Shown here: one piece after another, positions 1 to 44,051 of the stretch
How positions within the stretch are numbered: the first letter of the stretch is position 1
Layout of the letters: each line of letters begins with the position of its first letter
Virus record (IMG/VR): IMGVR_UViG_3300045988_124839
From: a virus
Lineage: Duplodnaviria; Heunggongvirae; Uroviricota; Caudoviricetes
Reading direction: 5' to 3' (one strand)
Length of the DNA: 44,051 nt
Notes under the pieces: model-generated
The model's database searches: none
The model's input: the letters and a program-made list of their open reading frames with translations, nothing else
What the model was told of the DNA's origin: nothing
Translations under genes and position numbers: made by a program

Positions 1-1
1 G

Positions 2-2284
2 CTGCAACAGGGTGGTCAGGTTAAGGACTCCTTCGGCGGGATGATCCCCATGTTCAGGGGGCTTGCCGGTGCGATCACCCTGCCGATGGTCGGGGCCACC
101 TCGCTGGCGGTGGCGACCGGTGCGCTGGCGTATGCCTGGTATCAGGGCAACTCAACCCTGTCCGATTTCAACAAAACGCTGGTCCTTTCCGGCAATCAGT
201 CGGGTCTGACGGCAGATCGTATGCTGGTCCTGTCCAGAGCCGGGCAGGCGGCAGGGCTGACGTTTAACCAGACCAGCGAGTCACTCAGCGCACTGGTTAA
301 GGCGGGAGTAAGCGGTGAGGCTCAGATTGCATCCATCAGCCAGAGTGTGGCGCGTTTCTCCTCTGCATCCGGCGTGGAGGTGGACAAGGTTGCTGAAGCC
401 TTCGGGAAGCTGACCACAGACCCGACGTCGGGGCTGACGGCGATGGCGCGCCAGTTCCATAACGTGACGGCGGAGCAGATTGCGTATGTCGCTCAGTTGC
501 AGCGTTCCGGCGATGAAGCCGGGGCATTGCAGGCGGCGAACGAGGCCGCAACGAAAGGGTTTGATGACCAGACCCGACGCCTGAAAGAGAACATGGGCAC
601 GCTGGAAACCTGGGCAGACAGGACAGCACGGGCATTCAAATCCATGTGGGATGCGGTGCTGGATATTGGTCGTCCTGATACCGCTCAGGAGATGCTGATT
701 AAGGCAGAGGCTGCGTTTAAGAAAGCAGACGACATCTGGAATCTGCGCAAGGATGATTATTTTGTTAACGATGAAGCGCGGGCGCGTTACTGGGATGATC
801 GTGAAAAGGCCCGTCTTGCGCTTGAAGCCGCCCGAAAGAAGGCTGAGCAGCAGACTCAACAGGACAAAAATGCGCAGCAGCAGAGCGATACCGAAGCGTC
901 ACGGCTGAAATATACCGAAGAGGCGCAGAAGGCTTACGAACGCCTGCAGACGCCGCTGGAGAAATATACCGCCCGTCAGGAAGAACTGAACAAGGCACTG
1001 AAAGACGGGAAAATCCTGCAGGCAGATTACAACACGCTGATGGCGGCGGCGAAAAAGGATTATGAAGCGACGCTGAAAAAGCCGAAGCAGTCCGGCGTGA
1101 AGGTGTCTGCGGGCGATCGTCAGGAAGACAGTGCTCATGCTGCCCTGCTGACGCTTCAGGCAGAACTCCGGACGCTGGAGAAGCATGCCGGAGCGAATGA
1201 GAAAATCAGCCAGCAGCGCCGGGATTTGTGGAAGGCGGAGAATCAGTTCGCGGTACTGGAGGAGGCGGCGCAACGTCGCCAGCTGTCTGCACAGGAGAAA
1301 TCCCTGCTGGCGCATAAAGATGAGACGCTGGAGTACAAACGCCAGCTGGCTGCACTTGGCGATAAGGTCACGTATCAGGAGCACCTGAATGCGCTGGCGC
1401 AGCAGGCGGATAAATTCGCACAGCAGCAACGGGCAAAACGGGCCGCCATTGATGCGAAAAGCCGGGGGCTGACTGACCGGCAGGCAGCGCGGGAAGCCAC
1501 TGAACAGCGCCTGAAGGAACAGTATGGCGATAATCCGCTGGCGCTGAATAACGTCATGTCAGAGCAGAAAAAGACCTGGGCGGCTGAAGACCAGCTTCGC
1601 GGGAGCTGGATGGCAGGCCTAAAGTCCGGCTGGAGTGAGTGGGAAGAGAGCGCCACGGACAGTATGTCTCAGGTTAAAAGTGCTGCCACGCAGACCTTTG
1701 ATGGTATTGCACAGAATATGGCGGCGATGCTGACCGGCAGTGAACAGAACTGGCGCAGCTTCACCCGTTCCGTGCTGTCCATGATGACAGAAATTCTGCT
1801 TAAGCAGGCAATGGTGGGGATTGTCGGGAGTATCGGCAGCGCCATTGGCGGTGCTGCCAGTGGTGGAGCATCAGCGTCAGGCGGTACAGCCATTCAGGCC
1901 GCTGCGGCGAAATTCCATTTTGCGACCGGGGGATTTACGGGAACCGGCGGCAAATATGAGCCAGCGGGGATTGTTCACCGTGGTGAATTTGTCTTCACAA
2001 AGGAGGCAACCAGCCGGATTGGCGTGGGGAATCTCTATCGGCTGATGCGCGGCTATGCCACCGGTGGTTATGTCGGTACACCGGGCAGTCTGGCTGACAG
2101 CCGGTCGCAGGCGTCCGGGACGTTTGAGCAGAATAACCATGTGGTGATTAACAACGACGGCACGAACGGGCAGATAGGGCCACAGGCACTGAAGGCTGTT
2201 TATGACGTAGCCCGTAAGGCGGCAATGGATGTTGTGACCGGGCAGATGCGCGATGGTGGTCTGTTCTCCGGAGGTGGACGATGA
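2..2284 (+). CDS. H: tail tape measure protein (lambda gpH-like), 5' end outside window
   Basis: Open frame continues to window edge with no upstream stop; Gly/Ala-rich C-terminus typical of gpH; directly precedes M-L-K-I-J in lambda order. Confidence 0.9.
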   Translation: MQQGGQVKDSFGGMIPMFRGLAGAITLPMVGATSLAVATGALAYAWYQGNSTLSDFNKTLVLSGNQSGLTADRMLVLSRAGQAAGLTFNQTSESLSALVKAGVSGEAQIASISQSVARFSSASGVEVDKVAEAFGKLTTDPTSGLTAMARQFHNVTAEQIAYVAQLQRSGDEAGALQAANEAATKGFDDQTRRLKENMGTLETWADRTARAFKSMWDAVLDIGRPDTAQEMLIKAEAAFKKADDIWNLRKDDYFVNDEARARYWDDREKARLALEAARKKAEQQTQQDKNAQQQSDTEASRLKYTEEAQKAYERLQTPLEKYTARQEELNKALKDGKILQADYNTLMAAAKKDYEATLKKPKQSGVKVSAGDRQEDSAHAALLTLQAELRTLEKHAGANEKISQQRRDLWKAENQFAVLEEAAQRRQLSAQEKSLLAHKDETLEYKRQLAALGDKVTYQEHLNALAQQADKFAQQQRAKRAAIDAKSRGLTDRQAAREATEQRLKEQYGDNPLALNNVMSEQKKTWAAEDQLRGSWMAGLKSGWSEWEESATDSMSQVKSAATQTFDGIAQNMAAMLTGSEQNWRSFTRSVLSMMTEILLKQAMVGIVGSIGSAIGGAASGGASASGGTAIQAAAAKFHFATGGFTGTGGKYEPAGIVHRGEFVFTKEATSRIGVGNLYRLMRGYATGGYVGTPGSLADSRSQASGTFEQNNHVVINNDGTNGQIGPQALKAVYDVARKAAMDVVTGQMRDGGLFSGGGR

Positions 2285-2610
2285 AAACCTTCCGCTGGAA
2301 AGTGAAACCCGGTATGGATGTGGCTTCGGCCCCTTCCGTAAGAAAGGTGCGCTTTGGTGATGGCTATTCCCAGCGTGCGCCTGCCGGGCTGAACGCTGAT
2401 CTGAAAACGTACAGCGTGACGCTTTCTGTTCCCCGTTGGGAGGCCACAGCGCTGGAGTCGTTTCTGGCTGAGCACGGGGGCTGGAAAGCCTTTCTGTGGA
2501 CGCCGCCTTATGAGTGGCGGCAGATAAAGGTGACCTGCGCAAAATGGTCGTCGCGGGTCAGTATGCTGCGTGTTGAGTTCAGCGCAGAGTTTGAACAGGT
2601 GGTGAACTGA
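2281..2610 (+). CDS. M: minor tail protein M
   Basis: 109 aa, N-terminus MKTFRWKVKPGMDVAS matches lambda gpM as recalled; ATGA overlap with H stop. Confidence 0.93.
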   Translation: MKTFRWKVKPGMDVASAPSVRKVRFGDGYSQRAPAGLNADLKTYSVTLSVPRWEATALESFLAEHGGWKAFLWTPPYEWRQIKVTCAKWSSRVSMLRVEFSAEFEQVVN

Positions 2611-3308
2611 TGCAGGATATCCAACAGGAAACACTGAATGAATGCACCCGTGCGGAGCAGTCGGCCAGCGTGGTGCTCTGGGAAATCGATCTGACAGAGG
2701 TCGGTGGAGAGCGTTATTTTTTCTGTAATGAGCAGAACGAAAAAGGTGAGCCGGTCACCTGGCAGGGGAGGCAGTATCAGGCGTATCCCATTCAGGGGAG
2801 CGGTTTTGAACTGAATGGCAAAGGCACCAGTACGCGGCCCACGCTGACGGTTTCTAACCTGTACGGTATGGTCACCGGGATGGCGGAAGATCTGCAGAGT
2901 CTGGTCGGCGGAACGGTGGTCCGGCGTAAGGTTTACGCCCGTTTTCTGGATGCGGTGAACTTCGTCAACGGAAACAGAGACGCCGATCCGGAGCAGGAGG
3001 TGATCAGCCGCTGGCGCATCGAGCAGTGCAGCGAACTGAGCGCGGTCAGTGCCTCTTTTGTACTGTCCACACCGACGGAAACGGATGGCTCTGTTTTTCC
3101 GGGGCGTATCATGCTGGCCAACACCTGCACCTGGACCTATCGCGGCGATGAGTGCGGTTATAGCGGTCCGGCGGTCGCGGATGAATATGACCAGCCGACG
3201 TCCGATATCACGAAGGATAAATGCAGCAAATGCCTGAGCGGCTGTAAGTTTCGCAATAACGTCGGCAACTTTGGCGGCTTCCTTTCCATTAACAAACTTT
3301 CGCAGTAA
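2610..3308 (+). CDS. L: minor tail protein L
   Basis: 232 aa, lambda gpL-like; start overlaps M stop (TGATG); conserved position. Confidence 0.93.
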   Translation: MQDIQQETLNECTRAEQSASVVLWEIDLTEVGGERYFFCNEQNEKGEPVTWQGRQYQAYPIQGSGFELNGKGTSTRPTLTVSNLYGMVTGMAEDLQSLVGGTVVRRKVYARFLDAVNFVNGNRDADPEQEVISRWRIEQCSELSAVSASFVLSTPTETDGSVFPGRIMLANTCTWTYRGDECGYSGPAVADEYDQPTSDITKDKCSKCLSGCKFRNNVGNFGGFLSINKLSQ

Positions 3309-3313
3309 ATCCC

Positions 3314-4057
3314 ATGACAGAGACAGAATCAGCGATTCTGGCGCATGCCCGGCGATGTGCGCCAGCGGAGTCGTGCGGCTTCGTGGTGAGAGCGCCGGAG
3401 GGGGAAAGATATTTCCCCTGCGTGAATATCTCCGGTGAGCCGGAGGATTATTTCCGGATGGCTCCGGAGGACTGGCTGCAGGCAGAGATGCAGGGTGAGA
3501 TTGTGGCACTGGTCCACAGTCATCCCGGTGGTCTGCCCTGGCTGAGTGAGGCTGACCGGCGGCTGCAGGTGCAGAGTGATTTGCCGTGGTGGCTGGTCTG
3601 CCGGGGGGCGATTCACAAGTTCCGCTGTGTGCCGCATCTCACCGGGCGGCGCTTTGAGTACGGGGTGACAGACTGTTACACACTGTTCCGGGATGCTTAC
3701 CATCTGGCGGGGATTGAGATGCCGGATTTTCATCGCGGGGATGACTGGTGGCGTCACGGTCAGAATCTCTATCTTGACAATATGGAGGCGACTGGTTTTT
3801 ACCGTGTCGCACTGACAGAGGCGCAGCCTGGCGACGTGCTGCTGTGCTGCTTTGGTTCATCGGTGCCGAATCATGCCGCCATTTACTGTGGTGATGGCGA
3901 GCTGCTGCACCATATTCCTGAACAACTGAGTAAACGAGAGAGGTATACCGACAAATGGCAGCGACGCACACACTCCCTCTGGCGTCACCGGGCATGGCGC
4001 GCATCTGCCTTTACGGGGATTTACAACGATTTGGCCGCCGCATCGACCTTCGTGTGA
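3314..4057 (+). CDS. K: tail tip assembly protein K (JAB/MPN-like HSHPGG motif)
   Basis: Lambda gpK-like sequence with HSHPGG metal-binding motif; start uncertain, an internal Met at 3458 would give a 199-aa product; 3' end overlaps I. Confidence 0.82.
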   Translation: MTETESAILAHARRCAPAESCGFVVRAPEGERYFPCVNISGEPEDYFRMAPEDWLQAEMQGEIVALVHSHPGGLPWLSEADRRLQVQSDLPWWLVCRGAIHKFRCVPHLTGRRFEYGVTDCYTLFRDAYHLAGIEMPDFHRGDDWWRHGQNLYLDNMEATGFYRVALTEAQPGDVLLCCFGSSVPNHAAIYCGDGELLHHIPEQLSKRERYTDKWQRRTHSLWRHRAWRASAFTGIYNDLAAASTFV

Positions 4058-4626
4058 AAACGGGGGCTGAAGCCATCCGCGCACTGGCCACACAGCTCCC
4101 GGCGTTTCGTCAGAAACTGAGCGACGGCTGGTATCAGGTACGGATTGCCGGGCGGGATGTCAGCACGTCCGGATTAACGGCGCAGTTACATGAGACTCTG
4201 CCTGATGGCGCTGTGATTCATATTGTTCCCAGAGTCGCCGGGGCCAAGTCAGGTGGTGTATTCCAGATTGTCCTGGGAGCTGCCGCCATTGCCGGATCAT
4301 TCTTTACTGCCGGAGCCACCCTTGCAGCATGGGGGGCAGCCATTGGGGCCGGTGGTATGACCGGCATCCTGTTTTCTCTCGGTGCCAGTATGGTGCTCGG
4401 TGGTGTGGCGCAGATGCTGGCACCGAAAGCCAGAACTCCCCGTACACAGACAACGGATAACGGCAAACAGAACACCTATTTCTCCTCACTGGATAACATG
4501 GTTGCCCAGGGCAATGTTTTGCCTGTTCTGTACGGTGAAATGCGTGTGGGGTCGCGGGTAGTTTCTCAGGAGATCAGCACGGCAGACGAAGGGGACGGTG
4601 GTCAGGTTGTGGTGATTGGTCGCTGA
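3955..4626 (+). CDS. I: tail assembly protein I
   Basis: 223 aa, begins MAATHTLPLASPGMARICLYGDLQRFGRRIDL as lambda gpI; Gly/Ala-rich hydrophobic C-terminus. Confidence 0.9.
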   Translation: MAATHTLPLASPGMARICLYGDLQRFGRRIDLRVKTGAEAIRALATQLPAFRQKLSDGWYQVRIAGRDVSTSGLTAQLHETLPDGAVIHIVPRVAGAKSGGVFQIVLGAAAIAGSFFTAGATLAAWGAAIGAGGMTGILFSLGASMVLGGVAQMLAPKARTPRTQTTDNGKQNTYFSSLDNMVAQGNVLPVLYGEMRVGSRVVSQEISTADEGDGGQVVVIGR

Positions 4627-4686
4627 TGCAAAATGTTTTATGTGAAACCGCCTCCGGGCGGTTTTGTCGTTTATGGAGCATGACGA

Positions 4687-7600
4687 ATGGGTAAAGGCAG
4701 CAGTAAGGGGCATACCCCGCGCGAAGCGAAGGATAACCTGAAATCCACGCAGTTACTGAGTGTGATCGATGCCATCAGCGAAGGGCCGATTGAAGGTCCG
4801 GTGGATGGATTAAAAAGCGTGCTGCTGAACAGTACGCCGGTGCTGGACAGTGAGGGGAATACCAATATATCCGGTGTCACGGTGGTGTTCCGGGCAGGTG
4901 AGCAGGAGCAGACACCGCCGGAGGGATTTGAATCCTCCGGTTCCGAGACGGTGCTGGGTACGGAAGTGAAATATGACACGCCGATCACCCGGACCATCAC
5001 GTCGGCAAACATCGACCGTCTGCGCTTTACCTTCGGTGTGCAGGCACTGGTGGAAACCACCTCAAAGGGGGACAGGAATCCATCGGAAGTCCGCCTGCTG
5101 GTTCAGATACAGCGTAACGGTGGCTGGGTGACAGAAAAAGACATCACCATTAAGGGCAAAACCACCTCGCAGTATCTGGCCTCGGTGGTGGTGGATAACC
5201 TGCCGCCGCGCCCGTTTAATATCCGGATGCGCAGGATGACGCCGGACAGCACCACAGACCAGCTGCAGAACAAAACGCTCTGGTCGTCATACACCGAAAT
5301 CATCGATGTGAAACAGGGCTACCCGAACACGGCACTGGTCGGCGTACAGGTGGATTCGGAGCAGTTCGGCAGCCAGCAGGTGAGCCGTAATTATCATCTT
5401 CGCGGGCGCATTCTGCAGGTGCCGTCGAACTATAACCCGCAGACGCGGCAATACAGCGGTATCTGGGACGGGACGTTTAAACCGGCATACAGCAACAACA
5501 TGGCCTGGTGTCTGTGGGATATGCTGACCCATCCGCGCTACGGCATGGGGAAACGTCTTGGTGCGGCGGATGTGGATAAATGGGCGCTGTATGTCATCGG
5601 CCAGAATTGCGACCAGTCGGTGCCGGACGGCTTTGGCGGCACGGAGCCGCGCATCACCTGTAACGCTTACCTGACCACACAGCGCAAGGCGTGGGATGTG
5701 CTCAGTGATTTCTGCTCGGCGATGCGCTGTATGCCGGTATGGAACGGGCAGACGCTGACGTTCGTGCAGGACCGGCCGTCGGATAAGGTGTGGACCTATA
5801 ACCGCAGTAATGTGGTGATGCCGGATGATGGCGCGCCGTTCCGCTACAGTTTCAGCGCCCTGAAGGACCGCCATAATGCCGTTGAGGTGAACTGGATTGA
5901 CCCGAACAACGGCTGGGAGACGGCGACAGAGCTTGTTGAAGATACGCAGGCCATTCTCCGTTACGGTCGTAACGTCACGAAGATGGACGCCTTTGGCTGT
6001 ACCAGCCGGGGGCAGGCACACCGCGCCGGGCTGTGGCTGATTAAAACAGAACTGCTGGAAACGCAGACCGTGGATTTCAGCGTCGGCGCAGAAGGGCTTC
6101 GCCATGTGCCGGGCGATGTCATTGAAATCTGTGATGATGACTATGCCGGTATCAGCACCGGTGGTCGCGTGCTGGCGGTGAACAGCCAGACCCGGACGCT
6201 GACGCTCGACCGTGAAATCACGCTGCCATCCTCCGGTACCACGCTGATAAGCCTGGTTGACGGAAGTGGCAATCCGGTCAGCGTGGAGGTTCAGTCCGTC
6301 ACCGACGGCGTGAAGGTAAAAGTGAGCCGTGTTCCTGACGGTGTTGCTGAATACAGCGTATGGGGGCTGAAGCTGCCGACGCTGCGCCAGCGACTGTTCC
6401 GCTGCGTGAGTATCCGTGAGAACGACGACGGCACGTATGCCATCACCGCCGTGCAGCATGTGCCGGAAAAAGAGGCCATCGTGGATAACGGGGCGCACTT
6501 TGACGGCGAACAGAGTGGCACGGTGAACGGTGTCACGCCGCCAGCGGTGCAGCACCTGACCGCAGAAGTCACTGCAGACAGCGGGGAATATCAGGTGCTG
6601 GCGCGATGGGACACACCGAAGGTGGTGAAGGGCGTGAGCTTCCTGCTCCGTCTGACCGTAACAGCGGACGACGGCAGTGAGCGGCTGGTCAGCACGGCCC
6701 GGACGACGGAAACCACATACCGCTTCACGCAACTGGCGCTGGGGAACTACAGGCTGACAGTCCGGGCGGTAAATGCGTGGGGGCAGCAGGGAGATCCGGC
6801 GTCGGTATCGTTCCGGATTGCCGCACCGGCAGCACCGTCGCGGATTGAGCTGACGCCGGGCTATTTTCAGATAACCGCAACGCCGCATCTTGCCGTTTAT
6901 GATCCGACGGTACAGTTTGAGTTCTGGTTCTCGGAAAAGCGGATTACGGATATCAGGCAGGTTGAAACCAGCGCACGTTATCTTGGTACGGCGCTGTACT
7001 GGATAGCCGCCAGTATCAATATCAAGCCGGGCCATGATTATTATTTTTACATCCGCAGTGTGAACACCGTTGGCAAATCGGCATTCGTGGAGGCTGTCGG
7101 TCGGGCGAGCGATGATGCAGAAGGTTACCTGGATTTTTTCAAAGGCCAGATAACCGAATCCCATCTCGGCAAGGAGCTGCTGGAAAAAGTCGACCTGACG
7201 GAGGATAACGCCAGCAGACTGGATGAGTTTTCGAAAGAGTGGAAAGATGCCAACGATAAATGGAATGCCATGTGGGGCGTCAAAATTGAGCAGACCAAAG
7301 ACGGCAAACATTATGTCGCGGGGCTTGGCCTCAGCATGGAGGATACGGAGGAAGGCAAACTGAGTCAGTTCCTGGTTGCCGCTAACCGTATCGCGTTTAT
7401 TGACCCGGCAAACGGGAATGAAACGCCGATGTTTGTGGCGCAGGGCAACCAGATATTCATGAATGAAGTGTTCCTGAAATATCTGACGGCTCCCACCATT
7501 ACCAGCGGCGGTAATCCTCCGGCATTTTCCCTGACACCGGACGGGCGGCTGACGGCAAAAAATGCCGATATCAGCGGTAACGTGAATGCGAACTCCGGGA

Positions 7601-8082
7601 CGCTCAACAACGTCACGATTAACGAGAACTGCCGGGTTCTGGGAAAACTGTCCGCGAACCAGATTGAAGGCGATCTCGTTAAAACAGTGGGCAAAGCTTT
7701 CCCCCGGGACTCCCGTGCACCGGAACGGTGGCCATCAGGGACCATTACCGTCAGGGTTTATGACGATCAGCCGTTTGACCGGCAAATTGTTATTCCAGCG
7801 GTGGCTTTCAGCGGTGCCAGACATGAACGGGAGAATAGCGATACTTATTCGTCATGCCGCCTGATAGTGAAGAAAAACGGGGCTGAAATTTATAACCGAA
7901 CGGCTCTGGATAATACTCTGATTTACACGGGTGTTATTGATATGCCTGCAGGCAGTGGCGTAATGACACTGGAGTTTTCGGTATCAGCATGGTGGGTAAA
8001 TGGCTGGTATCCCACAGCAAGTATCAGCGATTTGCTGGTTGTGGTGATGAAGAAAGCCACCGCAGGCATCAGTATCAGCTGA
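4687..8082 (+). CDS. J: host specificity / central tail fiber protein J
   Basis: 1131 aa, lambda gpJ-like over most of its length; C-terminal ~150 aa diverged from lambda J. Confidence 0.95.
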
Positions 8083-8101
8083 ATTTTATAACCCCAATAC
8101 G

Positions 8102-8128
8102 GGCGTCAGAAATGACGCCTTTTTTATT
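8102..8128 (+). terminator. rho-independent terminator after J
   Basis: Hairpin GGCGTCAGAAATGACGCC followed by TTTTTTATT. Confidence 0.7.
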
Positions 8129-8149
8129 GCAGAAAAGCGAGAGGTAATT

Positions 8150-8749
8150 ATGCGTAAATTATGTGCTGTTATTCTGTCCGCAGTAGTCTGGCTGGTTGCC
8201 GTTGGTACGCCAGCGAGCGCAGCAGAGCATCAGTCCACACTAAGCGCCGGGTATCTTCAGGCCCATACTGATATGCCAGGCAGTGATGACCTGAAGGGCA
8301 TTAACGTGAAATACCGTTATGAATTTACGGACACGCTGGGGCTGGTGACGTCATTCAGTTATGCCAATGCCAAAGATGAGCAAAAAACGCATTACAGCGA
8401 TACCCGCTGGCATGAAGATTCAGTGCGTAACCGCTGGTTCAGCATGATGGCGGGGCCATCTGTACGCGTGAATGAATGGTTCAGTGCTTATGCGATGGCA
8501 GGTGTGGCTTACAGCCGTGTTTCGACGTTCTCCGGGGATTATCTCCGCGTAACTGACAACAAGGGGAAAACGCACGATGTGCTGACCGGAAGTGATGACG
8601 ATCGCCACAGCAACACGTCTCTGGCGTGGGGAGCTGGCGTGCAGTTTAACCCGACCGAATCCGTGGCCATTGATATTGCTTATGAAGGCTCCGGCAGTGG
8701 CGACTGGCGCACTGACGGTTTCATCGTGGGTGTCGGTTATAAGTTCTGA
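8150..8749 (+). CDS. lom: Lom/Ail family outer membrane protein
   Basis: 199 aa with signal peptide (MRKLCAVILSAVVWLVAVGTPASA), beta-barrel-like alternating pattern, C-terminal ...GYKF; lambda lom position after J. Confidence 0.9.
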   Translation: MRKLCAVILSAVVWLVAVGTPASAAEHQSTLSAGYLQAHTDMPGSDDLKGINVKYRYEFTDTLGLVTSFSYANAKDEQKTHYSDTRWHEDSVRNRWFSMMAGPSVRVNEWFSAYAMAGVAYSRVSTFSGDYLRVTDNKGKTHDVLTGSDDDRHSNTSLAWGAGVQFNPTESVAIDIAYEGSGSGDWRTDGFIVGVGYKF

Positions 8750-8776
8750 TTAGCCAGGTAACACAGTGTTATGACA

Positions 8777-8802
8777 GCCCGCCGGTTCAGGCGGGCTTTT
8801 TT
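8777..8802 (+). terminator. rho-independent terminator after lom
   Basis: GCCCGCC-GGTTCAG-GGCGGGC hairpin followed by TTTTTT. Confidence 0.7.
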
Positions 8803-8813
8803 GTGGAGTGGAT

Positions 8814-11189
8814 ATGGCAGCAGTAAAAATCTCAGGTGTGCTGAAAGATGGTGCGGGAAAACCAATACAGAACTGCACTATTCAACTGAAGGCAAAGCGT
8901 AACAGCACCACGGTACTGGTGAACACGGTTGCCTCTGAAAATCCTGATGAAGCCGGGCGTTACAGTATGGACGTTGAGTATGGTCAGTACAGCGTCATCC
9001 TGTGGATTGAGGGTTCTCAGCCATCACATGTTGGGACCATTACCGTCTATGAAGGTTCCAGTCCGGGGACGCTGAATGATTTTCTCGGTGCCATGACGGA
9101 AGATGATGTCATGCCGGAGGCATTGCGCCGTTTTCAGGAAATGGTGGAAGAAGCGGCACGCAACGCCGAAGCCGCTTCTCAGAGCGCAGCGGCGGCAAAG
9201 AAATCCGAAACTGCAGCGGCATCATCGAAGAACGCGGCGAAAACCTCAGAAACGAATGCAGCTAACAGCGCACAGGCGGCAGCGACCTCACAGACTGCAT
9301 CGGCAAACTCCGCGACAGCAGCTAAAAAATCAGAAACCAACGCGAAAAATAGCGAGACAGCCGCAAAGACGAGCGAAACCAATGCAAAGTCCAGCCAGAC
9401 GGCAGCGAAGACCAGCGAAACGAATGCTAAAGCCAGTGAAACTGCGGCAAAAAACAGCCAGGTTGCAGCAGCCCAAAGCGAGAGCGCGGCAGCCGGTTCT
9501 GCGACTTCAGCAACTGGATCAGCAACTGCTGCGGCTAACAGCCAGAAAGCTGCGAAGACGAGTGAAACTAACGCAAAGTCCAGCCAGACGGCAGCGAAGA
9601 CCAGCGAAACGAATGCCAAAGCCAGCGAAACTGCGGCGAAAAACAGTCAGGATGCAGCAGCCCAAAGCGAGAGTGCTGCAGCTGGTTCTGCAAGCGCGGC
9701 GGCTGCTTCTGCCACTGCATCAGCCAACAGTCAAAAAGCAGCAAAAACCAGTGAAACCAATGCAAAGACAAGCGAGACTGCAGCGGCGAACTCGGCGAAA
9801 GCATCGGCAGCAAGCCAGACAGCAGCTAAAGCAAGTGAAGACGCAGCCAGAGAGTATGCAAGTCAGGCAGCAGAGCCGTATAAATATGTCTTACAGCCGC
9901 TGCCTGATGTGTGGATACCATTTAACGATTCGCTGGATATGATTACGGGCTTTTCGCCATCATATAAAAAAATTGTTATTGGTGACGATGAAATAACGAT
10001 GCCTGGCGACAAGATTGTTAAGTTTAAACGTGCATCGAAAGCAACCTATATTAACAAATCTGGTGTGCTGACAGAGGCTGCCATTGACGAGCCACGATTT
10101 GAACGTGATGGTCTGCTTATTGAGGGGCAAAGAACAAACTACATGCTCAATTCGGAAAGCCCTGCCAGTTGGGGGCGATCGTCAAATATGGATGTGCCCG
10201 AAACAGGGACGGATAATTTTGGTTTTACCTATGGAAAGTTTGTCTGCAACGATTCTCTGATTGGGCAAACCTCAGCCATTAATATGGCATCAATTGCTGC
10301 AACAAAGTCAGTTGATGTCTCAGGCGATAATAAATATGTGACAACCTCATGTCGTTTTAAAACAGAACTGCAGGTAAGGTTGCGTATCCGGTTTGATAAA
10401 TATGACGGTAGCGCAACAACTTTTCTTGGTGATGCGTATATTGATACACAAACGCTTGAAATTAATATGACAGGCGGTGCTGCCTCAAGGATTACAGCGA
10501 GAGTCAGAAAGGACGAAGCTACCGGATGGATTTTTGCAGAGGCAACAATTCAGGCAATTGATGGGGAGTTAAAAATAGGTTCTCAGATACAGTATTCTCC
10601 TAAGCAGGGCGGGGCAACCGTATCTGGTGACTATATTTATCTGGCCACCCCACAAGTAGAAAATGGGCCTTGTGTATCATCTTTTATTATATCAGGAACG
10701 ACGGCGGCGACCCGCGCAAGCGATATAGTTACAGTTCCCATTAAGAATAATCTTTATAATCTTCCTTTTACGGTTCTTTGTGAGGTACATAAGAACTGGT
10801 ATAAAACGCCAAATGCAGCGCCGCGTGTTTTTGATACCGGCGGTCATCAAACCGGAGCGGCTATTATTCTTGGCTTCGGTTCTTCAGCAGATTACGACGG
10901 ATTTCCTTATTGCGATATTGGAGGAGCTAACAGACGGGTAAACGAAAACGCATCGCTTGAAAAAATGGTTATGGGGATGCGTGTAAAGTCAGATCAGTCT
11001 ACGTGCTCAGTAAGTAACGGGCGTATATCCAGCGAAACAAAAACCACATGGTCCTGTATTCAGAACACCGCAATTATCCGTATTGGAGGCCAGACTACAG
11101 CCGGGTTACGTCATTTATTTGGTCATGTCAGGAATTTCAGAATATGGCACAAGGCATTGACTGATGCTCAGGTGGGGGAGTCAATCTAA
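8814..11189 (+). CDS. stf: side tail fiber protein (Stf-like N-terminus, Ala/Ser/Thr-rich repeats, divergent AT-rich C-terminal domain)
   Basis: N-terminus MAAVKISGVLKDG... matches lambda Stf as recalled; GGAG RBS before the ATG at 8814 (ORF track starts at GTG 8808); repetitive KTSETNAK tract; C-terminal half lower in GC. Confidence 0.8.
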   Translation: MAAVKISGVLKDGAGKPIQNCTIQLKAKRNSTTVLVNTVASENPDEAGRYSMDVEYGQYSVILWIEGSQPSHVGTITVYEGSSPGTLNDFLGAMTEDDVMPEALRRFQEMVEEAARNAEAASQSAAAAKKSETAAASSKNAAKTSETNAANSAQAAATSQTASANSATAAKKSETNAKNSETAAKTSETNAKSSQTAAKTSETNAKASETAAKNSQVAAAQSESAAAGSATSATGSATAAANSQKAAKTSETNAKSSQTAAKTSETNAKASETAAKNSQDAAAQSESAAAGSASAAAASATASANSQKAAKTSETNAKTSETAAANSAKASAASQTAAKASEDAAREYASQAAEPYKYVLQPLPDVWIPFNDSLDMITGFSPSYKKIVIGDDEITMPGDKIVKFKRASKATYINKSGVLTEAAIDEPRFERDGLLIEGQRTNYMLNSESPASWGRSSNMDVPETGTDNFGFTYGKFVCNDSLIGQTSAINMASIAATKSVDVSGDNKYVTTSCRFKTELQVRLRIRFDKYDGSATTFLGDAYIDTQTLEINMTGGAASRITARVRKDEATGWIFAEATIQAIDGELKIGSQIQYSPKQGGATVSGDYIYLATPQVENGPCVSSFIISGTTAATRASDIVTVPIKNNLYNLPFTVLCEVHKNWYKTPNAAPRVFDTGGHQTGAAIILGFGSSADYDGFPYCDIGGANRRVNENASLEKMVMGMRVKSDQSTCSVSNGRISSETKTTWSCIQNTAIIRIGGQTTAGLRHLFGHVRNFRIWHKALTDAQVGESI
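9366..9767 (+). repeat. tandem direct repeat inside stf (189-bp unit, about 2.1 copies)
   Basis: Two near-identical in-frame 189-bp units encoding KTSETNAKSSQTAAKTSETNAKASETAAKNSQ(V/D)AAAQSESAAAGSA..., then a partial third unit. Confidence 0.8.
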
Positions 11190-11470
11190 TGAAAGATTTA
11201 ACACTCAAATTTGCCGACAGGGCCGACTTTTCGGCCTTTATGGAGAGTATTGGCTATTATGATGACGAGTCGATGCAGGATGATATTCTTATTGACGTGA
11301 TAGGTAACGTGTACAAAGAAACCGGAGAACTGAATGAAGATGGCGAACCGGTATGTGTTAAGGAAGACGGATATTTTGTAAACGTGCGCATCATTAATGA
11401 TGTGAAAACACCGTCAATATTCGATGAATACGTGGTTGCTGTTGAGCATCAACTTCGTGGCTGGATGTGA
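11189..11470 (+). CDS. hypothetical protein (acidic, 93 aa) between the two fiber genes
   Basis: ATG overlaps stf stop (TAATG); no recognisable motif; position suggests fiber accessory role. Confidence 0.4.
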   Translation: MKDLTLKFADRADFSAFMESIGYYDDESMQDDILIDVIGNVYKETGELNEDGEPVCVKEDGYFVNVRIINDVKTPSIFDEYVVAVEHQLRGWM

Positions 11471-11479
11471 GGAAGAATA

Positions 11480-12520
11480 ATGGCTACATCGACAGTAATT
11501 CCTGATGACATCAAAACGCTAAAATCCGATGTTAGCAAATTAAAAAACGATCAAGGGAGCTACGCAACAAAATCATATGTAGACAATAAAACAACATGGA
11601 ATAGTTATTGCAATGTAATCTATGATCAAAAGACATTGCCGACCACTGGAACTATATTTAGCGGTAAGATTCACTTGTCAAATAAGACAGGAGAAACCGA
11701 AAACGCTTATAGTGAGATGTACACCAGAAAAAATATTGACGGTACAAAAGATACAATGACAAGGATTGTCACACACAATGGAACAAAAGGTATCTTTTGG
11801 GATTTTAGCGATCTTTACGGCGGAACATTAATTTTTCCAGGCAGTGATGGTTACCTTAAGATGGGGAACTGTCTCATGTCGTATGGTGTGCGGGGAAGTA
11901 ACGCGCTTATTAAGTTTGACTGCACAGACACATTACAAATCAAATATGCCAATCATGGGTCAACCATGACATTAAACACACAGGGGACCGCTCATTCTGG
12001 CGCTACTACTAGTTTGTGGGGTAACTCTACCCGTCCGGTTGTATATGAAGTTGGTGCTGATGGTGGCGCGTATATGTTCTATGCGCAGAAAAATACCGAT
12101 AACACCTATATGTTAAGCGTTAATGGTGCATGTCATGCCACCGCATTTAACCAGCATTCCGACCGGGATCTGAAAGACAACATTCAGGTGATCGATAATG
12201 CAACCGACCGCATCCGTAAAATGAACGGCTATACATACACGCTTAAAGAAAACGGTATGCCCTATGCAGGTGTCATTGCACAGGAAGCTCTGGAAGCAAT
12301 CCCAGAAGTTGTAGGTTCCGCAATGAAATATCAGGACGGTGCAAGCGGATCGGAAGGTGAAGAAGGTGAACGTTATTACACAGTAGATTATTCTGGTGTT
12401 ACTGGCTTGCTTGTTCAGGTAGCCAGAGAGTCAGACGACAGAATAACAGTACTGGAAGAAGAAAACGCAGAATTAAGGCAAAGATTATCTGCAATTGAGG
12501 CGACGCTTGCGTCTAAATAA
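11480..12520 (+). CDS. tail fiber / tail spike protein with C-terminal intramolecular chaperone (peptidase S74-like) domain
   Basis: C-terminal motif SDRDLKDNIQVIDNATDRIRKMNGYTY...YAGVIAQEALEAIPEVV typical of the autoproteolytic chaperone-of-endosialidase domain, followed by a coiled-coil tail; RBS GAGGAAGAATA before ATG. Confidence 0.72.
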   Translation: MATSTVIPDDIKTLKSDVSKLKNDQGSYATKSYVDNKTTWNSYCNVIYDQKTLPTTGTIFSGKIHLSNKTGETENAYSEMYTRKNIDGTKDTMTRIVTHNGTKGIFWDFSDLYGGTLIFPGSDGYLKMGNCLMSYGVRGSNALIKFDCTDTLQIKYANHGSTMTLNTQGTAHSGATTSLWGNSTRPVVYEVGADGGAYMFYAQKNTDNTYMLSVNGACHATAFNQHSDRDLKDNIQVIDNATDRIRKMNGYTYTLKENGMPYAGVIAQEALEAIPEVVGSAMKYQDGASGSEGEEGERYYTVDYSGVTGLLVQVARESDDRITVLEEENAELRQRLSAIEATLASK

Positions 12521-12526
12521 TATTAA

Positions 12527-12548
12527 GGGGCCGAGCGCCCCGTTTTAT
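12527..12548 (+). terminator. putative rho-independent terminator after fiber gene
   Basis: GC-rich hairpin GGGGCCGAGCGCCCC followed by GTTTTATT. Confidence 0.5.
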
Positions 12549-12562
12549 TGGGTAGGATGAAA

Positions 12563-12856
12563 ATGGATATAACACCTTTCCTTCATGCTCTTTGTGCTGT
12601 GGCTGCGCAGCTACTGATTGGTCTTTTTACCGGGAACTGGGCTTACGGAGCGATAGCCGGTTGTACGTTCTTCATTGCGCGTGAACACACCCAGGCAGAA
12701 TATCGCTGGATTGAAATGTTCGGGCATGGCAAGCGGATTAACATGCCGTGGTGGGGCGGTTTTGATCCGCGCGTGTGGGATGTGGCAAGCCTGATGGATT
12801 TTGCTGTGCCGGTGGTGGCGTGTCTGCTGGTCTGGCTGTTGGTTTATCGTGGGTGA
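12563..12856 (+). CDS. small hydrophobic membrane protein
   Basis: About 97 aa with two hydrophobic segments; AGGA RBS 6 nt before the ATG at 12563 (ORF track begins at TTG 12548). Confidence 0.4.
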   Translation: MDITPFLHALCAVAAQLLIGLFTGNWAYGAIAGCTFFIAREHTQAEYRWIEMFGHGKRINMPWWGGFDPRVWDVASLMDFAVPVVACLLVWLLVYRG

Positions 12857-12990
12857 AAAAAGGTGAGCTGTATATGCAACGGAGGAAGAAACCCCGTTGC
12901 TGGAAGCCTGGAAAAAGTATCGGGTGTTGTTGAATCGTGTTGATACATCACTATCTCCAGATATCGAGTGGCCAAGTCAACCATAAATCA

Positions 12991-13015
12991 ATATCCCCTG
13001 CAATGCAGGGGATAT
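12991..13015. terminator. bidirectional hairpin terminator at the 3' end of the sop operon
   Basis: Perfect inverted repeat ATATCCCCTGC-AAT-GCAGGGGATAT with T-rich flanks on both strands, 4 nt from the sopB stop. Confidence 0.65.
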
Positions 13016-13018
13016 TTC

Positions 13019-13984
13019 TTAATTATCAGTAGATTGTTCCTCTAGTAACAACTCAATTCTGCTTAGTATTTCTTTAGATATTTTTCGGCTATCAATTTTT
13101 ATAGTTACAAAATTACCTTTATATCTAGCCGTGATCCCTTCCCCATATTTTTTCTCGTCTTTTGTTTTTTCCTCGTCGCCAACCAGAACAGAGTCAGATA
13201 ATATTTGTATAATCCGTGAAGCTTCTAAATCCTCGCCGTTTTTTTTAATTGCCAGAAGATGATGAGCAGCATTGCTCATGGCAGCCATGTTTTTTTTGTA
13301 GACCTTAAACAAAGAATCTCCAGCACGAGCTGACAGTTCTCCTGGATGATTGAAGATAGCTAATATATCTTTTGGTAGACCAGCTGTATTAATACAGCGA
13401 GTGATAATATTTCTGTCTATATTTTCAGCCTCGGCTAATGCTTTAACGTTACCATCAAAGTCATTTAGCTTGCGTAAGTATCTCTTTCCTCTTTCGTATG
13501 CACTAATAGGCCTATAATCGTTACCAATTTGGGATAACCAATGCATCTGTTCATCGTCGAGATCACCTATTAAGACGCGATAGTCACATCCTGTTAATAT
13601 CGCTGCTTTTCTTCTACGTGAGCCGTCAGCGACTTCAACGATTCCAGACACTTTTCTGGCGAAAGCTGGATTTTGTTGTCCAGACGTTAGAAAAGATGGG
13701 ATTAAATCGGCTAGAGAGGATTCATTTAATAAATCTTGATCGCGTTCATTACCTAGCCATACCATTGTTGCCATTTCAACTTTATCTGCGGGAATTGTCT
13801 CTAACTTAAAGTTAACATTACGTCCGCATACTGGCAAAGTTATGCTGTTACCGGTTAATGAACTCAGTTGACGTTTTAAATCACCAACCATAGGTGATAC
13901 GGGCTGATGTTCAGGGGCATGATGATTATTACTCATAATGCGATTAATATCTGGAGCATTTTTTAGAAGAGAGCGCTGTTTCAT
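13019..13984 (-). CDS. sopB: partition protein SopB (ParB-type centromere-binding protein)
   Basis: 321 aa; immediately downstream of and overlapping (ATGA) the ParA-type ATPase gene; size and arrangement as F/N15 sopAB. Confidence 0.85.
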   Translation of the reverse strand: MKQRSLLKNAPDINRIMSNNHHAPEHQPVSPMVGDLKRQLSSLTGNSITLPVCGRNVNFKLETIPADKVEMATMVWLGNERDQDLLNESSLADLIPSFLTSGQQNPAFARKVSGIVEVADGSRRRKAAILTGCDYRVLIGDLDDEQMHWLSQIGNDYRPISAYERGKRYLRKLNDFDGNVKALAEAENIDRNIITRCINTAGLPKDILAIFNHPGELSARAGDSLFKVYKKNMAAMSNAAHHLLAIKKNGEDLEASRIIQILSDSVLVGDEEKTKDEKKYGEGITARYKGNFVTIKIDSRKISKEILSRIELLLEEQSTDN

Positions 13985-15150
13985 TATTCGTTCTCCCAGC
14001 GAGGTTTTATTAGATCATCAAAAATTTCTCGGCAAACAGGGTCCCATATAGAAACAGCATTTCTCCATGCATTCAATGTTGAACGTTGGTTTGCTGCTTG
14101 TTCAAATACTGTTCTCATTTTTATCTGGCCTTTACCTACTTCATCGGTAACGCGTACAACCTGACGTAATACCATTGATCCCCATGTATTTCTTATTTGT
14201 TCTTCCATCCATCGTGATTGATTCCCTGTAGTGAGACTATATTTAGTCAGAAGTAAGCGAACGGTTGGCTCAAATCCACCTAGGTCAACGCTTTCCAATA
14301 GATCGAGAAGCATTGTGAAAAACTGTAGAACAGAAGCGTAATCAAATAATTCTGCAGGTGTAGCAACAACAATAACGTCAGCGGCACAAACAACGTTAAT
14401 GGTTCCTGTACCGAGGTTCGGAGCACTATCTATAACGATAACATCGTAGTTATCCCAAACTGATTCAATAGCTGCGCGCAGCATAAGGTGTGGAGGATGA
14501 GGCAATTTACCCTGAGCATGATATTGCATGAGATCTGTTTCTATACGATGTAAAGCTAGGCAGCTAGGGATAATGTCTAGCCCAGGCCAACATGTTGGCT
14601 TTATAGCATATTCAGCGTTATCGCGTTCTCCTAAGTAAAATGGCAGTAAAGTATCCTCGGCATGGATATGTAAATCAGGAACATAACCGTGATACATAGA
14701 GGCCGTGCCTTGAGGATCGTTACCTTCAACCAAAAGAACACGATGACCTTGTAATGCTAACCATTGAGCTTGATGTACCGCAGACGATGTTTTATAAACG
14801 CCGCCTTTGTGTGACATAACGGCAAGCACAACAGGGTTTTTATCTTGTGGTCGTTGGTTTGGGTTGCCAAAAACTGCTCGCATACTGTTGATTTGATCTA
14901 TGGTATAACCAGCACGACGTTCAATTCTTCCTCTCATTTCAAAGTCAGGTGCAGGTAAACGCCCGCTCTTCTCAGCATCTCTAATTGCTTGAGGAGTTAC
15001 ACCAATTAAATCTGCTACTTCAGTTATACCCCATCGGCGGGTGATACGCCGAGCTTCAGGACTATCATCACCGAATTGAGCGATAGCAATTGCTTGGGTC
15101 ATTTCTTGACCTCTCGTAACACAATCTTGCAATAACTTTTTCAAAGACAT
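13984..15150 (-). CDS. sopA: partition ATPase SopA (ParA, type Ia with N-terminal HTH extension)
   Basis: 388 aa; deviant Walker A MSHKGGVYKTSS; long N-terminal extension typical of type Ia ParA. Confidence 0.9.
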   Translation of the reverse strand: MSLKKLLQDCVTRGQEMTQAIAIAQFGDDSPEARRITRRWGITEVADLIGVTPQAIRDAEKSGRLPAPDFEMRGRIERRAGYTIDQINSMRAVFGNPNQRPQDKNPVVLAVMSHKGGVYKTSSAVHQAQWLALQGHRVLLVEGNDPQGTASMYHGYVPDLHIHAEDTLLPFYLGERDNAEYAIKPTCWPGLDIIPSCLALHRIETDLMQYHAQGKLPHPPHLMLRAAIESVWDNYDVIVIDSAPNLGTGTINVVCAADVIVVATPAELFDYASVLQFFTMLLDLLESVDLGGFEPTVRLLLTKYSLTTGNQSRWMEEQIRNTWGSMVLRQVVRVTDEVGKGQIKMRTVFEQAANQRSTLNAWRNAVSIWDPVCREIFDDLIKPRWENE

Positions 15151-15164
15151 ACTGTCATCTCCAG

Positions 15165-15250
15165 CTTGTAACTTTGCTTAATAATTAAATCTTTGCTTAT
15201 TTCTAGCAAATTTGCATGAAAAAGGCAAAGCAAAACGAAAAACGCAAAGG
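15165..15250 (-). promoter_or_regulatory. sop operon promoter/operator region with CTTTGC/GCAAAG motifs
   Basis: CTTTGC at 15172 and 15191, GCAAAG at 15225 and 15244, palindrome GCAAATTTGC at 15206-15215, directly upstream of sopA. Confidence 0.5.
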
Positions 15251-15434
15251 TGAATATTTGAGCTAAATCATCTTTTGTTCCCCTCCCGAAATGCATAAAA
15301 CGAACAACGATATAATCATAACTAATTGATATTTATTATCTTTTTTAAAGAAAGGAAATCATGTAAAACTAGGGAAACATGATAAGAATCATCAATGAGA
15401 TACGTTTTCTCTATTAGTTCTCCCAATCTTACCA

Positions 15435-15585
15435 ATACGAGAACATAAACAGAGAACATAAAAATCAAGTAATGATACAAACACAACAAAGAACATAAAT
15501 AAAGAATTAAAACCAATGCTAAATAAAGCAGTACATAATATGAGAACATTACACCAAATGAGAACATTAATCAAGAACACAACGA
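15435..15585. repeat. array of (G/A)AGAACAT direct repeats left of the telomere-resolution palindrome
   Basis: GAGAACAT at 15439, 15452, 15542, 15560; AAGAACAT at 15489; AAGAACAC at 15574; AT-rich region without plausible coding. Confidence 0.7.
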
Positions 15586-15586
15586 A

Positions 15587-15628
15587 ACATAATTCCCCAT
15601 TATACGCGCGTATAATGGGGAATTATGT
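15587..15628. other. telRL: telRL-like telomere resolution site (42-bp perfect palindrome, protelomerase target)
   Basis: ACATAATTCCCCATTATACGCGCGTATAATGGGGAATTATGT is a perfect palindrome; core CCATTATACGCGCGTATAATGG matches the N15 telO core as recalled; 170 bp upstream of telN. Confidence 0.88.
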
Positions 15629-15798
15629 GCTGATCTTTAGAACAGAGTCAAGGAACAAATTTTGACGTTCCGATATTGTGTTTTTGTTTATTATCCGTTA
15701 TTATGTTCTGTTAGTTTATGACTAAGTTAACGCGTTATTAGTTATCTTATTCTCAAATTGTGTTACGATAATCCGAGCGGACAATCAGGAGAGGAAAG

Positions 15799-17706
15799 AT
15801 GAGCAAAGTAAAAATCGGTGAATTAATAAACTCACTTGTTAGCGATGTTGAGTCAATAGATAACTCTGACCGTCCTCAAGGGGAAAAAACAAAAAAAATA
15901 AAAGCTGTTGCATTAAAATTTAAAAATGCATTATTTAATGACAAGCGAAAGTTTAGGGGGAAAGGATTAGAAAAAAGAATTACAGCCAACACATTCAATG
16001 CCTATATGAGCAGGGCCAGAAAACGGTTTGATGATAAACTTCATCATAGCTTTGAAAAAAATATACATCGCCTATCTGAAAAGTATCCTTTATATAATGA
16101 GGAGCTATTATCATGGCTTTCTCTACCTGCTGCCGATATTCGCCAGAGAATGTCAGCTTTACAGGCAAAATTAAAATTAATTCTCCCTTTATCAGAAGAT
16201 TTATCTAATATCAGAATTGGTGATAACAAAAGTCATAATAAGTTATTAAAATTATCAAATAAATATAAAGAGTGGCAATTCGCCATTTCTGATTTAACTA
16301 GCGATAACTGGAAAGATAAGCGCGATTATTTATATAAATTACTACAGCAAGGATCTGCCTTACTTGAGGAGTTGAATCAGCTAAAAGTTAACCATGAGAT
16401 TCTCTATCATCTTCAACTAAGCCCTGCCGAACGCGCATCTATCCAGCAACGATGGGCAGACGTTCTGCACAATAAGAAACGTAACGTGGTGGTCATTGAT
16501 TACCCTAAATATATGCAAGCTATTTACGATATTATAAATAGCCCTGCTACATTAAATAATCTAAACACTCGTTCAGGTATGGCTCCTTTGGCATTTGCAC
16601 TTGCTGCATTGTCAGGAAGACGAATGATTGAGATTATGTATCAAGGTACATTTACTGTTTCTGGTAAGTATACCGTTGATTTTTTAGGCCAAGCAAAAAA
16701 AAGAACTTCTGATGATATAACCAGAAAAATATATACATTATGCGAAGCAAAAACATTTGTTTATTTAATAAATGTACTTCGCTCATGCCCAGCAGCATCT
16801 GATTTTGATGATGTCGTTAAAGGTTATGGAGATAACGACACACGCTCTGAAAACGGACGGATTAATGCCATATTAGCAAAGGCTTTTAACCCGTGGGTTA
16901 AATCATTTTTCAAAGATGACCGCCGTGTTTATAAAGATAGTCGTGCTATTTATGCCCGTATTGCGTATGAAATGTTTTTCCGCGTAGATCCTCGTTGGAA
17001 AAACGTAGATGAGGATGTTTTCTTTATGGAAATTTTAGGCCATGACGATGAAAACACTCAATTACACTATAAGCAATTCAAGCTGGCCAACTTCTCAAAG
17101 ACATGGAGGCCAAATACTGGAAACGAAAATACCAGGCTGGAAGCATTGCAGCAGCTTGATGACGAAATGCCAGGATTCGCCAGAGGAGATGCCGGAGTTC
17201 GTCTGCATAACACAGTTAAGCAGCTGGTAGAGCAGGACCCCTCTATAAAAATCACGAACAGCACTCTAAGAGCATTCAAATTTAGCCCTACAATGATTAG
17301 TCGATACCTGGAATTTGCTGCTGATGCTCTGGGGCAATTTGTTGGCGAAAATGGACAATGGCAGCTGAAAATAGATTCTCCAGAAATCGTTATGCCTGAC
17401 GAAGAAGAGCTGGAAGCAATACCTGAACAGACGGATGAATTATCAGAGGATGACGATCTGGATGACGACGAAATTGAGATAGAGGAAGAGGAAGAGGAAG
17501 AGGAAGAGGAAGAGAGCGTAGAAGAACAGCAACCGCCCGCGCCTTCTTCACCTGTATCTAAGCCGGTATTTAAGCCTGTGAGAAATATTGGTGATGGCTC
17601 ATACGTTGTTGAGTTTCATTATAATGGCCAGAATTATGCTTGGTCCGGCAGTGCAAACAGCCCTATATCAGCAATGCAGTTAGCATGGCTGACATATTTC
17701 GGATAA
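15799..17706 (+). CDS. telN: protelomerase TelN
   Basis: 635 aa; N-terminus MSKVKIGELIN...RPQG.KTK.IKA...KNALFNDKRKFRGKGL.KRITANTFNAYMSRARKRFDDKLHHSF and much of the body match N15 TelN as recalled; acidic Glu/Asp-rich C-terminal tract; RBS AGGAGAGGAAAG. Confidence 0.95.
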   Translation: MSKVKIGELINSLVSDVESIDNSDRPQGEKTKKIKAVALKFKNALFNDKRKFRGKGLEKRITANTFNAYMSRARKRFDDKLHHSFEKNIHRLSEKYPLYNEELLSWLSLPAADIRQRMSALQAKLKLILPLSEDLSNIRIGDNKSHNKLLKLSNKYKEWQFAISDLTSDNWKDKRDYLYKLLQQGSALLEELNQLKVNHEILYHLQLSPAERASIQQRWADVLHNKKRNVVVIDYPKYMQAIYDIINSPATLNNLNTRSGMAPLAFALAALSGRRMIEIMYQGTFTVSGKYTVDFLGQAKKRTSDDITRKIYTLCEAKTFVYLINVLRSCPAASDFDDVVKGYGDNDTRSENGRINAILAKAFNPWVKSFFKDDRRVYKDSRAIYARIAYEMFFRVDPRWKNVDEDVFFMEILGHDDENTQLHYKQFKLANFSKTWRPNTGNENTRLEALQQLDDEMPGFARGDAGVRLHNTVKQLVEQDPSIKITNSTLRAFKFSPTMISRYLEFAADALGQFVGENGQWQLKIDSPEIVMPDEEELEAIPEQTDELSEDDDLDDDEIEIEEEEEEEEEEESVEEQQPPAPSSPVSKPVFKPVRNIGDGSYVVEFHYNGQNYAWSGSANSPISAMQLAWLTYFG

Positions 17707-17717
17707 AGCATACGGTA

Positions 17718-17741
17718 AAGGCACCGAATTATCGGTGCCTT
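17718..17741. terminator. hairpin terminator between telN and the leftward genes
   Basis: AAGGCACCGA-ATTA-TCGGTGCCTT (10-bp stem) followed by GTTGTGTGG on the + strand. Confidence 0.6.
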
Positions 17742-17751
17742 GTTGTGTGGT

Positions 17752-17916
17752 CTACCTCGCCTGCCCCTTTTCGTCCTCATCCAACTTTCTGATGGCCGTA
17801 GAATCAATACCCGCCGCCATACACACATCAGATGCAACAAACCACGGTTCGCCGTTGATCATCACTACACGAACCTGATGCTCTTCCTGAAAGGAAAATA
17901 CTGCTAACGCGCTCAT
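17752..17916 (-). CDS. short BRO-N-like ORF (possible antirepressor N-terminal fragment, 54 aa)
   Basis: Hand translation MSALAVFSFQEEHQVRVVMINGEPWFVASDVCMAAGIDSTAIRKLDEDEKGQAR; GEPWFVA.DV core resembles BRO-N domains; GGAGG 4 nt before ATG; not in the ORF track because it is under 60 aa. Confidence 0.4.
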   Translation of the reverse strand: MSALAVFSFQEEHQVRVVMINGEPWFVASDVCMAAGIDSTAIRKLDEDEKGQAR

Positions 17917-18146
17917 TCAGCCTCCTTATCGTGCAGCAATTGCGACGAGAGCGATGCTGAATAACCCTGTGCTTCGTGTGTTAGCTCACACGCAATTTGA
18001 AGGAGTTTCCCTGCTTCTGAGAGATAAATCGACGCCTCACAACTGGAGATTGTTCGATGGGCTGATGATACGAGCGCATAGACCTGAGCCAGACGTTCAT
18101 CCAACGATTCCAGCAGGCCAACAGTGTTCATTTTTACCTGATTCAT
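17913..18146 (-). CDS. hypothetical protein (77 aa)
   Basis: ORF with GAGGTGG RBS; stop overlaps the start of the next ORF (ATGA). Confidence 0.4.
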   Translation of the reverse strand: MNQVKMNTVGLLESLDERLAQVYALVSSAHRTISSCEASIYLSEAGKLLQIACELTHEAQGYSASLSSQLLHDKEAE

Positions 18147-18683
18147 GCAGCCACCTCGCGCACCGGAATACGGGCAGACAATACCAGGACAAACCGGCTG
18201 GCAAACTGGCGACGAGCTTCCCGTTCAGATGACGCGATGGTGGAAAGATGATGGATGTGTGACTTTTTGTCTGTGCGAACGATTGCCGCAAATTTGAATT
18301 TGAACATGGTATGCACTCCGTTTAATTGGTCGTGCTACCACCAGAGTTCCTACGCTCTATATGGCGGTAGCCCAGACGGGGGTAGGAATACCGGTAAACG
18401 AAGAAACCGGCCAGCTAAAAGCTGCCCCATCTGAGCCACCATAAATTTGGTGTACGCAGATTTTACACACAAAAAAACACGCTGGCGCGTGTTGTGCGCT
18501 TCATTTACTCGGGTTCCTACGCCCGGCTACGGGATTTACCGTAGCGGAGTAAACTTTACCGTCAAAACGACGCGCACGTCAATAATTTGCAAAGACATTT
18601 TACCCCGTGACCAGTCACGGGGACAGGTGTTTTTATAGTTTGCTTGAACGAGTGATCAGAAGTTGATCGTTAATCAAAGGCCA

Positions 18684-18995
18684 TTACTGATTAAGAGATT
18701 GGAAATACCTAACTAACTTACCGGCATCATCACATTTTTCTTTATCTTCGTCCTTAACATAGCCGCGACAAAAGGCTGAATAAAATTTTGCATTTTCAGA
18801 AGCAAAAGCAGCCGTCGAAAGGAGCAGCTCTTTGCATGACTCTTTTGATGCAGCATCGGGATTATTTTTACATGCAAGCTCCGCTGATGAGTTAATAACA
18901 GAAATGCTATCTTCCTGGGCATAAACCGCAGCAGAAAAGGCAAAACATAAAACAAAAATAAAACTCTTCACTTTATCTCCTGTAACAGTCATCAC
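18684..18995 (-). CDS. small secreted cysteine-containing protein (signal peptide)
   Basis: N-terminal KVKSFIFVLCFAFSAAVYA-QED signal-peptidase I type signal; four Cys in the mature part; AT-rich gene. Confidence 0.5.
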   Translation of the reverse strand: MMTVTGDKVKSFIFVLCFAFSAAVYAQEDSISVINSSAELACKNNPDAASKESCKELLLSTAAFASENAKFYSAFCRGYVKDEDKEKCDDAGKLVRYFQSLNQ

Positions 18996-18998
18996 AAT

Positions 18999-19406
18999 TC
19001 AATCAACTTTTTTAGCATCAGCCATACGATTCAACCAGGAATCAACAATCGGTTGCTCATCTACAGAATGTTTACCAGGTATAACTCGCCAGCTATCTTG
19101 CGAAAATCTGCCGTACTTATGCGGGAATAGGCCTTTCTTTATCTCCCACCATGTACTAGGAAAACCATCCACAAAAGTACCAATTAACAGGAGAGGGACA
19201 AAAATCAGAGCTACAAACCATCGTGCAAGAAAGTGTTCAACAACAACATTTTCACCGTTGTAGTAATACGCATACGCATCCAATATGCGAATTTTCCTTA
19301 CCTTAAAAATAGCCTTATGCTGAGAACGACTTAACTTGATACGAATATATCCCTTATCCAAAGGGGATTCGTATTTGTATGATTGAACAGCCATTTTTAA
19401 CCCCAC
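18999..19406 (-). CDS. membrane protein (one transmembrane segment)
   Basis: 135 aa with hydrophobic segment WFVALIFVPLLLIGTFV; contiguous with neighbours on the - strand. Confidence 0.45.
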   Translation of the reverse strand: MGLKMAVQSYKYESPLDKGYIRIKLSRSQHKAIFKVRKIRILDAYAYYYNGENVVVEHFLARWFVALIFVPLLLIGTFVDGFPSTWWEIKKGLFPHKYGRFSQDSWRVIPGKHSVDEQPIVDSWLNRMADAKKVD

Positions 19407-19723
19407 TCACCATCAGCAAACAAAGCGTTATACTCTGACAATGGTAGACGGTTGCCCTCGATGTAGAGATTCAGTTCATACTTCGTCTCCGGGTTTTCCT
19501 TGTCGGCTCGTTCCCAACGCTCAGCAGCCTTACGCGCCAATAATTCCACTGCTTTCAGATAATCCTCCGTACGGAACCAGCCAAAGATAAGGCCACGATC
19601 TGTTACAGCCCAGGCGACCTTTTTTTCTTCCTCCTGGATAGCCCTAATGCGTCGTTCGCATTCATCCCGGCAGAACTGCAGCTGACGGTAATCAAGTTTG
19701 TCCAAAAATGCAGTAGTAGACAT
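19397..19723 (-). CDS. hypothetical protein (108 aa)
   Basis: Compact ORF overlapping its neighbours, downstream of repA on the same strand. Confidence 0.45.
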   Translation of the reverse strand: MSTTAFLDKLDYRQLQFCRDECERRIRAIQEEEKKVAWAVTDRGLIFGWFRTEDYLKAVELLARKAAERWERADKENPETKYELNLYIEGNRLPLSEYNALFADGEWG

Positions 19724-19727
19724 ATTT

Positions 19728-19919
19728 TTACTCCCCGTTCACCGAAAATTCACGATAGAAACGTTTCCACATACGATAAGTCTGCGCAAATTGTTCACCA
19801 CGAAACATCGCCTTCCTGGCCTTCATGTTTTCCTTGTGAGACTTTCGGTCTATGAACCAAAACCATAGATGGAACACACAAAGCAAGAGACACAAAGATA
19901 ATATCCAATCATTACCCAT
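19728..19919 (-). CDS. small hydrophobic protein (63 aa)
   Basis: Internal ATG at 19919 overlapping the repA stop; hydrophobic segment LSLCLLLCVFHLWFWFI. Confidence 0.35.
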   Translation of the reverse strand: MGNDWILSLCLLLCVFHLWFWFIDRKSHKENMKARKAMFRGEQFAQTYRMWKRFYREFSVNGE

Positions 19920-22900
19920 AGAAAGCGCCCTGCTCTTCGTAGCTGCATGAGCTATTCCCCGTAATGTATTCACGTAACCGCCGCAGCTCATTGCTGGAAA
20001 GGTGATCCATGAACTCTGTGAGGTACAGGGATGCAAACGTCATAGCTATGCTGGCTGATGACCATGATGACATAGTGGCCAACTCCTCACTGGAAAGCGC
20101 ACTCATCGCCCAGGACTCAGGTACAGCCACTGGCAACACGGCCAAAGCCTCAGAAATTACTGAATGAGGGGCGTTTTGAACCTGCTCGTTTGTGGATCGC
20201 GTTTTATCATCCATATATATATTGAGATCCAAATCGCGATCCATTTCGATGGCTGTCTTCTCGGCTTTACGCGTTTTTAGGGTTAGGCCATCTTTCTGAC
20301 GCTGAACAAGAATATCCAGCATAAATGCCGCTGATTCAGGCTCAACAAAACGCAAGGTTGGACGCTTATCGCCGTCTCTGCCGCGACGTTTACCTGTTTT
20401 AAGGCCAAGAGAGTCGCAAATGTTTTTAAACAACGCTTCCGGCACTTTAGGCTTCCCTTTTGGCGTCATAAAACCACCAATGTGCAGAACGTTATTCAAC
20501 AGGTCACGGCGTTCGGCTGTCATGAGGTTATCTCGAGCGAATTTGAGACGCTCCTGAGTCGCCTCGCCGGTCATAGTCTCAGGGTTGATACCGCAGTCGA
20601 TAAAGTACTGCCGGAGAGTTGCTGATTTAAGCGCATAGAAACCGCGCGCCCCGACTTCAACAGTAGGAGTAGCTTTTACCTTGTGATCGATTATTCCAGG
20701 GAATTTAGTTTTAAAGACATCATCAGCCTGCTCGCGAGTCATCGCGGTCACTACAAAATATTGCCACTGTCCCGCCTGACGGTATGCGTAGGTAAAATTG
20801 ATGGCTGCTTCTTCCCGGTCGTAACGACGAGCTGTTACCTCATCTAAAAGCATTGTTTCATAGCGGCGAATTTTGTCTCGAGCACCATCGAAATAGAATT
20901 TTAGCGTGCCTTCTTCAACCGGTAGTTTCAGTTCGTTTTCAATATCCCAGCGGACAAGTTTTGCCTGTTCTTCAAGCGTCAGCGCGCGTTTTTTTAGCAG
21001 TTCTTCACGCTCTGATTCTTGTGGAGTTTCTGTATTGAGGTGCAGATCCAGTGTCTGTTCCCACACAATATCCCGCGCTTCTTTACGCAGATCTTTACCG
21101 ATATCATTCGCAGCATAATCGGTGGCCAGCGGCGATACCTTATAACCGTCGCTGTGCATGATGCAGATCATGTTGCTGGCGTAGTCGTTACGCGCAGTCG
21201 CTTCAATTGCGGCTGCTTTAATTTTCATCCTGGTAAAGTCGGTATTGGCCACCCCCATTGATATACGGTCGCCATCGAAAACGACATCCGTCAGTTCACC
21301 GTTCATACCTGCGGTAGCAAGCAATGCCTGGGCGAATGCTCGTTCTATTTTTTGCGGGTCAGTTTCACGTTTTGCACGAGCTTTATCAAAGCCGATAATA
21401 AATTCTTTCGCTGTACGGTCGCGGCGTAGCATTTGCACTGCGTCGCTGGGTACAACTTCACCACAGAACATGCCGAAATGACGGTCAAAATGTTTTTGCT
21501 CAATCGACACGCCGGATGAAATAGACGGGCTATAAATCAGGCCGTCGTATTTTTTGACCATCTTTTTCGGTTGATTGGTAAATGCTTCAACTTCTGGCTC
21601 TGGTTTGTTTTTCTGGTTTACACACAGAAATTTCTTACCAGGAAAATGCATTCTCAGGGTGGCTGTCACATCTTCTGCAAAGGTGGAGCTGTCGGTGGCC
21701 AACATGATTTTTTCCCCATCCGATACAGCTTTCACCACCTCGGTCATGATGCGATCTTTTTCTGTATAAAAAACCCGGATTGGCTCACCTGTTTCGCGGT
21801 TGCGAACATCAACAGGTAATTCAATTACGTGGATCTGCAGCCATGCCGGTAAACCTAGTTCTTCACGGCGTTTCATAGCCAGTTCAGCCAGGTCAACCAG
21901 CAGATCGTTCGCATCAGCATCTACCATGATTGGGTGTTGTTCCGTTCTGGCCAGCGCGTCAATTAGCGTATTGAATACAGCCACCGGGTTTTCCATAGCC
22001 CGACCGGAAAGAACGGCACGTAGCCCTTGTGTGGCCTCGTCAAAGCCAAAATAGTCGTGCTGGCGCATCAACGGTTGCCAGCAGTTTTTAACAATCGAGT
22101 TTATGCAGATGGTCAGTTTACTGGCGTATGGAGCCATTTCCTGATAGCCAGGATCCTGATAGTGCAGGATATCGGCTTTTACACCTTTTCCTTCTGTCAT
22201 CATTTCCCACAGGCCACCAATAAGGGAGACACGGTGAGCAACAGAGATACCACGTTCTGAGCTATGCATTAACGGTCGTAACAATCCAGTAGATTTGCCG
22301 GAACCCATACCAGCACGGACGATGACTATCCCCTGTAGTGATTGCACGTACTTCAGGACATCATCGGTCATTACCGAAGTTTCAAAACGCTTATAGGTGA
22401 TATGTTGAGGGCGTTTATTGGGATCAGTTATGCGTTCGCTGAAAGAGCGCGGAGCCTGGGCAATACGGCACTTTTTATTCAGGCGACGGGCAATGTGGTC
22501 TTTTACCGTAGCGCGATAGATATTTTCCAGTCCCATTTCACGCAGAACGATGCAGAACATGTTAAATAAATCTGACGGACTGTTAGGAACCGGACAGGTT
22601 AGCATGCCAATATCAACCGCTCTCAGCAGCTCTTTGGCAAAAGTACGACGGTTATCCCGCTTAATTGTCTTCAGGCGGTTGAGCGTCAGAGATAGCAAAT
22701 CAGTACCGGTTTTCAGGCGGTTTGCTGTTGCAAATAGTTGACGTGCTGTTTCACGAAGTCCACGTAGTTTGTGCAGGTCGTTGAAGTCACTGCACTCCAT
22801 TTGCGGATCGTCTTCAAAAGTTGGATAGACGCAGCGGACATCGTTGAATTTCGATAAGATTTCATAGCCAGTCCGCAGGCCTGTATTCCCTTTTCCTTCT

Positions 22901-23907
22901 GTGGCAGATTTCCGGTCATTATCCAGTGCGCAGGTGATTTTTGCCGCCGGGTACATGTTTACCAGTTGTTCCACAACATGAACCATGTTGTTAGCGGATA
23001 CAGCGACAACCACAGCGTCAAAGCGTTTATCTTTTTTCGTGGCAAGCCAGATGGATGCACCAGTAGCAAAACCTTCTGTAACAGCGATGTTTTGCGCCCC
23101 TTTCAGCTCACCGATAACAAAGCAGGCACCGACGAAATCGCCGCTGGTTACTGCGCTGGTCTGGTATTTCCCACCTTGTTTGTCGATTCGCTGCCAACCC
23201 ACAATACGACCATCATAACGACCGTCCAGGTGAGCCAGAGGGATAGCCATATATGTGGTTGGCCCCCGGCTCCATTTCGCACTGTCGTGACTGGTCACGC
23301 GACGCACATCACATGAACTAAAAACGTCACGAATACCTTTTTTAATCGCATATGGCCATGAGCCGTCTTCAGCCGGAGCATGTTCCCACGCGCTGTGGAA
23401 TGCCAGCCATCCCAGCAAACGTTCATGGTCCATTTGGTTGTTTTTCAGGTCATTAATTCGTTTTTGTTCTTCACGGCGACGACGTGCTTCGGCCTGACGT
23501 TCTATTCTTTCCCGTTCTTCTTCCGGTTGTGCGACCACGGTCGCATTATTCCGTTGTTGCTCACGGCGATATTCAGAAAACAGGAAGGAGAAACCGCTCC
23601 ATGAGCCAGCATCGCTGCCTTTATGGACGAAGTTAATGAACGGGTAATCAATCCCTTTGCTGTGTTCCAGCCTGGAGTAAATTTCTACGCGTCCTTTCAG
23701 GCTCTTTTCGAGAGCTTCTGGAGATGTTTTATTGTATGAAGAGTAACGCTCACCCCCCCCGCGAGGGTTGAGTTGGATGTTGTCGGAACAGGCAGGCCAG
23801 TTGATACCAGCCATCTGTGCCAGCTCGGTTAGTTCATCCCGTGCTGCTTCAATTAGCGAGAACGGATCGCTGCCAAAGCGATCCGCATAGAAATCGTTTA
23901 ATGTCAT
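19912..23907 (-). CDS. repA: replication protein RepA (primase-helicase)
   Basis: 1331 aa; Walker A GMGSGKST; size and position (leftward, between telN and cB) as N15 RepA (about 1320 aa). Confidence 0.85.
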   Translation of the reverse strand: MTLNDFYADRFGSDPFSLIEAARDELTELAQMAGINWPACSDNIQLNPRGGGERYSSYNKTSPEALEKSLKGRVEIYSRLEHSKGIDYPFINFVHKGSDAGSWSGFSFLFSEYRREQQRNNATVVAQPEEERERIERQAEARRRREEQKRINDLKNNQMDHERLLGWLAFHSAWEHAPAEDGSWPYAIKKGIRDVFSSCDVRRVTSHDSAKWSRGPTTYMAIPLAHLDGRYDGRIVGWQRIDKQGGKYQTSAVTSGDFVGACFVIGELKGAQNIAVTEGFATGASIWLATKKDKRFDAVVVAVSANNMVHVVEQLVNMYPAAKITCALDNDRKSATEGKGNTGLRTGYEILSKFNDVRCVYPTFEDDPQMECSDFNDLHKLRGLRETARQLFATANRLKTGTDLLSLTLNRLKTIKRDNRRTFAKELLRAVDIGMLTCPVPNSPSDLFNMFCIVLREMGLENIYRATVKDHIARRLNKKCRIAQAPRSFSERITDPNKRPQHITYKRFETSVMTDDVLKYVQSLQGIVIVRAGMGSGKSTGLLRPLMHSSERGISVAHRVSLIGGLWEMMTEGKGVKADILHYQDPGYQEMAPYASKLTICINSIVKNCWQPLMRQHDYFGFDEATQGLRAVLSGRAMENPVAVFNTLIDALARTEQHPIMVDADANDLLVDLAELAMKRREELGLPAWLQIHVIELPVDVRNRETGEPIRVFYTEKDRIMTEVVKAVSDGEKIMLATDSSTFAEDVTATLRMHFPGKKFLCVNQKNKPEPEVEAFTNQPKKMVKKYDGLIYSPSISSGVSIEQKHFDRHFGMFCGEVVPSDAVQMLRRDRTAKEFIIGFDKARAKRETDPQKIERAFAQALLATAGMNGELTDVVFDGDRISMGVANTDFTRMKIKAAAIEATARNDYASNMICIMHSDGYKVSPLATDYAANDIGKDLRKEARDIVWEQTLDLHLNTETPQESEREELLKKRALTLEEQAKLVRWDIENELKLPVEEGTLKFYFDGARDKIRRYETMLLDEVTARRYDREEAAINFTYAYRQAGQWQYFVVTAMTREQADDVFKTKFPGIIDHKVKATPTVEVGARGFYALKSATLRQYFIDCGINPETMTGEATQERLKFARDNLMTAERRDLLNNVLHIGGFMTPKGKPKVPEALFKNICDSLGLKTGKRRGRDGDKRPTLRFVEPESAAFMLDILVQRQKDGLTLKTRKAEKTAIEMDRDLDLNIYMDDKTRSTNEQVQNAPHSVISEALAVLPVAVPESWAMSALSSEELATMSSWSSASIAMTFASLYLTEFMDHLSSNELRRLREYITGNSSCSYEEQGAFYG

Positions 23908-24030
23908 TTTTTAGCCATTCCATGCGAATTATGTTTTTTCGGGTTGAAAAAATCCGCAGGAGCAGCCACAATAAACGCATCTTGAATTGACGGAATCCGT
24001 CGCGTTACTGTGGCTGCTTCCTGAAAAGGA

Positions 24031-24058
24031 CCCGAGTTTGCCGACTCGGGTTTTTTTT
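24031..24058. terminator. hairpin plus T-tract between cB and repA
   Basis: CCCGAGTTTGCCGACTCGGG followed by TTTTTTTT on the + strand (weaker U-tract on the - strand); flanked by inverted repeat GCAGCCACA...TGTGGCTGC (23962-24017). Confidence 0.5.
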
Positions 24059-24152
24059 CGTCTTTTTTCTGCTGCTGTAACCTGAGTCAACCCACAGAAC
24101 ATATGCCCTGCATTAAACCAGATTTACAGCAAACAATAAACCCCGTATTAAG

Positions 24153-24749
24153 TCATCTACCCTCAACCATGAATGATTTGATCGTTCCGACTATTTGGTG
24201 AACAAATTCAAGATCGCTTTTCCTGAAGATGGCGCGTTGTGAGTTTGTTCCATCCAGATAGTAATTTTCATCATCAAAACGGGCCAGGCGCTGGATAGTG
24301 ATATTTCCTGCAGTATCACGAACCAGAACATCCTCGCCGGGGACCAGTTCCAGCGCAGAATCGACCAGGAGAAAATCGCCTGGCTGATAGTTTCCCTGCG
24401 TAAGATTGCTGATAGTTAACGCATACACAGTATTGCGCTGGCTGATGAATGGCAGGAATCGCTCAGTATTTGGAACCTGTCCCGGCTTCCACTCTTCATC
24501 CGGCCCACTTTCAGTTGTGCCAATAACAGGAATGCGATCAGGATCATATTCTGTCCCATATAGCACCCAATGCACTGGCTTGCGTAAGCACTTAGCCAGG
24601 GCAATACCTATCTCCAGTGACGGCATTACGTCGCCACGTTCTAAGTTTTGGACGCCTGCTATAGAGATATCGACAGCCTCAGCAACTTCTCGCAACGTCA
24701 GCTTCATCTCTAAACGGCGTGCTTTCAGTCGTTCGCCTCGTGTTTTCAT
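24153..24749 (-). CDS. cB: CI-like prophage repressor (N-terminal HTH, C-terminal S24/LexA-like domain)
   Basis: 198 aa; N-terminal HTH (LTLREVAEAVDISIAGVQNLERG); C-terminal region resembles LexA/CI S24 fold; divergent from a cro-like gene across an operator-like spacer. Confidence 0.75.
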   Translation of the reverse strand: MKTRGERLKARRLEMKLTLREVAEAVDISIAGVQNLERGDVMPSLEIGIALAKCLRKPVHWVLYGTEYDPDRIPVIGTTESGPDEEWKPGQVPNTERFLPFISQRNTVYALTISNLTQGNYQPGDFLLVDSALELVPGEDVLVRDTAGNITIQRLARFDDENYYLDGTNSQRAIFRKSDLEFVHQIVGTIKSFMVEGR

Positions 24750-24771
24750 ACTGTAATCATAAATGATCTTC

Positions 24772-24813
24772 TTATAGCTGGCTATAAAATTTATTTATTA
24801 TAGCTGGCTTTAA
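24772..24813. promoter_or_regulatory. putative operator repeats in the cB-cro intergenic region
   Basis: TTATAGCTGGCT occurs twice (24772-24783, 24798-24809); the first copy is part of the imperfect palindrome TTATAGCTGGCTATAA; TATAAT-like hexamer just upstream of the cro ATG. Confidence 0.5.
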
Positions 24814-24840
24814 TTGTTGTTTATTGTTTATAATAACAAC

Positions 24841-25062
24841 ATGAAACCAGAAGAACTTATTCGCCACTTTGGCAGTGTAGAAAAAGCAGCGGCAGGGGTA
24901 GGTGTAACACCCGGAGCTGTTTACCAATGGTTAACCGCTGGAGAGATTCCTTCATTGCGGCAAAGCGATATTGAAGTTCGTACTGCTTATAAGCTGAAGA
25001 GTGACTTTACAACTCGGCGGGTAAAGCAGTCGATTAAGGAGAGTCGTCAGCGTGGAGCTTGA
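24841..25062 (+). CDS. cro: Cro-like HTH regulator
   Basis: 73 aa from the internal ATG at 24841 (ORF track starts at 24814); HTH GSVEKAAAGVGVTPGAVYQW; divergent from the repressor gene. Confidence 0.6.
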   Translation: MKPEELIRHFGSVEKAAAGVGVTPGAVYQWLTAGEIPSLRQSDIEVRTAYKLKSDFTTRRVKQSIKESRQRGA

Positions 25063-25762
25063 GTATATACGCAGCTGCGTCTCTACGGCATTGGCTGATG
25101 TTCATTATCGCCAGCGTGGCATTCTGGAGGTCCAGCTTGAGCAGATGCGTCTCGGTAGGTCAGGACGGTTTAACAATAAACCAGTCCGGTCAATCAGTGT
25201 GGGGGATGATAACTCATACGAAGTGTCCGTTCCTGCTGAGCCGGTTAGATTCCACCAGGGGAAAACATTTAAACAATCATCAATGTTGCTCACTGATATT
25301 GATTTTCAGAGCGCCAGCTGGCGCAGGGCTATTGGTCAGTTGAATAACGAGGAATCAGCCTGGCTTTATTATTGCTACGGATGCAAGCCTGATTACAACA
25401 ATGATGTGATTGTTTGTCAGTGGTTATGGCTTGATTTTCTGGTTGCTCATTCGGGGGGCGGCTTAAAAAAAATGAAGGCCTCCACGAAAAAAGCCATGCG
25501 GAAATTGATTTATTACGCGGCACAGCAGGTTAAATCAGAACTTACGTGTGCTGAGGCAGTTGATGAGAGAGAACAGGACAGGCATCTGAGTTTTCTACTG
25601 AATATATCTATTGATAGCTGGAGACAAGATTATAAAGAACGTTGGCTTTTAATTAAGTCGCGATGTCTGAGCTTAAATCGAACTGCATTATTAAATGCGG
25701 CGGAGAAGCGCAGTGAAATCATCAAACGCCATCGGGCAGGAAGTGCCATTCTGCCTTTGTAA
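25052..25762 (+). CDS. hypothetical protein (236 aa), candidate regulator downstream of cro
   Basis: GTG start overlapping the cro 3' end; no recognisable motif; any Q-like antiterminator role is inferred from position only. Confidence 0.45.
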   Translation: MELEYIRSCVSTALADVHYRQRGILEVQLEQMRLGRSGRFNNKPVRSISVGDDNSYEVSVPAEPVRFHQGKTFKQSSMLLTDIDFQSASWRRAIGQLNNEESAWLYYCYGCKPDYNNDVIVCQWLWLDFLVAHSGGGLKKMKASTKKAMRKLIYYAAQQVKSELTCAEAVDEREQDRHLSFLLNISIDSWRQDYKERWLLIKSRCLSLNRTALLNAAEKRSEIIKRHRAGSAILPL

Positions 25763-25769
25763 ACAAGTT

Positions 25770-26015
25770 ATGTTCAGGAAACCGTCGAAGCCAGAATTAA
25801 GGTATTCGGGGGTAAGAAATGAATATGTTATCTGGTGTCCAACTTGTGGTTACAGGACACGACCAGATAGTAATAAGCAGTCTGTAATTGCCGATTGGTA
25901 TTTATCAAATCAGCCAGGTAATAAGCATATAGAAAATCTTTGGATTAAGCGTTACTTGGAAATCAGAGAGGGTGCGACCGTGGTCGCACAAGAAAATGAA
26001 AATAACGCCATTTAA
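25770..26015 (+). CDS. small zinc-ribbon-like protein
   Basis: From the internal ATG at 25770; CPTCGY motif; the 3' end contains centromere-like palindrome 1. Confidence 0.35.
   Translation: MFRKPSKPELRYSGVRNEYVIWCPTCGYRTRPDSNKQSVIADWYLSNQPGNKHIENLWIKRYLEIREGATVVAQENENNAI
25972..25989. other. SopB-binding-like centromere palindrome 1 (GTGCGACC-GT-GGTCGCAC)
   Basis: 8-bp inverted arms around a 2-bp centre, same architecture as the F sopC core TGGGACC-AC-GGTCCCA; one of four copies in the window. Confidence 0.7.
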
Positions 26016-26025
26016 GCAGGGGCCG

Positions 26026-26199
26026 ATGACGCATGATGAAGCAGAGCGTCTTTCAGATACTTATCGGCGGCGTGGTAAGAAAGTTCTGGTTGTTCGTTCT
26101 GATTTTTTAGGTGATGGATATTGCGTTTATGTTCATTTACCTGAATCAGAAAGAACGCCAAAACCATCCAGAACATATCAACAGAAAATTTGGGTATAG
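26026..26199 (+). CDS. hypothetical protein (about 57 aa)
   Basis: ORF fills the gap between neighbouring genes; start uncertain (ATG 25996 or 26026). Confidence 0.3.
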   Translation: MTHDEAERLSDTYRRRGKKVLVVRSDFLGDGYCVYVHLPESERTPKPSRTYQQKIWV

Positions 26200-26222
26200 A
26201 TAAACGTTGAGGAGAATTATTC

Positions 26223-26822
26223 GTGACTAATCAGATTATTTACGACAGGAAACGGTCTGATGTAATGATTGACCTTGAAACAATGGGTACTAACACATGT
26301 GCTCCAATTGTTTCTATCGGGGCAGTGTTTTTTTCTCCAGAAAGTGAGGAATTAGGTCCTACTTTTTATGTGCCAGTGAATCTCAGAAGCTCGATGTTGA
26401 ATGGTGGTATCGCCGATGGTGATACCATTTTATGGTGGTTGAAACAGAGCAAGGAAGCCAGAGCAGCTATTTGTACTAATGATGCCCTTGATATTAAGGA
26501 TGCACTTTTTGAATTATCACACTTTATTACTTGCCATGCATGTAATTTAAAAAAGTTGAAAGTATGGGGAAATGGAGCAACGTTCGATAATGTAATTTTA
26601 CGCGGTGCTTATGAGCGCGTTGGCTTAGCCTGTCCGTGGGAATATTTTAATGATCAGGATGTTCGAACAATCGTTAATCTTGGTCAGTTTATTGGTTTTA
26701 ATCCTAAAAAAGATATGCCATTTGATGGCGAACGACACAATGCCCTGGCTGATGCTATTCATCAGGCTAAATATGTATCCGCAATTTTCTCCCGTCTTGT
26801 AAAAGGGCAAGGAGAATCGTAA
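26223..26822 (+). CDS. DEDDh-type 3'-5' exonuclease
   Basis: Motif I MIDLETMG near the N-terminus and motif III H-x4-D (ERHNALADAIH) near the C-terminus; GAGGAG RBS before GTG start. Confidence 0.7.
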   Translation: MTNQIIYDRKRSDVMIDLETMGTNTCAPIVSIGAVFFSPESEELGPTFYVPVNLRSSMLNGGIADGDTILWWLKQSKEARAAICTNDALDIKDALFELSHFITCHACNLKKLKVWGNGATFDNVILRGAYERVGLACPWEYFNDQDVRTIVNLGQFIGFNPKKDMPFDGERHNALADAIHQAKYVSAIFSRLVKGQGES

Positions 26823-27244
26823 TGGCAAAGGCTTTTACACCAGAACAGAGGGAAGAACTGAATAAACAAATTGTGGAACTCGTGCGCCTGAATGGACGAG
26901 GAACGGTTAGGCAACTTGCGGATGAAACTGGTATTAGCCGGTGTGCTGTTAGTCGTTTATCAAGAGAGCTTGCTGCCAGTGGTGATTTGTATATCTCTGG
27001 CTCCGGGATATTTCTGTCTGCACAAGCACGCAAGGACTGGCAAAACGCCCGTAAAAAACTATCAAGAGTAAAGCCGAAGAAATCGGTAGTGGTTGATCCA
27101 GACCTTATCTGGTCATTACCTGACGGAGAAATACGTCGTTACGACAGGCGCTTGAACATGATTTGTCACGATTGCCAGAAGAGCGAAGTTATGCAGCGTG
27201 TGCTGGCGTTTTATCAGGGAAATCTTCAGGAGGTAGTACTGTGA
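26822..27244 (+). CDS. HTH / winged-helix DNA-binding protein
   Basis: 140 aa; HTH-like VRQLADETGISRCAVSRLSREL; AGGAG RBS; TAATG overlap with the upstream gene. Confidence 0.5.
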   Translation: MAKAFTPEQREELNKQIVELVRLNGRGTVRQLADETGISRCAVSRLSRELAASGDLYISGSGIFLSAQARKDWQNARKKLSRVKPKKSVVVDPDLIWSLPDGEIRRYDRRLNMICHDCQKSEVMQRVLAFYQGNLQEVVL

Positions 27245-27954
27245 GTGAAATCAATTATCAGGTACTGCGTGAAGCAGCTGAGAGCGCCAGTAAAATTAAC
27301 TGGACAGGCCTTGAAGATGATTTGAACGCTGATGGATATATGCGCACACTGACGCGGTATATCCAATGCCATTCACCGATTATTACGCTATCTCTGTTGG
27401 ATGAGCGAAATGCATTGAACGAACGCATAGCCGAACTGGAGGCTAATTTAGCGGCGATGACTGAAGACCACCAGAGAGCGATTGAGTCAATTAAGCAGGC
27501 TGATGCGGCTGTTAAGTTGGCACATGAGAAGTTTTCGGCGCTGGCAGCGGAGAATGCGGGGCTTAAGGCCTTCAAAACCGCCGTTTATCAGCAGATGGGC
27601 GTCGGATGTGATGCTCCTGAATTCTCCATTACGACAGGTTTGAGTAACTTACGTCGTTTTGCTGACACACTCCACGCCATTGAACGTGAGTTCTTTACCA
27701 AAGAGCTACCTGATGAAGAGCACGAAGGCGAAACATTCAATGAATGTCCACTTAGCTGGGGAATGAGCGTCGAACAGTACGTTTCCGAGTTTCGCAAATG
27801 CCTGGCTGAAGTGCGGGCGCAGGGATTGGAGATGTTTGCACAGAAATGTAACTCAAAATCCGAACAGTCGCTTGCATCTGATATACGCGATAACTGGAAA
27901 CTACTCGGTGAGCATGCGACTGACTTTGCCGCAGAGCTTCGCAAAGGAGAGTGA
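27241..27954 (+). CDS. Ead/Ea22-like protein (coiled-coil)
   Basis: GTG start with AGGAGG RBS overlapping the upstream stop; N-terminus VSEINYQVLREAAESA resembles ead/Ea22-like proteins as recalled; central coiled-coil. Confidence 0.45.
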   Translation: MSEINYQVLREAAESASKINWTGLEDDLNADGYMRTLTRYIQCHSPIITLSLLDERNALNERIAELEANLAAMTEDHQRAIESIKQADAAVKLAHEKFSALAAENAGLKAFKTAVYQQMGVGCDAPEFSITTGLSNLRRFADTLHAIEREFFTKELPDEEHEGETFNECPLSWGMSVEQYVSEFRKCLAEVRAQGLEMFAQKCNSKSEQSLASDIRDNWKLLGEHATDFAAELRKGE

Positions 27955-27955
27955 T

Positions 27956-28405
27956 ATGACCACTATTACCAGAGAAAGCTCGAAGATTAAATCATTCATC
28001 AATGGCTTCCTGAGCGACCCGGCGCACGATAATCAATCTTTAGACAGTCTGCTTGCTGATGTGTTTCGTATCGCACTGGCATCGTTGGAAGCAGAGCCAG
28101 TTGCGTGGCGATATTGCTACGTGAAAAAAGGCGTTACGGACTCTCAGGGGGAGTCGTGGGTTGGTGACTGGAAATATGTACCGACAAAAGAGGATTGCAA
28201 CGACAGACCGAACTATGAAATTCAGGCGTTATTCACGGCTCAGCCTGTGCCACTGACACAAGAAGGATTGATTAAAGCAGTGCGTTTCTATGAACAGGTA
28301 AAGCGCGAGAATCCGCCAGTCGAAACCGGAGCATGGAAAGACGCTGTTGACTGGGTGCTCAAAGAGGCTTGCCAGGCTGTAAACATTGGTACTAAAGGAG
28401 ATTGA
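27956..28405 (+). CDS. hypothetical protein (shares IALASLEAEPVAW motif with the next gene)
   Basis: AGGAG RBS; 149 aa; conserved 13-aa motif shared with the adjacent paralogue. Confidence 0.5.
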   Translation: MTTITRESSKIKSFINGFLSDPAHDNQSLDSLLADVFRIALASLEAEPVAWRYCYVKKGVTDSQGESWVGDWKYVPTKEDCNDRPNYEIQALFTAQPVPLTQEGLIKAVRFYEQVKRENPPVETGAWKDAVDWVLKEACQAVNIGTKGD

Positions 28406-28406
28406 T

Positions 28407-28820
28407 ATGAGCACTTTTACCGACAAAGAACTGATTAAAGAAATCAAAGAGCGCATAGGCAGCTTGGACGTGCGAGACAATATTGAGCGCCGGGCTTATG
28501 AAATAGCGTTAGCCTCGCTGGAAGCAGAACCGGTGGCATGGCTGCATTTAGACAATGGCTTAGGTATTCCGGCAATAACCCGGAGTAAAAACATTGCTGA
28601 CAGTTGGTTATCAAAGGGCTGGTATGTTCAGTCACTATATGTAGCCCAGCCACTGCCGGTGGTGCCGGATGATAATCGTATTCAGTTTTCTGTTTCACTT
28701 CCTGCAGCGTTTGGTGGAGATAAATATTTTATTGATGGTGTATTTCAACCTTTGAGATATGAGCGTGACTGTGAAAGGGCGGTTGTGGCCGCTGGCGGTG
28801 TAGTTAATTGGGTTAAGTAA
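28407..28820 (+). CDS. hypothetical protein (paralogous N-terminal module)
   Basis: AGGAG RBS; 137 aa; EIALASLEAEPVAW motif conserved despite synonymous DNA divergence. Confidence 0.5.
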   Translation: MSTFTDKELIKEIKERIGSLDVRDNIERRAYEIALASLEAEPVAWLHLDNGLGIPAITRSKNIADSWLSKGWYVQSLYVAQPLPVVPDDNRIQFSVSLPAAFGGDKYFIDGVFQPLRYERDCERAVVAAGGVVNWVK

Positions 28821-28835
28821 TTTTCAGGAGGATTT

Positions 28836-29162
28836 ATGGCGCTGACACCGGCAGAACGGCAAAGGAGACGCAGGGAACGGTTGAAGAAGGAAGGCACATC
28901 AAGACGGGACTGGATTCTAGAACCTGACGAGTTACGTATGTTGGGGGAAATTTGTGTATTGCGTAGACCAGGGCGAGTTCCATATTCGGAGAACGAAGTC
29001 ATTGGTTTGCTGATCAGGAAAAACTATAAGGAGCTGCAGAAGCAGCTATCCACTACTTGCCCGCGATGTGGTCAAAAAATGCCTGTTTCAGAATGCATTT
29101 TTGATGGCGAAGGGTCATGCCACCTTACAACCACGAGGCTGAAACTTGCGCTCAAAGCGTGA
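28836..29162 (+). CDS. hypothetical protein with C-terminal zinc-ribbon-like Cys cluster
   Basis: 108 aa; basic N-terminus (RQRRRRERLKK); CPRCGQ...C...C. Confidence 0.4.
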   Translation: MALTPAERQRRRRERLKKEGTSRRDWILEPDELRMLGEICVLRRPGRVPYSENEVIGLLIRKNYKELQKQLSTTCPRCGQKMPVSECIFDGEGSCHLTTTRLKLALKA

Positions 29163-29180
29163 CTGGTCACGGAGGGATAA

Positions 29181-29423
29181 ATGGATAAAAAGGCATTGCT
29201 TTTTGAAATGATACGAAAACGGAGCGAAAAGAGCTTTTCTGATGGTGGTGATGGGTTTGTTTTCGCTTCGATGCTTGCTTTTGATGTTGGGTTAAATAGC
29301 AGAATTGTTAAAAGGATGCTTGATTCTGCTGTCCGTACTGGACTTCTTGAGAAAGTTGATCGTGGCATAGGGAGAGAGCATAAGTATCGGGCCACACAGC
29401 AGTTTACGCAGTTAATTCATTGA
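29181..29423 (+). CDS. hypothetical protein (80 aa)
   Basis: ORF with GGAGGG upstream; no recognisable motif. Confidence 0.4.
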   Translation: MDKKALLFEMIRKRSEKSFSDGGDGFVFASMLAFDVGLNSRIVKRMLDSAVRTGLLEKVDRGIGREHKYRATQQFTQLIH

Positions 29424-29505
29424 AAATTGACCGTAAAGTTTGAGTTTTACCCTGTAATTTTATACAGTATAAATAACCTTTTTTAGTTAAATGGTATGAG
29501 ATTTA

Positions 29506-29709
29506 ATGTCTGAAGCAGCCGTATCAACTCTTGAACAACTCGATTCAAATTTAAGAGATATTGACGCCGTTCTGGATCTGGTTAGCGTCACCCTGGCTTC
29601 TCCAGAAGCCAGCCTACATATTGGTGAGGTTTCACGACTCATCAACATGTCGCGAGAGATTGCCCAGCATTGTCAGAAAACTATCGCTGTTGAGCGTTCA
29701 CATCATTGA
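29506..29709 (+). CDS. hypothetical protein (67 aa)
   Basis: ORF with weak RBS; AT-rich upstream region. Confidence 0.3.
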   Translation: MSEAAVSTLEQLDSNLRDIDAVLDLVSVTLASPEASLHIGEVSRLINMSREIAQHCQKTIAVERSHH

Positions 29710-29751
29710 TGCACACCCCGCCCTTCTGGACGGGGTAGTAAAAGAGTCTAA

Positions 29752-30039
29752 TTAATAAACAGCGCGAATATCGATGGTTGCGCCGCAGGCATGAGCATAT
29801 TTAGCCAAAGTTTTCATACTTGCCCCTAAAGGATTGCTTTCCAGGCGGCTGATGGCTGACGGTCGCAACCCCATTCGTTCAGCCAGAGCTGATTTCGTTA
29901 AACCTGCTCTTTCCCTCATTTCGTATAACATTTCGACCATCTCCAGCTCTTTGTCGGCCTCTTCATATCCTTTGACGGCTTCTGGAGTGTTGAGGAGTTT
30001 TTCTTTTACTTCGTTAAACGGGATGCCTTTCGCTTTCAT
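29752..30039 (-). CDS. HTH (XRE-family) antitoxin, HigA-like
   Basis: 95 aa; HTH LTKSALAERMGLRPSAISRLE; start overlaps the stop of the upstream toxin gene (TGATG); toxin-first order as in HigBA/Tad-Ata modules. Confidence 0.7.
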   Translation of the reverse strand: MKAKGIPFNEVKEKLLNTPEAVKGYEEADKELEMVEMLYEMRERAGLTKSALAERMGLRPSAISRLESNPLGASMKTLAKYAHACGATIDIRAVY

Positions 30040-30350
30040 CAGTTCATCTCCTTCAGGCGAGTTCTGGCGATTTCGATAGCCTTCACCGGTGTTTTCTGTG
30101 TCTTTTTTACAAATGCATGCAATAGATAAATTTCGTTACCAGTCGCGTAGGCGTACAGCGTTCTTGCGATGTTTTTATCCCCTACTCGTAGTTCAAAAAG
30201 CCCTCCACCTATTACACGGCTATGGGGCATCTTCAGTTTGTTGCCTTCTTTCTCCAGTCGCTCAATTAATCTGGTCATGCGACCTCGCAAATCATCTGGT
30301 AGTTCAAGCAGTTCATCCAGTGCTGCAGGGTGGGTTATCACGTTAAACAT
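30039..30350 (-). CDS. RelE/HigB-type toxin (Gp49-like)
   Basis: From the internal ATG at 30350 (GGAGG RBS 7 nt upstream); about 103 aa beginning MFNVITHPAALDELLEL; small basic RelE/ParE-superfamily-like protein. Confidence 0.68.
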   Translation of the reverse strand: MFNVITHPAALDELLELPDDLRGRMTRLIERLEKEGNKLKMPHSRVIGGGLFELRVGDKNIARTLYAYATGNEIYLLHAFVKKTQKTPVKAIEIARTRLKEMN

Positions 30351-30515
30351 ATTATAGCCTCCATATCCATAAAATACACTAAAACAAGAAAACAACGCAA
30401 ATTAAAAATTTCACTAAAAAGCGAAAAATAACACTGGATGTGTTCGTTTGGCAGAGTTACAGTTCGTGTCATTGAGGGGCAATAACCCACTAACTATATG
30501 AATTTGGAGGATATT

Positions 30516-30737
30516 ATGAATTATCAAGGTAACGAAAAAATGCGCGACGACGTTGCGGAGATAGCTAACGAACTGTATGAGTTGTGGCAGAAGGTTGAGC
30601 GTTTCGAAAAGGAATATGGTTTCAACAGTACCAACCTAACAGACCGACTGGCTGGTCGCTTAGTTGGGACTATGGGGCCAAAACTGGCTGAGTTGAACCG
30701 CTTTATGGCTGATGTTGATTTCCAGTTTCAAGATTGA
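30516..30737 (+). CDS. hypothetical protein (73 aa)
   Basis: GGAGG RBS 6 nt before the ATG at 30516 (ORF track starts at 30498). Confidence 0.45.
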   Translation: MNYQGNEKMRDDVAEIANELYELWQKVERFEKEYGFNSTNLTDRLAGRLVGTMGPKLAELNRFMADVDFQFQD

Positions 30738-30750
30738 TTAGAGAGGCGTT

Positions 30751-30978
30751 ATGAATATTAATGAAATTCGTGGAAATATGACTGAAGCGGCCCTGAGTGT
30801 GGAATGTGTTATGCGTGGATACCCACGCATTTCCCTGAAAGAGTTAAGCGAAGCCTGTTTTTTGAGTCAAGCTGCCGTTGAATTTATCATCGAACAGATG
30901 ATCTGTTTTGGGGTTGCAAAGCGTAGCGGATCTGGTCGATATTCTTTGACCGATGAATATAAGCAGGCAACTTTCTAA
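30751..30978 (+). CDS. hypothetical protein (75 aa, possible HTH)
   Basis: AGAGAGG RBS; ends 5 bp before centromere-like palindrome 2. Confidence 0.45.
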   Translation: MNINEIRGNMTEAALSVECVMRGYPRISLKELSEACFLSQAAVEFIIEQMICFGVAKRSGSGRYSLTDEYKQATF

Positions 30979-30983
30979 AAGCT

Positions 30984-31001
30984 GTGCGACCACGGTCGCA
31001 C
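30984..31001. other. SopB-binding-like centromere palindrome 2 (GTGCGACC-AC-GGTCGCAC)
   Basis: Same 8-2-8 palindrome as site 1 with the centre inverted; about 20 bp upstream of a putative promoter. Confidence 0.7.
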
Positions 31002-31020
31002 AGCACAAAAACGAAAAAGC

Positions 31021-31049
31021 TTGGCAAAATGACGGTTTTTAGTTATTGT
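31021..31049 (+). promoter_or_regulatory. putative sigma70 promoter (candidate late promoter, PR'-like)
   Basis: TTGGCA, 17-bp spacer, TATTGT; followed within about 60 nt by a hairpin and an intrinsic terminator, as in lambda PR'-qut-tR'. Confidence 0.3.
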
Positions 31050-31087
31050 TTTGTTAAGTTGGGTTTTTTGTACCCAACAGCCAACAA

Positions 31088-31110
31088 GCCGCCTTTATGG
31101 CGGTTTTTTT
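31088..31110 (+). terminator. rho-independent terminator (tR'-like)
   Basis: GCCGCC-TTTAT-GGCGG followed by TTTTTTT; upstream of the methylase and lysis genes. Confidence 0.6.
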
Positions 31111-31200
31111 GTGCCTGAAAAGTGGGCGCAGGACAAGTTGCAGCTTGTCCTGCGGTCAACCCATGCCAGAGCTATAGGCTGAACCTAAAGCCCACCCGCG

Positions 31201-32322
31201 ATGCGCATCGCCGGGTTAGCTTACCCAGGCAAAAAAATAATAGCTATGTTCAAAACCACTAATATTCATGGCGCACAACTCGTTTGCGCAGATTCTCTGC
31301 AATTTATCAAAACCATCCCTGATAACTCGGTCAATTTGATTGCAACAGACCCACCATACTTCGGCGTAAAAGCTAACGCATGGGATAACCAGTGGGATAG
31401 CGATGCTGACTTTTTGGGGTGGATTGACGAATTTTTGGCAGAATTTTGGCGGATATTGGCCCCTAATGGCAGCCTGTATATGTTTACCGGCTCTCGCCTT
31501 GCGTCAAAAATTGAATTATTAACTCGCGACCGTTTCAATGTTCTGAACCATATCATTTGGGCTAAACCCAGTGGTATGTGGCGCGGTTGTCATAAAGAAA
31601 GTTTAAGGGCTTATTTTCCTGCTACTGAAAGAATATTATTTGCAGAGCATTACGGCGCGTCAGGTTATGCTAAAGGTCAGTCAGGTTATGCTTCAAAATG
31701 TGCAGATTTAAGAAAAAATATTTTTTCTCCACTAATTGATGCTTTTTCGCTGGCTCGCCGTCAGTTAGATATATCAGCCGCAGACATTAATTCAGCGACA
31801 GGAAAGCAGATGTGTTCACACTGGTTTTCTTATTCGCAGTGGCGGCTTCCATCATTAATTGATTTTAATAAACTATGCGAATTATTTCGCAGGAAGGCAG
31901 ATTCACTCGGTGTCCCGTGTCCATATCCTTTTAATGTTGATTATTCAGAACATGAAAAGCGTTATAGCGTTCTGAAATTGCATTATGAGGAAGTAAAGAA
32001 GCAGTATGATGATTTGAAGGCTCAGTATGAAAATTTACGCCGTCCATTTCATGTTACTGCTGATGTACCTTATACCGATGTATGGGAGTTTCCTCCTGTG
32101 CAATATTATCCTGGCAAGCACCCATGTGAAAAACCTGCAGCGATGATGGAACATATTATAAAGAGTAGTTCACGCCCCGGAGATATCGTTGCCGATTTCT
32201 TTATGGGATCAGGCTCAACTATTAAAGCTGCGCTGAAGTTAGGACGTCAGGCAATAGGTATTGAGATTGAGGGCGAACGTTATCTTCAGACAGTTGATGA
32301 AGTGAAAAAGTTATTTGAGTAA
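31201..32322 (+). CDS. DNA N6-adenine methyltransferase (beta class)
   Basis: DPPY catalytic motif (NLIATDPPYFGV) N-terminal to the AdoMet motif FxGxGS (DFFMGSGST); alternative start at ATG 31246. Confidence 0.85.
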   Translation: MRIAGLAYPGKKIIAMFKTTNIHGAQLVCADSLQFIKTIPDNSVNLIATDPPYFGVKANAWDNQWDSDADFLGWIDEFLAEFWRILAPNGSLYMFTGSRLASKIELLTRDRFNVLNHIIWAKPSGMWRGCHKESLRAYFPATERILFAEHYGASGYAKGQSGYASKCADLRKNIFSPLIDAFSLARRQLDISAADINSATGKQMCSHWFSYSQWRLPSLIDFNKLCELFRRKADSLGVPCPYPFNVDYSEHEKRYSVLKLHYEEVKKQYDDLKAQYENLRRPFHVTADVPYTDVWEFPPVQYYPGKHPCEKPAAMMEHIIKSSSRPGDIVADFFMGSGSTIKAALKLGRQAIGIEIEGERYLQTVDEVKKLFE

Positions 32323-32417
32323 CTGGAGAATATATTCCCCTGCCGTTTTTGGTAGGGGTTATTTTCGCCATATAGTTTCCAAGCCGAAACCTCAGCAACT
32401 ATTGCGAGGTAAGAGAT

Positions 32418-32690
32418 ATGAAGATGGATGAACGATACAGCAGTGCATCTTATGGTAGCGCTGGTCTTGCTGCGTTCTTTGCCAGCCTGTCATTGCAGGA
32501 TTGGGGCTTCATTATCGGTGTCGCGTTCAGCATTATCCTCGGTGTGCTTACATACCGGCTCAATAAACGCGAGCAGATGAAGCGCACGAAGATATTGCAG
32601 GACATATTGGATAAAACTAATACCAATAATCTTTCTGCTACAGCGATGGTTATTGGAGAGCTGGGGAAGAGAGCACCGAAGGAAATATGA
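32418..32690 (+). CDS. class II holin (S21-like pinholin) with dual-start motif
   Basis: Begins MKM (two in-frame starts separated by Lys); two transmembrane segments ([12 protein letters not shown] / [18 protein letters not shown]); charged C-terminus; directly upstream of endolysin. Confidence 0.7.
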
Positions 32691-33187
32691 TGCAGTCATC
32701 ATTACGCAAAGCTGTCACAGCTGCTATTGGTGGCGGGGCTATTGCCATAGCGTCTATGCTCATCACTGGCCCAAGTGGTAACGATGGTCTGGAAGGTGTC
32801 AGTTACATACCATACAAAGATATTGTTGGCGTATGGACTGTATGTCACGGACACACCGGAAAAGACATCATGCTCGGTAAAACGTATACCGAAGCAGAAT
32901 GCAAAGCCCTCCTGAATAAAGACCTTGCCACGGTTGCCAGACAAATTAACCCGTACATCAAAGTCGATATACCGGAAACAACGCGCGGCGCTCTTTACTC
33001 GTTCGTCTACAACGTGGGTGCTGGCAATTTCAGAACATCGACGCTTCTTCGCAAAATAAACCAGGGCGATATTAAAGGCGCATGTGACCAGCTACGTCGC
33101 TGGATATACGCTGGCGGTAAGCAATGGAAAGGCCTGATGACTCGTCGTGAGATTGAGCGTGAAGTCTGTTTGTGGGGGCAACAATGA
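32687..33187 (+). CDS. endolysin (T4-lysozyme-like, GH24) with N-terminal SAR signal-anchor
   Basis: Weakly hydrophobic Gly/Ala-rich N-terminus [18 protein letters not shown]; catalytic Glu-8aa-Asp-5aa-Thr pattern ([18 protein letters not shown]); ATGA overlap with holin stop. Confidence 0.88.
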
Positions 33188-33621
33188 GCAGAGTAACCGC
33201 GATTATCTCCGCTCTGGTTATCTGCATCATCGTCTGCCTGTCGTGGGCGGTCAATCATTACCGTGATAACGCCATCGCCTACAAAGAGCAGCGCGATAAA
33301 GCCACATCCACAATCGCTGATATGCAGAAGCGTCAACGTGACGTAGCAGAACTCGATGCCAGATATACAAAGGAGCTTGCTGATGCTAACGCGACTATCG
33401 AAAGCCTCCGTGCTGATGTTTCTGCTGGGCGTAAGCGCCTGCAAGTCGCCGCCACCTGTGCAAAGTCAACGACCGGAGCCAGCGGCATGGGCAATGGAGA
33501 AAGCCCAAGACTTACAGCAGATGCTGAACTCAATTATTACCGTCTCCGAAGTGGGATCGACAGGATAACTGCGCAGGTTAACTACTTGCAGGAATACATC
33601 AAGACGCAATGCCTGAATTAA
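33184..33621 (+). CDS. Rz: i-spanin Rz
   Basis: ATG overlaps the endolysin stop; N-terminal transmembrane segment [23 protein letters not shown] then coiled-coil; lambda Rz-like sequence. Confidence 0.8.
33356..33568 (+). CDS. Rz1: o-spanin Rz1 (lipoprotein embedded in Rz, +1 frame)
   Basis: Embedded ORF with lipobox LLGVSAC followed by a Pro-rich segment ([13 protein letters not shown]); true start may be the internal Met at 33383. Confidence 0.6.
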
Positions 33622-33662
33622 TCCCTCTGTATCAAAAACGAGCTCAATTTGTTGGATAGTGA

Positions 33663-33974
33663 ATGAAAATTTATATTGCCGGGCCAATGACGGGATATGA
33701 GAACTTTAATCGTGACGCCTTTAATAAAGAGGCAGATCGTTTGTCACGACATGGTCACTCTGTCTTGAATCCAGCCACTTTGCCTAATGGTCTGACACAA
33801 CGTGAATACATGGATATTTGCTTTGCAATGCTTCGTTGTGCTGATGCTATTTTGATGCTTCCTGGCTGGAAAGCGTCTGCTGGAGAAACTGCTGAGTATC
33901 ATTACGCATACAAGATGGAGATGCAGGTATTCACTACGCTGAATTACCCGCCAGCTTGTTCCTCTGTAGCATAA
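33663..33974 (+). CDS. DUF4406-family protein (nucleoside 2-deoxyribosyltransferase-like fold)
   Basis: MKIYIAGPMTGYENFNR...NPA...CDAILMLPGWKAS.G pattern characteristic of DUF4406. Confidence 0.6.
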   Translation: MKIYIAGPMTGYENFNRDAFNKEADRLSRHGHSVLNPATLPNGLTQREYMDICFAMLRCADAILMLPGWKASAGETAEYHYAYKMEMQVFTTLNYPPACSSVA

Positions 33975-33993
33975 AAATCTCTTTGTTTCTCGT

Positions 33994-34011
33994 TTGCGAC
34001 CGTGGTCGCAC
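33994..34011. other. SopB-binding-like centromere palindrome 3 (TTGCGACC-GT-GGTCGCAC)
   Basis: 8-2-8 palindrome with one mismatch at the first base. Confidence 0.65.
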
Positions 34012-34021
34012 ATTAAATACC

Positions 34022-34193
34022 GCGCTGCATCGTCGCCGTATTTCCGCATTAACCATGACCGTAGCCCGACGGGGAACTCCTCTGCGCGAGTGTGCGGAAA
34101 TAATCAAAAACGATGCACACCGGGTTTTTACCGCGCTAATGATTCGCGGGTTTGTCCCTCATGCTCGCCAGTCCTGTGCGAGGGTGGAAGAAA
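34022..34193. repeat. 172-bp direct repeat, copy A (conserved lambdoid intergenic element)
   Basis: About 85% identical to copy B at 35807-35978, with shared blocks CCGTAGCCCGACGGGGAACTCC and ATAATCAAAAACGATGCACACCGGGTTTTTACCGCG; lies between palindromes 3 and 4. Confidence 0.8.
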
Positions 34194-34213
34194 CAGGGCA
34201 TGTATTCAGGAGC

Positions 34214-34231
34214 GTGCGACCGTGGTCGCAC
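34214..34231. other. SopB-binding-like centromere palindrome 4 (GTGCGACC-GT-GGTCGCAC)
   Basis: Perfect copy of the site-1 sequence, 23 bp upstream of the cassette gene start. Confidence 0.7.
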
Positions 34232-34254
34232 GGTATCTTTGTCAGGAGGTTTTG

Positions 34255-35115
34255 ATGAAAGAGTTGCAAAAAATTAATTCAATAATGGAAAGGTTAAGTG
34301 CTCTTGAGCGTAAGCTGGACGATTGTGGAAAGCTGTGTGTTGAAAAGCAAAATGAGCTTTACCGGGAATTTTTTACAATCGTAAGTGAGCTGATGCCAAT
34401 TGTTAATAACTGCCTGATGACATCCAGATTTTTTAATGTCGATGCTACTACATCCAGAAAATTTTCTGTGAAAATTCAAGAAAGAGTTTCTGGTAGTGTG
34501 ACAAGAGAGATGGCTGAACAGTTGGTGGCAATGAGCAATAAAACAAAAAGAAAAAAGGCATTGCTTGTAACAGCAAATCAGCTTTCAGGGCGCGTTGACT
34601 TTCAGGTCAGACAGGGTGGGCGTGTACTGGTAAATGATGCGTTCGTTGGACGTAGCTTTAGTCCGTACTCGATGAAATATGATGTTGATGCAGATGATCA
34701 GGATATCAGTATTTCTTGGAAATCTGAGACAGCAGGGATCGTATTAACAGCAGAGTTGTTGAGTGATGATAAAAATGATGTCCGGCATCATTTGGACGAA
34801 AAGAATCATATTTCTGAAATCTGTATGAAACCACGTAGTGGAATGACTTTATTGTCGCGAACTCTTGCTGCTGGCTTTTCTTTACCGGAGAAACGTGTGC
34901 TTCTGGTAGTGCCTGAAGATGCAGATATTCGACCACTGAATGGCTGTGATGTTATTAGTGCAAAAACATTGCATACCAGAATCATGCCTGTACCTGATGT
35001 GGTCATCATTGATGATATTGAGAAATGCAAATCTGTTTCCTCAACTGCCATAATCAAACGAATTTTACGTTGTAGCTCGTCGGCTGTTGTATTCCGGAAG
35101 CAGTTACATAACTAA
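34255..35115 (+). CDS. hypothetical protein (286 aa) of AT-rich accessory cassette
   Basis: Strong RBS AGGAGG 7 nt before ATG at 34255; N-terminal coiled-coil; no recognisable catalytic motif; ORF-track entry 33994-35115 is an upstream TTG extension through palindrome 3. Confidence 0.6.
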   Translation: MKELQKINSIMERLSALERKLDDCGKLCVEKQNELYREFFTIVSELMPIVNNCLMTSRFFNVDATTSRKFSVKIQERVSGSVTREMAEQLVAMSNKTKRKKALLVTANQLSGRVDFQVRQGGRVLVNDAFVGRSFSPYSMKYDVDADDQDISISWKSETAGIVLTAELLSDDKNDVRHHLDEKNHISEICMKPRSGMTLLSRTLAAGFSLPEKRVLLVVPEDADIRPLNGCDVISAKTLHTRIMPVPDVVIIDDIEKCKSVSSTAIIKRILRCSSSAVVFRKQLHN

Positions 35116-35240
35116 CCAGTTTTGTTTTGCAGAACATCCTCAATTAAAAGCTTATAGAAAGAGAGCCTGAGATATTTTTTCTGTCTCTCGTAGTTGTTTA
35201 TTTTTTTTTCGAACAGGCTTACAACTTACAGGATATAAAT

Positions 35241-35690
35241 ATGCAAGAAGAAGCAAATAAAATTCTTGTTGATTTATTGAAGAAGGCCAGCGATGGAATT
35301 GATTCCGCCATTGCATTCAGTCAGGCTCAGATTCCGGATGTTGTTCATCAGTTGCTGGTATGGAATATGGTTGATAGCCTGATTAAAACATTAATAGCCA
35401 TTTCAACAATCCCGCTGGTTTTCTGGTTTATGAAGAAACAGTACCAAAAAGTTGAAATTGGTAAGTTCGATGATGAAGGATGGTCATGGGATAAGGGGAA
35501 GACTAAATACAAACCGACTATGATTTGGGAAAGTAACGGTGAGATTAGTTTTCTAATCTTACCATTAGCTGCAGTTTTTGTTCTGTGGGTAAGTTTTATT
35601 ATTGCTGTAGTAACCAATATGACATGGTTAAAAATTTGGCTGGCACCTAAGTTATATCTAATCGAATACGCAGCATCACTAATTACATAG
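35241..35690 (+). CDS. membrane protein (149 aa, two transmembrane segments) of accessory cassette
   Basis: Hydrophobic segments LIKTLIAISTIPLVFWF and ISFLILPLAAVFVLWVSFIIAVV; AT-rich; follows the 286-aa gene on the same strand. Confidence 0.55.
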   Translation: MQEEANKILVDLLKKASDGIDSAIAFSQAQIPDVVHQLLVWNMVDSLIKTLIAISTIPLVFWFMKKQYQKVEIGKFDDEGWSWDKGKTKYKPTMIWESNGEISFLILPLAAVFVLWVSFIIAVVTNMTWLKIWLAPKLYLIEYAASLIT

Positions 35691-35806
35691 TCCATTACAA
35701 AAGCCATTCGCTACTGAGTGGCTTTGATAATGGCTTATACCCTACACGGGATAACTTAACTGATATCCCTTTTAACGGATAAAGGTATTCAAGCCTGACA
35801 CATCAT

Positions 35807-35978
35807 GCGCTGTATCGTCGCCGTATTCCCGTATTAACAGAGACCGTAGCCCGACGGGGAACTCCTTCTGCGCGAGTGTGCGGGAATAATCAAAAACGAT
35901 GCACACCGGGTTTTTACCGCGTTTATGGTGCGCGATTTTGTCCCTCATAGTCGCCCGTCCGGTGCGATGGTGGAAGAA
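35807..35978. repeat. 172-bp direct repeat, copy B (adjacent to cos)
   Basis: Direct repeat of 34022-34193; ends about 70 bp upstream of the cosN-like sequence. Confidence 0.8.
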
Positions 35979-36009
35979 GCCGGATATTAATGCAAGTGAT
36001 AATTATTCT

Positions 36010-36237
36010 CACCTTTGCGGGTCCTTTCCGGCGATCCGGCAGGCTACGGGGCGGAAGGCGCGCGGGTTTTCGCTATTTATGAAAATTTTCCGGTTTAAGG
36101 CGTTTCCGTTCTTCTTCGCCGTAACTTAATGTTTTTATTTAAAACACCCCCTGAAAAGAAAGGAAACGACAGATGCTGAAAACGGGCTTTTTGGCCTCTG
36201 TCGTTTCCTTTCTCTGTTTTTGTCCGTGGAATGAACA
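36010..36237 (+). other. cos: cos region (cosQ/cosN/cosB-like) upstream of Nu1
   Basis: ...GGGTCCTTTCCGGCGATCCGGCAGGCTACG / GGGCGGAAGGCG / CGCGGGTTTTCGCTATTTATGAAAATTTTCCGG... is near-identical to the lambda right-end/left-end junction as recalled, except inside the 12-nt cosN position (36049-36060). Confidence 0.75.
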
Positions 36238-36757
36238 ATGGAAGTCAACAAAAAGCAGCTGGCTGATATTTTCGGTGCGAGTATCCGTACCATTCAGAAC
36301 TGGCAGGAGCAGGGAATGCCCGTTCTGCGAGGCGGTGGCAAGGGTAATGAGGTGCTTTATGATTCTGCCGCCGTCATAAAATGGTATGCCGAAAGGGATG
36401 CTGAAATTGAGAACGAAAAGCTGCGCCGGGAGGTTGAAGAACTGCGGCTGGCCAGCGAGGCAGATCTTCACCCCGGAACACTTGAATTTGAGCGCCATCG
36501 CCTGACCCGTGCTCAGGCGACGGCGCAGGAACTGAAAAATGCCAAAGAATCGGCTGAAGTGGTGGAAACCGCATTCTGTACTTTCGTGCTGTCGCGTATA
36601 GCAAGGGAAATATCCAGTATTCTCGACGGTATTCCTCTGTCGGTGCAGCGACGTTTTCCTGAGCTGGATAACCGGCATATTGATTTCCTGAAACGGGATA
36701 TCATCAAAGCCATGAACAAAGCAGCCGCGCTGGATGAACTGATACCGGGGTTGCTGA

Positions 36758-36783
<26 letters not shown>
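36238..36783 (+). CDS. Nu1: terminase small subunit Nu1
   Basis: 181 aa; MEVNKKQLADIFGASIRTIQNWQEQGMPV... matches lambda gpNu1 as recalled. Confidence 0.95.
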
Positions 36784-40464
<3,681 letters not shown>

Positions 40465-40484
<20 letters not shown>

Positions 40485-41784
40485 TCTCCCGCATATTGCC
40501 AGCATGGCCTTTAATGAGCCGCTGATGCTTGAACCCGCCTATGCGCGGGTTTTCTTTTGTGCGCTTGCAGGCCAGCTAGGGATCAGCCGCCTGACGGATG
40601 CGGTGTCCGGCGACAGCCTGACTGCCCAGGAGGCACCCGCGACGCTGGCGTTAGCCGGTGATGGTGACGGACCACGACAGGCCCGCAGTTATCAGGTCAT
40701 GAACGGCATCGCCGTGCTGCCGGTGTCCGGTACGCTGGTCAGCCGGACGCGGGCGCTGCAGCCTTATTCGGGGATGACCGGTTACAACGGCATTATCGCC
40801 CGTCTGCAACAGGCTGCCAGTGACCCGATGGTGGACGGCATTCTGCTCGATATGGACACGCCCGGTGGAATGGTGGCAGGGGCATTTGACTGCGCTGACA
40901 TCATCGCCCGTGTGCGTGACATAAAACCTGTATGGGCGCTGGCCAACGACATGAACTGCAGTGCAGGTCAGCTGCTTGCCAGCGCCGCCTCCCGGCGTCT
41001 GGTCACGCAGACCGCCCGGACAGGCTCCATCGGCGTCATGATGGCTCACAGTAATTACGGTGCTGCGCTGGAGAAACAGGGCGTGGAAATCACGCTGATT
41101 TACAGCGGCAGCCATAAGGTGGATGGCAACCCCTACAGCCATCTTCCGGATGACGTCCGGGAGACACTGCAGTCCCGGATGGACGCAACCCGTCAGATGT
41201 TTGCGCAGAAGGTGTCGGCATATACCGGCCTGTCCGTGCAGGCTGTGCTGGATACCGAGGCTGCAGTGTACAGCGGTCAGGAGGCCATTGATGCCGGACT
41301 GGCTGATGAACTTGTTAACAGCACCGATGCGATCACCGTCATGCGTGATGCACTGGATGCACGTAAATCCCGTCTCTCAGGAGGGCGAATGACCAAAGAG
41401 ACTCAATCAACAACTGTTTCAGCCACTGCTTCGCAGGCTGACGTTACTGACGTGGTGCCAGCGACGGAGGGCAAAAACGCCAGCGCGGCGCAGCCGGATG
41501 TGAACGCGCAGATCACCGCAGCGGTTGCGGCAGAAAACAGCCGCATTATGGGGATCCTCAGCTGTGAGGAGGCTCACGGACGCGAAGAACAGGCCCGCGT
41601 GCTGGCAGAAACCCCCGGTATGACCGTGGAAACGGCCCGCCGTATTCTGGCCGCAGCACCACAGAGTGCACAGGCGCGCAGTGACACTGCGCTGGATCGT
41701 CTGATGCAGGGGGCACCGGCACCGCTGGCTGCAGGTAACCCGGCATCTGATGCCGTTAACGATTTGCTGAACACACCAGTGTAA
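40465..41784 (+). CDS. C: head maturation protease / scaffold C
   Basis: GTG start (VTAELRNLPHIASMAFNEP...) gives 439 aa as lambda gpC; the ORF-track entry from 40351 is an upstream extension overlapping B. Confidence 0.88.
41179..41784 (+). CDS. Nu3: scaffolding protein Nu3 (in-frame nested start within C)
   Basis: In-frame ATG at 41179, about 201 codons before the C stop; inferred from the known nested C/Nu3 arrangement in lambda, start not verified. Confidence 0.4.
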   Translation: MDATRQMFAQKVSAYTGLSVQAVLDTEAAVYSGQEAIDAGLADELVNSTDAITVMRDALDARKSRLSGGRMTKETQSTTVSATASQADVTDVVPATEGKNASAAQPDVNAQITAAVAAENSRIMGILSCEEAHGREEQARVLAETPGMTVETARRILAAAPQSAQARSDTALDRLMQGAPAPLAAGNPASDAVNDLLNTPV

Positions 41785-41793
41785 GGGATGTTT

Positions 41794-42126
41794 ATGACGA
41801 GCAAAGAAACCTTTACCCATTACCAGCCGCTGGGCAACAGTGACCCGGCTCATACCGCAACCGCGCCCGGCGGATTGAGTGCGAAAGCGCCTGCAATGAC
41901 CCCGCTGATGCTGGACACCTCCACCCGTAAGCTGGTTGCGTGGGATGGCACCACCGACGGTGCTGCCGTTGGCATTCTGGCGGTTGCTGCTGACCAGACC
42001 AGCACCACGCTGACGTTCTACAAGTCCGGCACGTTCCGTTATGAGGATGTGCTCTGGCCGGAGGCTGCCAGCGACGAGACGAAAAAACGGACCGCGTTTG
42101 CCGGAACGGCAATCAGCATCGTTTAA
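41794..42126 (+). CDS. D: head decoration protein D
   Basis: 110 aa from ATG 41794 ([12 protein letters not shown]...), lambda gpD-like. Confidence 0.9.
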
Positions 42127-42180
42127 CCTGACCCTTCATCACTAAAGGCCGCCTGTGCGGCTTTTTTACGGGATTTTTTT

Positions 42181-43206
42181 ATGTCGATGTACACAACCGC
42201 CCAGCTGCTGGCGGCAAATGAGAAGAAATTTAAGTTTGATCCGCTGTTTCTGCGTCTCTTTTTCCGTGAGAGCTATCCCTTCACCACGGAGAAAGTCTAT
42301 CTCTCACAAATTCCGGGACTGGTAAACATGGCGCTGTACGTTTCGCCGATTGTTTCCGGTGAGGTTATCCGCTCCCGTGGCGGCTCCACCTCCGAATTTA
42401 CGCCGGGATATGTCAAGCCGAAGCATGAGGTGAATCCGCAGATGACCCTGCGTCGCCTGCCGGATGAAGATCCACAGAATCTGGCAGACCCGGCTTACCG
42501 CCGCCGTCGCATCATCATGCAGAACATGCGAGACGAAGAGCTGGCCATTGCTCAGGTCGAAGAGATGCAGGCCGTTTCTGCCGTGCTTAAGGGCAAATAC
42601 ACCATGACCGGTGAAGCCTTCGATCCGGTTGAGGTGGATATGGGCCGCAGTGCGGCGAATAACATCACGCAGTCCGGCGGCACGGAGTGGAGCAAGCGTG
42701 ACAAGTCCACGTATGACCCGACCGACGATATCGAAGCCTACGCGCTGAACGCCAGCGGCGTGGTGAATATCATCGTGTTTGATCCGAAAGGCTGGGCGCT
42801 GTTCCGTTCCTTCAAAGCCGTCAAGGAGAAGCTGGATACCCGTCGCGGCTCTAATTCCGAGCTGGAGACAGCGGTAAAAGACCTGGGCGAAGCGGTGTCC
42901 TATAAGGGGATGTATGGCGATACGGCGATCGTCGTGTATTCCGGACAGTACGTGGAAAACGACGTCAAAAAGAACTTCCTGCCGGACAACACGATGGTGC
43001 TGGGGAACACTCAGGCACGCGGTCTGCGCACCTATGGATGCATTCAGGATGCGGACGCACAGCGCGAAGGTATTAACGCCTCTGCCCGCTACCCGAAAAA
43101 CTGGGTGACCACCGGCGATCCGGCGCGTGAGTTCACCATGATTCAGTCAGCACCGCTGATGCTGCTGGCTGACCCTGATGCGTTCGTGTCCGTACAACTG
43201 GCGTAA
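42181..43206 (+). CDS. E: major capsid protein E
   Basis: 341 aa, lambda gpE-like (MSMYTTAQLLAANE...). Confidence 0.95.
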   Translation: MSMYTTAQLLAANEKKFKFDPLFLRLFFRESYPFTTEKVYLSQIPGLVNMALYVSPIVSGEVIRSRGGSTSEFTPGYVKPKHEVNPQMTLRRLPDEDPQNLADPAYRRRRIIMQNMRDEELAIAQVEEMQAVSAVLKGKYTMTGEAFDPVEVDMGRSAANNITQSGGTEWSKRDKSTYDPTDDIEAYALNASGVVNIIVFDPKGWALFRSFKAVKEKLDTRRGSNSELETAVKDLGEAVSYKGMYGDTAIVVYSGQYVENDVKKNFLPDNTMVLGNTQARGLRTYGCIQDADAQREGINASARYPKNWVTTGDPAREFTMIQSAPLMLLADPDAFVSVQLA

Positions 43207-43210
43207 TCAT

Positions 43211-43236
43211 GGCCCTTCGGGGCCATTGTTTCTCTG
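43211..43236 (+). terminator. hairpin (partial terminator/attenuator) between E and FI
   Basis: GGCCCTTCGGGGCC stem-loop followed by ATTGTTTCTCTG. Confidence 0.4.
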
Positions 43237-43247
43237 TGGAGGAGTCC

Positions 43248-43637
43248 ATGACGAAAGATGAGCTGATTGCCCGTCTCCGCTCGCTGGGTGAACAACTGAA
43301 CCGTGATGTCAGCCTGACGGGGACGAAAGAAGAACTTGCGCTCCGTGTGGCAGAGCTGGAAGAGGAGCTTGATGACACTGTCGATCAGGATACCCCTATC
43401 AGCCCGGAAAATGCGCTGACCGGGCATGAAAATGAGGTGGTATCAGCGCAGCCGGATACCGTGATTCAGGATACTGCTGAACTGGTCACGGTCGTGGCAC
43501 TGGTGACGCTGCATACCGATGCACTTCACGCCACGCGGGATGAACCTGTGGCATTTGTGCTGCCGGGAACGGCGTTTCGTGTCTCTGCCGGTGTGGCAGC
43601 CGAAATGACAGAACGTGGCCTGGCCAGAATGCAATAA
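43248..43637 (+). CDS. FI: DNA packaging protein FI
   Basis: GGAGG RBS before ATG 43248; MTKDELIARLRSLGEQLNRD... lambda gpFI-like; ORF-track entry starts upstream at 43209. Confidence 0.85.
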   Translation: MTKDELIARLRSLGEQLNRDVSLTGTKEELALRVAELEEELDDTVDQDTPISPENALTGHENEVVSAQPDTVIQDTAELVTVVALVTLHTDALHATRDEPVAFVLPGTAFRVSAGVAAEMTERGLARMQ

Positions 43638-43648
43638 CGGGAGGCGCT

Positions 43649-44002
43649 GTGGCTGATTTCGATAACCTGTTCGATGCTGCCATTGCCCGCGCCGATGAAA
43701 CGATACGCGGGTACATGGGAACGTCAGCCACCATGACATCCGGTGAGCAGTCCGGTGCTGTGATACGTGGTGTTTTTGATGACCCTGAAAATATCAGCTA
43801 TGCCGGACAGGGCGTGCGCGTTGAAGGCTCCAGCCCGTCCCTGTTTGTCCGGACTGATGATGTGCGGCAGCTGCGGCGCGGCGACACGCTGACCATCGGT
43901 GAGGAAAACTTCTGGATAGACCGGATTTCGCCGGATGATGGCGGAAGCTGTCATCTCTGGCTTGGGCGTGGCGTGCCGCCTGCCGTTAACCGTCGTCGCT
44001 GA
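43649..44002 (+). CDS. FII: head-tail connector protein FII
   Basis: 117 aa, lambda gpFII size and position. Confidence 0.9.
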   Translation: MADFDNLFDAAIARADETIRGYMGTSATMTSGEQSGAVIRGVFDDPENISYAGQGVRVEGSSPSLFVRTDDVRQLRRGDTLTIGEENFWIDRISPDDGGSCHLWLGRGVPPAVNRRR

Positions 44003-44013
44003 AAGGGGGATGT

Positions 44014-44051
44014 ATGGCCATAAAAGGTCTTGAGCAGGCCGTTGAAAACCT
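44014..44051 (+). CDS. Z: tail protein Z (5' end only, truncated by window)
   Basis: MAIKGLEQAVEN... after GGGGGA RBS; lambda gpZ N-terminus as recalled. Confidence 0.75.
   Translation, partial: MAIKGLEQAVEN

What the first reader, a model, noticed from the sequence alone, without database searches (positions are those of the whole stretch)
25972..34231. Four dispersed SopB-type centromere palindromes instead of a sopC array next to sopB
GTGCGACC-NN-GGTCGCAC occurs at 25972, 30984, 33994 and 34214 and nowhere adjacent to sopAB. The 8-2-8 architecture and sequence resemble the F sopC core (TGGGACC-AC-GGTCCCA). N15 is known to use dispersed centromere sites. Site 2 sits just upstream of the putative late promoter, and sites 3 and 4 bracket repeat copy A immediately upstream of the accessory cassette, so SopB binding or spreading could silence these regions in the lysogen.
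Basis: partly seen in the sequence, partly recalled or inferred. Interest (0 to 1): 0.7.

Follow-up and report, generated by a model that had tools for sequence, protein, structure and literature searches.

The report
N15-type dispersed plasmid-partition sites
The repeated 18-base palindromes are the scattered docking sites for the SopB partition protein of an N15-like linear plasmid-prophage; there are five rather than four, and this arrangement is already known from phage N15, so the finding is real but ordinary.

Summary
The window is an N15-like telomere phage. It encodes a protelomerase, a telRL palindrome, RepA and SopAB, and is 97.8% identical to Escherichia phage PhiR46_1.

The palindrome is real and far above chance, but there are five copies, not four:
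- 25972
- 30984
- 33994, whose first base is T, not G
- 34214

All five carry the intact 16-bp core TGCGACC-NN-GGTCGCA. This is the core of the experimentally used N15 SopB sites IR1–IR4.

Four positions are syntenic with N15 and with the four sites annotated as "putative plasmid partitioning site" in phiKO2. They lie in the repA 5' coding region, after Q, 19 nt upstream of the late promoter -35, and after the DUF4406 gene.

The SopB recognition helix reads D-R-N, as in N15 and phiKO2. F and PY54 read S-R-K and use TGGGACC sites, so protein and site co-vary.

The fifth site (34214) ends a lambdoid Rz-to-cos spacer element. The same element also occurs, with the same palindrome, in integrative lambdoid prophages that lack sop genes.

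Site number varies from 4 to 8 or more across the family.

The silencing idea is untested. The title of the published N15 study says the Sop system facilitates late gene expression.

Verdict: a new member of a known kind, of low interest.

The parts
23529..23546 (.). SopB site equivalent to N15 IR1, GTGCGACCACGGTCGCAT. The 16-bp core is perfect.
   Evidence: Homologous flanks and the same codons are found in N15 (33479) and phiKO2 (37905, annotated as a putative partitioning site).
25972..25989 (.). SopB site equivalent to N15 IR2, GTGCGACCGTGGTCGCAC, 210 bp downstream of the Q gene.
   Evidence: Flanks are 70-75% identical to N15 35930 and phiKO2 40345, while the core arms are 100% identical.
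30984..31001 (.). SopB site equivalent to N15 IR3, GTGCGACCACGGTCGCAC. Here it is extended to a 24-bp palindrome (AGCT/AGCA flanks). It ends 19 nt upstream of the late promoter -35.
   Evidence: It aligns with N15 41124 (-35 annotated at 41162) and phiKO2 45384 (late promoter -35 annotated at 45421).
33994..34011 (.). SopB site IR4a, TTGCGACCGTGGTCGCAC. The outermost base is mismatched and the 16-bp core is perfect. It lies 20 nt after the DUF4406 gene, the position syntenic with phiKO2 site 4 and PY54 44409.
34214..34231 (.). SopB site IR4b, GTGCGACCGTGGTCGCAC, at the 3' end of lambdoid element copy A and 23 nt upstream of the first accessory ORF. It is also a hairpin followed by a weak T run.
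13019..13984 (-). sopB (321 aa), a ParB-family centromere-binding protein. The recognition segment is GNVKALAEAENIDRNIITRCIN.
   Evidence: 73% identity to N15 SopB; PF18090 SoPB_HTH; NF010252, 407.6 bits against a cut-off of 274
13984..15150 (-). sopA (388 aa), the type Ia ParA ATPase.
   Evidence: 93% identity to N15 SopA; PRK13705, 734.3 bits against a cut-off of 725
15587..15628 (.). telRL, a 42-bp perfect palindrome between sopA and the protelomerase gene. This is where the linear prophage is opened.
   Evidence: protelomerase 15799-17706; PhiR46_1 telL/telR annotation
31021..31106 (+). Q-dependent late promoter (-35 TTGGCA 31021-31026, -10 TATTGT 31044-31049) and its downstream terminator hairpin (31086-31106).
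   Evidence: Aligned to the features annotated in N15 and phiKO2.
34022..34208 (+). Lambdoid 'Rz-to-cos spacer' element, copy A, bracketed by IR4a and IR4b.
35807..35994 (+). Copy B of the same element (85-90% identical), not followed by a SopB site. Together with copy A it flanks the two accessory ORFs 34255-35115 and 35241-35690.

Best explanation
The five palindromes are the centromere (parS-like) sites of an N15-type SopABC partition system on a linear plasmid-prophage.

Proposed mechanism. A SopB dimer recognises each 16-bp inverted repeat TGCGACC-NN-GGTCGCA through its helix-turn-helix. As for other ParB proteins, the bound sites nucleate loading and spreading of further SopB, so the 10.7-kb stretch that holds the sites forms the partition complex. 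SopA, a ParA ATPase on the nucleoid, then positions and separates sister plasmids.

Layout. The sites are not next to sopAB. They sit in repA, after Q, 19 nt upstream of the late promoter, and twice between the DUF4406 gene and the cos-proximal accessory cassette. This is the N15, phiKO2 and PY54 layout with the fourth position doubled.

Origin of the doublet. The site syntenic with phiKO2 and PY54, after DUF4406, is 33994. The second copy (34214) is the terminal palindrome of a lambdoid Rz-to-cos spacer element that this lineage shares by recombination with integrative lambdoid prophages.

Regulation. Because one site abuts the late promoter and one follows Q, SopB binding very probably also modulates late transcription, as reported for N15. 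The direction of that effect in this phage is not established.

Shown here: sequence identity of the sites to the N15 sites, synteny, the presence and type of SopA and SopB, and co-variation between protein and site.
Inferred: actual binding, spreading, partition activity and any regulatory effect.
For: 1. The replicon is N15-like.
- It is 97.8% identical to the linear plasmid-prophage PhiR46_1 over 20000-36000.
- It has protelomerase domains, RepA and an N15-type Q.
- It has a 42-bp telRL palindrome.

2. The sites equal the N15 sites.
- N15 has the same motif at 33479, 35930, 41124 and 45561.
- PMC7205306 Table 4 lists the IR1-IR4 oligonucleotides with this core and shows N15 SopB foci on them.

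3. The positions are syntenic.
- Flanks are homologous at IR1-IR3.
- phiKO2 annotates four 'putative plasmid partitioning site' features at the same four positions.
- The gap between the site and the -35 hexamer is 19-20 nt in all three phages.

4. The proteins are of the right kind.
- SopA is 93% and SopB 73% identical to those of N15.
- Both pass the NCBIfam equivalog cut-offs.

5. Protein and site co-vary.
- PMC2910045 places all sequence specificity in N15 SopB residues 179-200 and notes that the residues flanking the conserved Arg differ between F and N15.
- The window, N15, phiKO2 and PhiR46_1 read D-R-N and have TGCGACC sites.
- F and PY54 read S-R-K and have TGGGACC sites, dispersed in PY54 at the same syntenic spots.
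- The equivalents of Arg190, Arg195 and Arg219 are conserved.

6. The sites look constrained.
- Core arms are 93-100% identical across the window, N15 and phiKO2. Flanks are 70-79% identical at IR1 and IR2.
- Inside repA the four-fold-degenerate third positions of GCG-ACC-GTG-GTC never vary, although neighbouring codons vary synonymously.

7. The motif is far above chance: 0 exact matches expected.
Against: - No binding or partition experiment exists for this phage.
- SopB is only 73% identical to N15 SopB, and four residues of the 22-residue specificity segment differ from N15. Three of those four are shared with phiKO2, which has the same sites.
- The conservation statistics from IMG/VR loci are biased, because those loci were retrieved with the motif itself.
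- Site 34214 also occurs, perfect, in lambdoid prophages without SopB. At the homologous position phage 2B8 has a symmetric double change that keeps a hairpin. For this one copy, the palindrome may therefore have, or have had, a role unrelated to SopB.
- In its GenBank record, the N15 IR4 is annotated as a putative terminator stem-loop.
Confidence: 0.9

Rival explanations
1. The palindromes are transcription hairpins, meaning rho-independent terminators or RNA processing or stability stem-loops, and not protein-binding centromere sites.
For: - Each copy can fold into a 7-8 bp G+C-rich hairpin of -10 to -20 kcal/mol.
- 34214 on the + strand was picked up by the terminator scan.
- The N15 IR4 is annotated as a putative terminator stem-loop.
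- In sop-less lambdoid phage 2B8 the homologous palindrome carries a symmetric double change that keeps the pairing (GTGCAACC..GGTTGCAC).
Against: - Only 34214(+), and weakly 30984(-), are followed by a T run.
- 23529 lies inside a coding region, and 30984 lies upstream of a promoter.
- Independent terminators would not share an identical 16-bp sequence at five places in this phage, nor the same sequence in N15, phiKO2 and an Enterobacter phage.
- The arm sequence switches to TGGGACC exactly where the SopB recognition helix switches to S-R-K, in PY54 and F. A hairpin model does not predict this.
Confidence: 0.05
2. In the lysogen, SopB bound at 30984 and at 33994/34214 spreads and silences the late promoter and the accessory cassette.
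For: - Induced N15 SopB silences a weak promoter about 50 bp from an artificial 4xIR array (PMC7205306).
- 30984 ends 19 nt from the -35 hexamer.
- 34214 lies 23 nt upstream of the first cassette ORF.
Against: [quoted passage not shown]
- The silencing needed four clustered sites and induced SopB.
- The late operon is already kept off in the lysogen, because Q is absent and there is a terminator at 31086-31106.
- No promoter for the cassette was identified above chance: 10 promoter-like hits against 10.7 expected.
Confidence: 0.2
3. The palindromes are operators for a different phage-encoded dimeric DNA-binding protein (a repressor, Cro-like or XRE-type regulator, or the protelomerase), and their resemblance to N15 sites is coincidental to partition.
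For: Palindromic 8-2-8 sites are typical of many HTH dimers. Several sites lie in regulatory intergenic regions.
Against: - The CB operators of N15 are annotated elsewhere, next to the repressor gene.
- telRL is a different palindrome.
- The sequence is the one used experimentally as the N15 SopB target.
- It co-varies with the SopB helix.
Confidence: 0.02

Closest known systems
Phage N15 centromere sites IR1-IR4 with N15 SopA and SopB (Ravin & Lane 1999; used in PMC7205306)
   Same: - The 16-bp core TGCGACC-NN-GGTCGCA is identical.
- The sites are dispersed, and none is next to sopAB.
- The positions are the same: the repA 5' region, after Q, about 20 nt upstream of the late promoter -35, and near the cos-proximal end of the right arm.
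- SopA is 93% and SopB 73% identical, and the D-R-N recognition motif is the same.
   Different: - There are five sites instead of four, because the fourth position is doubled, 220 bp apart.
- The flanks of IR4 are unrelated to those in N15, where IR4 follows gene 58.
- The window's IR1 has a perfect 16-bp core, whereas the N15 GenBank IR1 has one core mismatch.
Klebsiella phage phiKO2 'putative plasmid partitioning sites'
   Same: Four sites with the same core lie at the same four syntenic positions. The fourth comes directly after the DUF4406 / nucleoside deoxyribosyltransferase-like gene, as 33994 does here.
   Different: phiKO2 has no doublet and no lambdoid spacer element. Its structural genes are HK97-like.
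Escherichia phages PhiR46_1 and YDC107_1
   Same: They have the same five-site layout, including the 220-bp doublet around the same element. DNA identity is 97-98% in the right arm.
   Different: Both doublet sites are perfect 18-mers in those phages, whereas here the first base of 33994 is T. SopB is only 83-84% identical. Neither record annotates the sites.
F plasmid sopC
   Same: It is the same family of SopA and SopB proteins. The 16-bp inverted repeat differs at one base per arm (TGGGACC against TGCGACC).
   Different: F has 12 tandem 43-bp repeats directly downstream of sopB. Here there is no array and no F-type site.
Yersinia phage PY54 SpyAB
   Same: It is a telomere phage with dispersed palindromes at the same syntenic positions: repA, after Q, before the methylase and late region, and after DUF4406.
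   Different: It uses the F-type core TGGGACC-NN-GGTCCCA, with 8 perfect and 3 near-perfect copies, and an S-R-K recognition helix.

Membership tests
N15-type Sop partition system (type Ia ParABS with dispersed IR centromere sites) | Encodes a SopA-type ParA ATPase | tested here: met
   NCBIfam PRK13705 equivalog, 734.3 bits against a cut-off of 725. 93% identity to N15 SopA.
N15-type Sop partition system (type Ia ParABS with dispersed IR centromere sites) | Encodes a SopB-type ParB with the SopB HTH domain | tested here: met
   PF18090, 7.3e-25. NF010252, 407.6 bits against a cut-off of 274. 73% identity to N15 SopB. Matches the F SopB structures 3mky, 3mkw and 3mkz.
N15-type Sop partition system (type Ia ParABS with dispersed IR centromere sites) | The SopB specificity segment (N15 residues 179-200) is of the N15 type, not the F type | tested here: met
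   D-R-N surrounds the conserved Arg in the window, N15, phiKO2 and PhiR46_1, against S-R-K in F and PY54. The segment is defined in PMC2910045. Four of its 22 residues differ from N15.
N15-type Sop partition system (type Ia ParABS with dispersed IR centromere sites) | The centromere sites are 16-bp inverted repeats TGCGACC-NN-GGTCGCA | tested here: met
   Five perfect 16-bp cores. The same core is in the N15 genome and in the published IR1-IR4 oligonucleotides.
N15-type Sop partition system (type Ia ParABS with dispersed IR centromere sites) | The sites are dispersed, away from sopAB, at conserved positions (repA, after Q, upstream of the late promoter, the cos-proximal end of the right arm) | tested here: met
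   There is no array near sopB.
N15-type Sop partition system (type Ia ParABS with dispersed IR centromere sites) | SopB binds the sites, and each site with SopAB in trans stabilises a plasmid | not testable with these tools
   This needs EMSA, ChIP and stabilisation assays. It is shown only for N15 in the literature.
N15-type Sop partition system (type Ia ParABS with dispersed IR centromere sites) | The replicon is a linear plasmid-prophage with a protelomerase and telRL | tested here: met
   TelK/ResT domains. A 42-bp perfect palindrome at 15587-15628. The close relative PhiR46_1 is annotated with telL and telR.
F-type sopC centromere | A tandem array of 43-bp repeats directly downstream of sopB | tested here: not met
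   Tandem Repeats Finder on 11000-19000 finds only short, unrelated repeats.
F-type sopC centromere | Core TGGGACC-NN-GGTCCCA | tested here: not met
   The best matches are the five N15-type sites, each with 2 mismatches.
Rho-independent terminator | A G+C-rich hairpin immediately followed by a T/U run on the transcribed strand | tested here: inconclusive
   The hairpins are present. Only 34214(+), and weakly 30984(-), have a T-rich tail. The feature is not met for 23529, 25972 and 33994.

The most novel reading that the evidence does not exclude
The doubled fourth site is a trace of module exchange between plasmid-prophages and integrative lambdoid prophages. The unit 'lambdoid spacer element + perfect N15-type SopB palindrome + cos' circulates in sop-less lambdoid prophages, including E. 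coli chromosomes.

If those chromosomal copies bind SopB, a resident lambdoid prophage could act as a decoy centromere. It could tether or destabilise an incoming N15-like plasmid-prophage, giving partition-based incompatibility between phages. Conversely, the SopB palindrome could serve as a recombination or insulation boundary for the variable cos-proximal accessory cassette.
Probability: 0.1. Interest if true: 0.5.

Novelty: new member of a known kind. Interest (0 to 1): 0.2.

Why it matters
It matters mainly for annotation. N15-like (Ravinvirus-type) phage-plasmids of E. coli, such as PhiR46_1 and YDC107_1, are deposited without centromere features. This analysis places five SopB sites in them and in this window.

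It also gives a simple sequence rule linking the SopB recognition helix to the centromere arm:
- D-R-N goes with TGCGACC.
- S-R-K goes with TGGGACC.
The rule holds across six systems (the window, N15, phiKO2, PhiR46_1, F and PY54).

The analysis also shows that site number is fluid in the family, from 4 to 8 or more. One site class is shared with integrative lambdoid prophages.

None of this changes the known picture of N15 partition. The only open biological question it sharpens is whether SopB at the promoter-proximal site helps or hinders late transcription.

Tried and rejected
- An F-type sopC array or F-type sites are absent.
- SopB half-sites near the sopAB promoter, as a sign of autoregulation through these sites, were not found.
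- The terminator-only reading fails for most copies.
- Rfam at gathering threshold found nothing at any of the sites. It found only the C4 antisense RNA and isrK in the immA-like region.
- I tried to read the primary N15 papers: Ravin & Lane 1999 (PMC94163), Ravin, Rech & Lane 2008 (PMC2394991 and its DOI) and Casjens 2004 (PMC355964). None is held. What I say about their content beyond the titles, and beyond what PMC7205306 and PMC2910045 report, is from memory and is marked as such.
- Conservation statistics from the IMG/VR loci were computed but down-weighted, because the loci were retrieved by exact match to the motif.
- I first took the 14 E. coli chromosomes that carry the perfect palindrome as independent occurrences. 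At least two of them (M18 and CI5) carry the same degraded prophage at mdtA, so they represent few events.
- Pfam and NCBIfam gave nothing for the two accessory ORFs. PHROGs gave only families of unknown function.

Full report
**1. Observation**

The pattern GTGCGACC-NN-GGTCGCAC occurs exactly at 25972, 30984 and 34214. Dinucleotide-preserving shuffles give 0.00 expected matches. With mismatches allowed there are five copies. The two extra ones are 33994 (TTGCGACCGTGGTCGCAC) and 23529 (GTGCGACCACGGTCGCAT). Each departs only at one outermost base. The expected count at up to 3 mismatches is 0.21, and no shuffle reached five.

All five share a perfect 16-bp core TGCGACC-NN-GGTCGCA. Start-to-start spacings are 2443, 5012, 3010 and 220 bp. 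Ten of the fifteen TGCGACC half-sites in the window belong to these palindromes. The other five are at chance level, and none is near sopAB. No tandem array lies near sopB, and no F-type site exists.

**2. What the window is**

The right arm is 97.8% identical to Escherichia phage PhiR46_1, a linear plasmid-prophage annotated with telL and telR. It is more distantly related to N15 and phiKO2. The window encodes:
- SopB at 13019-13984(-) and SopA at 13984-15150(-)
- a protelomerase at 15799-17706
- RepA at 19912-23907(-)
- an N15-type Q at 25052-25762
- a DNA methylase at 31201-32322
- a DUF4406 protein at 33663-33974

A 42-bp perfect palindrome at 15587-15628 is the telRL site. In the linear prophage, sopAB therefore sits at one telomere. 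The sites lie 8-19 kb from the other telomere, as in PhiR46_1 (sites at 7.9, 10.4, 14.8, 17.8 and 18.0 kb; sopBA at 43.7-45.8 kb).

**3. Identity of the sites**

N15 carries the same motif at 33479 (in gene 37, repA), 35930 (after gene 40, Q), 41124 and 45561. The 41124 site ends 20 nt before the annotated late-promoter -35.

PMC7205306 lists the natural IR1-IR4 sequences with this core. It uses them as the N15 centromere, on which N15 SopB forms foci. The phiKO2 record annotates four 'putative plasmid partitioning site' features at the same four positions.

The window's first three sites have flanks homologous to those of N15 and phiKO2. The region around 30984 aligns with both annotated late promoters. 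This places TTGGCA at 31021-31026, TATTGT at 31044-31049 and the terminator hairpin at 31086-31106. The site at 33994 lies 20 nt after the DUF4406 gene, as do phiKO2 site 4 and a PY54 site.

**4. The protein side**

SopA is 93% and SopB 73% identical to those of N15. PMC2910045 reports three relevant facts:
- N15 SopB residues 179-200 hold all determinants of sequence specificity.
- The F and N15 centromeres differ by one nucleotide per half-site.
- The residues next to the conserved Arg190 differ between the two proteins.

In an alignment, the window, N15, phiKO2 and PhiR46_1 read D-R-N at that place, while F SopB and PY54 SpyB read S-R-K. PY54 has no N15-type site. It has eight perfect and three near-perfect F-type cores TGGGACC-NN-GGTCCCA, dispersed and including the same syntenic positions. 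Protein and site thus co-vary across six systems. This is the strongest computational support that this SopB reads these palindromes. The equivalents of Arg190, Arg195 and Arg219 are conserved.

**5. Constraint**

Between the window, N15 and phiKO2, which were found by overall similarity and not by the motif, the arm bases are 93-100% identical. The 120 nt of flanks are 70-79% identical at IR1 and IR2.

Inside repA the site encodes A-T-V-V-A. The third positions of GCG, ACC, GTG and GTC never change, although neighbouring conserved codons vary synonymously. The numbers are small, so this is supportive only. Conservation measured on IMG/VR loci is biased by how those loci were found.

**6. The doublet**

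The 202 bp between 33994 and 34214 contain a 187-bp element (34022-34208). A second copy at 35807-35994 is 85-90% identical. The two copies flank two ORFs of unknown function, at 34255-35115 and 35241-35690.

The element is widespread in lambdoid and Stx phages between Rz and cos. It is absent from N15 and phiKO2. In many IMG/VR contigs a single element is followed, 6 nt later, by the perfect palindrome and then by cos and the terminase genes. One such contig has a lambdoid nin region with Q of the PF03589 type, RusA, YbcO and NinB.

The same 44-nt stretch is 100% identical on the chromosomes of 14 of 5,426 complete E. coli genomes. At least two of these carry the same degraded integrase-bearing prophage at mdtA.

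At the homologous position other prophages show variants:
- The integrative phage 2B8 has GTGCAACCGTGGTTGCAC, a symmetric double change.
- Two chromosomal prophages have GTGTGACTGTGGTCGCAA and GTGCGACCGTGGCCGCAC.

So 34214 belongs to a module exchanged with sop-less lambdoid prophages, where the palindrome drifts. The site at 33994 is the one syntenic with phiKO2 and PY54. PhiR46_1, YDC107_1 and at least ten IMG/VR loci share the 220-bp doublet.

**7. Family context**

The number of sites with at most one core mismatch per genome is:

| Genome | Sites |
|---|---|
| N15 | 4 |
| phiKO2 | 4 |
| Enterobacter phage MStein-2023a | 4 |
| PhiR46_1 | 5 |
| This window | 5 |
| Klebsiella phage 48ST307 | 7 |
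| PY54 (F-type core) | 8 perfect + 3 near-perfect |

The 48ST307 set includes a 47-bp doublet before the methylase and a site after the capsid gene. A further 28 IMG/VR loci carry the post-capsid context. Five sites is therefore ordinary variation.

**8. Mechanism**

*Shown:* the sites, the proteins, the synteny and the co-variation.

*Inferred from established ParB biology and from N15 experiments:* SopB dimers bind the five cores, load and spread to build one partition complex over about 11 kb, and SopA segregates the plasmids.

*Regulatory coupling is likely,* because the promoter-proximal position is conserved to within 1 nt in three phages. Its direction is open. Induced N15 SopB silences a weak promoter next to a 4xIR array. 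The N15 study of this very question, however, is titled as showing that Sop facilitates late gene expression (reference; the text is not held).

**9. Rivals**

A pure hairpin or terminator reading fails. Only 34214(+), and weakly 30984(-), have a T-rich tail, and hairpins would not co-vary with the SopB helix. It may still apply as a second role for 34214. Another regulator as the binding protein is very unlikely.

**10. Verdict**

The feature is real, and its core interpretation is correct. It is the known N15-type dispersed centromere in a new member of the family, with a lineage-specific doubled fourth site. Interest is low (0.2). The most novel reading still open is that SopB palindromes carried by integrative lambdoid prophages interact with N15-like plasmids (probability about 0.1).

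Noticed in passing
window 34022-34208 and 35807-35994: Two copies, 85-90% identical, of a 187-bp non-coding element flank two ORFs of unknown function: 34255-35115 (phrog_2571) and 35241-35690 (phrog_3054). The element is common between Rz and cos in lambdoid and Stx phages. It looks like a recombination linker through which the cassette was inserted.
   Followed up: partly
L127 20068 (E. coli M18 chromosome), L130 (CI5), L046 5986-6003, L011 1607-1624: A perfect N15-type SopB palindrome sits at the end of the same element in integrative lambdoid prophages that have no sopAB. Fourteen of 5,426 complete E. coli genomes carry the 44-nt stretch unchanged on the chromosome, and at least two of them in the same degraded prophage at mdtA.
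   Followed up: partly
L126 48654-48671 (phage 2B8); L128 12068; L129 12068: At the homologous position, lambda-like phage 2B8 has GTGCAACCGTGGTTGCAC, a symmetric double change that keeps the hairpin but not the SopB core. Two chromosomal prophages have asymmetric decayed versions.
   Followed up: partly
L125 (PY54) 508, 6566, 26513, 31240, 34394, 39870, 40976, 44409: PY54 carries eight perfect dispersed F-type cores TGGGACC-NN-GGTCCCA, plus three near-perfect ones at 22251, 30984 and 41121. Its SpyB recognition helix reads S-R-K as in F SopB. The record does not annotate them.
   Followed up: yes
L132 (Klebsiella phage 48ST307) 15133/15180, 18427/18581, 27548: This phage has seven N15-type sites. 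They include a 47-bp doublet just before the methylase and late region and one directly after the capsid gene. Twenty-eight IMG/VR loci carry the post-capsid context, with the palindrome extended by ctct/agag.
   Followed up: partly
L001 (N15) 33479-33496: The N15 GenBank sequence reads GAGCGACCACGGTCGCAC at IR1, with one mismatch inside the 16-bp core. The IR1 oligonucleotide printed in PMC7205306 Table 4 has the perfect GTGCGACCACGGTCGCAC.
   Followed up: no
window 18360-18446(-) and 18472-18545(-): Rfam matches above gathering score to the C4 antisense RNA (73.6 bits) and isrK (62.5 bits). They lie downstream of the protelomerase gene, where N15 has its anti-immunity (immA) region.
   Followed up: no
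window 13019-13984(-): SopB is only 83-84% identical to that of PhiR46_1, although the right arm is about 98% identical at the DNA level. The partition module is therefore mosaic relative to the closest relative.
   Followed up: no
window 1-2284 and 43649-44051: The window starts inside the tape-measure gene and ends after the FII-like gene. Compared with PhiR46_1, it lacks about 2.9 kb of tail genes (Z, U, V, G, T and the start of H). It is permuted relative to both the virion (cos) and prophage (telRL) maps.
   Followed up: no
window 30980-31005: At the promoter-proximal site the palindrome extends beyond the 18-mer (AGCTGTGCGACCACGGTCGCACAGCA) and folds at -20 kcal/mol. The extension is not conserved in N15.
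   Followed up: no

Follow-up and report, generated by a model that had tools for sequence, protein, structure and literature searches.

Two small overlapping genes on the minus strand, at positions 29752 to 30350 of a 44,051-nucleotide stretch of viral DNA (IMG/VR record IMGVR_UViG_3300045988_124839; Caudoviricetes), raise the question of what such a pair does for the phage that carries it. The whole of this stretch is called the window here. An earlier note, made from the letters alone, had read the genes as a toxin-first, RelE/HigB-type toxin-antitoxin pair that would favor stable inheritance of the element and might also act in phage defense. The present analysis makes it very likely that the pair is a type II toxin-antitoxin operon of the Gp49 type (Tad-Ata, HigBA-like) and the orthologue of N15 gp49-gp48 on a sister phage-plasmid, as judged from the sequence and from a structural model of the toxin.

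The host element and the gene pair

The element is an N15-like phage-plasmid of Escherichia and a sister to N15. That it is a low-copy linear plasmid prophage, as the earlier note had supposed, is borne out by the following features of the window:

13019-15150: SopB and SopA
15799-17706: protelomerase (telN-like)
19912-23907: RepA-like primase/helicase, 1331 amino acids
24153-24749: CB-like repressor
25052-25762: Q
30984-31001: partition palindrome, just beyond gp51

The last of these is one of four to five places in the window at which the partition palindrome of N15 and phiKO2, GTGCGACC(AC/GT)GGTCGCAC, is found. The toxin-antitoxin region is present in 16 of 5,426 complete E. coli genomes, in each case in a plasmid record and in none on a chromosome, and PLSDB holds it in 29 plasmid records, 28 of the 29 being non-mobilizable and most of those listed being about 46-50 kb long. 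In the PLSDB/RefSeq plasmid records the two products are annotated as a toxin of a RelE/ParE-family toxin-antitoxin system and an HTH regulator, and the records of phages PhiR46_1 and YDC107_1 call the toxin a 'hypothetical protein'; the HTH protein appears in phage records as a 'transcriptional regulator' or 'repressor'.

These two Escherichia phages are 99% identical to the window in this region, and YDC107_1 is classified as a Ravinvirus. The gene DNA of the window is about 74-81% identical to that of N15 and phiKO2, the comparison with N15 giving about 77-80%, with synonymous differences (pS) of 0.57-0.78, which is near saturation, and non-synonymous differences of 0.03-0.11. Since the DNA is so divergent from N15 and the synonymous sites are near saturation, the window is best placed, together with PhiR46_1 and YDC107_1, in a distinct Ravinvirus lineage. 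Where it could be computed, dN/dS lies between 0.02 and 0.09 for both genes (0.02-0.04 for the toxin), which indicates strong purifying selection on the toxin and antitoxin genes alike.

The neighbors of the pair are those seen in N15, with gp46/gp47-like genes on one side and gp50/gp51-like genes and a methylase gene on the other, all of them on the opposite strand. The earlier note's description of the locus as part of the early region is acceptable: the pair lies between the Q-operon genes and the block of late promoter, methylase and lysis genes, though on the strand opposite to all of its neighbors. The neighboring proteins are 60-82% identical to their N15 counterparts, those of gp46, gp47, gp50 and gp51 type 62-82%, and the toxin-antitoxin pair surpasses them all in conservation, with a toxin 92% identical to N15 gp49 and 91% to phiKO2 Gp49 and an antitoxin 85% identical to N15 gp48 and 80% to phiKO2 Gp48. 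The likeness to the tad-ata-type module of N15 that the note had drawn holds: with 92%/85% identity and shared gp46/gp47 and gp50/gp51 neighbors, the pair is the same module as gp49-gp48.

The pair is laid out as follows:

29752-30039, minus strand: predicted antitoxin gene, orthologue of N15 gp48, XRE-type helix-turn-helix (open reading frame, Pfam, orthology)
30039-30350, minus strand: predicted toxin gene, orthologue of N15 gp49, PF05973 Gp49/Tad/HigB-type, RelE superfamily (open reading frame, Pfam, orthology, model)
30048-30053, minus strand: antitoxin Shine-Dalgarno sequence AAGGAG, within the 3' end of the toxin gene and 8 nt 5' of the antitoxin ATG (direct reading)
30358-30362, minus strand: toxin Shine-Dalgarno sequence GGAGG, 7 nt 5' of the toxin ATG (direct reading of the sequence)

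The toxin frame of 103 amino acids runs from the ATG at 30350 to a TGA at 30041-30039, and the antitoxin frame of 95 amino acids from the ATG at 30039 to a stop at 29754-29752, one base being common to both in the junction TGATG. The earlier note had the toxin frame, with its GGAGG, exact to the base, and its overlapping 95-residue HTH frame is upheld both by this shared base and by the HTH_3 match given below. Small, adjacent, co-oriented and overlapping genes with the toxin first are the organization of tad-ata and higBA loci. GGAGG is invariant in the three-phage alignment of the window, N15 and phiKO2, as is AAGGAG; the former is also found in Xenorhabdus and, displaced by one alignment column, in KpLi5.

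The toxin start is taken to be the ATG at 30350 because the same start residue is found in N15 and phiKO2, because the resulting length fits the family (102-108 amino acids in nearly all full-length members among the matches listed), and because it has the sole ribosome-binding site. A 118-residue version from a TTG at 30395, which appears in the mechanical list of open reading frames, has no ribosome-binding site, a start that is not conserved and a length outside that of the family. On the sequence evidence, namely Pfam scores far above the cut-offs and little non-synonymous change, the two frames are not due to chance.

The toxin and antitoxin proteins

The toxin matches Pfam PF05973 (Gp49) with an E-value of 2.5e-29 and 101.6 bits (cut-off 23.9), its residues 12-100 covering profile positions 1-90 of 90, and PHROG 2523 with an E-value of 2.6e-43; no NCBIfam model was matched, and the Pfam search gave no ParE match. 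It has 840 homologues. Among the 120 listed, PF05973 is present in all but one short fragment, and the usual name among those that NCBI has named is 'type II toxin-antitoxin system RelE/ParE family toxin'. The PF05973 family is entered under ribosome-dependent mRNA degradation, the toxin gene coming before that of the antitoxin (PMC11980606).

An AlphaFold model of the toxin, which like the conservation figures below is based on an alignment of 51 homologues, reached a pLDDT of 90.4 and a pTM of 0.85. Its elements follow in the order E-H-H-E-E-E-E-H (E3-6, H8-15, H19-38, E44-48, E51-57, E62-70, E73-82, H89-102), which is the RelE arrangement, an antiparallel sheet of four strands against N-terminal helices, extended at the C-terminus by the long helix (residues 89-102) that is typical of Gp49-like toxins. 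The best Foldseek matches in the PDB are HigB of S. pneumoniae (6af4) and HigB1 of M. tuberculosis (7nbu and 7awk), with TM-scores of 0.71-0.76, the 7nbu structure being HigB1 on the ribosome with mRNA; RelE, YoeB and V. cholerae HigB2 come next, the HigB and RelE/YoeB structures together spanning 0.53-0.76. ParE structures score far below these, at 0.38-0.47. The Pfam Gp49 match, the alignment with HigB, the RelE fold of the model and the place of HigB at the head of the Foldseek ranking agree with the earlier note's identification of a Gp49/RelE-like toxin, and the homology search against the RelE, ParE and HigB families that it had called for gave PF05973 and HigB/RelE similarity.

The catalytic pocket proposed for HigB1 consists of K58, E66, R68, N73, R77, F93, K95, Q98 and K99 (PMC9098466). 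It was mapped onto the toxin through a phmmer alignment with M. tuberculosis HigB1 and the residue list of that paper, whose numbering is the HigB1 chain index plus 6 for K58, E66, R68, N73, R77, F93, K95A, Q98 and K99. Eight of the nine positions are aligned in the toxin (K58 with R45, E66 with E53, R68 with R55, N73 with N60, F93 with F80, K95 with K82, Q98 with Q85 and K99 with K86), and R63 lies one alignment position away from HigB1 R77. In the 51 homologues F52, E53, L54, R55 and R63 do not vary, and conservation reaches 90% or more at F80, K82 and K83. Membership of the family alone does not prove toxicity, since the M. tuberculosis paralogues HigB2 and HigB3 are non-toxic (PMC9098466). 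The equivalents of K58, N73, F93 and K99, which those two proteins are reported to lack, are all present in the toxin as R45, N60, F80 and K86.

The antitoxin matches Pfam HTH_3 with an E-value of 2.8e-12 and 46.9 bits (cut-off 23); HTH_37 stayed below its cut-off, and NCBIfam gave generic HTH matches below threshold only. About 33 N-terminal residues precede an XRE-type helix-turn-helix at approximately residues 34-92. Its nearest solved relatives in a PDB sequence search are HigA2, HipB and HigA of S. pneumoniae, and the single-sequence model is a generic XRE fold that carries no specific family signal. The Pfam match, the PDB sequence matches and the modeled fold bear out the note's reading of the second gene as an XRE-HTH antitoxin.

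Flanking sequences and the portable cassette

Further candidate elements lie on either side of the pair:

29714-29737, minus strand: G+C-rich hairpin, probable terminator, directly after the antitoxin stop (RNA fold)
30371-30400, minus strand: predicted operon promoter, with -35 TTGCGT at 30400-30395, an 18-nt spacer and -10 TATTTT at 30376-30371 (conservation)
30377-30384, minus strand: second half-site TTTTAGTG, abutting the -10 hexamer (direct repeat D1, on the downstream side of the dyad's own copy at a spacing of 35 nt)
30409-30426, no strand assigned: dyad TTTCGCT-TTTT-AGTGAAA, candidate operator, 76 nt 5' of the toxin ATG (conserved symmetry)

The cassette is portable and travels whole into unrelated genomic settings. 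A Gp49 toxin gene together with a gene for an HTH protein of 93-94 amino acids occurs in chromosomes of Buttiauxella, where the two lie between formate-dehydrogenase and hydrogenase genes, and of Xenorhabdus, Yersinia and Winslowiella; a Photorhabdus contig and a phage-like Serratia contig also carry the unit. An alignment of the 100 nt preceding the toxin ATG showed that about 80 nt 5' of the toxin accompany the cassette in most relatives; this traveling stretch holds the dyad, a -35-like TTGnGT, a -10-like TAT(A/T)TT and GGAGG. Most of the nine aligned cassettes, chromosomal ones included, have the two promoter-like boxes at corresponding positions, and the Photorhabdus cassette has no recognizable -35. 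We infer that 30400-30371 is a weak promoter of a toxin-first operon; a simple consensus scan left it uncalled because its -35 matches at only 3 of 6 positions. The same kind of scan found nothing promoter-like within the toxin gene that would serve the antitoxin. Dziewit and colleagues are said to have described, in 2007, two promoters in cassettes of the gp49-gp48 group.

Two other candidates in the upstream region were set aside. The single promoter-like site that the consensus scan called on the minus strand, at 30520-30493, is no more than chance predicts and lacks conservation in N15, and inverted repeat I1 (30351-30371 and 30497-30517) is merely a likeness between two divergent ribosome-binding regions.

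The dyad in the upstream region reads TTTCnCT-N4-AGnGAAA in consensus, the copy in the window having one mismatch. It lies 76-78 nt before the toxin ATG in N15, phiKO2, KpLi5 and Xenorhabdus as well, and is also present in the Serratia, Yersinia and Winslowiella cassettes. Changes have occurred symmetrically in both arms, giving TTTCTCT/AGAGAAA in Xenorhabdus and ATTAACT/AGTTAAT in Yersinia. Over eight sequences, from which a Photorhabdus variant with a 3-nt spacer was left out, 94.6% of cells are symmetric and there are three symmetric double changes, a result matched by 6 of 500 shuffles; with a sample this small (n=8) the symmetry is supportive rather than conclusive.

In the N15 record (NC_001901) the dyad is annotated as a putative terminator. 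As a main reading this was rejected, the RNA hairpin being weak (-5.8 kcal/mol only), its place being upstream of the promoter of the sole co-oriented genes, and the dyad being kept in chromosomal cassettes. A palindromic operator bound by the HTH antitoxin is usual for HigBA systems (PMC11980606), and the dyad at 30409-30426 is probably the operator of the antitoxin or of the toxin-antitoxin complex; this suggests that the 'terminator' of N15 at the same position is likewise a protein-binding site. A position upstream of the -35 is unusual for a simple repressor site. The second half-site stands beside the -10 hexamer, where TTTT(A/G)G(T/G) is retained in other cassettes. Farther upstream of the pair, a non-coding block of about 40 nt (30433-30475) is conserved in N15-like phages only.

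At the other end, where the antitoxin gene and the gp47-like gene converge, the hairpin at 29714-29737 probably ends the operon. The fold of 29695-29755 is worth -22 kcal/mol on the minus strand (z -3.3) and is weaker on the plus strand (-15.9 kcal/mol, z -1.5); a simple scan left the hairpin uncalled because it has no T-run. N15 and phiKO2, in an alignment read by eye, have classical hairpin-plus-T-run terminators at the equivalent place. A terminator-like site that the consensus scan placed inside the antitoxin gene falls within the number expected by chance, and in a search of 29300-31300 Rfam returned only sub-threshold, chance-level matches and no known RNA element; RyhB, for instance, scored 23.9 bits where its gathering score is 55.

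Proposed function and comparison with known systems

By the reports of Dziewit and colleagues, gp49-gp48 of N15 is said to have stabilized heterologous replicons, and the overexpressed N15 toxin reportedly was bactericidal. The course of events that we propose for the pair in the window would start from the weak sigma-70 promoter at 30400-30371, from which a single toxin-first mRNA would be made, with translation of the antitoxin presumably coupled to that of the toxin through the TGATG overlap and aided by its own AAGGAG. An antitoxin dimer may bind, through its XRE domain, to the dyad at 30409-30426 and to the half-site at the -10, repressing the operon, while its N-terminal part would bind and neutralize the toxin. 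If a daughter cell lost the low-copy linear plasmid, the labile antitoxin would decay, and the freed toxin could then enter the ribosomal A site and cleave mRNA in the manner of M. tuberculosis HigB; plasmid-free cells would halt growth or die, and the prophage would appear to be stably inherited. The pair would thus be one plasmid-maintenance function beside SopAB, the scattered partition palindromes and the protelomerase, helping a low-copy linear plasmid to persist.

This mechanism is drawn from the family (PMC9098466, PMC8265657, PMC11980606) and from papers citing the N15 locus, which in the passages concerned present that locus as a validated toxin-antitoxin module (PMC5906591, PMC3581621, PMC2701414), with a toxin neutralized by a labile antitoxin and with replicon stabilization. 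Deletion of the homologous pair of SXT did not raise the loss of the native element (PMC2654960). Since the stabilization was seen on heterologous replicons and the SXT deletion was without effect, a contribution of the pair to maintenance of the native prophage is possible rather than certain.

The SXT result would suit a different role, in which the pair is mainly an anti-phage device, acting by abortive infection or superinfection exclusion, and stabilization comes as a by-product: an infecting phage would lower the antitoxin or block its synthesis and so release the mRNA-cleaving toxin. Systems of the RelE/HigB type are capable of defense, HigB of a toxin-antitoxin-chaperone module being activated by the major tail protein of lambda (PMC11980606); no other protein pair of the neighborhood is as well conserved relative to N15, and the toxin partially matches the PADLOC NsnC profile (E 2.6e-7). 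That match, however, takes in 54 of 293 profile positions (229-282), which represent a shared RelE-like domain and not a match to the system, and the PADLOC matches of the antitoxin are generic HTH matches to several unrelated systems; in PADLOC-DB 2.0 neither protein has a full-length match to the proteins of one defense system. Unlike the defense-proven HigBAC, the pair has no SecB-like chaperone gene, and literature searches found no defense data for N15-type pairs. We consider a mainly defensive role unlikely, though a part in defense would not exclude addiction.

The pair might also be wired into the phage's own program and so be more than an addiction device, because it lies antisense to its neighbors, is the best conserved pair among them, and has the 30433-30475 block upstream. 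Lytic antisense read-through or an incoming phage would then lower the antitoxin and free the mRNase, leading to host shut-off or abortive infection. We give such wiring only a slim chance.

It is very improbable that the locus is no working toxin-antitoxin system at all, with the HTH protein a transcription regulator of the phage and the Gp49-like protein its non-toxic partner or co-regulator. The labels 'transcriptional regulator', 'repressor' and 'hypothetical protein' in the phage records would agree with this, as would the existence of non-toxic family members such as HigB2 and HigB3, but the residues that those two reportedly lack are all present here and both genes are under strong purifying selection, so that a non-toxic regulator pair is unlikely with an intact pocket; in addition, the cassette enters chromosomes as a unit with its own promoter region, and its N15 orthologue is, in the citing passages, a validated module. 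That the toxin is a ParE-like gyrase poison and not an mRNA endonuclease is scarcely credible in view of the fold ranking, the lack of a Pfam ParE match, the conserved RNase pocket and the entry of PF05973 under ribosome-dependent mRNA degradation, even though it belongs to the RelE/ParE superfamily, bears the RefSeq name 'RelE/ParE family toxin', and some toxins of its group reportedly had morphological effects, such as filamentation, in the N15 paper.

Taken as a type II toxin-antitoxin operon, then, the module is already known, being a close allele of the experimentally studied gp49-gp48 of N15 and annotated by RefSeq on plasmid records. What is added is a candidate operator, in the form of the conserved dyad, together with the phage-specific conserved block beside it. 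The main import is correct annotation, since the toxin is 'hypothetical' in PhiR46_1 and YDC107_1 and is named in the RefSeq plasmid records; the dyad, for its part, is a concrete target for work on autoregulation of Gp49-type modules.

Among better characterized systems, HigBA of S. pneumoniae (6af3, 6af4) is the solved structure closest in sequence (E 5.5e-5) and is at the top of the Foldseek list, and its HigA, of 97 amino acids, aligns with residues 11-90 of the antitoxin (E 0.009). The identity is about 24%, and the locus is chromosomal, in a Gram-positive host. HigB1 of the M. tuberculosis toxin-antitoxin-chaperone system (TAC HigB, Rv1955; 7awk, 7nbu) gives the best structural match to the toxin, with the long C-terminal helix, a TM-score of 0.76, 27-28% identity and eight of the nine pocket residues; the toxin in the window stops before the equivalent of R117. 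The M. tuberculosis system has a SecB-like chaperone gene and a chaperone-addiction tail on its antitoxin, neither of which belongs to the pair in the window, where the antitoxin gene is followed not by such a chaperone gene but by the hairpin and the convergent gp47-like frame. The N15 locus, too, is described as chaperone-less (PMC3581621).

The tad-ata modules of Paracoccus aminophilus plasmid pAMI2 and of IncC plasmids are likewise toxin-first, with a COG4679/PF05973 toxin and an XRE-HTH antitoxin. A plasmid-stabilizing role is reported for them, and the toxin of the IncC plasmids is said to be an endoribonuclease that depends on the ribosome. They differ in residing on circular conjugative or small plasmids and in no phage, and their sequences are distant, so that the comparison is one by description; Gp49-type toxins of A. 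baumannii and Tad toxins are reported to be no more than about 20% identical (PMC5906591).

By far the closest relative is gp49-gp48 of N15 itself (genes 49 and 48 of NC_001901; Dziewit et al. 2007, J Bacteriol 189:1983). Relative to N15, the dyad of the window has one mismatch (G for A), the spacer before the -10 region is 1 nt shorter, and the downstream hairpin is a different one, with no T-run. The lengths of 103 and 95 amino acids, the one-base overlap, the map position on the strand opposite to the neighbors, and the upstream dyad and promoter boxes are alike in both.

The region upstream of the toxin-antitoxin pair

The interval that separates the toxin gene from the divergent gp50-like gene contains these non-coding elements:

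30409-30426, dyad TTTCGCT-TTTT-AGTGAAA, 76 nt upstream of the toxin ATG; its N15 counterpart is at 2924-2944 of L003, our stretch of the N15 reference record (N15 record 40551-40571)
30433-30475, non-coding block flanked by the dyad and the gp50-like gene, with the minus-strand sequence GACACGAACTGTAACTCTGCC...ACATCCAGT

In the N15 reference record the dyad, upstream of gene 49, carries the label "putative rho-independent transcription terminator"; a protein-binding operator is suggested instead by where it lies and by its retention in the related cassettes of other genera's chromosomes. The adjacent block is nearly invariant across the window, N15, phiKO2 and KpLi5, despite synonymous sites that are near saturation. 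It was not found in the chromosomal cassettes when the upstream regions were aligned, and the block itself gave neither an Rfam match nor a convincing promoter.

The toxin and gp50-like genes diverge, and their ribosome-binding stretches (30351-30371 and 30497-30517, respectively) are 81% reverse-complementary to each other over 21 nt, both reading ...GGAGG-N7-ATG. The likely start of gp50 is the ATG at 30516, rather than the upstream ATG at 30498 that appears in the mechanical ORF list.

A contig of Photorhabdus luminescens (SBIJ01000063.1, our L010, positions 701-2093) carries two cassettes of Gp49-type toxin and HTH antitoxin back to back; the two are divergent and have a 184-bp intergenic region in common.

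Partition palindromes and the methyltransferase gene

The 18-bp palindrome GTGCGACC(AC/GT)GGTCGCAC, annotated in phiKO2 as a "putative plasmid partitioning site", and the downstream methyltransferase gene are placed as follows:

23529-23546, palindrome
25972-25989, palindrome
30984-31001, palindrome, exact copy, ~630 bp from the TA promoter
31201-32322, DNA methyltransferase ORF, 373 aa from the first ATG
33994-34011, weaker copy of the palindrome
34214-34231, palindrome

Copies of the palindrome are dispersed across the genome in the N15-like phages, and likewise in the window. The methyltransferase is annotated from about 31246 (window numbering) in YDC107_1, and in N15 as a protein of 284 aa, to which the longer window ORF shows only about 60% identity over its greater length; between the window and N15, the TA pair is less diverged than this ORF.

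Annotation in related records and gene order of the window

In the region matching window 29600-30560, the toxin gene is a "hypothetical protein" in both of the closest phage records, PhiR46_1 (PV340565.1) and YDC107_1 (CP025712.1), as is the antitoxin in PhiR46_1, whereas RefSeq names a RelE/ParE-family toxin on plasmid records that carry this DNA; the discrepancy is an annotation gap.

The window runs from the tail genes (1 to about 13000) through sopBA, telN, repA, cB, Q, the early genes and the TA pair to the methylase, lysis, terminase and head genes (to 44051). The order is permuted against both maps of N15, that of the virion and that of the linear prophage, and looks like that of a circularised assembly opened inside the structural genes. 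Identity to lambdoid Escherichia phages is 93-98% in the tail and head modules.

Follow-up and report, generated by a model that had tools for sequence, protein, structure and literature searches.

The window analysed here is a stretch of 44,051 nt, a Ravinvirus-type linear plasmid-prophage with 99% identity to Escherichia phage YDC107_1, its closest GenBank record, in which only coding sequences are listed. Just past the small gene gp51 lies a perfect centromere palindrome (30981-31004; GCTGTGCGACC-AC-GGTCGCACAGC, 100% complementary), a predicted SopB site and the orthologue of IR3 of phage N15. It is followed on the plus strand by a -35 hexamer, TTGGCA (31021-31026), a -10 hexamer, TATTGT (31044-31049), 17 bp past it, an RNA hairpin at the predicted 5' end of the transcript (31058-31078; GUUGGGU / ACCCAAC, 7 pairs), and an intrinsic terminator equivalent to lambda tR' (31086-31110; AAGCCGCC-TTTAT-GGCGGTTT, with the T run at 31104-31110). 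A first-pass annotation had proposed a palindrome, a promoter, a hairpin, and a terminator with seven T at this locus, and all four are present where it placed them and in the same order. The DNA methylase gene begins at the ATG at 31246 (31246-32322; Pfam N6_N4_Mtase, 1e-46). Next come a second terminator-like hairpin found by a terminator scan (32337-32358), whose equivalent is annotated as a second terminator in N15, and the lysis genes for holin (32418-32690; phage holin families, below the curated cut-offs), lysozyme (32687-33187; Phage_lysozyme, 2e-45), and Rz (33172-33621; Phage_lysis, 8e-37), all on the plus strand. The promoter and terminator thus stand upstream of the methylase and lysis genes, as had been noted.

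TTGGCA-17-TATTGT matches the promoter consensus at 9 of 12 positions, with a weak -10 and no extended -10. The region contains 8 promoter-like matches, compared with 6.0 ± 2.2 in shuffled sequences; the match by itself is within chance, and the support for this promoter comes from conservation. The -35 is orthologous to the annotated minus_35_signal of N15 (41162-41167) and of phiKO2, and the -10 to the minus_10_signal of both. The two hexamers, their 17-bp spacing, and their distance to a transcribed motif are kept in three clades while the spacers diverge. The TTG of the -35 is retained in most clades examined (TTGGCA, TTGCAA, TTGATA, TTGCTA, and TTGCCA); it is divergent in two loci, with TAGGCA in L057 and no clear TTG in L131. 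At the -10, TAnnnT stands at a constant distance of 5 nt from the motif TAAGTT in nearly all relatives. A further conserved sequence, TTTTTAGG, is found upstream of the -10 in the N15- and phiKO2-type phages only. From the promoter geometry, we infer that transcription starts at A31056 on the plus strand, 7 nt past the -10, which would put the onset of the conserved hairpin at +1 to +3, as expected of a hairpin at the 5' end. TAAGTT was also considered as the true -10, and was rejected because no -35-like hexamer is found 16-18 bp upstream of it either in N15 or here. Scanning the interval from cro-Q to the late promoter revealed no other promoter-plus-terminator pair.

The 55-nt RNA from 31056 to 31110 is predicted to fold into exactly two hairpins, with an energy of -23.3 kcal/mol and z = -5.5, and none of 200 shuffled sequences was as stable. 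Because alignment of mixed clades with MAFFT and RNAalifold slipped by 1 nt between clades and was unusable for both the 5' hairpin and the leader RNA downstream, the hairpin was folded sequence by sequence and the leader was aligned with a covariance model. The 5' hairpin forms in 28/28 distinct variants. The changes among them exchange G-C for G.U and U-A for U.G, with one swap of G-C to C-G, and in locus L179 the hairpin is preserved by a compensatory T-to-C / A-to-G change. The G.U pairs indicate an RNA that is read from the plus strand.

The stem of the terminator (31086-31106) has 8 pairs, of which 5 are G-C, and lies about 110 nt past the gp51 stop codon. The orthologues of this terminator in N15 (41229-41250) and phiKO2 (45489-45510) carry an annotation as terminators, and the CCGCC/GGCGG of the stem is invariant among the relatives, in part because the search pattern required those bases. 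The terminator had been described as lying about 40 nt past the start and giving a short RNA of about 60 nt. It is indeed there, with a stem that begins at about +31 and a T run that ends at +55, and the RNA predicted from A31056 is somewhat shorter, about 52-55 nt.

Phages of the N15, phiKO2, and PY54 types all retain the -35, the -10, the 5' hairpin, and the terminator, whereas the intervening sequence has diverged. The elements are retained in at least 27 distinct relatives from three clades. The search pattern behind this first set demanded GTTGG and GGCGGTTTTTTTNTGCC, so the conservation of those bases was not judged in it, and a second set was retrieved independently through the methylase protein. 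In that set, the elements are retained in 26 distinct loci.

The first-pass annotation had found no Q homologue adjacent to the promoter, and had named the 236-aa protein after cro or the small ORFs upstream of the palindrome as candidates by position. There is indeed none adjacent, and the 236-aa protein is clearly a Q antiterminator of the phage 82 family, encoded at 25052-25762 on the plus strand and overlapping the end of cro. Residues 2-229 of its 236 match Pfam PF06323 (E = 2e-83; 279.8 bits, cut-off 25), which is the Q82 family (PMC9388147). The protein belongs to PHROG 304, is 66% identical to N15 gp40, the "late transcription activator" of the GenBank record, and in a tblastn comparison matches the phage 82 Q gene (X92588) with 28% identity over 93% of the query (E = 9e-21). 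The small ORFs (30498-30978) are not Q candidates, as gp50 matches no Pfam family and gp51 shows nothing beyond weak similarity, under the curated cut-offs, to PCI and winged HTH families. The protein encoded at 25052-25762 is presumed to be the trans-acting factor for the late promoter. A structure search for Q gave no match, and no member of the Q82 family has a solved structure. To our knowledge, it alone among the Q families has neither a structure nor a defined binding site, and we know of no consensus for its binding sites. The conserved promoter-proximal sequences described here are candidate elements for binding by this family.

The distance from the Q stop codon at 25762 to the -35 at 31021 is 5.26 kb, with about 15 ORFs between, and the gene and promoter do not form a "Q cassette" of the lambdoid kind. 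The same distant placement of Q is found in N15, phiKO2, and PY54. We know of no case other than the N15-like phages in which an antiterminator acts on a promoter kilobases from its own gene, nor of another in which plasmid-partition sites stand at both ends of the gap between them.

The palindrome at the promoter is a perfect 11+2+11 repeat, with an 18-bp core, GTGCGACCACGGTCGCAC, at 30984-31001 and its center at -63.5 relative to the inferred start. It had been placed about 20 bp upstream of the -35; the gap is 16 nt from the 24-bp palindrome or 19 nt from the 18-bp core. It aligns with the N15 sequence that is the IR3 oligonucleotide f3t (PMC7205306, Table 4). A search with GTGCGACCNNGGTCGCAC, allowing up to 3 mismatches, gave 5 copies in the whole window (23529, 25972, 30984, 33994, and 34214), where 0.21 are expected, and 0 of 100 shuffles reached 5. 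The flanks of these copies match the N15 IR1, IR2, and IR3 oligonucleotides. The copy at 25972-25989, 210 bp past the Q stop codon, resembles the IR2 oligonucleotide and is the IR2 equivalent; a site past Q is also found in phiKO2 (183 bp) and PY54 (230 bp). Binding of SopB and support of partition by IR1-IR4 of N15 are described as shown in the literature cited in PMC7205306. The genes for the partition proteins are present as well, with sopB, which encodes the centromere-binding protein, at 13019-13984 on the minus strand (Pfam PF18090 SoPB_HTH, E = 7e-25), and sopA beside it at 13984-15150, with matches to ParA-type ATPase families.

Among the relatives, the palindrome that adjoins the promoter occurs in three sequence types, TGCGACC at -63.5, TGGGACC at -52.5, and GGGGCC at -65.5, and one site is at -95.5. 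The core has thus changed at least twice (GCGACC, GGGACC, and GGGGCC) while staying beside the late promoter. Most of the centers (-52.5, -63.5, and -95.5) are about whole helical turns apart. A strict rule of helical phase is only partly upheld, however, as the center is at -65.5 in L131, and one relative (L057/L129) has the promoter and terminator with no palindrome within 110 bp.

The interpretation of this locus as promoter, terminator, and centromere site is not new, since the records of N15 and phiKO2 already annotate the same arrangement. The N15 record (GenBank AF064539) places a -35, a -10, and a terminator on the orthologous bases, ahead of gene 52. The region is 83.5% identical over 276 bp, and the order of gp51, palindrome, -35, -10, hairpin, terminator, leader, methylase, second terminator, and holin is the same, as are the kind of Q and its place after cro. 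N15 differs from the present phage in having -10 TATCTT instead of TATTGT, CCUGAC instead of CCCAAC in the 3' arm of the hairpin, a loop of ATTTTT, where this phage has TTTTTT without the A, a palindrome centered at -64.5 instead of -63.5, and four palindromes instead of five. In phiKO2 (GenBank AY374448), the architecture is identical and all three elements are explicitly annotated, the orthologous bases being a "putative late promoter," a terminator, and a "putative plasmid partitioning site." The layout of the partition sites is also the same, in repA, after Q, at the late promoter, and past the lysis region. However, the identity is about 75-78%, TATGTT replaces TAAGTT, and the leader belongs to another sequence clade. 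For the present phage-plasmid, the gain in annotation is that the late promoter, the terminator, the Q gene, and five centromere sites are now placed.

The reading of the locus as a counterpart of lambda PR'-qut-tR', made in the first-pass annotation, is supported by the Q gene, by conservation, by the annotation of N15 and phiKO2, and by a lambdoid parallel. The present phage differs from lambda in several respects. Its Q belongs to the unrelated 82 family, Q lies 5.3 kb from the promoter instead of adjacent to it, and a partition site abuts the promoter, whereas lambda has none there. Furthermore, the terminated RNA is predicted to be about 54 nt, while the 6S RNA of lambda is longer, at 194 nt. 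Shared with lambda are a promoter, a -10-like element with GGG at the transcript start, an intrinsic terminator that precedes the first of the late genes, and an antiterminator of the Q kind, which lets the polymerase read through (PMC9388147, PMC5001585). The lambdoid parallel is locus L163, where a Q gene of the lambda family (PF03589, E = 8e-29) and a PR'-like promoter come directly before a homologous cassette of terminator, leader, and methylase.

Where might the polymerase pause near this promoter? In lambda, AACGAT occupies +1 to +6. GGG follows at +7 to +9, and the pause is at +16 (PMC5001585). The sequence TAAGTTGGG at 31055-31063 on the plus strand, in which GGG comes after a -10-like hexamer (-1 to +5), is a candidate sigma-70-dependent pause element. 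The search with the methylase protein, which is independent of the motif, gave 26 distinct N15-like loci, and T(-1), A(+1), G(+3), and T(+5) are the same in all of them; TAnGYT-GG(G/C), at -1 to +8, is likewise invariant and shows the lambda-like geometry. By analogy, TAAGTTGGG may function as a pause element, as part of the Q-binding region, or as both. A second candidate is the T-rich loop of the hairpin at +9 to +14, which is the position of the pause element of phage 82 pR', where the pause is at +25 (PMC5001585). The layout at phage 82 pR', whose Q is of the same family, is similar, with the -10, the +1, the T-rich +9 to +14, and then a G+C-rich triplet. From the -10 through +17, the 82-like PhiR47_2 reads TATATT-TTATGT-AAATCTGATATTTTGCC and N15 reads TATCTT-TTTTCT-AAGTTGGGATTTTTACGCC. 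However, phage 82 has the well-defined pause element TGaTATTTT and no centromere site, and in PhiR47_2 the first terminator-like hairpin is farther downstream. At +9 to +14, the present phage and phiKO2 lack the critical A (the equivalent of -11), as do several other relatives, and a universal pause element in the hairpin loop was rejected for this reason.

We suggest, with a probability of about 0.8, that 30981-31110 controls the late operon of a linear plasmid-prophage of the N15 kind (Ravinvirus), working by Q antitermination with a SopB site at the promoter, a reading supported by orthology and conservation. The host sigma-70 RNA polymerase would initiate at TTGGCA-17-TATTGT, near A31056, and the nascent RNA would form the hairpin at its 5' end. 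If no phage factor is present, the polymerase would stop at 31086-31110 and release a transcript of about 54 nt, corresponding to the 6S RNA of lambda. During lytic growth, Q produced from the cro-Q operon would load onto the polymerase paused near the promoter. The modified polymerase would then be resistant to termination and would pass both this terminator and the one after the methylase gene, so that read-through gives expression of the methylase, the lysis genes, and, after circularization, the virion genes. A partition complex at the IR3 and IR2 equivalents probably draws the late promoter and the remote Q gene close to each other, and the paired centromere sites may in this way compensate for the distance between them. 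Alternatively, SopB might act directly on the polymerase at the promoter. SopB at the centromere sites reportedly aids Q-dependent late expression, a finding attributed to Ravin, Rech and Lane. According to the title of their 2008 paper (J Bacteriol 190:3538), the Sop system of N15 facilitates the expression of late genes. A paper on telomere phages, PMC12042878, has no data on transcription, and in bioRxiv 2024.03.26.585537 N15 serves merely as a tool.

What else could these elements do? The palindrome spans -72 to -55 (-61 to -44 in the PY54 type), where the alpha-CTD of the polymerase binds, so that bound SopB might repress the late promoter in the lysogen, by occluding an UP element or the alpha-CTD or by spreading, and serve as a safety lock on lytic genes. 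ParB-family spreading is generally known to silence nearby genes, and such spreading is discussed in PMC7205306. We consider repression unlikely, since the title of the 2008 N15 study speaks of facilitation, and a lambda-type PR' is constitutive and controlled at the terminator, in which case a repressor is not needed. Repression and help could also coexist, however, with one of them operating in the lysogen and the other once the prophage is induced. Another rival gives the terminator a different main task, to stop transcription of gp50-gp51, and regards TTGGCA-17-TATTGT as a chance or minor constitutive promoter that is not controlled by Q antitermination here. The terminator would indeed stop transcripts reading through from upstream, and the promoter match is within chance expectation. 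However, conservation of the hexamers, the spacing, and the distance to the transcribed motif in three clades with divergent spacers speaks against this. Furthermore, the phage encodes a Q, near whose gene no other pair of promoter and terminator could serve as its target, those who annotated N15 and phiKO2 in GenBank marked a late promoter here, and in a lambdoid phage the same cassette stands straight after Q and PR'. For these reasons, we find this rival very unlikely.

The short RNA might also be a product in its own right, with the terminated RNA of about 54 nt acting as a functional sRNA in lysogens and the hairpin and terminator serving it as well as late-gene control. Its layout resembles that of an Hfq-type sRNA, in which the 5' hairpin is joined by some 9 nt of single-stranded linker to a terminator hairpin with a U tail. 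There is also a precedent in StxS, described in PMC7547250 as an sRNA derived from the PR' short transcript of Shiga-toxin phages, which is likewise a by-product of terminator-controlled late transcription. However, the linker, the candidate seed, differs from clade to clade (CAGCCAACAAG, CUUCCGAAUAA, CACCAUCAUAA, and UCACAUCAUCAA), which distinguishes this phage from the StxS case. The short RNA matches no Rfam family at threshold, with isrK reaching just 14 bits, and no target is known. An sRNA function seems quite unlikely to us.

Our comparison of sequences adds several points to the published annotation. The linkage of centromere site and promoter persists through three palindrome sequences, and a second site is found about 200 bp past Q in all three clades examined. 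Wobble and compensatory changes preserve the hairpin at the predicted 5' end of the transcript, and a structured, covarying leader RNA of about 135 nt that is not in Rfam precedes the methylase gene. The pairing of a site at Q with a site at the promoter is conserved in N15-, phiKO2-, and PY54-type phages despite their differing partition sequences, which suggests that the published observation in N15 is general, and makes the dependence on phase testable. We propose, tentatively and as a possibility short of an even chance, that SopB/ParB is a positional cofactor of late transcription in all telomere phages and, separately, that the leader is a new class of cis-regulatory RNA for phage DNA methylases. 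If the former is true, the partition complex would physically deliver Q, or the locus that produces it, to the promoter, or would contact the polymerase from one face of the helix.

The leader lies outside 30984-31110, at 31108-31246 on the plus strand between the terminator and the methylase ATG, and would be part of the read-through transcript. The covariance model predicts helices P0 (31112-17/31226-31), P1 (31122-27/31190-95), P2 (31128-37/31144-53), P3 (31165-67/31177-79), and P4 (31195-31201/31208-15), the last with an apical loop of U-GCGC-A. No Rfam family matched 30900-31330 at its gathering threshold, the best matches below it being AgrB, with 27 bits against a gathering score of 40, and ctRNA_pGA1, with 23 bits against one of 45. 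The covariance model R1, trained on phiKO2- and PY54-type sequences only, matches the leader here with 63.7 bits (E = 3.6e-13). In the leader alignment, 93.5% of the cells are paired, compared with 76.1% in shuffled sequences, and 20 of the 32 pairs show changes on both sides; this number rises to 28 of 32 in the independent set retrieved through the methylase. The leader is a separate lead on the control of phage methylases. It travels with the methylase gene into lambdoid phages, where it stands after PR', and is also found upstream of Com-like genes.

The first-pass annotation had proposed a late promoter resembling lambda PR'-qut-tR', joined to a centromere palindrome, and every element it listed is found in the window. 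The promoter TTGGCA-17-TATTGT at 31021-31049 agrees with the consensus at 9 of 12 positions. However, the region contains 8 promoter-like matches compared with 6.0 ± 2.2 in shuffles, which is no enrichment, so it is conservation that supports the promoter call, rather than the match. The terminator is an 8-pair stem at 31086-31106 followed by seven T. If transcription starts at A31056, 7 nt past the -10 element, the RNA from this base to the T run folds into precisely the two hairpins that the first-pass annotation had listed (-23.3 kcal/mol, z = -5.5), and a short terminated RNA would be about 52-55 nt long. Since the + strand between cro-Q and 31021 holds no other promoter-plus-terminator pair, this element is the only evident Q target. 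A second terminator-like hairpin, CCCCTGCCG-TTTT-TGGTAGGGG with a T-rich tail, lies at 32337-32376 (+) in the methylase-holin gap and overlaps a promoter-like TTGGTA-16-TATAGT; the N15 and phiKO2 records annotate a terminator at the equivalent place. Thus, the methylase gene is bracketed by two terminators.

The window has the gene map of an N15-like linear plasmid-prophage. Identity over 30400-31300 is 99.1% to Escherichia phage YDC107_1 and PhiR46_1 (genus Ravinvirus), about 75% to Klebsiella phage phiKO2 and, in a more sensitive search, 83.5% to N15. The map comprises sopB (13019-13984), sopA (13984-15150), a 42-bp telomere palindrome (15587-15628), protelomerase (15799-17706), repA (19912-23907), repressor (24153-24749), cro (24814-25062), a 236-aa ORF that overlaps the end of cro (25052-25762), and the methylase, holin, lysozyme, and Rz genes from 31246 to 33621. 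The C4 antisense RNA (18360-18446, - strand, 73.6 bits) and isrK (18472-18545, - strand, 62.5 bits), both reaching the Rfam gathering score, adjoin each other downstream of the protelomerase gene; the pair presumably makes up the region that controls the anti-repressor (immA) in N15-type phages.

The candidates for the antiterminator Q were the 236-aa protein and the small ORFs at 30498-30978. The former gives an almost full-length match to Pfam PF06323 (Phage_antiter_Q, E = 2e-83) and also matches PHROG 304, whereas the small ORFs were rejected as Q by Pfam and PHROG profile comparison. The 236-aa protein is 66% identical to N15 gp40, which the N15 GenBank record names "late transcription activator", and 28% identical to phage 82 Q (E = 9e-21). 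Q proteins fall into three unrelated families, of which PF06323 represents Q82 (PMC9388147). A structure search found no solved structure for any PF06323 member. An ORF overlapping the end of Q (25695-26015, +) matches a Lar-like restriction-alleviation family (PHROG 6795, E = 1.5e-45) and, weakly, Pfam Lar_restr_allev, and the IR2-equivalent palindrome sits within its 3' end.

Ravin, Rech and Lane are said to have found in 2008 that Q-dependent late expression is stimulated by the Sop proteins and by the IR sites close to Q and to the late promoter. The N15 record (AF064539) marks a minus_35_signal, a minus_10_signal, and a "putative rho-indep. transcription terminator" on the orthologous bases ahead of gene 52. 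In the phiKO2 record (AY374448), the same elements are named "putative late promoter" and "terminator", and the name given to the palindrome is "putative plasmid partitioning site". In N15, SopB binds the centromere sites IR1-IR4, and oligonucleotide f3t (IR3) from the N15 centromere construction is the N15 sequence that aligns with the palindrome of the window (PMC7205306). The earlier interpretation is right. The structure is orthologous to an N15/phiKO2 element that has been annotated and studied by experiment, so the finding itself is already known. Three points are new: the centromere-promoter-Q arrangement is general across palindrome types, the 5' hairpin is conserved at the RNA level, and there is a leader RNA.

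Conservation was assessed in an alignment of 27 distinct relatives, taken from a pattern scan of viral contigs together with BLAST hits. Because the scan pattern fixed some bases, loci were also retrieved through the methylase protein, giving 26 distinct N15-like upstream regions. The order in nearly all is palindrome, -35, 17-bp spacer, -10, 5 nt, TAnGYT-GG(G/C), hairpin, and terminator; the exceptions among methylase-retrieved loci are L129, without a palindrome, and L179, with the palindrome farther upstream. Spacer, linker, and even the hexamers diverge (-35 mostly TTGGCA, TTGCAA, TTGATA, or TTGCTA; -10 TATTGT, TATCTT, TATCAT, TACTGT, TATGAT, and others). The 5' hairpin forms in 28 of 28 distinct variants: its 3' arm may be CCCAAC, CCUGAC, CCCGAC, CCAGC, GCUAAC, GCCGAC, or GUCAAC, all of which pair, often via G.U, with one G-C to C-G swap, and in L179 the change of GTTGG to GCTGG is compensated in the 3' arm. 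The G.U pairs show that the constraint acts on the + strand RNA. Only 0-2 nt separate the hairpin from the inferred start, which supports the start-site assignment, and this position fits a protective hairpin at the transcript 5' end.

Q proteins load on polymerase that sigma-70 has caused to pause at a -10-like element early in the transcribed region. This element is followed in lambda by GGG at +7 to +9, with the pause at +16, and in phage 82 by GCC at +15 to +17, with the pause at +25 (PMC5001585). We located an 82-type promoter in PhiR47_2 (-35 TTGCAA, -10 TATATT, +1 = A), with TGaTATTTT-GCC ending at +17. The window has two candidate pause elements. One, TAAGTT-GGG at -1 to +8, has a lambda-like geometry, and none of the 26 methylase-retrieved regions departs from its T, A, G, and T. 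The other is the T-rich loop at +9 to +14, at the same position as the 82 element, where N15 has GATTTTTACGCC and phage 82 has GATATTTTGCC. The critical A is missing in the window (TTTTTT) and in phiKO2, so the T-rich candidate is not universal.

The palindrome GCTGTGCGACC-AC-GGTCGCACAGC at 30981-31004 is perfect, and the window holds five copies of its 18-bp core pattern, compared with 0.21 expected. The four further centromere-type palindromes (23529-23546, 25972-25989, 33994-34011, and 34214-34231; N15 has four in total) lie one inside repA, one after Q, and two past the lysis genes with just 220 bp between them. Measured from the inferred start, the TGCGACC (N15/phiKO2-type) palindrome is centered at -63.5 (±1) in 23 distinct sequences and the TGGGACC (PY54-type) palindrome at -52.5 (±1) in 10. 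Single distinct sequences have GTGGGGCCATGGCCCCAC (AGTGGGGCCATGGCCCCACT) at -65.5 (L131, ~438-457), CGTGGGACCGTGGTCCCACG at -95.5 (L179, ~382-401), or no palindrome within 110 bp (L057/L129). The L131 and L179 loci suggest that the partition-site sequence was exchanged while its position upstream of the late promoter was kept. The centers at -52.5, -63.5, and -95.5 differ by approximately whole helical turns and that at -65.5 does not; therefore, the phasing is suggestive only. The site at 25972 follows the Q stop codon by 210 bp, and the distance is 183 bp in phiKO2 and 230 bp in PY54. Sites next to Q and next to its distant target promoter are thus kept in three clades despite differing site sequence, which fits the possibility that a partition complex bridges the Q locus and the late promoter.

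A lambdoid locus, L163, has in this order a lambda-family Q gene (PF03589, E = 8e-29), TTGCAT-17-TATTAT, a -10-like ATAGT-GGG, a terminator ending in GGGGTTTTTTTATGCCTGAAA, a leader RNA, and a methylase homologous to that of the window. Its T run and the following ATGCCTGAAA are homologous to GGCGGTTTTTTTGTGCCTGAAAA of the window. The homologous terminator-leader-methylase cassette therefore fills the "first late gene after tR'" slot across different Q families, and its position agrees with 31021-31110 as the PR'/tR' equivalent.

The leader at 31108-31246 (+) fills the roughly 135 nt from the terminator to the methylase ATG. It is highly conserved, with compensatory changes and strong covariation. 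A five-helix covariance model trained only on phiKO2/PY54-type sequences matches the window (63.7 bits, E = 3.6e-13) and every N15-type locus too. Pairing holds in 93.5% of alignment cells, compared with 76.1% in shuffles and 30-47% with partners slid, and both sides have changed in 20 of 32 pairs in the model alignment and 28 of 32 in the methylase-retrieved loci. Helices P1, P2, and P4 are robust, and P0 and P3 weaker; the apical loop of P4 is palindromic (GCGC), being UGCGCA in the window and GUGCAC in the L159 group. No Rfam family matches the leader, which is a candidate new cis-regulatory RNA; translational control, stability, and ligand sensing are possible functions. Homologous methylases of lambdoid and other non-telomere phages are likewise preceded by the motif (E = 1e-8 to 1e-12), so the leader is part of the methylase cassette and not of the Q mechanism. 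In PY54 (L190, 41120-41137), the P2 hairpin GTGGGACCGTGGTCACAG is similar, at 3 mismatches, to the centromere palindrome of that phage; the likeness could be coincidental or mark an additional weak ParB site.

Among Pasteurellaceae-like contigs (the L142-L158 group, ~480-620), an ORF just before the methylase (...LSNENCEFLLTQFEIAGFVAKQGNSYMRTA) resembles by eye the C-terminal part of gp51, so a gp51-like gene may travel with the methylase; gp51 itself (30751-30978) has only weak winged-HTH-like similarity. In another phage group (L140, L141, L174, L180, and L182, ~530-640), the homologous methylase comes directly after a 36-aa Com-like zinc-ribbon ORF (PF10122, 24.6 bits, cut-off 22.9), which is itself preceded by a weak leader-motif match; phage Mu likewise has com ahead of mom.

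What the first reader, a model, noticed from the sequence alone, without database searches (positions are those of the whole stretch)
34022..35978. 172-bp direct repeats bracketing the cassette: probable lambdoid linker sequence and recombination scar
Copies A (34022-34193) and B (35807-35978) are about 85% identical and in the same orientation. I recall a very similar block in lambda between bor and the right-end genes. Two copies flanking foreign low-GC DNA suggest the cassette entered by homologous recombination at this conserved element and could be lost the same way. The element may also carry a promoter or RNA structure.
Basis: partly seen in the sequence, partly recalled or inferred. 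Interest (0 to 1): 0.6.

Follow-up and report, generated by a model that had tools for sequence, protein, structure and literature searches.

The report
Conserved lambdoid junction element, duplicated around cassette
The two repeats are copies of an unannotated 178-base non-coding element found between the lysis and DNA-packaging genes of most E. coli lambda-like phages; here they bracket a two-gene insert that relatives have lost by recombination between the copies, and the element itself appears to fold as a conserved RNA.

Summary
Copy A (34022-34198) and copy B (35807-35984) are direct repeats, 87.6% identical with one 1-nt indel. They are two alleles of a non-coding element ("E"). E occurs in lambda (about 46.87-47.03 kb), phage 21, Stx phages and K-12 DLP12 (between borD and ybcV). 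It is present in 4587 of 5426 complete E. coli genomes and is always unannotated. Homology stops at both edges of E, and unrelated left and right flanks are reassorted across it. Close relatives lack the 1.6-kb low-GC cassette and carry a single hybrid A/B copy, with at least four different crossover positions. B copies in relatives carry A-type patches. These patterns indicate homologous recombination, not site-specific recombination. N15 itself lacks E. Lambda's bor promoter lies inside its E copy, but its hexamers are destroyed here. E matches no Rfam family, yet + strand helices show compensatory changes. Ten A/B substitutions hit paired positions and break at most one pair. Its RNA function is unknown. 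Copy A is bracketed by two N15-type SopB centromere sites.

The parts
34022..34198 (+). Element E, copy A. It is left-truncated relative to the widespread block and has no upstream extension.
   Evidence: 214.5 bits. Homology to other phages begins exactly at 34022.
35807..35984 (+). Element E, copy B. Model helices: P1 35811-35818/35896-35903; P2 35824-35834/35878-35888; P3 35850-35852/35857-35859; H3 35917-35921/35931-35935; S1 35950-35954/35964-35968; S2 35959-35963/35979-35983 (pseudoknot with S1).
   Evidence: (209.1 bits).
35692..35806 (+). Left extension of the widespread block, present only before copy B. It holds an extended hairpin (35692-35733) and a terminator-like hairpin GGGATA-N10-TATCCC followed by TTTT (35748-35773).
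   Evidence: It is shared by 67 of 86 contexts. Hairpin 1 changes by compensatory swaps, GCCAC/GTGGC, GCCCA/TGGGC and GACCA/TGGTC.
33995..34010 (+). N15-type SopB centromere site (IR), TGCGACCGTGGTCGCA, 11 nt left of copy A.
   Evidence: 5 sites in the window, 0.38 expected. It is identical to the core of N15 IR1/IR4 (PMC7205306 Table 4).
34215..34230 (+). Second SopB centromere site, 16 nt right of copy A and in the same orientation as the first.
34255..35115 (+). Cassette gene 1, orf286 (PHROG 2571, function unknown).
   Evidence: No Pfam, NCBIfam, PADLOC or PDB match. Homologues occur only in E. coli. The AF2 model has pLDDT 58.
35241..35690 (+). Cassette gene 2, orf149 (PHROG 3054, function unknown, hydrophobic segments).
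33663..33974 (+). DUF4406 (nucleoside 2-deoxyribosyltransferase-like) gene, the last gene before copy A.
   Evidence: (E = 4.5e-33).
36010..36783 (+). Lambda-type cos region and terminase small subunit Nu1 (36238-36783), immediately right of copy B.
   Evidence: Annotated as such in relatives.

Best explanation
A and B are two diverged alleles of one non-coding element, E. E is about 178 nt long, or about 295 nt with its upstream hairpin extension. In the E. coli lambdoid phage gene pool it sits between the lysis cassette (with its trailing accessory genes) and the packaging genes, always in the sense of late transcription. Because E is shared by phages whose flanking DNA is unrelated, it acts as a patch of homology where RecA or phage recombinases exchange the lysis-side and packaging-side modules. 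In this N15-like plasmid-prophage lineage two alleles have been brought together around a low-GC two-gene insert (orf286 and orf149). The unit E_A-cassette-E_B can therefore be joined to any E-bearing genome by a single crossover in either copy. It can also be lost by a crossover between the copies, which removes 1785 bp and leaves one hybrid E. Independently of this role, E most likely encodes a structured segment of the late mRNA. The model has a 5' domain closed by two long-range helices (P1, P2), a short terminator-like hairpin (H3) and a 3' pseudoknot (S1/S2). I infer that this RNA acts in cis on the late transcript, in processing, stability or coupling between lysis and packaging genes, but this function is not shown. 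Shown here: the repeats, their distribution, the sharp edges, the flank reassortment, the hybrid junctions and gene-conversion patches, and the compensatory substitutions. Inferred: the direction of events (loss versus gain), the recombination enzymes, and any RNA function.
For: Distribution: E is in 424 phage records and 4587 of 5426 E. coli genomes, with a median of 2 and up to 11 copies and nothing annotated over it. It is present in lambda/HK630, 933W-type phages, phage 1717, phage 21 and K-12 DLP12 at 579010-579174.
Junction behaviour: only 3-13 of 86 contexts share sequence beyond either edge. There are 27 left/right flank combinations among 189 copies. Genome matches begin at 34022 or end at 35978-35986.
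Recombination between the copies: empty sites L004, L005, L278 and L097 carry A's left flank, B's right flank and one hybrid copy. Their switch points are at 34193/34195, 34098-34136, a mosaic pattern, and 34056-34080. Two of these fall in the two longest identical runs, 37 and 24 bp. L006 carries the reciprocal hybrid, B-left/A-right. B copies of PhiR46_1, YDC107_1 and pG749_3 carry A-type patches. The 12% divergence, and the fact that A-type and B-type alleles occur singly in other phages, show that the pair is not an in-situ duplication.
RNA structure: 37 modelled pairs are 97.1% paired, against 93.5% in shuffles (0/500) and 33-61% when partners are slid. Seven pairs and 55 cells carry double changes, against 3-13 cells when slid. 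One-sided changes are G-U on the + strand only. Between A and B, 10 substitutions hit paired columns, leaving 0 and 1 broken pairs; random placement gives a mean of 6.8 broken, and 0 of 20000 simulations did as well. With a structure trained without this lineage the result holds at P = 0.0023.
Not coding: indels are frequent and no ORF is conserved.
Against: Single-sequence folding energies are not better than shuffles (z = -0.94 and -0.98). The alignment contains few independent lineages (effective sequence number 1.42), so the covariation may rest on only about 7-8 events. The right half is not fixed. Lambda-type and type-ii copies lack H3, and the viable phage 21 lacks 16 nt that include S1 and half of S2. 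An alternative helix (columns 126-130 with 145-149) also covaries. E is absent from N15, phi80 and Gifsy-1 and was detected only in E. coli and E. albertii, so it is not required by lambdoid phages in general. No transcript data were examined. The direction of events cannot be decided from sequence: an empty site followed by insertion fits as well as a two-copy form followed by deletion.
Confidence: 0.75

Rival explanations
1. E is only a passive patch of shared sequence with no function of its own. It persists because recombinants that cross over within it are viable. The apparent RNA structure is a by-product of a GC-rich sequence and a few linked haplotypes.
For: Folding energies are no better than shuffles. 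The effective sequence number is low. The right half is variable or deleted in viable phages. E is absent from N15, phi80 and Gifsy-1.
Against: Ten of the A/B substitutions fall on paired columns and break at most one pair. There are seven pairs with double changes. Wobble pairs work only on the + strand. A 178-nt block is retained in at least 27 different flank combinations and in 85% of E. coli genomes.
Confidence: 0.25
2. The element is a promoter, homologous to lambda's leftward bor promoter, and the repeats are two promoter copies driving leftward transcription.
For: HK630 annotates a minus-strand promoter inside the homologous block (L001 2514-2540). In lambda-type copies this reads TGGACA-15 nt-TACAAT, directed at bor.
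Against: In both window copies the hexamers read CGGTCT and TACGGC. The promoter scan finds nothing in either copy on either strand. There is no bor gene, and the DNA to the left of each copy encodes + strand genes. Phage 21 has bor next to a main-type E that lacks these hexamers.
Confidence: 0.04
3. The repeats are the ends of a site-specific mobile cassette (integron attC-like, transposon or MITE) that moves by a dedicated recombinase.
For: Direct repeats bracket foreign low-GC DNA.
Against: There is no recombinase or transposase in or beside the cassette. There are no terminal inverted repeats or target-site duplications (flanks). Junctions in empty sites lie at four different positions inside the repeat. 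The internal deletions in YDC107_1, L013 and L006 are unrelated to any fixed site.
Confidence: 0.03
4. The strand-specific structure acts in single-stranded DNA, for example as a priming or initiation signal during rolling-circle replication, rather than in RNA.
For: The structure is strand-specific, and no promoter or discrete transcript is evident.
Against: Conserved G-T 'wobbles' (pair 28:72 in 54 of 55 sequences, pair 7:95 in 41 of 55) are typical of RNA helices. The element always lies in the sense of the late operon. No such signal is known for lambda, to my knowledge.
Confidence: 0.05
5. The two copies arose by a tandem duplication in place and later diverged.
For: They are in the same orientation and close together.
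Against: The copies are 12% divergent while the rest of the locus is 97-98% identical among relatives. A-type and B-type allele blocks each occur as single copies in other phages. Only B carries the native upstream extension.
Confidence: 0.03

Closest known systems
Conserved boundary or 'linker' homology blocks of lambdoid phage mosaicism
   Same: A short conserved non-coding block lies at a module boundary, flanked by unrelated DNA, and the flanks are reassorted across it.
   Different: Here the exchange is documented at nucleotide level, with hybrid copies and gene-conversion patches. The block is also duplicated around a cassette. It carries signs of selection on an RNA fold, so it is probably not conserved merely as a linker.
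The lambda bor promoter region and the DLP12 borD-ybcV spacer
   Same: The DNA is homologous: lambda about 46868-47031 and K-12 579010-579174.
   Different: The promoter hexamers are specific to the lambda-type allele. The window copies lack them and there is no bor gene.
Deletion between direct repeats by homologous recombination (loop-out), as for duplicated segments in phage and plasmid genomes
   Same: The repeats share orientation and have identical runs of 37 and 24 bp. Natural derivatives lack exactly the 1785-bp interval and keep one hybrid copy.
   Different: The repeats are not a duplication of local DNA. They are two alleles of a pan-lambdoid element, so the same homology also links the cassette to other phages.
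Structured intercistronic RNA elements of phage polycistronic mRNAs (T7 RNase III sites, lambda sib, HK022 put; recalled from my own knowledge)
   Same: Non-coding, strand-specific helices in the sense of a long phage operon, placed between functional gene blocks.
   Different: There is no sequence or model similarity to any Rfam family. E is larger, at 178 nt with a probable pseudoknot. No processing or antitermination activity has been tested.
Known lambda small RNAs (OOP, 6S, LPR1/PreS, LPR2)
   Same: Phage-encoded non-coding RNA candidates in lambda.
   Different: LPR1/PreS lies between ea10 and ral. LPR2 and 6S lie near the start of the late operon (bioRxiv 10.1101/2024.10.31.621285). None maps to the bor-p78 spacer.

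Membership tests
Lambdoid module-junction homology block | The same block is present in many otherwise different lambdoid genomes. | tested here: met
   424 phage records and 4587 of 5426 E. coli genomes. Covariance-model hits in lambda-type, 933W-type, phage 1717, phage 21 and DLP12.
Lambdoid module-junction homology block | Homology ends sharply at both edges, and the flanks are reassorted. | tested here: met
   Coverage drops from 86 of 86 contexts to 3-13 of 86 at the edges. There are 12 left types, 11 right types and 27 combinations. Matches start at 34022 or end at 35978-35986.
Lambdoid module-junction homology block | Non-coding. | tested here: met
   A 1-nt indel is polymorphic, 14-16-nt indels occur, no ORF is conserved, and there is no Pfam or PHROG match for the ORFs that overlap E.
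Repeat-mediated (homologous) cassette deletion | Direct orientation, with identical runs long enough for RecA- or Red-type exchange. | tested here: met
   Both copies are on the + strand. The longest identical runs are 37 bp (34099-34135) and 24 bp (34057-34080), derived. The length threshold itself (about 23-27 bp for RecA) is recalled from my own knowledge.
Repeat-mediated (homologous) cassette deletion | Derivatives exist that lack exactly the inter-repeat interval and carry a hybrid repeat with variable crossover points. | tested here: met
   H113-115 and H119-120 span 1215 and 1030 bp, which is the query length minus 1786. Hybrid copies have four junction types.
Repeat-mediated (homologous) cassette deletion | Deletion is observed to arise in a population, and depends on recA or red. 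| not testable with these tools
   This needs PCR or long-read sequencing of lysogens.
Lambda bor promoter | -35 and -10 hexamers on the minus strand. | tested here: not met
   Lambda and HK630 read TGGACA-15-TACAAT. The window copies read CGGTCT...TACGGC. The scan returned no hit.
Lambda bor promoter | A bor gene lies immediately downstream (to the left). | tested here: not met
   Left of A is DUF4406 on the + strand. Left of B is orf149 on the + strand.
Described RNA family (Rfam 15) | Match to a curated covariance model. | tested here: not met
   There was no hit over E at gathering thresholds or at E <= 10.
Structured cis-acting RNA (generic) | Base pairs are maintained by compensatory change, specifically on one strand. 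| tested here: met
   The support is moderate because few independent lineages are represented.
Structured cis-acting RNA (generic) | Thermodynamic stability above that of shuffled sequence. | tested here: not met
   z = -0.94 (B) and -0.98 (A) on the + strand, and +0.85 on the - strand.
Structured cis-acting RNA (generic) | Transcribed, with defined ends or processing. | not testable with these tools
   No expression data are available here. Orientation in the late operon is the only indication.
Site-specific cassette (integron attC, transposon or MITE) | An associated recombinase, terminal inverted repeats or target duplication, and a fixed junction. | tested here: not met
N15 SopB centromere site (the 16-mers beside copy A) | A 16-bp inverted repeat identical to the core of N15 IR1-IR4. 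| tested here: met
   TGCGACC(GT/AC)GGTCGCA occurs 5 times against 0.38 expected. N15 IR1 and IR4 read GTGCGACCACGGTCGCAC (PMC7205306).

The most novel reading that the evidence does not exclude
E is a previously undescribed structured RNA family carried by lambda itself and by most E. coli lambdoid prophages (85% of complete E. coli genomes). It is a segment of about 180 nt in the late transcript, with two long-range helices and a 3' pseudoknot. On this reading it controls processing, stability or expression at the boundary between lysis and packaging genes, and its conservation for that function is what makes this site the recombination joint of the lambdoid gene pool.
Probability: 0.45. Interest if true: 0.7.

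Novelty: new member of a known kind. Interest (0 to 1): 0.5.

Why it matters
The locus gives a nucleotide-level example of how lambdoid phages and N15-like phage-plasmids swap accessory cassettes and whole modules. A short shared element serves as portable homology arms, and natural gain/loss intermediates and gene-conversion tracts are still visible. It also flags an unannotated, very common element of E. coli genomes, present in lambda and K-12, that carries the signature of a conserved RNA fold. If this is confirmed, it would add a cis-acting RNA to the late operon of the best-studied phage. It would also explain why this position is a mosaic joint. On the practical side, annotators currently place spurious ORFs across the element.

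Tried and rejected
1. Protein coding. ORFs overlapping E on either strand differ between A and B, are interrupted by the polymorphic 1-nt indel, and have no Pfam or PHROG match. A GTG-start ORF annotated at the 3' motif in phage 21 is not conserved.
2. Rfam. There was no hit at gathering thresholds or at E <= 10.
3. Promoter. See the membership test for the lambda bor promoter.
4. The YDC107_1 'other cassette'. It turned out to be the same cassette with an internal 829-bp deletion (34839-35667), so it is not an independent insert.
5. L127, with two E copies 6 kb apart. This is two late regions in tandem, not a cassette.
6. Wider taxonomic spread. A pattern scan of one genome per species found E only in E. 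coli and E. albertii. About 25 hits in unrelated taxa are identical to lambda and sit on contigs of about 3.5 kb or 48.4 kb, so they are lambda control-DNA contamination.
7. Cassette function. There were no family, defence-system or PDB matches and only near-identical E. coli homologues. The AF2 model had pLDDT 58, so I did not run a fold search.
8. Literature. Searches by sequence words and by borD/ybcV/sRNA returned nothing. Known lambda sRNAs map elsewhere. Ravin and Lane 1999 is not held in the library.
9. Chi site. B has GATGGTGG, a 7-of-8 match to Chi, but A and most alleles do not, so I did not pursue it.
Full report
**Observation.** The repeat finder gives 34022-34081 / 35807-35866 (90%) and 34081-34208 / 35867-35994 (85%), in register apart from one inserted T. 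A pairwise alignment and a covariance model delimit the homologous unit as 34022-34198 (copy A) and 35807-35984 (copy B). There are 21 substitutions and one indel in 178 columns, which is 87.6% identity. The DNA between the copies is low in GC, 0.33-0.44 against 0.53-0.56 in the repeats.

**Gene order.** The order on the + strand is: lysozyme, Rz, a DUF4406 gene (33663-33974), copy A, orf286 (34255-35115), orf149 (35241-35690), copy B, a lambda-type cos site, and Nu1 (36238-36783). The nearest records are N15-like (Ravinvirus) plasmid prophages of 45-47 kb, such as YDC107_1, PhiR46_1 and pG749_3.

**What the repeat is.** I call the unit E. It is not specific to this phage.
- Copy A with short flanks matches 424 phage records.
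- Copy B alone matches 4587 of 5426 complete E. coli genomes at 11,867 places, with a median of 2 and a maximum of 11 per genome. PGAP annotates nothing under the match.
- A covariance model built from 55 distinct copies finds E in lambda/HK630 (L001 2501-2664; the blastn match in a lambda record covers 46868-46973), 933W-type Stx phages, phage 1717, Stx1 phages, phage 21 and the K-12 cryptic prophage DLP12 at 579010-579174, between borD and ybcV.

E is not universal, however.
- N15 itself has none. At the corresponding place it has gp57 (DUF4406), a methylase, the centromere site IR4 and gp59.
- phi80 and Salmonella Gifsy-1 also lack it.
- A scan of one genome per species found genuine copies only in E. 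coli and E. albertii.

In every phage context annotated here E lies between the lysis cassette, plus whatever accessory genes follow it, and the packaging genes, on the late-transcript strand.

**Anatomy of the block.** In most phages the conserved block is longer on the left. Of 86 distinct 1.6-kb contexts, 67 share an extra 115 nt. This corresponds to window 35692-35806, which precedes copy B only. The extension holds two features.
- An extended hairpin whose stem changes by compensatory swaps (GCCAC/GTGGC, GCCCA/TGGGC, GACCA/TGGTC).
- A terminator-like hairpin, GGGATA-N10-TATCCC followed by TTTT.

Copy A lacks this extension. Its homology starts abruptly at 34022, 11 nt after a 16-bp inverted repeat.

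**E as a recombination joint.** Beyond either edge of E only 3-13 of the 86 contexts share any sequence with the window. I clustered the DNA 120-420 nt to the left and 20-320 nt to the right of 206 full-length copies. This gave 12 left types and 11 right types, in 27 combinations among 189 copies. In E. coli genomes many matches to the 3-kb locus begin exactly at query position 623 (= 34022). Others end at 2579-2587 (= 35978-35986). The whole unit E_A-cassette-E_B is therefore found attached to different lysis-side and packaging-side DNA. E is also internally mosaic: its left, middle and right sub-blocks occur in different allele combinations.

**Recombination between the two copies.** Close relatives (97-98% identical in the flanks) lack the cassette precisely.
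- Chromosomal prophages H113-115 span 1215 bp where the window has 3001.
- The N15-like plasmid pZ1323HEC0355-3 and a second chromosome span 1030 bp where the window has 2816. In both cases the difference is 1786 bp.

Each of these has A's left flank, including the left centromere site, then B's right flank (cos, Nu1), and a single copy of E that is a hybrid. I scored the sites that distinguish A from B.
- L097 switches from A-type to B-type between 34056 and 34080.
- L005 switches between 34098 and 34136.
- L278 is mosaic.
- L004 is A-type up to 34193 and then joins B's flank.

The intervals for L097 and L005 coincide with the two longest identical runs between the copies, 24 and 37 bp. L006 carries the reciprocal hybrid (B-left, A-right), followed by the right centromere site and a truncated orf286. 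In the two-copy relatives PhiR46_1, YDC107_1, L010 and pG749_3, the B copy carries patches of A-type alleles, which is the pattern expected from gene conversion.

Variable junctions inside the repeat, no recombinase gene, and no terminal inverted repeats or target duplications all argue for homologous exchange and against site-specific exchange. Sequence alone cannot tell deletion from insertion. I consider repeated deletion from one two-copy form the more economical reading, because a single parent explains all junction types.

The copies are not an in-situ duplication. They differ by 12% while the surrounding locus differs by 2-3%. Both allele types occur singly in other phages, and only B has the native extension.

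The YDC107_1 arrangement, which at first looked like a different cassette, is the same cassette with an internal deletion of 34839-35667.

**What E itself may do.** It is not a gene. The ORFs that cross it differ between the copies, are broken by a polymorphic 1-nt indel and by 14-16-nt indels, and match no protein family. It matches no Rfam family even at E <= 10.

HK630 annotates a minus-strand promoter inside the block. In lambda-type alleles this reads TGGACA-15 nt-TACAAT and faces bor. In both window copies the hexamers read CGGTCT and TACGGC. No promoter-like site is found in either copy, and there is no bor gene. Phage 21 has bor next to a main-type E that lacks those hexamers. The promoter is therefore a feature of one allele, not of the element.

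**Evidence for an RNA fold.** The + strand shows the signature of a conserved fold. RNAalifold on 55 distinct copies predicts three helices.
- P1: alignment columns 5-12 with 90-97.
- P2: columns 18-28 with 72-82.
- A helix joining CC[U/G]GU to A[A/C]C.GG at the 3' end.

The loop containing the first strand of that last helix is itself closed by a 5-bp stem (S1). S1 has four different sequences in different alleles: CUCGC/GCGRG, GUCGC/GCGAU, GCCGC/GCGGU and GCCAG/CUGGC. Together the two helices form an H-type pseudoknot.

On a 37-pair model, 97.1% of cells are standard pairs. Column shuffles give 93.5% (0 of 500 reach the observed value), and sliding the partners gives 33-61%. Seven pairs and 55 cells carry changes on both sides, against 3-13 cells when slid. 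Examples are 22:78 (C-G to U-A), 26:74 (U-G, C-G and G-C), 147:161 (C-G to A-U) and 156:178 (U-A in 27 sequences, G-C in 25, and 3 exceptions). One-sided changes are almost all G-U on the + strand and would be A-C mismatches on the other strand.

The two copies in this window are themselves informative. Ten of their 21 substitutions fall on paired columns, yet A has no broken pair and B has one. Random placement of the same substitutions breaks 6.8 pairs on average, and 0 of 20,000 trials did as well. With a structure derived only from 45 copies outside this lineage, six substitutions hit pairs and none breaks one (P = 0.0023).

**Evidence against an RNA fold.**
- Folding energies are not better than shuffles (z about -1).
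- The alignment holds few independent lineages (effective number 1.42).
- An alternative helix also covaries.
- The right half is variable. Lambda-type alleles lack hairpin H3. Phage 21, a viable phage, lacks 16 nt including S1 and half of S2.

The constant parts are the 5' domain (P1/P2/P3, about 100 nt) and the 3' motif GG(U/A)GGAAGAAAC(A/C)GGA. No start codon follows E at a fixed distance, so it is unlikely to be a leader that controls one particular gene. The known lambda small RNAs map elsewhere.

My working view is that E is a cis-acting structured segment of the late mRNA, involved in processing, stability or coupling at the lysis/packaging boundary. I give this roughly even odds. The function is inferred, not shown.

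**The 16-mers beside copy A.** TGCGACCGTGGTCGCA occurs at 33995 and 34215, bracketing copy A in the same orientation. It occurs three more times in the window, at 23530, 25973 and 30985, where 0.38 are expected by chance. It is identical to the core of the N15 centromere sites IR1 and IR4 (GTGCGACCACGGTCGCAC; PMC7205306 Table 4). It differs from the F sopC site TGGGACCACGGTCCCA at two symmetric positions (PMC3597684). These are therefore SopB-binding partition sites of the plasmid prophage. The empty-site relatives keep only the left one.

**The cassette.** orf286 and orf149 belong to PHROGs of unknown function. They have no Pfam, NCBIfam, PADLOC or PDB match, and orf286 has homologues only in E. 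coli. The AlphaFold model of orf286 is of low confidence (pLDDT 58), so I did not search it against fold libraries. No promoter-like site was found for the cassette.

**Verdict.** Module exchange through shared homology is a known principle, so this part is a well-documented new example, not a new mechanism. The part that could matter more is that the element is unannotated although present in lambda, K-12 and most E. coli genomes, and that it behaves like a conserved RNA structure absent from Rfam.

Noticed in passing
window 23530-23545, 25973-25988, 30985-31000, 33995-34010, 34215-34230: There are five copies of the N15-type SopB centromere site TGCGACC(GT/AC)GGTCGCA, one more than the four (IR1-4) described for N15. 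Two of them lie 220 bp apart around copy A. In the N15 record the homologous IR4 (45562-45577) is annotated as a 'rho-independent terminator' stem-loop.
   Followed up: partly
window 18360-18446 (-) and 18472-18545 (-): Rfam matches above gathering score to C4 antisense RNA (73.6 bits) and the isrK Hfq-binding RNA (62.5 bits), adjacent to each other. They probably belong to the immunity or anti-repressor control region of this phage-plasmid.
   Followed up: no
loci L217, L223, L226, L228, L236, L240, L247, L251, L254, L257, L265, L274 and others (genome-contig scan): About 25 genome assemblies of unrelated taxa (Cohnella, Pedobacter, Shewanella, Pseudomonas, Flavobacterium and others) contain an E copy identical to lambda (137.3 bits each). 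The copies sit on contigs of about 3.5 kb or 48.4 kb. This is almost certainly lambda control-DNA contamination. A 'Campylobacter phage CJLB-4' record also matches lambda Nu1 at 93%.
   Followed up: partly
L279 3685-3861 (-) (PhiR46_1 XSB42774.1); L005 1898-2119 (+) (WP_181206993.1); L283 2188-2325 (+) (phage 21 UMO75483.1): Public annotations place 'hypothetical protein' ORFs across or starting inside element E. These ORFs are not conserved between alleles and are probably spurious.
   Followed up: partly
window 34055-34255 (+), ending in TGATG at 34253-34257: An open frame runs through copy A and the right centromere site and stops one base into the ATG of orf286. A GTG within the conserved 3' motif of E (GGUGGAAGAAAC) is in this frame, so a short upstream ORF could couple translation into orf286. 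The frame is not open in copy B beyond 6 codons.
   Followed up: partly
L127 (IMG/VR contig), 1-7991: Two late regions lie in tandem: Rz, E, a cos-like remnant, then a NanS-like esterase, DUF826, lysozyme, Rz, Rha, a second E and cos. This looks like a hybrid of two prophages.
   Followed up: partly
L049 (IMG/VR) and similar loci: One E variant is cut after about 70 nt (at ...CTGCGCGAGC) and joined to a SopB centromere site and then cos. This is another arrangement in which a partition site abuts E.
   Followed up: no
window 36157-36213: A 26-nt inverted repeat (88% complementary, 5-nt spacer) lies between cos and Nu1. It corresponds to the lambda cosB region (terminase-binding R sites, recalled from my own knowledge).
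   Followed up: no

Follow-up and report, generated by a model that had tools for sequence, protein, structure and literature searches.

Accessory genes in the lysis-to-cos slot of an N15-like linear phage-plasmid

Results

Contents of the lysis-to-cos interval

We analyzed a 44,051-nucleotide stretch of viral DNA (IMG/VR record IMGVR_UViG_3300045988_124839), referred to here as the window. It is an N15-like linear phage-plasmid: SopA, SopB, a protelomerase, Q, a lambda-type terminase and cos are all encoded, SopB_HTH, ParA, protelomerase and Q domains were detected, and the phage-plasmid PhiR46_1 (PV340565; telL/telR, ParA/ParB) is 97% identical to it. Between cos and a DUF4406 gene, the final conserved late gene ahead of a variable slot, sits an AT-rich insert of 1.6 kb that contains two intact genes, which we call ORF-A and ORF-B. 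The features of the region are listed below in window coordinates, with the strand where one was assigned.

32418-33621: holin, lysozyme and Rz genes, upstream of ORF-A and ORF-B
33663..33974, + strand: DUF4406 gene, homologue of N15 gene 57 (Pfam DUF4406, E 4.5e-33; N15 gene 57 annotation)
33995..34011: predicted N15-type SopB centromere palindrome, first copy; the same 18-mer is in N15 at record position 45563
34022..34208: left direct repeat, a copy of a common lambdoid pre-cos segment
34215..34231: predicted N15-type SopB centromere palindrome, second copy; also scored as a terminator-like hairpin
34244..35185, + strand: ORF-A module, delimited as an indel in alignment with L019, a locus with ORF-B only
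34255..35115, + strand: ORF-A, 286 aa, PHROG 2571, soluble; AGGAGG 5 nt before the ATG
35241..35690, + strand: ORF-B, 149 aa, PHROG 3054; AGGA 7 nt before the ATG
35772-35948, - strand: intact 58-aa ORF overlapping the right repeat
35807..35994: right direct repeat, the resident pre-cos segment
36049..36060: cosN-equivalent 12-mer GGGCGGAAGGCG, from alignment to lambda cos and to the first 12 bases of N15

The cosN equivalent forms the right-hand boundary of the accessory slot.

At 38.4%, the GC content of the insert (34232-35806) was below that of the window (49.1%), the lysis genes (49%) and Nu1-A (54%), which confirms the low value, relative to the flanks, that a preliminary description of this DNA had pointed out. 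It lies within the lowest 4% of 1575-bp windows and is not the minimum. The same slot holds a dcm methylase and gp59 in N15, bor in lambda, PhiR34_1 and PhiR47_2, ybcV in PhiR70_1 and a TonB-like gene in other related phages. (We considered N15 gp59 as a possible relative of ORF-A, and it is unrelated.) Both the variable presence of the insert, in that N15, PhiR34_1, PhiR70_1, PhiR47_2 and lambda have different cargo or none there, and its deviant base composition, 38.4% GC against 49-54% in the flanks, are those of a moron, an extra gene unit in a phage genome in the sense of Hendrix/Juhala. The survey of related telomere phages that had been suggested for this locus therefore bears out the original view of an accessory insert at a lysis-to-cos hot spot, and bor is indeed the occupant of the slot in lambda. 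An Rfam scan of 33500-36400 gave no match.

Flanking repeats and SopB-type palindromes

The insert is bracketed by two imperfect direct repeats of about 187 bp (34022-34208 and 35807-35994) that are 85-90% identical and differ by a 1-nt indel; repeats had been described here before, at 172 bp, and they are present but longer and less perfect than was thought. The repeat segment was matched in 4175 of 5426 E. coli genomes and, in part, in lambda. These matches identify the flanking repeats as two copies of the pre-cos segment found in most E. coli lambdoid prophages. The 58-aa minus-strand ORF that is intact at the right repeat is broken by a stop and a frameshift in the left copy, and it had no family match. 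One candidate identity for the repeat, the ylcI/ynfO (DUF3950) gene, was ruled out because the translated 58-aa ORF is unrelated to YlcI.

The palindrome TGCGACCGTGGTCGCAC at 34215-34231 is located 23 bp before the ATG of ORF-A and, with the copy at 33995..34011, flanks the left repeat. Its 14-nt core occurs five times in the window (0.4 copies expected), and the finding that two of the five palindromes flank the left repeat suggests a local duplication. When GTGCGACCGTGGTCGCAC was set against F sopC CTGGGACCACGGTCCCAC the site was found to be of the N15 type, the same 18-mer as in N15; N15-type sites differ from F sopC at position 4/4' only (PMC2910045). The palindrome is thus a predicted N15-type SopB centromere site, and its earlier reading as a centromere-like element 23 bp upstream of the first gene was correct. 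It is the identical 18-bp palindrome GTGCGACC(AC/GT)GGTCGCAC of the SopB sites of N15, of which four are named (IR1-IR4). The sites are dispersed across the genome, with one inside repA and another close to the right end. The copy number differs: five were counted in the window, and an exact-match search found two copies of the core in N15. At every ORF-A locus examined, chromosomal lambdoid prophages included (L012, L018 and L020), the palindrome lay 23-25 bp upstream of ORF-A. At L019, a chromosomal locus with ORF-B only, it is degenerate.

Domain structure of ORF-A

ORF-A and ORF-B are genuine genes on the same strand, both intact and under purifying selection, and the strong ribosome-binding sites that had been assigned to them are those listed above. 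ORF-A belongs to PHROG 2571 (annotated as unknown function), its residues 1-286 aligning with profile positions 1-291 of 291 (E 7.2e-160), and its dN/dS against homologues was 0.15-0.25. It had been described as a soluble protein with an N-terminal coiled-coil. The first part holds, as there is no hydrophobic segment (best KD19 1.15). The second part is less clear: AF2 models residues 2-58 as a helical hairpin at a pLDDT of about 60-70, and the heptad score of residues 4-26 was equalled by 34 of 500 shuffles, which argues only weakly for a coiled-coil. The AF2 models of ORF-A and ORF-B were mediocre overall (pLDDT 61 and 64, respectively).

Three parts can be distinguished in ORF-A: residues 2-58 make up the helical hairpin, about 98-170 a beta-domain and 197-279 a small alpha/beta domain. 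The beta-domain corresponds to positions 100-172 of the PHROG 2571 profile, which are matched by a group of 74-aa “post-Rz” proteins. These are encoded directly behind Rz, with a start that overlaps the Rz stop, in lambdoid prophages both of Salmonella and of E. coli, an O55:H7 strain among the latter. ORF-A differs from them by the added N-terminal hairpin and C-terminal alpha/beta domain and by the loss of their conserved cysteines. A permuted relative is located between Q and the holin gene. In the alpha/beta domain there are degenerate Walker-A/B-like motifs, while the Walker A motif of P-loop NTPases, GxxxxGK[ST] with its catalytic lysine, is absent. Together these comparisons describe ORF-A as a mosaic protein composed of a hairpin, a “post-Rz” beta-domain and an alpha/beta domain. 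In its full form it was confined to Escherichia: 15 clusters, all from this genus, were found among 5.8 billion proteins, and one full-length representative among 1.84 billion proteins.

Searches of Pfam, NCBIfam and PADLOC with ORF-A, ORF-B and the split ORF-A domains returned no meaningful match. In PADLOC-DB 2.0 ORF-B had no match and ORF-A nothing credible, its sole match being weak and partial (DrmMII, E 0.022, 11.6 bits). HMM searches of the PDB with the ORF-A, beta-domain and ORF-B families gave nothing below E 0.4. We found no DNA-binding or ParA/ParB-like signature in ORF-A by Pfam search, and no colicin or bacteriocin domain, pore-forming or nuclease domain or significant structural match. 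The earlier remark that neither protein has a recognizable motif was therefore upheld for motifs of known function in the family searches, and neither protein matched any defence, lysis, toxin or solved-structure family.

ORF-B and its relatives

ORF-B has hydrophobic helices at about 38-64 and 103-125, as expected of the 149-aa two-transmembrane protein that had been proposed, and its N- and C-terminal helices are amphipathic and conserved. Its membrane topology is ambiguous by charge counts. A charged C-terminal tail, which is typical of holins, is absent from the sequence. ORF-B is a member of PHROG 3054 (annotated as unknown function; residues 1-148 on profile positions 1-136 of 137, E 1.2e-57), with a dN/dS of 0.11-0.50 against homologues.

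As a stand-alone gene ORF-B was found in at least 179 phage records. The lone homologues lie mostly directly behind N/ral/sieB in the early-left operon (Sf6, Oslo, HK639, HF4s, SPN9CC and CUS-3), and others occur in a virulent N4-like Ithacavirus and in a Vibrio myophage. The family members Sf6 gp34, HK639 gp44, vB_SosS_Oslo gp46 and HF4s gp37 are 42-78% identical to ORF-B; they differ from it in that they are encoded in the early-left operon behind N/ral/sieB whereas ORF-B is at the end of the late operon. T4 Imm, P22 SieA and HK97 gp15 are small inner-membrane superinfection-exclusion proteins, encoded by accessory genes of temperate and virulent phages. ORF-B is like these in kind only, as no sequence or profile similarity was found.

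One cassette or two modules

The preliminary description regarded the two genes as a compact, candidate novel cassette with the layout of a cytoplasmic effector and its membrane partner. Several observations contradict the pairing. Besides the lone ORF-B genes in at least 179 records, ORF-A occurs alone at L012/L013, where it is intact and constrained (dN/dS 0.24), and an identical ORF-B protein is encoded with ORF-A at L018 and without it at L019. Alignment with L019 revealed a clean, ORF-A-sized indel: the module comprises ORF-A together with its Shine-Dalgarno sequence and a 3' flank of 70 bp, and its edges are a TTTGTC/TCTGTC microhomology. L019 is also a second case of a PHROG 2571 protein and ORF-B sharing one slot. 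Next to a 97%-identical ORF-A, the ORF-B allele ranges from 90% to 97%. Sixty-nine complete E. coli genomes carry ORF-B, and full-length ORF-A is missing from 41 of them.

In the opposite direction, complete E. coli genomes contain 28 full-length copies of ORF-A, and each of them has ORF-B downstream; these copies are mutually 95-99% identical and so represent few independent events. Slots with both genes, with ORF-A only, with ORF-B only, with truncated genes and with neither all exist. The two genes are not an obligate pair, which would co-occur and never separate, and the loci compared here identify them as separate single-gene modules. Their description as novel is not supported either, for both fall into existing families and GenBank lists their products as hypothetical proteins. 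Literature searches on the PHROG numbers and PhiR phage names returned nothing relevant. As separately shuffled genes of catalogued families, they make for a fairly ordinary locus.

The insert resembles the lambdoid morons of the Rz-to-cos interval (lambda bor, ybcV and TonB-like genes) in its slot, in its variable presence in collinear phages and in its deviant composition. In lambda, bor is on the opposite strand and has its own expression in lysogens. ORF-A and ORF-B differ from these morons in that they lie on the late strand and no promoter was detected for them, and they have no sequence relationship to them. A crude consensus scan of the + strand from 33500 to 36300 detected no sigma-70-like promoter, although in an AT-rich region such a scan could overlook a promoter that is weak or not of the sigma-70 type. 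Near the two genes, the palindrome upstream of ORF-A was the sole terminator-like hairpin.

Discussion

With somewhat more confidence than doubt, we favor the reading that ORF-A and ORF-B are two late-transcribed accessory genes of the moron type that constitute independent modules. Given their location on the late strand and the result of the promoter scan, they would probably be reached by Q-antiterminated transcription that reads through from the lysis genes in the direction of cos, and their products would appear late in lytic growth. ORF-A may be a cytoplasmic, probably oligomeric accessory protein tied to the lysis cassette. ORF-B would most likely insert in the inner membrane and serve by itself in exclusion or host takeover, for instance by keeping out the DNA of superinfecting phages. 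We infer both the late expression and the membrane-level exclusion from gene position and from analogy, and a role of the locus in defence or exclusion is a possibility. In N15-like phage-plasmids, DefenseFinder reportedly identified no complete defence system in seven contigs (bioRxiv 10.1101/2025.09.12.675607). The flanking repeats could supply the homology by which cargo is looped out and recombined into other phages, and exchange of this kind would explain why A+B, A-only, B-only, truncated and empty slots are found.

It is unlikely, in our opinion, that the genes instead encode a two-component superinfection-exclusion or abortive-infection system in which ORF-A is the cytoplasmic sensor or effector, ORF-B the membrane partner and the lysogen is protected. 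Adjacent same-strand genes in a moron hot spot, the AT-rich insert, the degenerate P-loop-like domain and the joint transfer of the two genes between chromosomal lambdoid prophages and N15-like plasmids would all fit such a system, and the presence of ORF-B after 28 of 28 full-length ORF-A copies leaves room for functional coupling. However, the great majority of ORF-B genes stand alone, those of virulent phages included, and ORF-A is under purifying selection where it stands alone; ORF-B alleles have been swapped beside the same ORF-A, the identical ORF-B exists without it, and the ORF-A indel at a B-only locus is clean. Moreover, PADLOC gave no match for ORF-B and for ORF-A only the weak, partial DrmMII match, 7 of 35 E. 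coli copies are truncated, and expression in the lysogen is doubtful since no promoter of their own was detected for the genes, which are on the late strand. Quite unlikely too is a role as lysis accessories, in which ORF-A and the membrane protein ORF-B, at the tail end of the lysis cassette, would tune or assist lysis through the timing of holin or spanin. It would account for the beta-domain family right after Rz in many lambdoid prophages, with the overlapping start, for the permuted relative just upstream of holins, for the late transcript directly after holin, lysozyme and Rz, and for the small size and two hydrophobic helices of ORF-B, which are like those of class II holins and antiholins. 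It does not account for ORF-B homologues that are mostly in early operons far from lysis genes, for the missing holin-typical tail, or for the many related phages that lyse without either gene, and no holin, antiholin or spanin family was among the Pfam and PHROG matches.

The constant position of the palindrome, 23-25 bp upstream of ORF-A at every locus examined and in chromosomal prophages as well, raises the question of a centromere-linked module, with SopB-dependent expression of ORF-A and a function of ORF-A in plasmid maintenance or in SopB-dependent control of late expression. SopA and SopB are encoded in the window, and according to the title of Ravin et al. 2008, as cited in PMC11652158, late gene expression is facilitated by the Sop proteins of N15. 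We nevertheless consider this very improbable: N15 has the same site before the unrelated gene 59, the site is degenerate at the B-only chromosomal locus as would be expected of a passenger, ORF-A lacks a DNA-binding or ParA/ParB-like signature, and it is missing from most N15-like phages. Hardly credible at all is a bacteriocin-like toxin, ORF-A, that is released at phage lysis while the membrane immunity protein ORF-B protects kin. The layout of a soluble and an inner-membrane protein as accessory cargo does recall the telocin:immunity cassettes (TelA/ImmA) of Klebsiella telomere phages (PMC12042878), and a late-operon position would release ORF-A at lysis. On the other hand, the telocin locus is elsewhere, between repA and the protelomerase gene telN, ORF-A has no colicin or bacteriocin domain or significant structural match, ORF-B is not tied to ORF-A, and genes of its type stand alone in virulent phages. 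No telocin homologues were reported in N15-like phage-plasmids of E. coli and Shigella (bioRxiv 10.1101/2025.09.12.675607).

To a bolder reading we assign little probability. PHROG 3054 might be a widespread, unrecognized class of inner-membrane exclusion or counter-defence proteins of temperate and virulent phages, joined here to ORF-A, with its degenerate P-loop and “post-Rz” beta-domain, as a late two-part module beside a SopB site. The present evidence gives no indication that the system is of a new kind.

The exchange of single-gene modules in the lysis-to-cos slot of lambdoid and N15-like phages is clearly exemplified by this locus. The modules would travel by way of a pre-cos repeat that these phages share, and the exchange reaches across from plasmid prophages to integrated prophages. 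PHROG 3054 is common in the N/ral/sieB neighborhood of many P22-like and lambdoid phages and is found in virulent phages as well. A function for this family, or for the 74-aa “post-Rz” family, would annotate hundreds of phage genomes.

An intact low-GC gene pair in a telomere phage

Escherichia phage PhiR46_1, whose linear 46.3-kb genome carries annotations for telL/telR, ParA/ParB and a primase, matched the region at 97% identity over the full length, and its close relative YDC107_1 is placed in Ravinvirus, the genus of N15. The window encodes a protelomerase, SopA and SopB, together with a CB-type repressor and Q. The preliminary description was therefore right to call this a telomere phage.

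Features of the window
13019-13984, minus strand, SopB (SoPB_HTH domain)
13984-15150, minus strand, SopA (ParA type)
15799-17706, protelomerase
31201-32322, DNA methylase (late region)
32418-32690, holin
32687-33187, lysozyme
33172-33621, Rz
33663-33974, DUF4406 protein, directly before the insert region
33995-34011, second palindrome copy
34022-34208, left direct repeat
34215-34231, palindrome copy 23 bp upstream of ORF-A
34255-35115, plus strand, ORF-A (286 aa; AGGAGG 5 nt upstream of the ATG)
35241-35690, plus strand, ORF-B (149 aa; AGGA 7 nt upstream of the ATG)
35807-35994, right direct repeat
36238-36783, Nu1, after the insert and followed by terminase A

Purifying selection acts on both ORF-A (dN/dS 0.15-0.25) and ORF-B (0.11-0.50). 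ORF-A is free of hydrophobic segments (its highest Kyte-Doolittle mean over 19 residues is 1.15) while ORF-B has two (approximately 38-64 and 103-125). The GC content of the insert is 38.4% as compared to 49.1% for the window, within the lowest 4% of equal-sized windows though not the minimum. On re-check, the gene pair, its ribosome sites, the soluble and two-helix character of the products and the low GC all stood as first described.

Several neighboring features were also recorded. The window minimum over 1.6 kb (32.8% GC, about 15201-16775) lies around the spacer between sopA and the protelomerase gene and the beginning of the latter. An ORF at 33356-33568 (plus strand), in another frame within Rz, contains the lipobox-like motif LLGVSAC as well as a stretch rich in proline and is most likely the Rz1 o-spanin. 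The late methylase (373 aa) carries an insert of about 100 aa relative to the 284-aa N15 gene 52 product, since its residues 44-361 span just 216 positions of the Pfam N6_N4_Mtase model; the insert gave a weak leucine-zipper-like match. The second half of the cosN-equivalent 12-mer (36049-36060, GGGCGGAAGGCG) is unlike that of N15 (GGGCGGCGTCCG) and differs from that of the lambda cosN 12-mer (GGGCGGCGACCT). A 26-nt inverted repeat downstream (36157-36213) is the counterpart of the lambda cosB R3/R2 region.

Repeats and centromere-like palindromes flank the pair

The flanking direct repeats, previously given as 172 bp, do exist but are about 187 bp long and imperfect (identity 85-90%, one 1-nt indel). 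Each is a copy of a segment that most E. coli lambdoid prophages carry before cos: matches were found in 4175 of the 5426 complete E. coli genomes, lambda has part of the segment between bor and lambdap78, and it is single-copy where the interval between lysis genes and cos is "empty", as in PhiR34_1. The right copy holds an intact 58-aa ORF (35772-35948, minus strand) that is disrupted by a stop and a frameshift in the left copy. This candidate gene matched no Pfam or PHROG family, and it is conserved in L012, a locus with ORF-A only. The repeats may supply homology for looping the cargo out and re-inserting it, which would fit the occurrence of the same cassette in ~46-kb plasmid-prophages and in chromosomal lambdoid prophages.

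Two palindrome copies bracket the left repeat, an arrangement that suggests local duplication of palindrome plus repeat. Five copies of their 14-nt core, GCGACCGTGGTCGC, are present in the window (0.4 expected), at 23531-23544, 25974-25987, 30986-30999, 33996-34009 and 34216-34229: one site lies within repA, one just 3' of Q, one upstream of the late methylase and two around the left repeat. N15 has four named SopB sites (IR1-IR4); our exact-match search of its genome returned two copies of the core. The 18-mer palindrome is shared with N15, where it lies within repA and, close to the right end, in the interval from gene 58 to gene 59. The SopB sites of F and N15 differ solely at position 4/4' of each half-site (PMC2910045). 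Compared to F sopC (CTGGGACCACGGTCCCAC), the window palindrome has a G-to-C change exactly at this position. Because of these matches, and because SopA and SopB are both encoded in the window, the five palindromes can be read as putative N15-type dispersed centromere sites, and the "centromere-like" label given to the upstream copy is upheld. In L019, a chromosomal prophage with ORF-B only, the palindrome is degenerate (GTGCGACCGTGGTTGCTC), which fits a passenger site as no SopB is present there.

ORF-A and ORF-B are separable modules

ORF-A is restricted to Escherichia, with 15 clusters (90% identity) among 5.8 billion proteins and one full-length representative among 1.84 billion. The 5426 complete E. 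coli genomes hold 28 full-length and 7 truncated copies. ORF-B lies downstream in 28 of the 28 full-length cases; these ORF-A copies are 95-99% identical to one another and hence reflect few independent events. A lone ORF-A, 79% identical, intact and constrained (dN/dS 0.24 against the L012 copy), lies between Rz and cos in two assemblies.

Of the 69 E. coli genomes that carry an ORF-B-type gene, 41 have no full-length ORF-A. An identical ORF-B protein (WP_059328172.1) sits beside ORF-A in locus L018 and without it in L019, and ORF-B alleles that accompany a 97%-identical ORF-A range between 90% and 97% in nucleotide identity. At L019, the degenerate palindrome with its leader GGTATCTTTGTC abuts the final 55 bp of the spacer that separates the two genes; this junction defines ORF-A as a 942-bp indel (window 34244-35185 versus L019 3959-4045) with TTTGTC/TCTGTC microhomology at its bounds. 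By tblastn, at least 179 phage records contain an ORF-B homologue, none with a homologue of ORF-A in its vicinity. In Sf6 (gp34), CUS-3, SPN9CC, HF4s, Oslo and HK639 these genes belong to the early-left operon, following N, ral or sieB; they lie among early genes in a virulent N4-like Ithacavirus, and form an opposite-strand insert among tail genes in Vibrio myophages. The lone copies of each gene, the allele variation and the L019 indel therefore show two modules, linked by chance in one recent lineage, and not the coupled two-gene cassette first proposed.

Decay of the cassette was seen in E. coli genomes H108, H109 and H115, in YDC107_1 (L003) and in L020, as IS5-family elements in or beside it and as two recurrent deletions, after which just 584 or 353 nt from the 5' end of ORF-A remain and ORF-B is gone.

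Protein families and predicted structures

ORF-A matched no Pfam or NCBIfam family, and PADLOC returned one weak partial DrmMII match only. ORF-A and ORF-B fall in PHROG 2571 and 3054, neither with an assigned function. We thus agree that there is no recognised motif; on the other hand, the proteins are not novel, as both families are already catalogued, though uncharacterised.

AF2 gave models of modest confidence for ORF-A (pLDDT 61) and ORF-B (pLDDT 64). The ORF-A model has three parts.

Predicted parts of ORF-A (AF2)
residues 2-58, helical hairpin
residues 100-169, six-stranded beta-domain
residues 197-279, small alpha/beta domain

The N-terminal coiled-coil described earlier is weakly supported: the hairpin has a pLDDT of ~60-70, and the heptad score at residues 4-26 was equalled in 34 of 500 shuffles. 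In the ORF-B model an amphipathic helix stands at either terminus, and conservation is strongest in these two helices; charge counts favour no single membrane topology.

A profile search with the beta-domain identified a widespread family of ~74-aa proteins with conserved cysteines (GKCTEC...VEC), encoded directly 3' of Rz in lambdoid prophages of Salmonella and of E. coli, O55:H7 CB9615 among them (L025 5001-5225; L023 5001-5225). Their start overlaps the Rz stop, which suggests translational coupling to Rz. They align to PHROG 2571 positions 100-172 and are a stand-alone form of the ORF-A beta-domain. In another E. coli lambdoid prophage a 181-aa relative, P0144 (L021 5826-6371), whose gene lies between Q and the holins, has the order swapped, with the beta-domain followed by a coiled-coil-like tail that matches PHROG 2091. 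The ORF-A core is thus a late-operon domain tied to the lysis cassette and native to lambdoid phages.

Expression and likely roles

A crude scan of 33500-36300 found no sigma-70-like site on the plus strand, and the Rz-to-cos interval holds both genes on the late strand. For these reasons ORF-A and ORF-B would be transcribed by Q-antiterminated read-through and made late in lytic growth, unlike lambda bor, which is on the opposite strand; protection of the lysogen by the pair becomes less likely. The palindrome 5' of ORF-A was also scored as a hairpin of the terminator type, and the same site is annotated as a putative terminator in N15.

A true two-component defence system, the reading closest to the invariable pairing of the full-length copies, is unlikely given the separate histories of the genes; a DefenseFinder survey of N15-like E. 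coli/Shigella phage-plasmids reported neither a complete defence system nor a telocin homologue (bioRxiv 10.1101/2025.09.12.675607). A lysis-accessory role, in keeping with the Rz-linked relatives of ORF-A, is slightly less probable again, with ORF-B homologues lying mostly in early operons. We give very little weight to a SopB-linked role, which the nearby palindrome might bring to mind, and least of all to a telocin-like toxin-immunity pair: the Klebsiella telocin locus sits between repA and telN (PMC12042878), and ORF-A has no bacteriocin domain.

Our best reading, which we hold to be somewhat probable, is that ORF-A and ORF-B are two independent moron-type accessory genes; confidence is high for their anatomy and evolution and low for their function. 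Of the preliminary description, the accessory cargo, the hot spot and the centromere-like palindrome thus survive; the coupling of the two genes into one cassette and the novelty of kind do not. ORF-A may serve in the cytoplasm as an accessory protein with ties to the lysis cassette. Both temperate and virulent phages have members of the ORF-B family, and in lambdoid and P22-like phages these lie among ral and sieB, which are exclusion or anti-restriction genes; from this company and range, the most likely role of ORF-B is in exclusion or host takeover, exerted on its own at the inner membrane.

Follow-up and report, generated by a model that had tools for sequence, protein, structure and literature searches.

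The stretch of viral DNA analysed here (44,051 nt, IMG/VR record IMGVR_UViG_3300045988_124839; hereafter the window) very probably carries a functional lambda-specificity cos site (cosQ-cosN-cosB) at 36019–36213, on an N15-like linear phage-plasmid that has the packaging and head genes of lambda. Where lambda has the cohesive end GGGCGGCGACCT, the window reads GGGCGGAAGGCG. The divergence is no oddity of this sequence; it is a recurrent natural allele that matches the published pattern of cosN variation (PMC4669245).

Position and anatomy of the cos site

The site was placed by ungapped alignment of 36010–36237 to lambda cos. In a MAFFT alignment of window 35990–36260 with phage DE3, a lambda derivative, the match is gap-free from cosQ into cosB. 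The 12 nt annotated as the 'cos site' of DE3 (L003 1552–1563) read GGGCGGCGACCT, identical to bp 1–12 of the lambda record NC_001416, and their position corresponds to window 36049–36060, where the letters are GGGCGGAAGGCG. The two 12-mers agree at 7 of 12 bases and differ at bp 7, 8, 9, 10 and 12, and the earlier note had rightly seen the difference as concentrated in the 3′ half. Its description of the flanks as near-identical to lambda cosQ and cosB was also borne out: the cosQ heptamer is exact, R3, R2 and R1 are identical, and a 351-nt region matches lambda at 93% identity (E = 3e-124). Around the 12-mer, 29 of 34 bases are the same on the left and a stretch of 58 bp is identical on the right.

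Two explanations of the divergent 12-mer had been offered, an altered cohesive end or an assignment misplaced by a few bases, with the true end being lambda-like. The first of these stands. A position error is excluded by the ungapped alignment to DE3 and NC_001416, which is anchored on records with annotated or record-defined ends, and nothing beyond the original caveat speaks for it. The lambda 12-mer is absent throughout the 44 kb window. The pattern GGGCGG-N6-CG has four matches there (about 1.2 expected by chance), and the one at 36049–36060 is alone in lying in a cos context. A misassigned position is scarcely credible.

The components of the site and the adjoining terminase genes are listed in Table 1. 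Both CG dinucleotides flanking the predicted nicks are kept in the window cosN, as are the left half GGGCGG (bp 1–6) and C11; conservation of the left half and of the flanking CG is a criterion taken from earlier work (PMC4669245, PMC9303873). The 16-bp core has rotational symmetry at 8 of 16 bp, compared with 10 of 16 in lambda, and the lambda symmetric pairs G3:C10 and G6:C7 are absent. The role of cosQ as a termination signal (PMC4669245) and the extent of R3 (PMC9026076) follow published descriptions, and by analogy with lambda, IHF would be expected to bind in the interval between R3 and R2 (PMC4669245). There are no indels relative to lambda from bp 1 to bp 136.

Table 1. Features of the cos region and the terminase genes (window coordinates)
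Feature	Coordinates	Strand	Basis or comparison
cosQ (GGGTCCT; packaging-termination signal)	36019..36025	+	exact 7-mer, 23 bp from the predicted top-strand nick, the spacing of lambda and N15
cosN, 16 bp: CG/GGGCGGAAGGCG/CG	36047..36062	.	aligns without gaps with the cos annotated in lambda/DE3
Predicted 12-nt 5′ cohesive end GGGCGGAAGGCG (lambda GGGCGGCGACCT; N15 GGGCGGCGTCCG)	36049..36060	+	alignment
cosB R3 (AGGCGTTTCCGTTCTT), critical TerS binding site	36098..36113	+	identical to lambda bp 50–65, cosN-to-R3 spacing identical
R3–R2 interval, holds IHF site I1 in lambda	36114..36156	.	4 substitutions relative to lambda (bp 71, 73, 97, 102), no indel
cosB R2 (inverted R repeat)	36157..36172	-	identical to lambda bp 109–124
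cosB R1	36198..36213	+	16-mer identical to lambda bp 151–166; 1 nt closer through a 1-nt deletion between R2 and R1
Nu1 (TerS), 181 aa	36238..36783	+	Pfam Phage_Nu1 (PF07471), E = 1.3e-95
A (TerL), 641 aa, ATPase and endonuclease domains	36758..38683	+	Pfam GpA_ATPase, GpA_nuclease (PF05876, PF20454)

The start of Nu1 had been given as 178 bp downstream, which agrees with its ATG at 36238 when counted from the last base of the 12-mer. TerS is identical to lambda Nu1 at 169 of 181 residues (93%), and over the DNA-binding domain (residues 1–70) the identity is 100%. TerL shares 634 of 641 residues (99%) with lambda gpA. At 36173 (lambda bp 125), directly after R2, a G-to-A change is private to the window in comparison with PhiR46_1, YDC107_1 and lambda; the resulting ATG would start an ORF of 68 aa (36173–36379) that is probably meaningless.

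During lytic growth, TerS (Nu1) would bind R3, R2 and R1 together with IHF and so position TerL (gpA), which is expected to nick the bottom strand at 36060/36061 and the top strand at 36048/36049. The product would be virion DNA with 12-nt 5′ cohesive ends GGGCGGAAGGCG in place of lambda GGGCGGCGACCT. The altered bases (bp 7, 8, 9, 10 and 12) belong to the half of cosN nearer to cosB, where the TerS-anchored nuclease probably reads little sequence, and for that reason the same enzyme should cut either allele. The two ends of a chromosome would be perfectly complementary, because both derive from the same cosN; the computed stability of the matched-end duplex is -18.6 kcal/mol for GGGCGGAAGGCG and -19.0 kcal/mol for lambda. 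Since no constrained element is altered in the window and the changes are limited to the tolerant half, there is good reason to expect the nicks at these positions and an overhang of this length.

The changed right half might instead shift the bottom-strand nick, giving ends that are not 12 nt long or are heterogeneous. Only one of the six right-half bases is that of lambda, and of the three internal symmetric pairs of lambda two are gone; in addition, the nuclease centres of TerL have low sequence specificity, and disturbed anchoring leads to inaccurate nicking (PMC9026076). However, the bottom-strand nick is placed by R3-bound TerS (PMC4669245, PMC9026076), and both R3 and its distance are exactly those of lambda. 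The CG step at the predicted bottom-strand nick (36061–36062) and C11 are conserved, and identical terminases occur beside both alleles (see below). A shifted nick is considered improbable, and nicking at the lambda positions is the preferred reading.

The element carrying the site

The element is an N15-like (Ravinvirus-type) linear phage-plasmid with a lambda-type packaging and structural module, and is not lambda. A 635-aa ORF at 15799–17706 encodes a protelomerase with TelK_N, muzzle, catalytic and stirrup domains. Upstream of this gene, at a distance of 170 bp, is a perfect palindrome of 42 bp (ACATAATTCCCCATTATACGC/GCGTATAATGGGGAATTATGT; 15587–15628) that resembles a telRL-type telomere-resolution site in its uncut state. 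Because tel and cos are both internal to the window, the source record must be written in circular or permuted form, not in virion or linear-plasmid form. Partition proteins of the ParA and SopB_HTH types (SopA/SopB-type) are encoded at 13019–15150, and a 1331-aa replicase ORF shows weak matches to Toprim and origin-binding proteins and about 76% nucleotide identity to the gene 37 region of N15.

The closest relatives are PhiR46_1 and YDC107_1 (classified Ravinvirus), which have the same mosaic structure and the identical 12-mer GGGCGGAAGGCG. They match the non-structural half at 97.6% and 96.7%, respectively, compared with about 75% for N15 and phiKO2. For the tail and head genes the likeness is to lambda, at about 95%. 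The packaging module of N15 (simple cosB, gene 1 TerS, end GGGCGGCGTCCG) is not present in the window, where the module is lambda-type.

The cos region thus combines features of two known systems. With lambda it shares cosQ, bp 1–6, C11, the CG flanks, R3, R2, R1, the cosN-to-R3 spacing and the DNA-binding domain of TerS; it differs from lambda at bp 7, 8, 9, 10 and 12, in the 1-nt deletion between R2 and R1, and in residing on a protelomerase-bearing linear phage-plasmid rather than an integrating phage. The likeness to N15 lies in the linear plasmid prophage with its protelomerase, tel palindrome, RepA-type replicase and SopAB, and, within the packaging region, in a predicted 12-nt 5′ end that begins GGGCGG and has G at bp 12, a kept cosQ, and a TerL 87% identical to N15 gp2. 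In contrast, the N15 end GGGCGGCGTCCG has other bases than the window at bp 7, 8, 9 and 10, the simple cosB of N15 contains just one R3, of a different sequence, N15 TerS is encoded from bp 89 onwards, and N15 has a packaging specificity of its own (PMC4669245). Comparison with the cos sites of N15 and phiKO2 had been suggested in the earlier note; N15 proved informative, having a different allele and a different cosB, whereas the terminase and end of phiKO2 are unrelated and make it a poor comparator.

To the left of cos, a direct repeat of about 190 nt (34022–34208 and 35807–35994, 85–90% identical) flanks an insert of 1.6 kb (34209–35806). The insert has two ORFs without a Pfam match, one within 33994–35115 and the other encoding a hydrophobic product of 149 aa (35241–35690), and looks like moron-type cargo. 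A small ORF on the minus strand (35772–35948) also lies in the repeat unit. A second cos within the upstream direct repeat was considered and rejected, as the repeat stops at 35994, before cosQ.

Recurrence of the allele and its independence of the terminase

Alleles were counted with 40-mer queries, each 28-nt megablast seed being forced to include at least bp 9–12. Among 5,426 complete E. coli genomes, GGGCGGAAGGCG was found in 170 genomes at 185 places (169 chromosomal, 16 on plasmid records), and the lambda allele in 4,101 genomes at 7,414 places (7,395 chromosomal, 19 on plasmid records). The right half AAGGCG is the second most common right-half allele next to a lambda-type cosB in E. 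coli. An unbiased N12 scan of IMG/VR gave, among the matches listed, at least 3 occurrences of the variant and at least 116 of the lambda allele (at least 114 in a stricter retabulation). In a complete IMG/VR scan for a lambda-type right flank with a base other than T at bp 12, exactly GGGCGGAAGGCG was carried by 76 of the 85 tabulated contigs; the others had CAGGCG (4), CAGACG (3), CGACCG (1) or CTGACG (1), which are plausible intermediates. Further right-half alleles occur in the wider superfamily, namely CGTCCG (N15 type), CAGCGG and GAGCGG.

In total, GGGCGGAAGGCG is present in 78 IMG/VR contigs, 31 metagenome contigs (mostly human gut), 23 PLSDB plasmids from E. coli, S. sonnei, E. albertii and E. 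fergusonii, and one further Escherichia species representative. All of the IMG/VR and metagenome contigs run through the site and none terminates there. Only two deposited phage genomes have this 12-mer, both Ravinvirus-type and one of them PhiR46_1, and neither record begins at it. The PhiR46_1 record names a propagation host, ECOR13, that differs from the likely source, and phages with names of the same style are plaque-forming (PMC13190303); from these two points we infer that PhiR46_1 is an infectious phage. Its link to Brenes & Laub 2025, made via PMC13190303, is likewise a probable one.

One chromosomal occurrence (L323; E. coli C11, NZ_CP010133.1 4341417–4359456) lies in what is left of an integrated prophage: the terminase and head genes have been deleted, and lom and tail-fibre genes come directly after the variant cos. 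Such an orphan cos could in principle be packaged by a resident helper phage of lambda specificity.

Recurrence alone is no proof that each copy is active, and some chromosomal copies lie in deleted prophage remnants. The cos of the window could itself be a decaying or non-functional copy, damage to its right half being tolerated under vertical maintenance as a plasmid. Phage-plasmids are able to persist without packaging, at least one chromosomal copy lies within a deleted remnant, and the private G-to-A at bp 125 beside R2 would fit such decay. The allele is also over-represented on plasmids, plasmid records having AAGGCG at 16 of their 35 lambda-type cos sites and chromosomes at 169 of 7,564, in counts where lineages are not dereplicated and shared ancestry is uncorrected. 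Decay would not, however, yield exact recurrence, and this set of five substitutions is met again, unchanged, in hundreds of independent contexts with hardly any other variants, for which reason it is disfavoured. All other cos subsites and both terminase genes of the window are intact, full-length TerL lies directly downstream at 43 variant-carrying loci, and the deposited record of PhiR46_1 is that of a propagated phage. That the site is a decayed copy is very unlikely, and a functional cos is the better reading.

Full-length TerL was present downstream of cosN at 94 loci, 43 of them with the variant and 49 with the lambda allele. Across these 94 loci, no TerL or TerS residue segregated with the cosN allele, the best frequency difference being 0.29. 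A co-adapted nuclease was rejected, as the allele shows no covariation with TerL or TerS residues. Four distinct TerL sequences were each found with both alleles. Two loci, L011 with the lambda allele and L168 with the variant, have identical TerS and identical TerL. These cases are a natural confirmation that lambda terminase does not read bp 7–12.

Rightward of cosN, the DNA of L011 and L168 is about 98.6% identical over 3 kb; immediately to the left the two are unrelated, which places a mosaic junction at cosN. A junction of this kind would be expected if recombinant chromosomes were packaged and a heteroduplex cohesive end then segregated.

AAGGCG adjoins at least three R3/TerS (cosB/TerS) types and, in IMG/VR, at least eight different cosQ-side flanks. 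Given the many left flanks, the several R3/TerS types and the identical terminases found with either allele, it behaves as a 6-bp module separable from both flanks. One of its IMG/VR contexts is a non-lambda R3 (AATCATGTCGGTACTT) with a TerS beginning MKVNKKK..., a type that may be phage 21-like. The cos of phage 21 has cosQ and cosN flanks in common with lambda-type sites; the cosB and TerS of the window are lambda-type.

A subset of the IMG/VR variants (e.g., L126, L131 and L153) has a cosQ-to-nick distance of 22 bp, not 23 bp (flank ...GGGTCCTTCCGGTGGGGTGGCCTGCCACG). This is a 1-nt polymorphism on the termination side of the site; cos is spacing-sensitive on the cosB side.

Natural cosN variation and cohesive-end compatibility

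The changes seen in the window fall where variation is known to be tolerated. In nature, cosQ, bp 1–6 and the flanking CG dinucleotides are conserved, and mutations of bp 7–12 have a minimal phenotype: C11G is silent, whereas the symmetric change G2C gives a 10-fold lower yield (PMC4669245). Lambda TerL cleaves cosN-lambda and cosN-N15 equally well (PMC4669245). These tolerance data comprise single and double changes and the 2-bp difference of N15 (PMC4669245); the window has a block of five of the six right-half bases changed. Natural right-half variants relative to lambda are N15 and phiD326 (bp 9 and 12), Gifsy-1 (bp 8, 9 and 11) and mEp213/LLS GGGCGGCGCGCT (PMC4669245, PMC12315714, PMC9303873). 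The window resembles phiD326, Gifsy-1 and mEp213/LLS in that variation is confined to bp 7–12, with bp 1–6 and the flanking CG kept, and is unlike them in differing from lambda at five positions compared with two or three.

In the searchable literature, GGGCGGAAGGCG was found on neither strand, the only hits being plant and Streptomyces papers. Natural cosN sequences were reportedly surveyed by Vahanian et al. 2017 (Virology 509:140), which lies outside that search and may include the 12-mer. Right-half variation of cosN is thus already known; the exact GGGCGGAAGGCG allele is apparently undescribed, unless the 2017 survey lists it, and so could be already known.

A paper of 2015 concluded that bp 7–12 are free of selection for maintenance (PMC4669245). 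Per-site diversity at the natural sites is 0.04–0.09 for bp 7–12, 0.09–0.37 for the cosQ–cosN spacer and 0.17–0.40 for cosB, a contrast that is qualitative only, as the table is ungapped and the left-flank values of the variant set are inflated by the 1-nt polymorphism in cosQ–cosN spacing. Natural bp 7–12 sequences, which rank with the least diverse positions of the site, seem not to drift freely, and consist of a few sharply defined, discrete alleles.

A speculative reading, to which we give rather little weight, is that cosN right halves fall into a limited number of discrete 'cohesive-end compatibility groups'. After a single crossover between two lambda-like phages, the left end of the recombinant would come from the cos of one parent and the right end from that of the other. 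A hybrid of the lambda and AAGGCG ends would have 5 of 12 mismatches and pair via GGGCGG only, at about -9.5 kcal/mol as against about -19 kcal/mol, or around half the annealing energy. The lambda/N15 pair with two mismatches comes to about -15 kcal/mol, and its yield is down about 4-fold (PMC4669245). If the reading were true, the allele would in part hinder productive recombination or co-packaging mix-ups, and positive frequency-dependent selection would keep the alleles few and sharply defined. The excess of AAGGCG on lambda-headed phage-plasmids would then represent insulation from the many resident prophages with the lambda allele. The discrete alleles, the energy of the hybrid ends and the plasmid excess allow this reading without demonstrating it. 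The discreteness of the alleles also makes sticky-end matching, as a limit on phage recombination, testable with existing lambda genetics.

The predicted ends are relevant to cosmid-style packaging and to the engineering of phage-plasmids. Annotation or terminus tools that look for the exact lambda 12-mer would miss the cos in about 2–3% of E. coli lambda-type prophages, and in nearly half of the counted lambda-headed phage-plasmid records (16/35).
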